IMG/VR virus record: IMGVR_UViG_2852300590_000011
Direction: 5' to 3' (one strand)
Length of the DNA stretch: 28,830 nucleotides
From: an uncultured virus (IMG/VR IMGVR_UViG_2852300590_000011)
Taxonomy: Duplodnaviria > Heunggongvirae > Uroviricota > Caudoviricetes
In this document: one piece after another, positions 1 to 28,830 of the stretch
Position numbering within the stretch: position 1 is the stretch's first letter
How the letters are laid out: each line of letters begins with the position of its first letter
The notes under the pieces: model-generated
What the model saw: only the letters and a program-made list of their open reading frames with translations
Database searches by the model: none
What the model was told of the DNA's origin: nothing
Translations under genes and position numbers: made by a program

Positions 1-1
1 G

Positions 2-505
2 GTACTTATCGACAATGAAAAAATGAGCGATAAAAAAGCACTATTTAGTACCGATCATAAAAACATGCTCACGGGCGGGATGGATGTAGAAACCATCAGT
101 GCGGGTCGTACTGCTATGCGTCAACAAAAAGAAGGCGAACGAACACTCAATATTCGTCCGGCATTTATGTTGGTACCGACCACACTGGAAACACAAGCTA
201 TCCAAGTGGTTAAATCGGGTAGTGTGAAAGGCGCAGATGTTAATGCCAATATTATTAATCCAGTACGTGATTTAGCTGAAATTATCGCCGAACCTCGGTT
301 AGATGAAGCTAGTACAAAAGATTGGTATATGGCCTCACGCCAAGGTAGCGACACCATTGAAGTGGCGTACTTAAATGGGATTGATGTGCCATATATTGAT
401 CAACTAGAAGGCTTTACCTCTGATGGTGTCACGACAAAAGTGCGTATTGATGCGGGTGTAGCGCCAGTTGATTATCGCGGTCTACTGAAAGTGACGGGTA
501 AGTAA
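2..505 (+). CDS. Major capsid protein, C-terminal part (Gifsy-2-like, probably Clp protease-capsid fusion type); 5' end lies outside the window
   Basis: Frame is open from base 2. Motifs DTIEVAYLNG...PYIDQ.EGF..DGV..KVRIDAGVAPVDYRG are typical of this capsid family. Lies at the start of the head-tail gene order. Confidence 0.85.
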   Translation, partial: VLIDNEKMSDKKALFSTDHKNMLTGGMDVETISAGRTAMRQQKEGERTLNIRPAFMLVPTTLETQAIQVVKSGSVKGADVNANIINPVRDLAEIIAEPRLDEASTKDWYMASRQGSDTIEVAYLNGIDVPYIDQLEGFTSDGVTTKVRIDAGVAPVDYRGLLKVTGK

Positions 506-534
506 GACGTCTTTTTTCTTCATTTTATCCTGAT

Positions 535-553
535 GCCCTGATGGGCTTTTTTT
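535..553 (+). terminator. Rho-independent terminator after the capsid gene
   Basis: GCCC-TGAT-GGGC followed by T7. Confidence 0.6.
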
Positions 554-593
554 ATATCTAAAATCCGGTGCTTCGGCATCGGAAGGAGTTTTT

Positions 594-944
594 ATGGCTA
601 AAAATTATGTACAACAGGGGGGCACAATTGCAATTGCCAACAACACAAAAGAGATCATTAAAAGTGGTCAATTGGTACACGTTGGTGCGGTTGCTTGTGT
701 TGCGATCACGGATATTCAACCTAACGAAACCGGTGATGGTTTTGCAGAAGGTGTTTTCTTACTGAACAAGAAAACGGGAATTGCCTTAAAAGCGGGGGGA
801 GTGGCCTCTGTTAAAGACAATATCGTGGTGGATACAGGTGGCACACCTGCTGGTGTGGTTTGGGATGATGCGGATGCATCGAGTGAACATGTCACTATTA
901 AACTCAATGTCTTTGTGCCATCAGCGGGTACCCCTCAAGGTTAA
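594..944 (+). CDS. DUF2190-family phage head/capsid accessory protein
   Basis: MAKNYVQQG.TI...SG.LV.VG....VA.TDI...ETG.G..EGVF.L signature; AGGAG RBS at 584-588; directly after the capsid gene. Confidence 0.8.
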   Translation: MAKNYVQQGGTIAIANNTKEIIKSGQLVHVGAVACVAITDIQPNETGDGFAEGVFLLNKKTGIALKAGGVASVKDNIVVDTGGTPAGVVWDDADASSEHVTIKLNVFVPSAGTPQG

Positions 945-954
945 GGCAACATAG

Positions 955-1227
955 ATGAATCCATTTGAACACTTAATAAAAAGAATGGATAACGCGACCA
1001 CTGAGCGGATGGGGATCCCCATCCGTATTAATGGTGTTATTTATCAAGCACTCGAATCTCACTTTATCCCTGAATTGGGGCCGATGAGTGGTGACGGGGT
1101 GAGCTATGTTGTTTTTTCTTCAACATATCACCCTAAGCGCAGTGACGCCGTAGAAATTGAGGGGGAAGCCTATCAAGTCACTCGACACCAAAAGTTTAAT
1201 GGGAAACCACATATTTGGATCAAATAG
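955..1227 (+). CDS. Phage head-tail joining protein (Gifsy-2 type)
   Basis: 90 aa, C-terminal YQVTRHQKFNGKPHIWI; position between head genes and Z. Confidence 0.7.
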   Translation: MNPFEHLIKRMDNATTERMGIPIRINGVIYQALESHFIPELGPMSGDGVSYVVFSSTYHPKRSDAVEIEGEAYQVTRHQKFNGKPHIWIK

Positions 1228-1236
1228 GTGGGTGAT

Positions 1237-1800
1237 ATGAAAGGGTTAGCGCAAGCCATTAAAAACCTGAATAGCATTAATGATGAAATGGTCCCGAAAG
1301 CAACGGCAATGGCGATTAACCGTGTTGCTCGTCGTGTCATTAGCCATAGTGTTAAACGGGTTTCATCTGAAACCAAAGTACCTCAACGCCTGATCCGTCA
1401 ACGTGTTCGACTTAGTCGAGCGAGTAGCCGTTATAAAACGCCTCGCGCTCGATTAGTGATAAATCGGGGTAATTTGCCGGCCATTGCCCTAGGTAATGCG
1501 CGCGTTCAGCTATCAAGAAAACGAGGTAATCAGAAAGGCGCTGGAAGTGTTTTGAAGGTGGGGAGATTTTCTTTTCCTCATACTTTTATTCAACAGCTTG
1601 ATAATGGCCGTTGGCATATTCTTCAGCGAGTTGGTCAAAGCCGTTATCCCATCGAGGTGGTAAAAATTCCGCTCGTCACACCGCTAACAACAGCTTACAC
1701 CGAAGAGTCAGAGAAATTGCTTCAATCTGATATGCCCAAAGAAATGGCGTCGGCCTTAAAGCAACAGTTACGGCTTTATATAAAAGGGAGGGTTTGGTGA
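1237..1800 (+). CDS. Minor tail protein Z (lambda gpZ-like)
   Basis: Basic protein with MKGL.QAI.NL, AINRVA, INRGNLPAI.LG, RYPIEVVKIPL motifs as in gpZ. Confidence 0.9.
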   Translation: MKGLAQAIKNLNSINDEMVPKATAMAINRVARRVISHSVKRVSSETKVPQRLIRQRVRLSRASSRYKTPRARLVINRGNLPAIALGNARVQLSRKRGNQKGAGSVLKVGRFSFPHTFIQQLDNGRWHILQRVGQSRYPIEVVKIPLVTPLTTAYTEESEKLLQSDMPKEMASALKQQLRLYIKGRVW

Positions 1801-2195
1801 TCAAACATACACAGATCCGACATGCAATTAAAGAGGCGATTGAGCCTCATGCCAATGGGGTGACAGTCTTTGATGGTCGCCCTTTTTTTGTGGATGAAAA
1901 CGACTTTCCAGCCATTGCGGTGTACATCACCGATGCTATTTCAACAGGTGAAAATCTCGATGAAGATAGTTGGCAAGCAATTGTTCACATAGAAGTTTTT
2001 CTCAGTTCGAATAACCCTGATGCTGAGTTAGATAAATGGGTTGAAGCCGTGATTTATCCTGCGCTGACCTCCATTCCCGCACTGTCCGAGCTTATCGAGA
2101 ATATGACCCCTAACGGCTACGACTACCATCGTGATGAAGAAATGGGGTTGTGGGGGTCGGTCGATCTCCATTATCAAATTAATTATTCAATGTAA
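1797..2195 (+). CDS. Minor tail (tail terminator) protein U
   Basis: KHTQIR.A..., FDGRP.F.DE.DFPA.AVY.TDA, GYDY.RD.E.G.W.S.DL.Y.I.Y.M as in gpU; GTGA overlap with Z. Confidence 0.9.
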
Positions 2196-2206
2196 AAGGA
2201 ATCATT

Positions 2207-2728
2207 ATGCCTACACCAAACCCATTGGCACCCGTAAAGGGTGCTGGTACCACGCTTTGGATTTATAGCGGTACCGAAGACCCATTAAAAGATCCGTTTA
2301 CTGATACGGATTGGACACGACTGGCGAAAATTAAAGAACTACAGCCGGGTGAAATTACCGCAGACAGTTATGACGATACCTATCTTGATGACGAAGATGC
2401 GGACTGGAAAGCCACTGCTCAGGGGGAAAAATCAGCGGGTGAGGCCAACATCACGCTGGCATGGAAACCGGGTGAACAAGGTCAAAAAGATCTGGTTGAT
2501 TGGTTCCAACTAGGGGATGTTCGTCACTACCGCATTCGTTACCCCAATGGGGCCGTCGATATTTATCGAGGTTGGGTTAGTTCGCTTGGAAAAACGGTAC
2601 CTGCGAAAGAAGTGATCACCCGTACCATTAAGATCACCAACAGTGGCCGTCCTGCGCTTGCAGAAGAAATTAAATCAGCGTCAGAGCAAGGAAAAAGTGC
2701 GCCCGTTATTAAAAAAGATAATGAATAA
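2207..2728 (+). CDS. Major tail tube protein V (short form without the C-terminal Ig-like domain)
   Basis: [47 protein letters not shown] match gpV; only 173 aa. Confidence 0.92.
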
Positions 2729-2739
2729 AAGGTAACAAC

Positions 2740-3129
2740 ATGTTTTTAAAGAAAAAAGAGTTTACTTACAGCGGTGAGTCTATTGCGTTATATGAATTAT
2801 CAGCATTACAGCGTATTGAATACTTTGATTTTTTAGTCGAGCAAGCAGAAAAAAACGACGATATTGAAAAAGTGGAAGGTGTTAAAAAAACCGCCCTGAT
2901 TATTCGTGTAAACACAGAATCTAACGCTTGGCTAGTATCTCGTTCATTAGCCCACGGTGGATCGAATGATGTTGAAAAAATTTACAATGATGTTCTTTCT
3001 ACATGGAATCCTGAAGCACTCGCTCTTGCAGCTAAAGAAGTGCTGGTGATTAGCGGGATGGCACAAACTGAAAACACGGAAAATGAAAATATTCACAGTG
3101 ATGCACAGGAAGAGTCATTGGAAAAGTAG
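2740..3129 (+). CDS. Tail assembly chaperone G
   Basis: MFLK...F.Y.G.S..L.ELSALQRIEY as in gpG; ends at the slippery sequence GGAAAAG. Confidence 0.9.
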   Translation: MFLKKKEFTYSGESIALYELSALQRIEYFDFLVEQAEKNDDIEKVEGVKKTALIIRVNTESNAWLVSRSLAHGGSNDVEKIYNDVLSTWNPEALALAAKEVLVISGMAQTENTENENIHSDAQEESLEK

Positions 3130-3470
3130 TTGCCCGTGAACATCAATTTATTCTGCGCCTATCACATGAATTTAAACGTGCTGATTGGCGCAGAATGCTC
3201 AGTGAGATGACAGCGACCGAGCTCGCTGATTGGTTACACTTCTTTAATGAAACTCCCTTCACCATTCAATTTATCGATCATGCTTTTTCTGGTCTTAATT
3301 TCACGGTTGCCAGTGTTTTTGGTGGTGGTAAAGACTTATCACCAGAGGATTTTAGTGTGTTGTTACGTAAACCTGCTGTTGATATGGACGATGAAATCAT
3401 GATGGCGGTAAGTGAAGGGATAGCGGGCGGAATACGATATGAGCCAACAAATAGCGGATCTAACGATTAA
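3120..3470 (+). CDS. Tail assembly chaperone T frame, expressed as a G-T fusion by -1 frameshift
   Basis: The -1 frame is open from 3120: GKVVAREHQFILRLSHEFKRADWRRMLSEMTATELADW, resembling lambda gpT. Confidence 0.85.
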   Translation, partial: GKVVAREHQFILRLSHEFKRADWRRMLSEMTATELADWLHFFNETPFTIQFIDHAFSGLNFTVASVFGGGKDLSPEDFSVLLRKPAVDMDDEIMMAVSEGIAGGIRYEPTNSGSND

Positions 3471-6454
3471 TTTAGGGGCTGAAACAGCCGATTTTAAAGA
3501 GCAAATGGGGCGAGTAGAACGTCAGCTCCAAGAAACCGCAGAAAAAGCCGAAGCCAGTCAACGACGTATGGCTCAACTGGTTGAACAACAAGCGCAATCT
3601 GCTCGCAGTTCAGCAGAGAGTACAGCGCAGTCTCTTCAGGAACTTAACAATCAACAAGAAATTACTCAACAACAACGAGCAGAGTATTACCAACGCATTG
3701 CGCAAGAAGAAGCGCGCTCAGCTATTGAATCACGCAAACAAGCTGATGCTTTTTTAGAGCAAGCTCAAAGTGTTGGGCAAACGAGAAATGCACTCGAACA
3801 ACTCACTGAGGTTTTAAATAAATCAACAAAGGCTTATGACAAGCTAAAAATTACAGGTGAGCAGTTCGCTGAAATTCAGAATGTCACTAAATCAAGAATA
3901 AAGGCGATACAAGATCAACAAGATGCAAACACTGAAAAATATTTTAAGCAGATTGAAGCAGTTAAAGGACTTTCTGGAGGAACGTCGGCATTAAGGGCCA
4001 TTCAAGCTCAGCTTAGTCAAGAAGTAAAAAAGGGCACTATCCATCAACAAGACTATCGGACACTGATTTCTGCCATTACCTCAGAGTCAATGAAGTTGCG
4101 CCGGGAAGAAGAGTCTCTAACGCAACAAAAAACGCGATTTATTCAGCGACTAAAAGAGCAAGTTGCTACTCAAAACTTAAGTCGTGAACAGATGTTGCGT
4201 TATCAAGCCTCTCAACTTGGTGTCAGTTCTTCTGCAGAAATTTATATTCGTCGATTATCTGAATCGAGCAAAGAAACCAAAGAGTTTGATAAAAATATCA
4301 AGTCATTAGCTGGTCGTCTTCAGGGTATTGCCAACTCATTTAATATGGGCTCATTGGTTCGTGGTGGTATCTGGGGAGGAATTACGGCAGGTTTAACAGG
4401 CGTTGCAAAGCTAGCCTATGATGCAGAAAGAGAATTTTCTCAGTTTAATAAACAACTGATTTTAACCGGTAACTACGCCAATAAATCTGCGAGCCAATTA
4501 AACGAAATGGCGCGAACCCTAGCGGGTGGCGGGATTACGCGTGGTGAAATGGCATCATCAATTTCGAGTGTCGTCGGTACTGGCGTATTTTCGAATAATG
4601 AGATTTCTCGTGTTTCAAAAGCGGCCGCACAGATGAATTACATCACAGGCCAGGCGATTGATACCACTATTGATCAGTTTAAACGTCTGCAAGATGAACC
4701 GCTTCAAATGTCGCTTGAATTAGAAAAAGCGAATCATCACCTCACTGCATCCCAATTAGAACAAATTCGAACTCTCGAATTGCAAGGTAATAAAACCGAA
4801 GCAGCTAAGCTGGCGATTGATGCTTATGCTCAAGCTATAAATGATGGTGCCATTGAGATCCCCAACAAGTTGGAGGGAATAGAATTAGCCTGGTTCAATA
4901 TTAAAAAAGCAACAAATGACGCCAAAGATGCCGCATTGAATTATTACCGAACAAGAACATTAAAGGATGAAATCCGTGAGCATGAAGAAATGCTGGTTAA
5001 TTTTCAGATAAACCCATTTACTGAAAAACTGCATTATGACAAAACAGGTCAAACAATTGATGATGTTAAAGCTCATTTAAAAGAATTGAAAGATCAGGCA
5101 GCTGATATTGACCTAAAAAATGCCCAAGCCCAAGCAGAAAAAGACAATGAGCAGTTTAAAGTTAACCAAATTAAAACTCAGGAAAAGTGGAGGAGTTACT
5201 TTAGTTGGGAAACTCAAAGGTTACAAAAATTAGCGGAATTAGAAAAAGAAAAACACGCACTAACACAAGAACAGTATGAAGAAGCTAAGGCGATGATTAA
5301 TTTTCGTTTAAGAGATCGTCAAATGCCGGGTACAGGGAAAGGCAAAAGATACGTTGTGCCAGCTGGTGTTCGTGAAGAAGAAAAAGCCTCTAGAGATTTA
5401 TTAGCATTACAAGCTCAATTGAAAATCCTTGAAGATCACAAAAGTGCTAATGATGTTATTAGTCAGCAACGTAAAGACTTTCAAAAAGAGCAGGCGCAAT
5501 TTGCAATCCTAGAAGAAGCGCAGTTGACGCGTCGATTAGATAATGCTGAAAAATCGCTATTAGCAAATAAGGAAAGCATCCTAATTCAAAAGGAAGCGTT
5601 AGCGATAGAAGGCGATAAAGTTGCCTTGCAAGAACGTTTAAATAAGATGCAAGATCAGGCTACTAAATATATTGCTCAACAATCGGAAAAACGTAAAGCG
5701 ATTGAAGAAAGCATGGGTAAATCAGCAAGAGAGCAACAACGTTACTTGGAACGCGCTCAACTTCTTGCGGGACAAAAAGAGAACCCACAGCTAAATAATA
5801 TGTTAGCTGAGCAACAGAAAACATGGGAAGTTGAAGATCAAAAACGGAGCCAATTGGCTAAAAGGAGCTGAAACAGCTTGGGGTAACTATAAAGACACGG
5901 CTCTTGATGTTAATACTCAAATACAAAATGCTACCTCTATGGCGCTTAATGGATTTAGTAGCCAATTAACTAATGTACTGGTTGATGGTGAAGCCAACTT
6001 CAAAGACTTTACAAAATCGATCCTCAAAATGCTGACGGATATCTTTATTAAAATGTCATTAGTTAAAGGAATAGAGGCGATGGGCTTTGGTTTTGGCGCC
6101 CCAGTCGCGAATGCTAACGGTGGTGTTTACAACTCAACCAGCCTAAGTGCTTACAGTGGACAGATTGTTTATAAACCTACCATGTTTGCGTTTGCAAAAG
6201 GTGCAGGCTTGATGGGAGAAGCTGGGCCAGAAGGCATTTTCCCTTTGCGCCGTGGTGCTGATGGGAAGCTGGGCGTTATTGCGAAAATCCCCAATCAGGG
6301 AGGAGGTGTTACCCAGCATTATCACATTACTATACAAAATGATGGTAGCAATGGGCAAATAGGGCCTGAAGCATTGAAAAAGATTTATGAAATCAGTAAG
6401 CGAGGTGCTCAGGACTATATCATGAGCCAACGCCGGGATGGTGGAGCTATGTAG
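3439..6454 (+). pseudogene. Tail tape measure protein H, split by an apparent +1 frameshift near 5846
   Basis: ORF 3439-5871 has the MSQQIADL.I.L N-terminus and coiled coil. ORF 5831-6454 has the lambda H C-terminal motifs NWLKG, FAKGAGLMGEAGPE.I.PL.RG.DGKLGV. Removing one G from AAACGGAGCC restores EDQKRANWLKG. Confidence 0.85.
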
Positions 6455-6784
6455 ATGGAAACATTTAAGTGGAAAGTTAAACCTGATATGAAAAAGGAGT
6501 TTGAGCCTCGAGTAAAATCAGTGAAATTTGGCGACGGCTATGAACAGCGTCGCCCTGACGATATTAATAATAATCTAAAAAAATACAATGTAACGCTGAT
6601 CTATATAAATAGTGAAAGCTTGCAGATTGAATTATTTTTAGAAAAACATGCTGGTGTTACCACATTTTTATGGAAGCCACCTCATCAATCAGAATTAATT
6701 CAGGTACTATGTCGAAAATGGTCGTCTTCAGTAGGGATGATTAGAACTGAAATAACGGCTGAATTCGAACAAGTTGTTTATTAG
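6455..6784 (+). CDS. Minor tail protein M (distal tail)
   Basis: METFKWKVKPDM, VKFGDGYEQRRP, FLWKPP, AEFEQVV as in gpM. Confidence 0.92.
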   Translation: METFKWKVKPDMKKEFEPRVKSVKFGDGYEQRRPDDINNNLKKYNVTLIYINSESLQIELFLEKHAGVTTFLWKPPHQSELIQVLCRKWSSSVGMIRTEITAEFEQVVY

Positions 6785-6801
6785 GTGACAAATAAGGAAT
6801 A

Positions 6802-7284
6802 ATGGTGAAAAATATAATACTAACAGTTTTGTTATTTACTTCATTTAGTGTAATTGGTAGTGAAAATATATCGTTAGGAAAATGGATCATAACTAAAGAA
6901 GAGAATAAATTAACTGATAAAATAGATTATTTTGCAATATTACCACCCGAAAGTGGTGGTGGGGCTTTAGTATTAAGATGTGTTGATAATAAAACTGATG
7001 CGTTCCTTGCGACAGATGATTTTATAAGTTTGGATGATTATAGCAAAGTTACTATCAGAATTGATGGGCAGAAAGCATATACCGAAAGATGGGAAATAGG
7101 GGGGGATAATGATACTTTATTTCCTTTAAGCCCGATACAGTTTATAAAAAAAATAAATAATAGTAATAAATTAATTATTGGTTATAAGCCATATAATAGA
7201 ACTCAAACTGTAAGCGAATTTAAAATTGATCATATAGATGAAGTTTCAAAATCAGTATCAAAATACTGTGGCTGGAAACTATAA
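6802..7284 (+). CDS. Exported hypothetical protein (moron between M and L)
   Basis: AT-rich, AAGGA RBS, N-terminal signal peptide (IILTVLLFTSFSVIG), two Cys, own terminator; interrupts the conserved M-L order. Confidence 0.75.
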   Translation: MVKNIILTVLLFTSFSVIGSENISLGKWIITKEENKLTDKIDYFAILPPESGGGALVLRCVDNKTDAFLATDDFISLDDYSKVTIRIDGQKAYTERWEIGGDNDTLFPLSPIQFIKKINNSNKLIIGYKPYNRTQTVSEFKIDHIDEVSKSVSKYCGWKL

Positions 7285-7330
7285 AAATCATATTAATTTT
7301 ATTATTTTAAATATTTACAGAAATTATAAT

Positions 7331-7356
7331 AAGCCACCTTTTTTAGGTGGTTTTTT
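7331..7356 (+). terminator. Rho-independent terminator after the moron
   Basis: AAGCCACCT-TTTTT-AGGTGGTTT followed by further T residues. Confidence 0.7.
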
Positions 7357-7368
7357 ATTGGAGCTAAT

Positions 7369-8073
7369 ATGCAACATATTCCTCCTGAAATGCGAATTAG
7401 TGTTACCGAACTCTCCTCAACTGATGCTTTGCTTGAGCTTTACGAATTTGATTTAACCAAAATAGGCGGTATTCGGTACCGCTTTTTTGATGGACTCAAT
7501 CAGCGTAAAGAGCCGTTAATCTGGCAAGGAAACACCTATGAACCTTACCCCGTGAAAGGTGAAGGCTTTTCTTTTAATGGCAAAGGCCCCTCAGGGCGAC
7601 CCACTATTACATTGTCGAATTTATTTGGATTGATTACAGGGATTGCCAGTCAATTAGATAGTGCAATCAGTGGGCTGGTGGTACGACGCATTGTCAGCAC
7701 TCAATTTTTAGATGCAGTAAATTTTCCTCAAGGCAATCCTAACGCCGATCCGTCACAAGAAATTGTGACACGTTGGATCATTGAGCAGATGACCAGTTTA
7801 AATTCAGTAACAGCTACCTTTATGTTAGCCACACCGAGTGAGACTGACGGATTAATGCTGCCTGGGCGTGCTATTTTGTCTGATATCTGTAATTTTTGTT
7901 ATCGCTCAGAAGAGTGTGGTTACAAAGGCCCCCCTGTTGCTGACGAATGGGGAAAGCCAACCACTGATCCACTAAAAGACAAATGTGGCAAACGTCTTAG
8001 TGACTGTAAGTTACGAAAAAACGAATCACGTATAGGCGCGTTTGTTTCCACTTCCCGTATTGGTAATAATTAA
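7369..8073 (+). CDS. Minor tail protein L
   Basis: WQG..YEPYP..G.GF..NGKG...RP, C...YRSEECGY.GP.VADE, DKC.K.LS.CK.R Fe-S cysteines as in gpL. Confidence 0.93.
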   Translation: MQHIPPEMRISVTELSSTDALLELYEFDLTKIGGIRYRFFDGLNQRKEPLIWQGNTYEPYPVKGEGFSFNGKGPSGRPTITLSNLFGLITGIASQLDSAISGLVVRRIVSTQFLDAVNFPQGNPNADPSQEIVTRWIIEQMTSLNSVTATFMLATPSETDGLMLPGRAILSDICNFCYRSEECGYKGPPVADEWGKPTTDPLKDKCGKRLSDCKLRKNESRIGAFVSTSRIGNN

Positions 8074-8094
8074 CTCCCTCCTAAGGTGTTTCTT

Positions 8095-8823
8095 ATGATA
8101 GAGCAAGCAATTTTGGCGCATGCGAAAGAGCAAGCGCCATCGGAGGCGTGTGGCTTATTGGTAAGTACCGCACAGGGTGAACAGTATTTACCTTGTGTTA
8201 ATCAGCACACTGATCCGAAAAACTATTTCACGATTTCTTTTGATGATTTTATTCGAGCCGAACAGCAGGGCGAGGTGATAGCCGTTGTACACAGTCACCC
8301 TGATGGTCAGCCTTATCTCAGCACCTTAGATCGACAACTGCAGGTGAACAGTGCGTTGCCGTGGTGGGTGGTCTGTGATGAAAAAATTCACTGCTATCAA
8401 CCGGTATCTCATCTCTTAGGTCGCCAATTTATTCATGGCTCAACAGATTGTTATGGGTTGCTTCGTGATGCTTATCATTTGGTAGGACATGATCTGCCTG
8501 ATTTTGAGCGACATGATAATTGGTGGCGTCAAGGTAAAGAACTGTACCTCGATAATATGATAAGCAGTGGTTTTCGGCAGGTAAAAAAAGAAGCGCAACC
8601 CGGCGATATTATTTTGTGTTGCTATGCCAGCTCTCGTGCCAACCACGCGGGGATTTATTTAGGCAATCAAACGATTTTACATCACATTCCAAACCAACTT
8701 AGCAAACGCGAGGAGTATAACGAACGATGGCAACGAATGACGCACTCAATTTGGTGTTACCGCGATTGGCAACCTTCCGACTTTACGGGGATTTGCAACG
8801 ATTTGGACGTCGCTTTGATTTAA
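8095..8823 (+). CDS. Tail assembly protein K (JAB/MPN + NlpC/P60)
   Basis: EACG, VHSHP...LS..D JAB motif; TDCY, ANHAGIYLG...LHH NlpC motif. Confidence 0.93.
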   Translation: MIEQAILAHAKEQAPSEACGLLVSTAQGEQYLPCVNQHTDPKNYFTISFDDFIRAEQQGEVIAVVHSHPDGQPYLSTLDRQLQVNSALPWWVVCDEKIHCYQPVSHLLGRQFIHGSTDCYGLLRDAYHLVGHDLPDFERHDNWWRQGKELYLDNMISSGFRQVKKEAQPGDIILCCYASSRANHAGIYLGNQTILHHIPNQLSKREEYNERWQRMTHSIWCYRDWQPSDFTGICNDLDVALI

Positions 8824-9377
8824 ATGTGAATACTGCTTCTGAAGGTCTTCACGCGCTTTTTATTCAACTTCCAGCATTACGCTTAGCTATTCGTGATGGT
8901 TGGTATCAAGTGCGCATTGCGGGTACTGATATTTCCCCACAAGACATTAACCAAAGATTCAATGAAACCTTACCTGATAATGCAGTAGTTCATATTGTGC
9001 CGAAATTATCAGGGGCTAAAAATGTCGGTATTTTTCAATTTATTGCAGGTGCTGCTTTATTTTCATTGGGATGGTGGGGGCCAGCGTGGATCTCCGCAAC
9101 AGTAGCGACTTCTTTGATGGCGGGCGGTGCAGCTATGATGATTGGTGGTGTCGCTCAAATGCTGATCCCGTCTCCAAAACCTCCCAATCTATCTCGTGAT
9201 GATGAAGAAAAAGGCAATACTTATTTTAGCAATCTTGATAATGCCGTTGCACAAGGAATGTCGGTGCCCATTGCCTACGGCGAAATTATGTGTGGTTCAC
9301 GCGTCATTTCACAATCTGTTGAAATTATGGATGACAGTGACGGTGAAAATATCGATGCCGGCAAACACGGTGGTTAA
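8727..9377 (+). CDS. Tail assembly protein I
   Basis: LYGDLQRFGRR, GWYQVRIAG, NTYFS.LDN.VAQG..VP..YGE...GSRVISQ as in gpI. Confidence 0.92.
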   Translation: MATNDALNLVLPRLATFRLYGDLQRFGRRFDLNVNTASEGLHALFIQLPALRLAIRDGWYQVRIAGTDISPQDINQRFNETLPDNAVVHIVPKLSGAKNVGIFQFIAGAALFSLGWWGPAWISATVATSLMAGGAAMMIGGVAQMLIPSPKPPNLSRDDEEKGNTYFSNLDNAVAQGMSVPIAYGEIMCGSRVISQSVEIMDDSDGENIDAGKHGG

Positions 9378-9391
9378 GAGGAGTTCGTATC

Positions 9392-12300
9392 ATGGGTAAA
9401 GGTGGTGGCGGTCAAAGAACACCGTATGAGGCACCAAACGATTTAACATCACGTCAAAAAGCGTCATTAATTGATTTAATCAGTGAGGGGCCGATTGAAG
9501 GCCCTATTCATATTCAAGGCTCGATGGATGATTTAGGGTGCATTTATTTGGATGATACGCCGGTGATAGATGGATCTGGCAATAGCACCATTAATGGAAT
9601 GTATGCACAATGGCGGGCGGGTACCTTAGAGCAACCGGCAATGAGAGGTTTTACCGCGTCTGCGAATGAAGTTCCAGTGGGGATTGAGGTTAAATATAAT
9701 TCCCCTGTCACTCGCACTATCACCTCGCCCAATATTGACCGCTTACGCCTAACCTTTGGTACGCAAGCACTGGTTGAAACTAAAGATAATGGTGATCGCG
9801 TACCTACATCTGTTCAATTACAGATCCAAATCCAGCGCAATGGGGTATGGATAACAGAGAAAAAAGTCACGATTAAGGGTAAACGCTCTAACTCTCCGTA
9901 CTTGATGGCGGTTATTTTGGATGATTTGCCCCCAGCTCCGTTCAGTGTGCGTATGATCCGTATTACTCAAGACAGCACTTCTGACAAAATTCAAAATAAT
10001 ACCGTTTGGTCGAGTTATTCTGAGTTAGTGGATATTTCACAAACCTATCCGGGTTCTGCTGTTGCAGGATTAATGTTTGATAGTGAGCAGTTTGGCAATA
10101 AATTTCCGCGCCGTAATTATTTAATTAAAGGGTGTATTATTCAGGTGCCGAGTAATTATGATCCAGATAAACGAATTTATTCTGGGATTTGGGACGGTAC
10201 ATTTAAACCGGCATTTACCAATAATCCAGCATGGGTATTATGGGATTTGTTAACTCATCCTCGTTATGGCATGGGGAAACGCCTCAATATTAGTGAGGTT
10301 GATAAATTCGCCTTATATGCGATAGGACGTTATTGTGACGAACAGGTTGATGATGGTTTTGGAGGAAAAGAGCCACGTATAACCTGTAATGCTTACATTA
10401 CGGATATGCGTAAAGCCTATGATGTGATGGCAGATATGTGTGCCATGATGCGCATTATGCCAGTCTGGAACGGACGAACATTAACCTTTATTCAAGACAG
10501 ACCGTCTGATGTAGTATGGCCTTATACTAATGCCAACGTAATTGATGGCAACTTCCAATACAGCTTTAGCGCATTAAAATCGCGTCACACTGCCGTCGAA
10601 GTTCGTTTTATTGATCCAAACAATGGTTGGAAAACCAGTGTTGAGCTAGTTGAAGATGATGCTAGCATAGCGCGCTTTGGACGCAATGTGATGCGCGTCG
10701 ATGCATTTGGTTGTACTAGCAGAGGTCAGGCTCATCGTCATGGTCTTTGGTTGTTAACTACTGAGAAATTAGAAACTCAAACGGTTGAATTTAATATCGG
10801 TAGTGAGGGGCTACGTCATATGCCGGGTGATATTATCGAAATTGCTGATAATTATTACGCGGATAATCAAATTGGTGGACGTCTAACACATATTGATTAT
10901 GCCTCTCAAACATTAACCTTAGATCGAAATATCGACACACCCAAAAGTGGTAAATCAAGCGTCACACTCATCAATGCTCAAGGTGATCCGCAATCTTATG
11001 AAGTGGCGAGCTATCCCGCATCTAATCAAATAAAGCTGGATACTTTGCCGTTAGGGTTACAAGAAGGCGGAATTTGGACATTAACACTTCCGTCTTTACG
11101 TCGGCGATTATTTCGTGCCATCAGCTTGGCTGATAACGGAGATGGCAGCTTTACGGTTATTGCAGTGCAACACACGCCCGAAAAAGAGGCTGTTGTTGAT
11201 AAAGGGGCTAAATTTGAGCCAAAACCTGATACGCCACTAGGTGGATTTATTCCACCGGTTGAAAACCTTTCTGTGGATATCGAATCAGATACAAGTGAAT
11301 GGCAAGTAGAAGCCAGTTGGAATACACCTTATTCCAGTCGAGGGGTAGATTTTTTATTAAAACTAACCACTGGTGATCGCATTGTCGGCACCGCCTCAAC
11401 CACGGATACGATATATCGTTTTGGTGGTTTGCCTCAGGGGAATTATGTTTTATCCATCCTGCCTCAAAATGATCGGAAACAAAAAGGCGAGGTGGCCACA
11501 ACTTCATTTGCGATTAATCCACCATTACCACCCAGTTATATTGAGGTTGAGTCGGGCTATTTTAGTTTAGGGATTATTCCGCGATCTGGTGGTCAAAATA
11601 GCTTACGAGCACAGTATGAGTTTTGGTTTTCAGAAAAACAGATCACGGATATTCGTGATGTGGAAAATCGTGCTGAGTATTTAGGTATTAGCTCTATGTG
11701 GGTTATACAAGGACGTAACCTAAAGGCAGGACATACCTATTATATTTATGTTCGTAGTATAAACGCTGTAGGGCATTCAGAATTTGTGGAAGGAATAGGG
11801 CAACCAGAAAGTCACACTAGCGAAATACTAGATAATTTAGATAAAGAATTACAGGAAACGCAAGCATGGCAGAAGCTTAATGAAAAAGTTGAATGGAATG
11901 AAAATACAATAAAAAGGGTAGGTTATAATGAATATAATTTATCTCGAAAGTTTGAAAAATACAGTAAACAGACAGAGGAAACGATTAATGAGATCCGAAC
12001 ACAGATAGAAAATACGGAAGCTGATATTATTACTCAAAAGGAAGCAATTTCTTCTATCAAACAAGCTCAATCAAGTTATCAACAACAAGTCCAAGCTAAA
12101 ATTAATCAGCAGTCAGGTATTCTCAATCAAAAGATGAATGCACAATTTACACAATCAGGAGGATATGCTCGGCATTCAATAAATATTACTATCGTCCATA
12201 ATGGAATTAGATATAATGCAGCTGGTTTTATTGTTAGTGCCGAAATAAAAAATAAACTCTTATATTGGATTTAATGCCAATAACTTTGCATTTTATAATC

Positions 12301-12587
12301 CCAAAAATAACCGAATGGAACTATTTATGTCTGCTAAAAACGGACAATTTTTTATTCGAGAAGCATTAATTGATAAAGCTATGATCAGAAAACTCGCGTT
12401 ATCAGAGGCTATTACTTCCAATAATTATTCTCCCGAAAAGTCAGGTTTTATTCTTGATGTGAAAAATAACAAATTAGAAATATATGGTGGTAATGGGGGA
12501 ACAACATTAACCAATCAAAATTTATATGTAAAAGACGAAACTGGGTATAACGTTGTTATTATTGGTGATATCACAAATGAGCGATAA
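9392..12587 (+). pseudogene. Host specificity / central tail tip protein J, frameshifted near 12255
   Basis: MGKGGGG..TP.EA start, WDGTFKPA..NNPAW.LWD.LTHPRYGMG. Near 12258 another frame reads SYIGFNANNFAFYNPKNNRMELFMSAKNGQFFI, the J C-terminal region, and continues into ORF 12315-12587. Confidence 0.85.
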
Positions 12588-12909
12588 TTATGGAATGGTA
12601 ATCAAATCTAAAAAATATGGAATTAATTTATTAAATACATCTGATAGAGTCGGCCGAATTGTTGGTTGGCATGATATTACTCCTATACCACTTATGACTA
12701 AAAAAACCTTTAGTTATGACCATTCTGATCTAAATAAATATGGAGAAGTATTTGCTTGGTTTGGGACTTCCTTTATGAGAGGGTTAGCCGGAGATGTTAC
12801 TTTAAATATTAATAACGGGGTAATTATTCTTGAACTCGATAATGTTTATAGAAATGGCTTAATCGATATATATGACGACATCATTAGGTTATATTATGGA
12901 GTATATTGA
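12577..12909 (+). CDS. Hypothetical tail-tip-associated protein
   Basis: ATG overlaps the end of J; N-terminal YGM.I motif typical of post-J genes. Confidence 0.65.
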   Translation: MSDNYGMVIKSKKYGINLLNTSDRVGRIVGWHDITPIPLMTKKTFSYDHSDLNKYGEVFAWFGTSFMRGLAGDVTLNINNGVIILELDNVYRNGLIDIYDDIIRLYYGVY

Positions 12910-13595
12910 TGGGTAAATATGGCATTATTATAAAAGGAAAGGATCGCCATGTTCAAATAGATAGCTTTAATACGGTTATGAACTGTATTAGAAAGCAGAC
13001 TGTTGTAATGAAAGGCGGGATAGTATCTGGAAATCAAGGATATTATACTGAATTACCGAACGCCCCGCATTCATCTACAAAGTTATTTGCTGTATCACCT
13101 AACAATGTTTTTGTTAAAGTTATTGGGGGAGCCATAAAAGGAAGTGACAAAAATATCCAGATATCCCAACCTTATAATGACTCTTCGGGTAGTGTTGATG
13201 TATTTGAATTTGGTGATTTTCCTAATAATATTTTTAAAGAAAAATATGGAGTCGTTATAAAAAATAGTAGTACAAAACAGACTGTTTATAACTCTAATTG
13301 GGGGGTGCTAAAAATAGTAGGATATTTTATTGCATCATGGAAAGAAGATATTGATTATCAATTACCAAATATAAAAGATTTAGCTTTCGTTTTTGGTGGC
13401 GGAATGGGAGGAATATGGGAAGATGGATTTGAAGGGGCTTGGATGGATACTTTTATTAAAAGAGTGGGAAATACGTTACAAGTAAGATATAAAGAAGTTG
13501 TTCTTTGGAGCACAGGCAGTGCAAATCGTGATTTATCTAGATTTCCATCTACTTGCTTAATAATAGATGTGGGCGATATTAAGAAGGTATTATGA
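12909..13595 (+). CDS. Hypothetical tail-tip-associated protein
   Basis: TGATG coupling; repeated KYG(I/V)(I/V)IK motif (aa 3-9 and about aa 112) as seen in post-J genes. Confidence 0.65.
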   Translation: MGKYGIIIKGKDRHVQIDSFNTVMNCIRKQTVVMKGGIVSGNQGYYTELPNAPHSSTKLFAVSPNNVFVKVIGGAIKGSDKNIQISQPYNDSSGSVDVFEFGDFPNNIFKEKYGVVIKNSSTKQTVYNSNWGVLKIVGYFIASWKEDIDYQLPNIKDLAFVFGGGMGGIWEDGFEGAWMDTFIKRVGNTLQVRYKEVVLWSTGSANRDLSRFPSTCLIIDVGDIKKVL

Positions 13596-13858
13596 AAAAA
13601 ATAATTTTATTATCTATTGCGGTATTTATTTCAGGCTGTGCTGATAGAAAACCTATAAATTATCAGACAGTGGAGTGTGTTGGTTTAATTAAAATTCAGA
13701 CTATTGAAAAATATCAGAGTTTTAAATTAAGTCGCTATAATAATGATAATAATATGTATTTTGGATACGGTAAAGCAGGTTTATGGCAAGGCGGTTGGGG
13801 TAGCCCTGATATGTTTGACAAAATATATTGCAAAGATAATTCACCTATAAAAAAATAA
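13592..13858 (+). CDS. Cor-like outer-membrane lipoprotein (putative superinfection exclusion)
   Basis: Lipobox ISGC; two further Cys (EC.G ... W..GW....F....C); position between the post-J genes and the tail fibre, as for cor. Confidence 0.6.
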   Translation: MKKIILLSIAVFISGCADRKPINYQTVECVGLIKIQTIEKYQSFKLSRYNNDNNMYFGYGKAGLWQGGWGSPDMFDKIYCKDNSPIKK

Positions 13859-13874
13859 ATTTAGGAAATAAATC

Positions 13875-15230
13875 ATGATATACACAACAGGCACTGTTAG
13901 CACAGTGTCAGGGTCTGCTATTGTCTCTGGCACAGGTACCAAATGGACAGTTAATAATCCCGCTATTCGCTCAGGCACCATTATTTTAATTAAAAATGGT
14001 AATGCTAATTCTATTTACATGGTGGATAGAGTTAATAGCGATACAGAATTAGTCATTTCACAGCCGGCTACATTTACCGTAAAAAACACCAGTTACAGTA
14101 TTAATCTCACTGAGCCGAACTCATACAGCGACGCTAATAATCGTATGACCGCTATTGCATCAGATACGATGTATTTTCTGCTAGCAATGGATCAATGGAT
14201 GATGAATAACGGTGTGGTGACAGTAGAGCTATCTAACGGGCAAAAAGTAACGCTCGATAGCATTAAGAAGATGCAGGGGGATATTAACAACAAGGCTGAT
14301 GCTAAAGTTATTGAACAGATGTAGGGAGATATTGCCAATAAGTTAGATACTAAGAAAGGAGGTATTCAACGAGTTGAAGGTGAATTGCGTTTAAGTACTG
14401 CTATTGGTGCTGTCAATCAAGATGAGAGCAATGCCGCGTGGATATCGTTAGTTCGTGGACATCCTGATATTTATATCAAAAGAGAGGGGAAAGCGAACGC
14501 GCTGTTCAGCTTTCCTAGTTCAGCAGGAGGGGAATTTTTATCTAACAAAACGCTTGAGATATTGGAAAGTAAATCAGATTTCTATGGTAATGGATTTATG
14601 CCGTTAGAAATATAGATTCACAGGCAATGAGTACCATATTCATGGGTACAAATTGCGACCATCCAAGCGCTGGATATTCGTTTGCGATATTAGGTCGTGC
14701 AAATAAAGCATTTTTCACAACAAGAGAGAAAGGGCAGTGTATGAACTATAGAATTCATCAAATGCTCGCCTTGATACAAATGGCTTTATCAAAAAAGCCT
14801 CTCCAATCATCGACATCAACCCCGACGGTACATTCACTACTAACGATGAATCAGAAGGTGCGATTGTTACTCGAGTAGCTCAGGGTGAATACCTTATTGA
14901 AGGCGTGCTGGGTTTTAACTCAGATGCAGGTTGGGGGGGGATGGCGGTATTGAAATCCCACTCGATGTAAATAAACAACCACTGATATGGGTTAACTCTA
15001 AAGTTAACAAAGATGGCTCTATTCTCGTTAAAACGTATCACCGAATTCACTCTAATGCGCTAGAGTTTGCCCGTAATGATATTGATGGTTTCAATGACGG
15101 TGACTCAATTGATATCCCTAACGGTCGTTTTATTTCCGTGCGTGTACAGATGCCAGAAGGCTCAATCTATAACGTGAGAATGCGTGAGATGGAAGAAGCG
15201 CAGAAAGTGGAAGAGGAGATGAAAGAGTAG
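13875..15230 (+). pseudogene. Side tail fibre protein, multiply disrupted
   Basis: MIYTTGTVST.SGSAIVSGTGTKW start. The TAG at 14322 sits in ATGTAGGGAGATATT, which repeats ATGCAGGGGGATATT at 14271 (CAG>TAG). Further breaks lie at about 14610-14750 and at the G8 run 14933-14940. The C-terminal motif D.NGFIKKASPII.I..DG.F.TNDESEGA is present. Confidence 0.85.
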
Positions 15231-15369
15231 TACGGTTAAGGTGAGAACGTTATATTGCTGTAATAATTAATGATATTAGTTTATATGTGAGGCTGTACTG
15301 TTATGTCATGCTATATTAATCGATGGAGTGATAAAAAGATTTCTAAATTATTCAAAAAGGCATTACATA

Positions 15370-16314
15370 ATGAAAATGATTTTTAATCTAGATGGCTCAA
15401 AAATACGGCTCTCATCTTTACAGTATAAAAGTAAATTGAAGCAGATCGAGATAATGCGCAACTGGTTTTTCGATAACTATGAGGATCCTGCAGATTCTTG
15501 CCCTCATGAAAGCCGTGAGGGTGGATATTATTATGTTTATGGTGGCCCATATGATGCAAGTGAAGAACTAGAAGCGGTATTTGGGGAACATGTAAAGTTT
15601 GAGTATATCCAAGAATTAGTAGATGAGTTACAAGAGATATGTTGGGATTGGTCTGGCCGGCCAGATAATATTGATGATTGGTATGATGAAGATTTGTACA
15701 ACGCGGTAATATCTTCTAAGCATCCTTTCAGTAAGTTTCTTGATAATATTGAGAAAATAAAAATTCTAGCAGAGAGCAAGCATACTAATACTCAAAAAGA
15801 ACATCTACTTGGTATTTTATTTACCAACGTTATTACAGCCTTAGAAACACTTTATGTTGAACTATTTATCAACTCTATAGAGAAAGATGATTCTTATATT
15901 TCTAATTGCATAGAAAAAGGGAAAACTGAATTTAAAGTAAGCAAAGAAATTGCTGCTTTGCCATTCAAAGGAGAATCTATTGGAAAAATAAGAGAGGAAC
16001 TAATAAAAGCAATAAAAGAGCATTTAATTAGTACAAGTTGGCATAATACAAACATAGTTGTTAAACGATATAAGGCAACGTTTGGTATTAATATCCAGAG
16101 AGATTGGCCAATAGAGAATATTGAAATAGCAACGATAACACGTAACCATTTAGTACATCGTGGCGGTAAGGATAAAGATGGTAACCTGGTAGAGGTTACG
16201 AAGCAAAATTTAGATAATTTGATAAACGATGCTGTATCAATAGGTGAAAAATTAAACGATAGCCTCAAAGATGCATTGCAAAAGAAAACTAGCCTAACCG
16301 AATACGAATTTTGA
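15370..16314 (+). CDS. HEPN-domain protein (putative RNase, abortive infection/defence)
   Basis: Helical C-terminal domain with ITALE...(helix) and the RxxxxH motif RNHLVH (16141-16158); acidic/aromatic N-terminal domain; AAAAGG RBS; extended -10 TGcTATATT at 15309-15317. Confidence 0.7.
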   Translation: MKMIFNLDGSKIRLSSLQYKSKLKQIEIMRNWFFDNYEDPADSCPHESREGGYYYVYGGPYDASEELEAVFGEHVKFEYIQELVDELQEICWDWSGRPDNIDDWYDEDLYNAVISSKHPFSKFLDNIEKIKILAESKHTNTQKEHLLGILFTNVITALETLYVELFINSIEKDDSYISNCIEKGKTEFKVSKEIAALPFKGESIGKIREELIKAIKEHLISTSWHNTNIVVKRYKATFGINIQRDWPIENIEIATITRNHLVHRGGKDKDGNLVEVTKQNLDNLINDAVSIGEKLNDSLKDALQKKTSLTEYEF

Positions 16315-16391
16315 ATAAGACTGGGCACTAGTACAGATTGGTGTCCAATCAGAATCATCATAACTAAATAAAAATCCTTCATATATTCTTG

Positions 16392-16604
16392 TTAAAGGTA
16401 AGGGGGGATTATTAAATATAAACTAGTCATTTTTTTCAACGAATTAGCCATTTCGTACATTCTTTTCGAGCGAGTATTTAATTCTTTTATTATATATAAT
16501 ATTGTAAGCGAAGGATTATTTTCTATCATTTTTACTACGTCTTCTATTACATTAGCTCGTGTTGATAGCTCGATAATAGATGTTCGATTATTATTTTCTT
16601 GCAT
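16392..16604 (-). CDS. Small hypothetical protein (70 aa); upstream region replaced by the IS110 relic
   Basis: ATG at 16604 in an open frame; the longer called ORF extends into antisense transposase sequence. Confidence 0.35.
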   Translation of the reverse strand: MQENNNRTSIIELSTRANVIEDVVKMIENNPSLTILYIIKELNTRSKRMYEMANSLKKMTSLYLIIPPYL

Positions 16605-16614
16605 ATCTTCCAAC

Positions 16615-17398
16615 AACCCTTTGTCCGCGGGCAAAAAAATGACAGTAATGATGCACAGGCTATCGCAATTGCTCTGATGCAGCCAACAATGCAGTTCGTC
16701 CCCCCCCAAAAGCCCTGAACAGCAGGATATTCAGGCTATGCACCGTGCAAGACAGCGTATTATTAATCACCGCACTGCGACAGTCTGTCAAATCCGGGGA
16801 CTGCTGCTTGATCGGGGAATAACAATCGGCGCTGCAGTCTCAAGAGTTCGTCGTGCTGTTCCGCTTATCCTTGAAGATGCTGAAAATGGTCTTAGCGTTA
16901 GAATGCGCAGGACGATTACAGAATTTTATGATCTCTTTAATGATCTTGGTCGTCGAATAAGCTTTTTTGATAAAGAAATTGATGCTGTGTTCAGGTAATC
17001 AGAAGACTGCCAGCGCATTGCCAAAGTTAAAGGCATTGACCCTAAAACAGCAACAGCTGTTGTTGCCGCGATTGGCAAAGGAACTGAATTTAAAAATGGT
17101 CGTCATTTTGCCGCATGGCTTGGTCTGGTTCCACGACAGCACTCAAGTGGCGACAGGCAGGTACTGATGAATATGACGAAAAAAGGCGACAAGCATTTGC
17201 GGATACTTTTTATTCATGGTACCAGCTCTGTCGTCAGGGTTACCGCGAATAACAAGGATGGCGAAGCATCAGTGGGTAAACCAGTTAAAGGAGCGGAGCG
17301 GGTTTAATAAAACGACCGTAGCGGTGGCTAACAAGAACGCGAGAACAATCTGGTTGATGCTGAGAAATTATACCGAGTATCAGGCAGTTGGAAGTTAG
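16615..17398 (+). pseudogene. IS110-family (IS1111 group) transposase, 5'-truncated and inactivated
   Basis: PFVRGQKNDSNDAQAI (end of the DEDD domain), HRARQR...QIRGLL, F.NGRHFAAWLGLVPRQHSSG, VAVANKNAR. Frameshift in the C8 run 16700-16707, stop at 16996-16998, frameshift near 17262. Confidence 0.9.
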
Positions 17399-17580
17399 TA
17401 TCCAGTCAGACGAATTGCAGTGTACTGAAAAATGGTGGCAGTTTGCACTAGCACAATCGGAATCTGACTATTGTATTGGCCTCCGAGGCCGTCCAGTTGT
17501 TGAGGCGATTGTGTGCGGATTACCCATTTGGGCACAGGTTTTCCTGATGCCGGATTGAGGTAAGCAACGACCCAAAACGG
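17399..17580 (+). ncRNA. Putative seekRNA/bridge-RNA region downstream of the IS1111-group transposase
   Basis: IS1111-group elements carry their guide RNA downstream of tnp. Stem GCACAATCG (17451-17459) / CGATTGTGT (17506-17514) encloses an internal loop and the hairpin GGCCT-CCG-AGGCC (17478-17490). Confidence 0.55.
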
Positions 17581-17594
17581 AGGTAATTCATAGA

Positions 17595-17776
17595 TATAAT
17601 AAGTCGCACTGCTAATATCATTTTACCGACAAATATCATCGACTTTCATACCTGAATCGGCGAGTTTTAAGATGTTGACGATTTGAGTTTCAGTAAAACG
17701 GGCTTTTTTCATAACGATCACTGTAATTTTTAGGACAGAAAATCTAATTATAGCTGTCTCATTTTAGGGAGTGACA
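17595..17776 (-). mobile_element. IS3-family (IS407-group-like) relic: left end plus start of orfA
   Basis: Minus strand begins TGTCACTCCCTAAAATGAGACAG; ATG at 17712 reads MKKARFTETQIVNILKLADSGMKVDDICR*NDISSATYY. Confidence 0.8.
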
Positions 17777-17849
17777 TTAACAGCAGAAATTTCCAACGTT
17801 GCAGTGCCATATTGTTTTTTTTATTATCTAACAATACACTTCACATTTT

Positions 17850-17858
17850 TGTTATAAT
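17850..17858 (+). promoter_or_regulatory. Extended -10 promoter element for the TM/radical SAM operon
   Basis: TGtTATAAT matches TGnTATAAT exactly, about 64 nt upstream of ATG 17922; GAGGGG RBS at 17911-17916. Confidence 0.55.
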
Positions 17859-17921
17859 GCGCTGCAATGAGAATCAAGTTCTAGTTACAATTTTAAATTT
17901 ATTACCTCATGAGGGGAAACA

Positions 17922-18650
17922 ATGATAAGTGCTAGTTCAAGAGAGCGCTGGAATACTAAAACGATAATAATTATAAGTCTTTTGGTATCAATAGTTTTGA
18001 TTGTAATTTCGTTTTTTTATCCAAATGATTATAATGATTGGAAGAATATTCAGATTAGTGTGGCTTGTTCAATTTTAGCAAGTAACATTATCATGTTTTT
18101 AACCTCCGAATATATGCTGAGAAGTAAAAGACGTACAGAAATAATTGATCGTTGGGGGGTTGAATCTATATACAAAACTAGGGCTGAAATGAATGTTTCC
18201 ACAAATGTTTCGCTATCACAGTGTAAAAAAAATATTGAAATTATAGCATTCGGTTTGAAATCATTTCGGGAGACAAAAACGGTAGAAATAGAAAATCTAT
18301 TAACTAATGGAGTTAGTATAAAAATACTAACCTTAACTCCTAATTCTAAAATTTTAAATTTAGTTGATCAAAGAGAAAATTTAATTGAGGGTTCAACAAA
18401 AAAATCAATTGAAGATTTGATAAGTTGGGTTTCAAGTTTACAATTAAAGTCAAAAAAGTTTAATTTGGAAATTAGACATTATGATTCTATTCCGTTGGAT
18501 TTCTATTTTAAAGTTGATGATAGAATCTATGTTGGTCCATATTTAAAAGGAATGTCAAGCCAGCAAACAATATCATATGAGTTTTCTCTAGGTGAAGGTT
18601 ATATATACTGGTCGAGCTATTTTTCAAAAATATGGAATGATTGTAAATGA
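17922..18650 (+). CDS. Membrane protein: two N-terminal TM helices plus PLD-like (DUF5919-like) cytoplasmic domain
   Basis: Hydrophobic segments aa 15-33 and about 43-61. Then IEIIAFGL...G.SIKIL.L.P.S...LEIRHYDSIP....FKVDD.IYVGPY...YF.KIW pattern of non-HKD PLD-fold domains. Confidence 0.65.
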   Translation: MISASSRERWNTKTIIIISLLVSIVLIVISFFYPNDYNDWKNIQISVACSILASNIIMFLTSEYMLRSKRRTEIIDRWGVESIYKTRAEMNVSTNVSLSQCKKNIEIIAFGLKSFRETKTVEIENLLTNGVSIKILTLTPNSKILNLVDQRENLIEGSTKKSIEDLISWVSSLQLKSKKFNLEIRHYDSIPLDFYFKVDDRIYVGPYLKGMSSQQTISYEFSLGEGYIYWSSYFSKIWNDCK

Positions 18651-19534
18651 TTAGAAAACCTGACTACGAAAGAGGGCGTTTTTTTATTAGTCCTATTTTG
18701 GGTTGTAATGCGCAGTGTTATTTTTGTTACATTTATAATAAGGGATATAAAACCAAAGCTGTAAAAAATGGGTTTGATATCTCTCAAGTTTTACAATATT
18801 TATACTCTCATTCTAATTTTAAATTAGGAAAGAATGGGTCAATTATTTCAATAGGTGCTTGGGGGGACCCATTTCCAAGGTATAATAAGAAGCTATGCTT
18901 GTATAGTCTACATTGGTTAAAAAAGCTGTCATCCCTAGGTAATCCAATTCAAATAATGAGTAGGTACGAGTTACATTCAGAGATTCTTGATGAGATTGTT
19001 AAAGCTAACAAATATGCTGGCCATATATTATATTCTACATCTATAAGCTCAATTAAAAATTTTAGAAGCATTGAGCCTTACTCTGACTCCCCTCAAAACA
19101 GACTTAAAAGTCTTAAATTACTAAAACGTTCAGGTATTGCGACTAATGTAATGGTTAAGCCTTTTATACTTGGCATAACTAACTTGGAATCAATTGAAAT
19201 TGCAACTGCTTTAAAAGAATATGAAGTTGAACAGTGTGTGGTAGGTGAGCTATTATTGGATAATAGAATAAAAAAAGAATTTTCAACTATTGGGTTGCCG
19301 ATTATTATAAAAAATGAAGAAAGTCAAATTCTTGATTGCACTTCGGGAGAAAATTATGAGCTCAGTACTTCGATAGAGTTCATTGTTTTTTCTAAAACTC
19401 TATCTGATTTAGGTATCAAAGTTTTTAGGAAATCCAGCTGTGTTAATTCCTATATTTTAAATACTCCAAATCCAGCCAATTATATGCAGTCAGACCCAAA
19501 TCACTATTGTATAAAATGCGGGGTATGTAAATAA
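18647..19534 (+). CDS. Radical SAM enzyme, spore photoproduct lyase (SplB/COG1533)-like
   Basis: ISPILGCNAQCYFCY (CxxxCxxC), GDPFP, IEP....P..RL, VKPFILGIT; extra C-terminal SSC...CIKCGVC; ATGA overlap with the upstream gene. Confidence 0.85.
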   Translation: MIRKPDYERGRFFISPILGCNAQCYFCYIYNKGYKTKAVKNGFDISQVLQYLYSHSNFKLGKNGSIISIGAWGDPFPRYNKKLCLYSLHWLKKLSSLGNPIQIMSRYELHSEILDEIVKANKYAGHILYSTSISSIKNFRSIEPYSDSPQNRLKSLKLLKRSGIATNVMVKPFILGITNLESIEIATALKEYEVEQCVVGELLLDNRIKKEFSTIGLPIIIKNEESQILDCTSGENYELSTSIEFIVFSKTLSDLGIKVFRKSSCVNSYILNTPNPANYMQSDPNHYCIKCGVCK

Positions 19535-19789
19535 TTTAGATCTTAAATTGAATAGATAGGGAAAATCATCATTAATATTGATAATGGATATTTTTACATC
19601 GCAGGAGTTGGGGCTTTCTTACTTCAAAAATACATGGTAAAAATGGGAAAGGATTTAACAGCTGTTGTGGCTACTACAAGTACCAATTGAGGATATATAT
19701 ACTCAATAAAAGCACATTGTAGGTAGACAAAAGTATTTATATTACCCTACGCTACTCAATTATATCTCACACTATATTTTAAGGTTATC

Positions 19790-20542
19790 ATGATAATAAT
19801 TAATACCATTAAAAATAAATTAGAAGGATCTGTTAATCATTCTAACCCTTTTATTGGCTTTGATGAGTCAGGGATGGAATATTTTGTAAAAACATATTCA
19901 AACGAATCTAAGTATGAATCAAAGGCATTATTTAATGAATTTTTAGCCTTTAATCTTGCTGAAAAGATAGGTTTATTTTGGCCAAAAGGCCATATTGCTC
20001 AGCTTTCTGAAAATGTAAAGAGTGATCTAAATATATCAACTTCATTTGTTATTGCATATGAGTTCATATATGGTTTAGAAGAATTACCTGAGGATCATCA
20101 ATTCAGTAATGATCAACTGAGTGCTCTTTATGGGAAATCAATATTTGATAATTGGCTATCAATACGTGATGCGAAAAATGATACTTGCAAGTTGTCAAAT
20201 AATGAATTGCTGTTTATGGATGCTGGAATTGCCCTTGAAAGTGATAGTCAAGATATATGGGGTGAAGATGGTCTTATCTGGAACCCAAGTAAATTAGATT
20301 CTGAGACAGCGCCATATCTTCATGAAAAATTGAGCTCTGGAGAAGGATATAAACTATGGATGGATAGAATTTGTGACATACCTGCTGATTATTATGAATC
20401 TCTTGTAAATAGTATCCCTCAAGATTGGGAAATTCCTGTAAGTTACAAGTCAAAATTTGTCGAGACTTTTTCTTCATCGTGCCATATTTTTATTCCTATG
20501 ATGATTGAATATATCAAGTATGGTTTGAATCCCAAGTTATAA
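19790..20542 (+). CDS. HipA-like kinase (no partner gene visible)
   Basis: GS...SNP loop, YFVK, LFNE.LA..LA..IGL..P, FDNWL..RD, LLFMDAG. Confidence 0.75.
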   Translation: MIIINTIKNKLEGSVNHSNPFIGFDESGMEYFVKTYSNESKYESKALFNEFLAFNLAEKIGLFWPKGHIAQLSENVKSDLNISTSFVIAYEFIYGLEELPEDHQFSNDQLSALYGKSIFDNWLSIRDAKNDTCKLSNNELLFMDAGIALESDSQDIWGEDGLIWNPSKLDSETAPYLHEKLSSGEGYKLWMDRICDIPADYYESLVNSIPQDWEIPVSYKSKFVETFSSSCHIFIPMMIEYIKYGLNPKL

Positions 20543-20646
20543 TTTTAAAACATTAAGCTGAATACCCGCTCTTAGTTCAAAGCAGGTTGTTAAAATTAGT
20601 TATATTTTATGAGAAATTTCTTAACTCAAATATCAACTAATGATTA

Positions 20647-20877
20647 TTATTCTATTTGAAAATATTGTACTGAATTTCCATCTGATCGTTTCTTATTTAT
20701 CTTCCGATAAAACGCTAATCGTCCATTAAAGTACGCTCTCAAATGTGCTGGCTATTGTTGTTCAACTTAGGACGCAATAATTGGCATATTGAGGCGTTCT
20801 TTATATGCGACAGCACTTGCGCCCAAATCGATATTGATCTTGTCTTTTTCTTCTTTAGTTAGGTTTGGGAGGTTCAT
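20647..20877 (-). pseudogene. holE: DNA polymerase III theta subunit homologue (HolE/Hot), two nonsense codons
   Basis: Manual translation: MNLPNLTKEEKDKINIDLGASAVAYKERLNMPIIAS*VEQQ*PAHLRAYFNGRLAFYRK, matching the theta signature DK.N.DL.A..VA.KER.NMP.I...P.HLR..F..RL. Confidence 0.85.
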
Positions 20878-21114
20878 AACAAGTCCGATTAGTTTCTGGA
20901 GAGTATGACAGAGTGTGGAATTAAAAATGAGAAAGCATGATGTACTGTGTCGAAGATAGACAACTAAAAGTGAGTAGACTAATTAAATATTAATTGAATT
21001 TCATAAAATCAATGGTTAGCAATATTAATGTTTTATTATTAGCTGTATTATTCTATATAGCTTGCTTGAACTATATTTCTTATATCAGATTTATTTAATT
21101 AGTTTGGAGGATTA

Positions 21115-22032
21115 ATGTCATTCTACAAATATATGACAACGGAAACGGGTAAGATAGTAATTGAACAAGGCACACTTCGATGGTCAAGTCCAAGTATTTT
21201 TAATGATATCGATGAGTGTCAATTTTCACCTTTCACTGATAGCGAGCTTGAATCAGCGAATAATGCTGTGTTTAAAGTTTTAGCTAATTGTGTCGCGGGT
21301 CATCTAATATATAATTTTAATGAATTTTCTGATGATAAACAGATGATGATAGAGCTTTTAAAGTATGGTATTGAAAATGGTATCGCGAGTGATAATAGTT
21401 ATTTTGATTCATTTAAAAAAATTGTTCCTAGTATGGAAGATTTTTTTCGAGAGTATATAAACATAGGACTTATTAATTGCGCTCGTGTTCTGTGTGTGAC
21501 CTCGGACTATGATAATAATCTAATGTGGGCCCATTATGCGGATGAGCATCGAGGTTGTGTACTTGAATTTGAAAATGTATATAAAGAGGCTCCAGATAGA
21601 CTTCATCAAGGACCTGTAAAGTATGTAGATGAACTTAAAAGTTCTACAAACGCAATTGAGTTACTATTATATGGAGAAACTAAATCTATTCACAATACTC
21701 TTATTAAAGATGTTTTCTTTTCAAAAAAATCCGCATGGCAATATGAAAAAGAATATAGATTATTATTTAGTGAAAATTTTGGTGTAATTCAAGGTAGCAT
21801 TAACTGTCAAACAAATGAAAAAACATGGGCTGTCAGTGGGCAATCCGATCAATTATATACTGATGTAGAGTTTGCTCCAGATTCATTACTTTCAATTACT
21901 TTTGGAGTTAGAACTCAGGCTGCTATAGTTGATGAAATTATATCTATTGCACGTAGTAAGAACCCTCTATGCACGTTCTATCAGATGATAAGATCTGGAG
22001 GATCTACAGTACGTCATCGCATGCAAATTTAG
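21115..22032 (+). CDS. DUF2971-domain protein
   Basis: FYKY, S.P..FND..E, N.LMWAHYAD.HRG..LEF, K...W.YEKEYR, I.FG motifs; GGAGG RBS. Confidence 0.8.
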   Translation: MSFYKYMTTETGKIVIEQGTLRWSSPSIFNDIDECQFSPFTDSELESANNAVFKVLANCVAGHLIYNFNEFSDDKQMMIELLKYGIENGIASDNSYFDSFKKIVPSMEDFFREYINIGLINCARVLCVTSDYDNNLMWAHYADEHRGCVLEFENVYKEAPDRLHQGPVKYVDELKSSTNAIELLLYGETKSIHNTLIKDVFFSKKSAWQYEKEYRLLFSENFGVIQGSINCQTNEKTWAVSGQSDQLYTDVEFAPDSLLSITFGVRTQAAIVDEIISIARSKNPLCTFYQMIRSGGSTVRHRMQI

Positions 22033-22090
22033 TTTTTCTTTTTTGAAGGGCATTTGTTAAGCCAAAATAGCTACTTGTAGTCTTAATACA

Positions 22091-22435
22091 TGGTTATCAA
22101 AACCAATAAAAGTATTATGGTAATCAAGTAGTTATAAAAATGCATAATCATTGTCTTTTAGGTCTATTAAGAGCGAATAAACTTTAATAAACAAATAGTT
22201 AATAATGGTTGATTTATATAATGCTACGCCATATGGGTTGGACAGAAGCCGCTGACTTAATCATTAAAGGTATGGAAGGCGCAATCGAAGCGAAGACCGT
22301 TACTTATGATTTCGAACGTCTAATGGACGGCGCTAAATTGCTGAAATGTAGCGAGTTCGGTGACGCGATTATCAAACATATGTAATTGTTGATTTGATAA
22401 ATAGTTAACGGAAGCTTATTAGTTCCCGTTTGTTT
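22091..22435 (+). repeat. att-site repeat copy 1 (phage arm + icd 3' end + terminator); direct repeat of 27402-27695
   Basis: Near-identical to 27402-27695. Contains the TGGTTATCAAAA motif and an exact IHF consensus AATCAAGTAGTTA at 22122-22134. Confidence 0.9.
22221..22385 (+). pseudogene. icd: Duplicated 3' end (165 bp) of isocitrate dehydrogenase, icdC-like
   Basis: [54 protein letters not shown] is the Icd C-terminus; icd is the known attB of phage 21 and e14. Confidence 0.95.
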
Positions 22436-22470
22436 TTTGTACTATAAAATTCTTCCCCAAAACTGTTTAA

Positions 22471-22807
22471 TTAAACAGCAATAATTTGCCATTCTTTGCC
22501 TCTATCGTCGTGATATTTATCGGTCATTTTTTGGGTTTTATGGCCTAATAATTTTTGTGTATTTATTCCTTGTTCGCGATAAAGTCTCTCAGACAAAGAG
22601 CGTTGTTCGTGAAAGGTTGGTGCAGTACCTTTGTCCCAAGTTAACCCACACTTATCTCGCGCTTTTTTAAACGTTGTGGTTAATGTATTTGGTGTGACTT
22701 GTTCGCCTCGTTTTGCTTGGGATGTTGTATCCCGATAATGTACAAGATATTTACTCACAACGGCATCACGACACATTGCAATAACGTCCCTTAAGTGTAA
22801 CGCCAAT
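22471..22807 (-). pseudogene. int: Lambda-family tyrosine integrase, C-terminal fragment
   Basis: PTFHEQRSLSERLY.EQG...QKLLGHK...MTDKYHDDRG.EW (H-x-x-R, H and Y catalytic residues); points toward the icd att; upstream part lost. Confidence 0.9.
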
Positions 22808-23232
22808 CCCGAAGGCACATTCACCACTAACGACGAATCAGAAGGCGCTACAGTTACTCGAGTAGGACAGGGTGAATATCTTATCGAAGGTGTGCTCGGC
22901 TTTAACTCAGATGCAGGTTGGAGAGGTATTGATGGTGGTATTGAAATTTCACTTGATGTTAATAAACAGCCGTTGATATGGGTAGGCTCTGAAATTATGG
23001 GGGACGGTTCTATTCTCGTCAAAACGTATCATCGAACTCATCCTAACGCACCTGAGTTTGCCAATAATAAAATTGACGGTTTCAACAATGATGACCCAAT
23101 GATATTCCTGATGGTCGTTTTATTTCCGTTCGCGTACAGATGCCTGAGCAATCAATCTATAACGTGAGAATGCATGAGATGGAAGAGGTGCAGAAGGCGG
23201 AAGAGGAATGTAGACAAAAAGAAGAGGATTAA
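22805..23232 (+). pseudogene. Tail fibre C-terminal fragment, copy 2
   Basis: NPEGTFTTNDESEGATVTRV..GEYLIEGVLGFNSDAGW is homologous to 14818-15230; frameshift near 23100. Confidence 0.9.
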
Positions 23233-23243
23233 TGGTGAGCTTT

Positions 23244-23284
23244 GTTAAACGGGCTGTACTGATTAATCATCTCGCCCGTTTAAC
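23244..23284. terminator. 11-bp perfect inverted repeat between convergent genes
   Basis: GTTAAACGGGC ... GCCCGTTTAAC with a 19-nt spacer. Confidence 0.45.
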
Positions 23285-23303
23285 TGAGAGAAATTAAGAA
23301 ACT

Positions 23304-23636
23304 TTATTCTTCGCTTATCTTTTCATAAATAAAGTTGTTATTGGTGCCGAAAAACCTACCGTTCTTTAAAACAAGTAAGAAGTCACCTGTAGCACCTCTG
23401 ACTAAATACCTATTTTTGTTATTTTTATCTTGAATTAATGGGCCACTAGCCGCCTTATAAAAAGGGCCTTTATCAAAAATAACAACCGCGTCTGAATAAG
23501 CGGTATCTTGTTTTTTTATGGAAAAAGAACACAAAACATCACAATCACTATTTATATTTTTCCAGTGACCATAGATCTCACTTTGAGAATCACACCCAGC
23601 CAATGTAAATATAAGTAGAAATAAAAGCTTCTTCAT
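23304..23636 (-). CDS. Hypothetical lipoprotein (moron)
   Basis: MKKLLFLLIFTLAGC lipobox, followed by IYGHW; AAGG RBS on the minus strand. Confidence 0.8.
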   Translation of the reverse strand: MKKLLFLLIFTLAGCDSQSEIYGHWKNINSDCDVLCSFSIKKQDTAYSDAVVIFDKGPFYKAASGPLIQDKNNKNRYLVRGATGDFLLVLKNGRFFGTNNNFIYEKISEE

Positions 23637-24076
23637 TTGACTAGCCTTATTTATTGATTTAGGAGGAAGTATAACAGAAGGATAAAACGATAGTTTGGCT
23701 TAAGTCAAAATTAATCTTGGAAAATTGTTTTATCAAATTTTGGGACTGTATTAATTATTGGGTTGAGGTTGAAAGTCAAAAGCATCAGTAACAAGCTAAT
23801 CATTGAGATAATAAAAGAAATTTTGCCGAGATTCATAGTAAATTCCATTTAAGGTAATGCTTAAGTTGTAGCATGCATTAACTTAGATTCCAACCTGTAA
23901 GGATTACTTACAAGTTCACATGTTCGGTTATTCTGAGCAACTCATTTTGAAGATCACTTAGGCGGTCTTTTTTCGTATAAGAGAGGTAGTCATGAAGATA
24001 TTTACAGCTAACATTGATCCCAATGGTTTTTATCAATGTGGGTTGGAATAGTGATTATTTTTAGATTTATTTAGCA

Positions 24077-24296
24077 ACCTGATTACTCAGCGTCGAATTT
24101 TACTTTCCAGTTATAAAGTAATTTATCGGTGATCCCTAAAGAAGCTACTGCTTTTGGAACGCTATAACCTTGTTCGCTGACTAATGCGACCGCTTCTTGC
24201 CTAAACCCAGTAGTATAAACACTGTTTTTTCATTTAACACTTCAATAGTTAGATTATATTCCATTATTAAGTGTTCTGTTTGATTAAAGTAGATCA
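24077..24296 (-). mobile_element. IS3-family relic (left end + orfA start), copy 1
   Basis: Minus strand starts TGATCTACTTTAATCAAACAG; encodes YTTGFRQEAVALVSEQGYSVPKAVASLGITDKLLYNWK (orfA HTH); homologous to 27784-28012. Confidence 0.8.
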
Positions 24297-24500
24297 GACA
24301 GTTTTATTCTAATGAAAACGTATCACGGCATTCATCCTAACGCACCTAAATTCGCCCGTAATGATATTGACGGTTACAAATAGGGTGACCCAATTGATAT
24401 CCCTGATGGTCGTTTCATTTCCGTTCGTGTACAGATGCCTGAGCAATCCATCTATAACGTGAGAATATGTGAGATGGTAGAGGCACAGGAAGCGGAATAA
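24297..24500 (+). pseudogene. Tail fibre extreme C-terminal fragment, copy 3
   Basis: KTYHGIHPNAPKFARNDIDGYK*GDPIDIPDGRFISVRVQMPEQSIYNVR; starts immediately at the IS3 end. Confidence 0.85.
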
Positions 24501-24554
24501 AATATATATACTATCTTTTAATAAGAAAAGTATTGATATATAAGGTGATGAGTC

Positions 24555-24842
24555 ATGACTGAAATAGAAATATTTCTATTAGCGCTAGAAAACTACAGAG
24601 AAAATAAAATTATTAAATATAACGATAAGGCAAAAATATTTATTTGGTATATGGAAAATATACAGAAAAATAACGCTACTATAGATACAACATTACCTTT
24701 TTTAGTTAAAGATTTTCATAGCTATAGTTTAAGAAGCGATCTTTCAGATACTGAGATAAAAAATACAATAAGGAAAGTTAAAGAGTATCTTATTCAAGCT
24801 GAAAATAGATATAAAAAGGCTCAAGGGTATGATAAGACCTAA
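24555..24842 (+). CDS. Hypothetical protein (95 aa)
   Basis: TAAGGTG RBS and an open frame; no motif recognised. Confidence 0.55.
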   Translation: MTEIEIFLLALENYRENKIIKYNDKAKIFIWYMENIQKNNATIDTTLPFLVKDFHSYSLRSDLSDTEIKNTIRKVKEYLIQAENRYKKAQGYDKT

Positions 24843-25006
24843 TCAAGTTATACATTAGTTATAATGAAAAAATCATGATACCAATAAGACATCGAAATTG
24901 ATAATTAATTAAATATATTTAGCTCAAGGAAGAGTTAAATCTTAATAATGAGTATACCGAATATAACCGAAATAAGGTTGTTGCTTTAAGATTATTATCA
25001 AATAAA

Positions 25007-25022
25007 CTGTTTGTATATACAG
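25007..25022 (+). promoter_or_regulatory. LexA (SOS) box upstream of the bacteriocin gene
   Basis: CTGTttgtatatACAG matches CTGT-N8-ACAG; overlaps a candidate -10 TAAACT (25003-25008) with TTGCTT -35 at 24981-24986. Confidence 0.85.
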
Positions 25023-25056
25023 TATTTGTAGGTGCTAAATATAAAAAGGAATTTAT

Positions 25057-26847
25057 ATGAGTGACAATGAAGATAACGATATTCATATTGAAATAACTGA
25101 TGGCGTTAATAGCCGTGATGACGATGATAATTCGCATTACACAGATAACGACAGTGAAGATCGAGACCGAGATGAAAATGAAAGAAATGTTCAAGATATT
25201 TCTGATATTGATTTAAGTCGATACCCCGAGAAATTAGTAATGGCATCAGCGGCTATGCCAGCTTTGGGTTTTCTTACTTATAAAGGTGTTCTTAGTTTTA
25301 CATCAAGTCCATTTGCTTCCGCTAATGTTAAGAGTATCTTTTCTAAGTCATTGACAGCGTTGAGAGCTAGTGCATTAGAAGCAATTTCTATAGCGCCAAA
25401 GTTGGCTAGGGTTACAGGTGTTGGAATTGCAATCGAAGGATTGTGGCCCAGTAATAATATTATGTCTACTCAAGCTGAAATGGCTTTATTGAAGAATTAC
25501 GGCATTTTGGATCGAGATATTTTTGATAGAAACAAAGCACGCAAAGTTACAACTATGCCTGCTGATATTGTTACTAGCCAAATGGGTTCTATTGGTAAAA
25601 AAACATCTATAAACATACATACTCAAGTGATATCAGCTTTAGATAAAAATGCTAGAAAGCAACGCACCATCGTATCAACAGGTCAGGCTATTAGTGTTCC
25701 AATCGTAAAAGCGACTGCGACAAACACACCAAATATTTATACTGCTCCTGTTATAGCTGGCGCAAAGCCTGTGCGCATCAGTATTTCTGAAAATAAAGCA
25801 GATAAAAATAAGCAAGTCACCATCAATACTAAGCCTAATGCAGGGTATTATATTCCTTCACCTAAATTAAATACTCATCATGCCATTGTTGATTTTGGTG
25901 GTAAGCATGAAGCGATTTATGTCTCTATTATCGATGTTATTGATGTCGATAATGAAGAGAAGATAGTTGAAAAAGAATGGGCTGAGTGGTCGACATTGCA
26001 TCCGCTAGAAGCAGCATTATTAGAGCTTGAAGAAGCCAAGAAAAGATTAGCGAATATTGATAAACAGTATCAGGCTCAGGTTGCTGTTATTAATAAACTC
26101 AAAGCGACACCTGAAGGTTTGGCATTAGCCGATCCTGTTAAAAATCCTCTTGTTTATAAAATGGATGGTAAAGAATATAAAGATGTCAAATTTGATGATC
26201 CAGAGCTATTAAAAGCCATTTTGAACAAAGAAGAAAATTTTGCGAGTATTGTATCATTAAAATATAAAAATCAATTTAAAGGAGCTAAATTATTTGAAGT
26301 TGTAGTAATTTTAAGTTTTCTTGGTGACTCAATTTTAAAAACTCATACTCAAATTGAAGATGCTAAGAAAAAATTAGCTCCTATCCTAGAGTCACGAAAA
26401 AAAGCAGAAGAAAAGAAAAAAACTGCTGAAGATAAGGTTAAAAAAGAAAATAAACGCAATCAACCAGGTAAGGCTACAGGTAAAGGCAAAAAAGTAAGTG
26501 ATAAATGGCTTAATGATGCAGGAAAAGAAAATGGTGTACCCATTCCAGATCGAATAGCAGATAAATTGCGTGATCAAAAATTTAATAATTTCGATGAGTT
26601 TAGACGGAAATTATGGGAGGAGGTATCTAAAGATCCAGAGTTAAGTAAGAATTTTATACAAAGTAACAGAACTCGAATGCGAAATGGTTTGTCACCTAGG
26701 GCTAGATATAAAGATAGTGTTGGAGGGAGACGTTCCTTTGAGCTTCACCATGATAAACAGATTAGTCAAGGTGGAGAGGTTTATGATATAGATAATATTC
26801 GAGTCGCTACTCCGAAATGTCACATTGATATTCACAAAGGAAAATAA
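25057..26847 (+). CDS. Colicin E / S-pyocin-like nuclease bacteriocin with HNH DNase domain
   Basis: C-terminus [32 protein letters not shown]...[20 protein letters not shown]...[30 protein letters not shown] is colicin E2/E7/E9-like; pyocin-S-like middle region. Confidence 0.93.
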
Positions 26848-27107
26848 TGATGAAACTGAAAAATAGCATTAATGATTATACAGAAGCTGAATTTAAACAA
26901 TTTATTGAAGCTATAATTAATTGTGAAGGTGACGAAAAAACACAAGATGATAATTTAGAACATTTTATTAAAATCACTGAGCATCCTGAAGGTTCGGATC
27001 TGATTTATTATCCAGAAGGCAATAATGATGGGAGTGCTACTGCTATTATTAAAGAAGTTAAAGAATGGCGGGCTAAAAATGGTAAGCCTGGATTTAAAAA
27101 AGGTTAG
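26847..27107 (+). CDS. DNase colicin immunity protein (Im7/Im9 family)
   Basis: [44 protein letters not shown] coupling to the toxin gene. Confidence 0.95.
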
Positions 27108-27129
27108 TCATTACTCTTGTTAAATTAAT

Positions 27130-27156
27130 AGAGGCCTCTTAACGGAGGCTTTCTTA
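27130..27156 (+). terminator. Terminator after the immunity gene
   Basis: AGAGGCCTC(T)-TAAC-(G)GAGGCTTTCTT hairpin. Confidence 0.6.
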
Positions 27157-27401
27157 TATGTTCAAAGCACATCATGTTAGATATAGATAAAATATTAGCC
27201 ATTTTTAAGTGAAGACAGCTTTTTACTCCATACATCAAGCGTTTCTCGTTTTTCTCTTAAATAATCATATCTTTCATCATATTATTGAAAAATAACAAGT
27301 CTTTTGTGGTTTTGTACCATATTCCTTAACTCAGAACTTATTCCTATTTTCCTAGCTAATGTTTCGAATATTCACTAAGTCATGTTTATAGCCCTAATTA
27401 G

Positions 27402-27695
27402 TGGTTATCAAAACCAATAAAAGTATTATGATAATCAAGTAGTTATAAAAATGCATAATCATTGTCTTTTAGGTCTATTAAGAGCGAATAAACTTTAATA
27501 AACAATTAGTTAATAATGATGGAGATACATAATACTACGCCACATGGGTTGGACAGAAGCCGCTGATTTAATCATTAAAGGTATGGAAGGCGCTAAACTG
27601 CTGAAATGTAGCGAGTTTGGTGACGCGATTGTCAAGCATATGTAATTGTTGATTTAAGAAATAGTTAACGAGAGCTTATTAGTTCCCATTTTTTA
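27402..27695 (+). repeat. icd: att-site repeat copy 2 with internally deleted icd 3' end (27532-27645)
   Basis: [37 protein letters not shown]; 114 bp versus 165 bp in copy 1; same upstream arm. Confidence 0.9.
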
Positions 27696-27759
27696 TTGTT
27701 AATTTTGAAATGGTTATCAAAACTACCTGAAATTTGAGCAATTAAATCACGATTTTTAT

Positions 27760-28012
27760 CTAATTTTTGGCGTTCAAGTTGTTACCTGATTACTCAGCGT
27801 CTAATTTTGCTTTCCAGCTATAAAGTAATTTATCGGTGATCCCTAAAAAACCTGCCGCTTTTGGAGCGCTATAACCTTGTTCGCTGACTAATGCGACCGC
27901 TTCTTGCTTAAATCCAGTAGTATAAACACTGTTTGTTCGTTTTTTCATTTAACACTTCTATAGTTAGATTATATTCCATTATTAAAGTGCCCTGTTTGAT
28001 TAAAGTAGATCA
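27760..28012 (-). mobile_element. IS3-family relic (left end + orfA start), copy 2
   Basis: TGATCTACTTTAATCAAACAG end; MKKRTNSVYTTGFKQEAVALVSEQGYSAPKAAGFLGITDKLLYSWKAKLDAE*. Confidence 0.8.
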
Positions 28013-28317
28013 AATAATCCCTAAATTTAATTAATTATAATAAATAAATATTTTTTATTTCTTAATTAAAATTTTTGTTGTAAATAGGCTACTTATTCTA
28101 ATTTCAATAATCTATTAATGAAGGGTTTGATTTGTTTTTCTATTTTTATTTTTAATTATCTTAAAATAATGAAATAGCTGATGTAATCATATTTAAAAGT
28201 GATATTATTATTTTAAAATCATTTATATATGTTTACATTGTTTTTATTTTAATGCTGGAGATACACGTGAATAAAAGAGCACTTTCGACAAAGTATCGAA
28301 ATTCGATGTGTCCATCA

Positions 28318-28830
28318 ATGATAAAAAAAATAGGGGGGTACGGTTTATCGTTATTCTTGATACCAATAGTATTCCTTCATTCCGCTAATGCGTTAGAGTT
28401 ATCCGTTCCTATTGGCTCAACAGGTTATTTAGGGGAGGTCACTCCGCCAGTTGGTTCAATAGCGCTAGAGTATGGGATGGTAATGCCAGTACTTGAGGCG
28501 AATACACCTTATATAGGTTTCCAGTGGGAGCCTTATCGATTAGTGATACAATCAATACCTTTTTACCCTGAAATTGGACGAGCGGGTGTGGCTATCTACA
28601 ATAAAAGCAATCCCAAAGGGGCCTTTATTGTTTTAGCGCCCAGTGGATATGGTTTGTTTCGTTATAAACGGGCTAACGGCGCATATGAGAATGCTTCATT
28701 TTCATTTAGTCGTTCCCAAACCACCGCTATGACAAATATGTATAATGATTTTTCCTCTAATTCTGATAAATTAAGTTGGGGTCTTTTGCCCAGACAAGGC
28801 AATAGTAATTTTTTCTCAGCACGATCGTAG
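28318..28830 (+). CDS. Exported hypothetical protein (possibly adhesin-like or truncated)
   Basis: Signal peptide MIKKIGGYGLSLFLIPIVFLHSANA; very AT-rich upstream region; stop codon falls at the window edge. Confidence 0.45.
   Translation: MIKKIGGYGLSLFLIPIVFLHSANALELSVPIGSTGYLGEVTPPVGSIALEYGMVMPVLEANTPYIGFQWEPYRLVIQSIPFYPEIGRAGVAIYNKSNPKGAFIVLAPSGYGLFRYKRANGAYENASFSFSRSQTTAMTNMYNDFSSNSDKLSWGLLPRQGNSNFFSARS

Follow-up and report, generated by a model that had tools for sequence, protein, structure and literature searches.

A radical SAM enzyme coupled to a membrane-anchored, catalytically dead PLD-fold protein in prophage cargo: a probable abortive-infection-type defence module

Introduction

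CBASS and Pycsar are compact operons of an enzyme, a CD-NTase or a cyclase, and an effector in which a hairpin of two transmembrane helices (2TM) can sit on a soluble, non-catalytic domain of the cNMP-binding, SAVED or STING type. Prokaryotic viperins (pVips) are radical SAM (rSAM) enzymes in defence, and we know of no radical SAM enzyme that makes an immune second messenger. In the restriction–modification (RM) locus EcoprrI, PrrC, which carries NTPase and anticodon-nuclease functions, sits at a position like that of the bracketed gene in the order hsdM-hsdS-[2TM-PLD]-hsdR described below. OpnA of the Ophion system is reported to be an rSAM enzyme in anti-phage defence that goes with a PHP protein (OpnB) and a PRTase (OpnC) (bioRxiv 10.1101/2025.09.30.679545). 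The HXS system is reported to use an rSAM enzyme that matures a defence effector (PMC13128918).

Here we describe a two-gene locus (positions 17850–19534) in a 28,830-nucleotide sequence of an uncultured virus of the Caudoviricetes (IMG/VR IMGVR_UViG_2852300590_000011), the whole of which we call the window. Like Pycsar and CBASS, the locus is a compact operon of an enzyme and an effector-like protein with a 2TM hairpin on a soluble non-catalytic domain; the same kind of soluble domain occurs elsewhere behind a CAP12/Pycsar-type TIR domain, and the enzyme has nucleotide hydrolases as fused or neighbouring partners. Unlike those systems, its enzyme is a radical SAM protein, and scans with Pfam and PADLOC showed no CD-NTase or pyrimidine cyclase domain in either protein or in those of the neighbouring window genes. 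The putative sensor has a PLD fold rather than a cNMP-binding, SAVED or STING domain, and many effector relatives occur without any partner enzyme. In common with pVips and Ophion OpnA, the pair features an rSAM enzyme whose setting is defence-like and whose partners process nucleotides. However, PHP and PRTase genes were absent beside the pair in the window and in 17 genome loci, and both Ophion and HXS, as described, are different systems. The likeness to PrrC–EcoprrI lies in relatives of the effector found among hsdM, hsdS and hsdR genes, whereas the window has no hsd genes and the effector itself has no NTPase or anticodon-nuclease domain.

Results

Two intact overlapping genes behind a decayed tail module

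The ORF list contained two genes on the + strand, gene 1 (17922..18650), encoding a 242-aa membrane protein, and gene 2 (18647..19534), encoding a 295-aa radical SAM enzyme. Both reading frames are intact and share an ATGA at 18647–18650, exactly at the coordinates given in the original prediction. At the local 30% GC, stop-free runs of 242 and 295 codons would arise by chance with probabilities of about 3e-10 and 3e-12, and we regard both genes as real because their homologues reach E values of 1e-40 to 1e-160. The pair forms cargo of 30% GC behind a decayed lambdoid tail module. A split tape-measure gene and fragments of tail-fibre, integrase and transposase genes surround it, in line with the decayed surroundings that had been claimed.

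The pair had also been credited with its own promoter and ribosome-binding site. The letters of both are present: an RBS, GAGGGG (17911..17916, + strand), lies 5 nt upstream of the gene 1 ATG, and an extended -10-like element, TGTTATAAT, occupies 17850..17858 (+ strand) with no recognisable -35. A consensus scan, which gave 17 promoter-like sites where shuffled sequences gave 12.9 +/- 3.5, omitted TGTTATAAT for want of a -35; the element is a putative promoter, a consensus match that is not above chance in AT-rich DNA. No terminator was found in a scan of the DNA downstream of the pair. Four raw RNA runs with the same species labels contributed 0, 0, 0 and 37 reads, and all 37 ended at position 17769, which is the edge of an IS remnant upstream of the pair; the reads do not reach the pair itself. 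Elsewhere in the window, a PDC-S31 gene lies two genes downstream of the pair, and no RM-type family was detected when 35 ORFs were compared with PHROGs and the window ORFs with Pfam.

Gene 1 encodes a 2TM hairpin on a PLD-fold domain without catalytic histidine

We collected 54 homologues of the gene 1 protein and obtained an AF2 model with a mean pLDDT of 87. TM helix 1 covers residues 14–33 (17961..18020, + strand; Kyte–Doolittle 19-residue mean up to 3.05; model helix 4–30) and TM helix 2 residues 43–65 (18048..18116, + strand; hydropathy 1.7–1.8; model helix 35–78). The second helix carries a conserved small or polar face made up of S46, the invariant S50, A53, S54 and S62.

The C-terminal domain (residues 77–242; 18150..18647, + strand) was delimited by Foldseek, VIA-align and conserved columns. 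Foldseek gave 48 matches for the model at E <= 0.001, including TrmBL2, NucT and Nuc at E 1e-7 to 1e-4, and VIA-align of residues 79–242 gave Z scores from 13.7 to 9.3 against PLD1, TrmBL2, TrmB, SauUSI, NucT and FAM83B (13.7 for PLD1, and 9.9 for Nuc). On these comparisons, the modelled domain is a PLD fold. Its (near-)invariant residues are W78, R87, E89, N91, A109, G111, L112, R116, E152, Y195, D199, G205-P-Y207 and S213. No histidine occurs among the (near-)invariant columns of 37 gene 1 homologues, so that the HxK(x)4D motif is absent; the sole histidine of the protein, H186, falls in a variable column. By inspection, Y195-x-K197-x-D199 appears to occupy the place expected for HxKxD. Hydropathy, the AF2 model, Foldseek and the columns of the 37 homologues thus bear out the two TM helices and the PLD-like domain without an HKD motif that had been proposed.

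The nearest folds include PLD folds that are non-catalytic, such as the domain by which TrmB binds sugar. The C-terminal domains of TrmB and TrmBL2 and FAM83 likewise have a PLD fold without the HKD histidine (Z 13.3–12.2). Gene 1 differs from these and from DUF5919 in its N-terminal partner, which is a 2TM hairpin, or TIR in other family members, and not an HTH. The protein itself matched no family in Pfam, PADLOC or NCBIfam, and it gave no match to DUF5919 (PF19319) at E <= 1. Some of its homologues do match DUF5919, weakly, and lie at or just above the gathering cut-off of 23.5 bits (24.9 for L013 and L014, 25.8 for P0131), with L007 at 22.8. In the Atlas, the closest cluster bears the name DUF5919, with PF19319 in 35% of its members.

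Gene 2 encodes an SPL-like radical SAM enzyme with additional conserved cysteines

The radical SAM [4Fe-4S] motif of gene 2, C20-x3-C24-x2-C27-Y28 (18704..18730, + strand), follows the pattern GCxxxCx[FY]CY and aligns to that of spore photoproduct lyase (SPL). The protein has 74 homologues, and C20, C24 and C27 were invariant in 47 aligned sequences. Five further conserved cysteines were found in the C-terminal part (19337..19528, + strand), of which C231 and C265 are invariant and C288, C291 and C294 are conserved to at least 90%. The two cysteine motifs named in the original prediction, CxxxCxxC and a C-terminal CxxCxxC, were recovered as C20/C24/C27 and C288/C291/C294, and C231 and C265 are additional to it. 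Judged from conservation, the five cysteines form a candidate auxiliary Fe-S site. Against Pfam PF04055, the gene 2 protein scored 28.8 bits (E 1.7e-6; cut-off 29.5), and many homologues have a precomputed PF04055 match.

The AF2 model (pLDDT 92) is a partial TIM-barrel fold. Foldseek returned 85 PDB matches at E <= 0.001, and among the matches listed all were radical SAM enzymes. The top match was spore photoproduct lyase (4fhg; E 2.6e-9, TM 0.62), followed by PFL-activating enzyme (E 1.6e-6) and then NifB and LipA. The enzyme had been called SPL-like rather than viperin-like, which stands for its fold; membership of the SPL family does not, because a profile comparison with the PDB SPL chains reached only E 0.22 and aligned the cluster motif alone. 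No SPL model was among the NCBIfam matches at E <= 1. In SPL, the H-atom-donor cysteine lies about 43 residues past the cluster (C140/C141); on that numbering gene 2 has no equivalent, as no (near-)invariant cysteine occurs between C27 and C231. Assignment to the PA0069 or Rv2578c family (COG1533-type) was rejected on NCBIfam scores of 44.2 bits against a cut-off of 360 and 36 against 430, and assignment to the pVips on the finding of 0 PADLOC families at E <= 1. Taken with SplB, PA0069 and Rv2578c, gene 2 has in common the best solved fold, the GCxxxCx[FY]CY motif and weak NCBIfam matches, and it differs from SplB in its five extra C-terminal cysteines, its membrane-protein partner and the lack of a cysteine at the H-donor place. 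The JGI label on gene 2 homologues is 'DNA repair photolyase'.

The two genes are paired across phyla and in mobile settings

Of 17 loci in species-representative genomes, 12 have a gene 1 homologue immediately before the rSAM gene, and these paired loci span Pseudomonadota, Bacteroidota, Actinomycetota and Bacillota. The pair was also adjacent in both of the two IMG/VR loci, which are P2-like prophages, and Shewanella, Photobacterium and Saprospiraceae records carry it under adjacent locus tags. In a quick tree, the 14 rSAM-linked gene 1 rows fell on one side of a branch (SH-aLRT 94), apart from the other forms. These observations count for co-inheritance of gene 1 and the rSAM gene, and the conserved pairing anticipated for the locus was thus recovered in genomes and viruses alike. 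INPHARED phages gave no DNA or protein match to the pair, and the sole match among plasmids was an Agrobacterium gene, 24% identical.

Prophage and defence-island settings, which had likewise been anticipated, were seen at several loci, with defence neighbours counted without a background control. In one of the two P2-like prophages, the pair lies between the P2 gpA and portal genes, beside Metallophos, ORC/CDC6-like and CARF6-like genes (L018). At other loci, the gene directly upstream is PDC-S28 (L016) or a DRT-type SLATT gene (L005), a type IIG RM gene lies directly downstream (L017), or a GmrSD-like gene is nearby (L008). In two Faecousia loci (L013, L014), the genes after the pair encode a Y-family polymerase and a flavodoxin, a hint at DNA damage.

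Five of the 17 rSAM loci were without gene 1. Four of these were actinobacterial rSAM-NUDIX genes, whose neighbours were PadR, MerR, galactokinase, GGDEF and amylase genes and included none for defence. A search for longer homologues gave only four fusions, all of the rSAM protein to NUDIX, and none joining 2TM, PLD and rSAM parts. An HD gene lies directly downstream of the rSAM gene in three loci (L007, L008, L015). The partner in L015 is cyclase- plus NUDIX-like (Guanylate_cyc weak, E 1.4e-4); a PLD-like assignment of this partner was rejected at an hhalign probability of 0.1. The NUDIX, HD and cyclase partners point to nucleotide chemistry.

The PLD-like domain recurs on TIR effectors and in type I RM operons

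The wider PLD-like family comprised 1326 representative clusters at E <= 0.001, from gut Bacillota, marine Gammaproteobacteria, Bacteroidota and Actinomycetota. In a scan of 39 variant proteins, the domain was joined to a CAP12/Pycsar TIR (8.8e-27; PADLOC CBASS TIR effector 1.3e-28) and to TIR_2, and also to DUF4062 in 6 proteins and to a Nuc_deoxyrib_tr-like domain in 2. The CAP12/Pycsar TIR, TIR_2 and DUF4062 fusions lend real support to the proposal that gene 1 is an effector whose domain binds a ligand.

To view gene neighbourhoods, we used the best 80 of 153 metagenomic relatives of a TIR-type query (66 2TM and 14 TIR-type), a biased and redundant sample that consists mostly of near-identical gut contigs. 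Within these best 80 of 153, 46 of the 66 2TM homologues had type I RM genes around them, typically arranged as hsdM-hsdS-[2TM-PLD]-hsdR, and the TIR-fused forms had no conserved neighbour gene. An rSAM gene was present in 0 of the 80 loci (best 80 of 153) of these close gene 1 relatives, a result that counts against the earlier idea that the rSAM enzyme makes the signal. The conserved polar residues of the PLD-like domain were identical across all partner contexts. Together with the 80 loci lacking rSAM, this identity means that an rSAM product cannot be a general requirement of the receptor. The rSAM-linked clade has specific residues at five positions, N95, K113, P191, F196 and Y229. One TIR-type row, L029, grouped with this clade and was set aside, as its contig stops 147 bp past the gene with no rSAM start visible.

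PADLOC 2.0 contained no model for either protein of the pair or for 10 further members of the PLD-like family, where it recognised only the TIR portions of P0182, P0238 and P0167. No account of the pair or of DUF5919 was found in the full-text literature searched; a 2015 NAR survey on conflict systems centred on nucleotides may describe parts of it. The pair therefore still corresponds to no named system in these sources, as had been supposed.

Discussion

We consider the pair to be probably a new abortive-infection-type defence module. It would form a single horizontally mobile operon that guards the lysogen from other phages by abortive infection. Gene 1 would be the executioner, whose 2TM hairpin, Ser-rich on a conserved face, would form oligomers that breach the membrane, and the cytoplasmic PLD-fold pseudo-enzyme would hold this hairpin in check. 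Because the domain has kept its polar set without the catalytic histidine, it may be a receptor for a phosphate-bearing ligand; R87, E89, N91, R116, E152, D193, Y195, D199 and S213 would suit a phosphate-binding pocket. The rSAM enzyme would act on a nucleotide-type substrate and, upon infection, would make, convert or remove the ligand of the receptor, and in relatives the fused NUDIX or neighbouring HD hydrolase would process or clear the compound. Gating of the membrane domain by a ligand seems to us an evenly balanced proposition. Direct production of the activating ligand by the rSAM enzyme is possible but doubtful, one of several live mechanisms. The whole account, in which a mobile operon couples a PLD receptor and membrane executioner to an rSAM enzyme acting on the ligand, we hold tentatively, at slightly short of even chances. 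A further-reaching version seems rather unlikely: an rSAM-made, nucleotide-derived messenger, the first of its chemistry, would be read by a dead-PLD receptor class carried on 2TM pores and TIR NADases and placed in type I RM operons to sense infection in general.

Guard-type logic, also named in the original prediction, is equally alive as a mechanism. Taken as a full PrrC-like explanation, which we judge unlikely, it would have the 2TM-PLD effector silenced by contact with an adjacent first-line enzyme, the rSAM enzyme here and type I RM in the gut clade; the rSAM enzyme would attack phage DNA or nucleotides, and a phage inhibitor of the enzyme would free the effector. The 46 of 66 2TM homologues (best 80 of 153) in type I RM loci occupy the place of PrrC in EcoprrI, the polar residues are the same whichever the partner, the ATGA overlap suits partners co-translated in a fixed ratio, and the residues specific to the rSAM-linked clade could form an interface. 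Against this, nothing conserved lies next to the TIR-fused forms that they could guard, and the metagenome sample (best 80 of 153, TIR-type query) is biased and redundant. If the module instead served no defence and was a moron for DNA or nucleotide damage repair or for envelope or lipid chemistry, it might be an SPL-type lyase tethered by a cardiolipin-synthase-like 2TM-PLD relic. SPL as best fold match, the photolyase label from JGI, the polymerase and flavodoxin genes after the Faecousia pairs and the housekeeping-looking surroundings of the actinobacterial rSAM-NUDIX genes are in keeping with such a role. It is nevertheless improbable, given the SPL sequence match of E 0.22 with no conserved cysteine from C27 to C231 at the H-donor place, the P2 hotspot with RM and PDC neighbours, the fusion of the PLD-like domain to TIR effectors and the lack of a catalytic histidine in the PLD domain.

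Two other explanations centre on the chemistry of the rSAM enzyme. It might, like a viperin, block phage replication by turning an NTP into a nucleotide that terminates chains or is otherwise toxic, with NUDIX and HD proteins trimming or detoxifying the product and the membrane protein regulating or localising the enzyme without killing. The NUDIX fusions and HD neighbours would fit, and pVips provide an rSAM precedent in defence. Ophion OpnA provides another (bioRxiv 10.1101/2025.09.30.679545). However, gene 2 matches no PADLOC viperin model, its nearest folds are SPL and then PFL-activase, NifB and LipA, and the transfer of the PLD-like domain onto TIR effectors is left unexplained, which makes this explanation decidedly improbable. 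Alternatively, the rSAM enzyme might modify the gene 1 protein itself, by activase or cross-linking chemistry, and so arm it or keep it inactive. This would account for the tight coupling of the genes and suit PFL-activating enzyme as second-best fold (E 1.6e-6), and the five extra cysteines resemble, by eye, the auxiliary-cluster extensions of peptide-modifying rSAM enzymes. The HXS enzyme is reported to mature a defence effector and so is a precedent (PMC13128918). We regard maturation as most improbable, since 5 of the 17 rSAM loci have NUDIX, HD or cyclase partners instead of gene 1 and most gene 1 relatives are without rSAM.

Returning to the defence module that we favour, if the pair protects against phages it would constitute a defence system with two unprecedented parts, namely an SPL-like rSAM enzyme bearing an additional Cys-rich site, possibly of Fe-S type, and a PLD-fold pseudo-enzyme acting as a receptor. 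The wider receptor family is large and unnamed. As the putative receptor is common to TIR effectors, 2TM effectors and type I RM operons, its ligand would explain many orphan genes of defence islands. The pair would, if this reading is true, offer a testable case of radical chemistry in immunity outside the viperins.

An intact gene pair in decayed prophage cargo

Both open reading frames of the candidate system were confirmed on the plus strand: gene 1 (17922..18650; 242 aa), encoding a two-transmembrane (2TM) protein with a PLD-like domain, and gene 2 (18647..19534; 295 aa), encoding a radical SAM (rSAM) enzyme. As originally noted, the end of gene 1 and the start of gene 2 have the four bases ATGA in common. 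GC content is 30% around the pair versus 41-45% in the upstream phage tail module; stops in such DNA should fall roughly 12 codons apart, and the chance is about 3e-10 for 242 open codons and about 3e-12 for 295. Of the extended -10 promoter and ribosome-binding site proposed for the pair, both elements could be read from the sequence (TGTTATAAT at 17850-17858, and GAGGGG 5 bases ahead of the gene 1 ATG), but the promoter-like element has no -35, was missed by a 2.6 kb promoter scan (17 promoter-like sites versus 12.9 +/- 3.5 in shuffles) and would be a consensus match at most. No terminator was found in a scan of the pair region.

The description of the pair as intact genes amid decayed cargo was also right. 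A lambdoid head-and-tail module occupies 1-12274 (head protease, decoration protein, tail tube, tape measure and J), and its J protein is 66% identical to J of a Providencia phage, so the host probably belongs to Morganellaceae. The DNA past J is a patchwork. Signs of decay lie at 3439-6454, 13875-15230, 16738-17721 and 22471-23167: a tape-measure gene split into two frames (3439-5871 and 5831-6454), tail-fibre fragments (13875-14324, 14931-15230 and 22892-23167), transposase fragments (16738-17400), a 32-aa IS3-type orfA stub (17623-17721, minus strand) and an integrase fragment (22471-23022, minus strand). RNA reads of run X11 match the window up to 17769 only and then diverge, which places an element boundary there.

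Among the other cargo genes, a HEPN/RES-NTD-like gene (15328-16314) encodes 328 aa with a weak match to HEPN/RES N-terminal domain 1 (1e-4) and a strong one to PHROG 17908 (1e-144; annotated as unknown function). Directly 3' of the pair is a HipA_2-like kinase gene (19790-20542; PF20613, 9.7e-8), a kind of gene found beside the pair in none of the 17 genome loci described below; the nearest virus record has a 250-aa ORF at its position (490-1242 of locus L020). Two genes downstream of the pair lies a DUF2971 gene (21115-22032; PADLOC candidate PDC-S31, 4e-29). Farther on, 25057-26847 encodes a 596-aa colicin/pyocin-type bacteriocin (Cloacin domain 1.2e-21, Col-Pyo DNase 2.4e-53), overlapped by an 86-aa ORF (26847-27107) in the immunity-gene position.

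The pairing is conserved within a clade

Pattern scanning of 185,579 species, each represented by a single genome, identified gene 2 relatives at 17 loci. At 12 of these the rSAM gene is immediately preceded, in the same orientation, by a gene 1 homologue: Shewanella, Paraferrimonas, Idiomarinaceae, Pseudoalteromonas, Frankiaceae, Saprospiraceae, Oscillospiraceae (three), Acetatifactor, an uncultured bin and one further bacterium. The pair is also present in both IMG/VR loci (2/2) and in the nearest virus record, G001, a non-independent case in which 77% of the words of the window recur; in three named records the two genes carry adjacent locus tags. The pairing is thus conserved within a clade, and the expected co-conservation of the two genes was borne out. 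The five loci without gene 1 comprise four actinobacterial rSAM genes (540-597 aa), two with and two without a Pfam NUDIX domain, and one Armatimonadota locus.

We then examined the genomic company of the pair. One IMG/VR locus (L018) is a P2-like prophage with the pair between gpA and the portal and terminase genes, a gap that we take to be the P2 old and tin site and a known defence-gene hotspot. The same gap holds a trio of Metallophos, ORC/CDC6-like (STAND-like) and CARF6-like (2.4e-163) genes (L018 2375-6483), possibly a separate defence system. The other (L019) is also P2-like, with the pair just past the integrase gene. In the bacterial genomes, PDC-S28, a PADLOC candidate system (5e-296), and a type IIG RM enzyme (9e-60) each lie directly beside a pair (L016 and L017), a DRT-type SLATT protein (4e-34) is among the direct neighbours in L005, and a GmrSD-like gene (7e-39) is among the neighbours in L008. 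Nearby genes elsewhere encode NACHT and HEPN proteins (L006), an MTase with a Bpu10I endonuclease (L015), a CbtA toxin (L001), relaxases (L007) and transposases (L004, L005); in L002 and L003 the pair is a small insert between core genes. Regarding defence-island enrichment, a PADLOC-listed defence gene occurs within four genes in 6 of 15 independent pair-bearing contexts; this is a raw count with no background control and is therefore suggestive, not a statistic.

A membrane hairpin joined to a PLD fold without its nucleophile

Gene 1 matched no Pfam, NCBIfam, PADLOC or PHROG family. Its AF2 model (mean pLDDT 87, 37-row alignment) pairs a hairpin of two helices (4-30 and 35-78) with an alpha/beta domain. 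Hydrophobicity is strong over residues 14-33 (Kyte-Doolittle mean up to 3.05) and weak over residues 43-65, where S46, S50 (invariant), A53, S54 and S62 form a conserved small/polar face. Structure comparison of the model assigned residues 79-242 to the PLD fold: Foldseek returned TrmBL2, NucT, TrmB, PLD3, FAM83B, Nuc and Zucchini at E 1e-7 to 1e-4, and VIA-align gave effectively tied Z scores for PLD1 (13.7), TrmBL2 (13.3), the TrmB sugar-binding domain (13.2), the SauUSI nuclease domain (12.5), and NucT and FAM83B (12.3). The family has no conserved His, the sole His of the window protein (H186) being at a variable column, and by inspection Y195-x-K197-x-D199 ... G205-P-Y207 ... S213 stands at the HKD-motif position. 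This makes the domain a PLD-type pocket with no nucleophile, in agreement with the predicted architecture of two TM helices and a PLD-like domain lacking HKD.

An SPL-like fold that is not an SPL

PF04055 matched gene 2 at 28.8 bits (E 1.7e-6), slightly below its cut-off of 29.5. NCBIfam matches were weak: SplB-like PA0069 (44 bits, cut-off 360), Rv2578c (36 bits, cut-off 430) and mobile-pair protein B. For the AF2 model (pLDDT 92, pTM 0.92), the top solved structure was spore photoproduct lyase (SPL) 4fhg (E 2.6e-9, TM 0.62), followed by PFL-activating enzyme, NifB, LipA and RlmN. The family profile reached the SPL sequence at E 0.22, through the common GCxxxCx[FY]CY motif only. Conserved cysteines are C20/C24/C27, C231 and C265 (both invariant), and C288, C291 and C294 (at least 90%); none is conserved between C27 and C231, the interval in which we would expect the H-donor Cys of an SPL. 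On these grounds gene 2 is SPL-like in fold and is not an SPL: the predicted SPL/SplB-like character holds for the fold, CxxxCxxC and the weak SplB-like matches, but not for the sequence relationship to SPL. The additional C-terminal CxxCxxC was confirmed as a conserved feature, and a second Fe-S site is probable from the cysteine pattern.

Third components of the rSAM loci

In L006, where the pair is present, the rSAM is fused to NUDIX (3.1e-15), and in L007 and L008 the pair is followed by an HD-domain gene. The Armatimonadota locus, which has no PLD-like gene, carries an operon (L015 7522-10155) in which the rSAM overlaps an upstream gene with a cyclase-like N-terminus (Guanylate_cyc, 1.4e-4) and a NUDIX-like C-terminus (PADLOC PDC-S07 4.5e-11; NUDIX 0.004), and an HD gene follows. 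Near- and longer-length searches found seven further long rSAM forms and no rSAM fusions of other kinds; three of the seven measure 504-515 aa and four 518-542 aa, with precomputed NUDIX hits in two and three of them, respectively. Because of these NUDIX, HD and cyclase-NUDIX-like partners, the loci point to a nucleotide-type substrate. At two Faecousia loci, counted as one event, the genes after the pair encode a Y-family polymerase and a flavodoxin, which hints at a link to DNA damage.

The PLD-like domain occurs widely with other partners

The gene 1 profile matched 1326 representative clusters at E <= 0.001, of which 153 pass E <= 1e-30. Among 39 length variants scanned with Pfam, six carry DUF4062 at the N-terminus instead of the hairpin, one a CAP12/Pycsar TIR (8.8e-27; PADLOC CBASS TIR effector 1.3e-28, PycTIR 2.4e-17), one a ThsB-like TIR_2 and two a Nuc_deoxyrib_tr-like domain. 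Another 18 (P0142, P0187, P0210 and 15 more) are 2TM-PLD-like proteins of ~460 aa with an extra conserved C-terminal domain of ~210 aa, which matches nothing in Pfam and by eye resembles a GAF domain.

In a metagenome scan queried with TIR-type forms, which drew many near-identical human-gut contigs, none of the best 80 of 153 relatives had an rSAM gene nearby (profile of gene 2's family, E <= 1e-5). TIR-type forms without a conserved neighbour made up 14 of the 80 and 2TM forms 66. Type I RM genes surround 46 of the latter, the usual order being hsdM-hsdS-[2TM-PLD]-hsdR, and in some cases the hsdS-hsdR gap also holds a PDC-S20 KAP NTPase; gut-metagenome examples from L038-L099 are L071 1867-8719 and L090 1634-8694. 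Eight more (nine counting L088) have a small DUF1653 gene after the 2TM-PLD-like gene (L059, L066, L068, L070, L073, L081-L083 and L088), with a dGTPase-like HD gene nearby in L073, L081 and L068 (PADLOC dGTPase 4e-106 and 5e-77), and 12 are in other or truncated contexts. AbiO/Nhi, PDC-S53 and WYL genes also neighbour these relatives.

Removal of sequences with >90% identity left 14 rSAM, 16 RM, 7 DUF1653, 12 TIR and 8 other rows. A quick ML tree built from 73 distinct rows puts the 14 rSAM-linked proteins on one side of a branch with SH-aLRT 94, below the 95 mark, and all RM-embedded, DUF1653-linked and remaining TIR forms on the other. L029, a long-branch TIR row, falls among the rSAM-linked proteins; no rSAM start follows its gene within the 147 bp to the contig end. 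The polar residues R87, E89, R116, E152, D193, Y195, D199, S213 and T216 are the same in every partner group, and N95 (D elsewhere), K113 (S or R), P191 (T), F196 (W) and Y229 (variable) are specific to the rSAM clade.

Proposed function

The swapping of 2TM and TIR around one soluble domain in defence neighbourhoods marks that domain as a receptor on abortive-infection effectors, a modularity familiar from CBASS, Pycsar and Thoeris. Because the PLD-like domain sits behind either, we read gene 1 as a gated effector. Its breaching of the membrane would be controlled by a dead-PLD receptor that binds a ligand bearing phosphate. Gene 2 would be a radical enzyme acting on nucleotides and would supply, convert or remove that ligand during infection, with NUDIX or HD partners dealing with the compound. 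The ligand source is the weak link, because the rSAM is missing from relatives whose conserved polar residues are identical. One possibility is a receptor for a common infection-linked nucleotide or nucleic-acid cue, with the rSAM acting only as a modulator; the other is that the few clade-specific positions retune the receptor. The leading alternative is guarding: the membrane effector would watch an adjacent first-line enzyme, much as PrrC does in EcoprrI, and this enzyme would be type I RM in the gut bacteria but the rSAM in the window. The mechanism could be ligand signalling, guarding or another. The original interpretation is partly supported: the conserved pairing and the defence settings speak for it, but the rSAM as ligand source does not sit well with the identical conserved polar residues where rSAM is absent.

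Neither protein matched PADLOC 2.0, and among the papers searched in full text none described the pair or contained 'DUF5919'; the prediction that no named system has this pairing stands to that extent. Two other rSAM systems differ from the pair: Ophion combines an rSAM with PHP and PRTase (bioRxiv 10.1101/2025.09.30.679545), and in HXS an rSAM matures an HxS-repeat effector (PMC13128918).

We consider a defence role for the pair likely. It would resemble known abortive-infection modules in joining an enzyme to a gated effector and differ from them in both parts, and we rate it as such a module in which the enzyme and the receptor are new.
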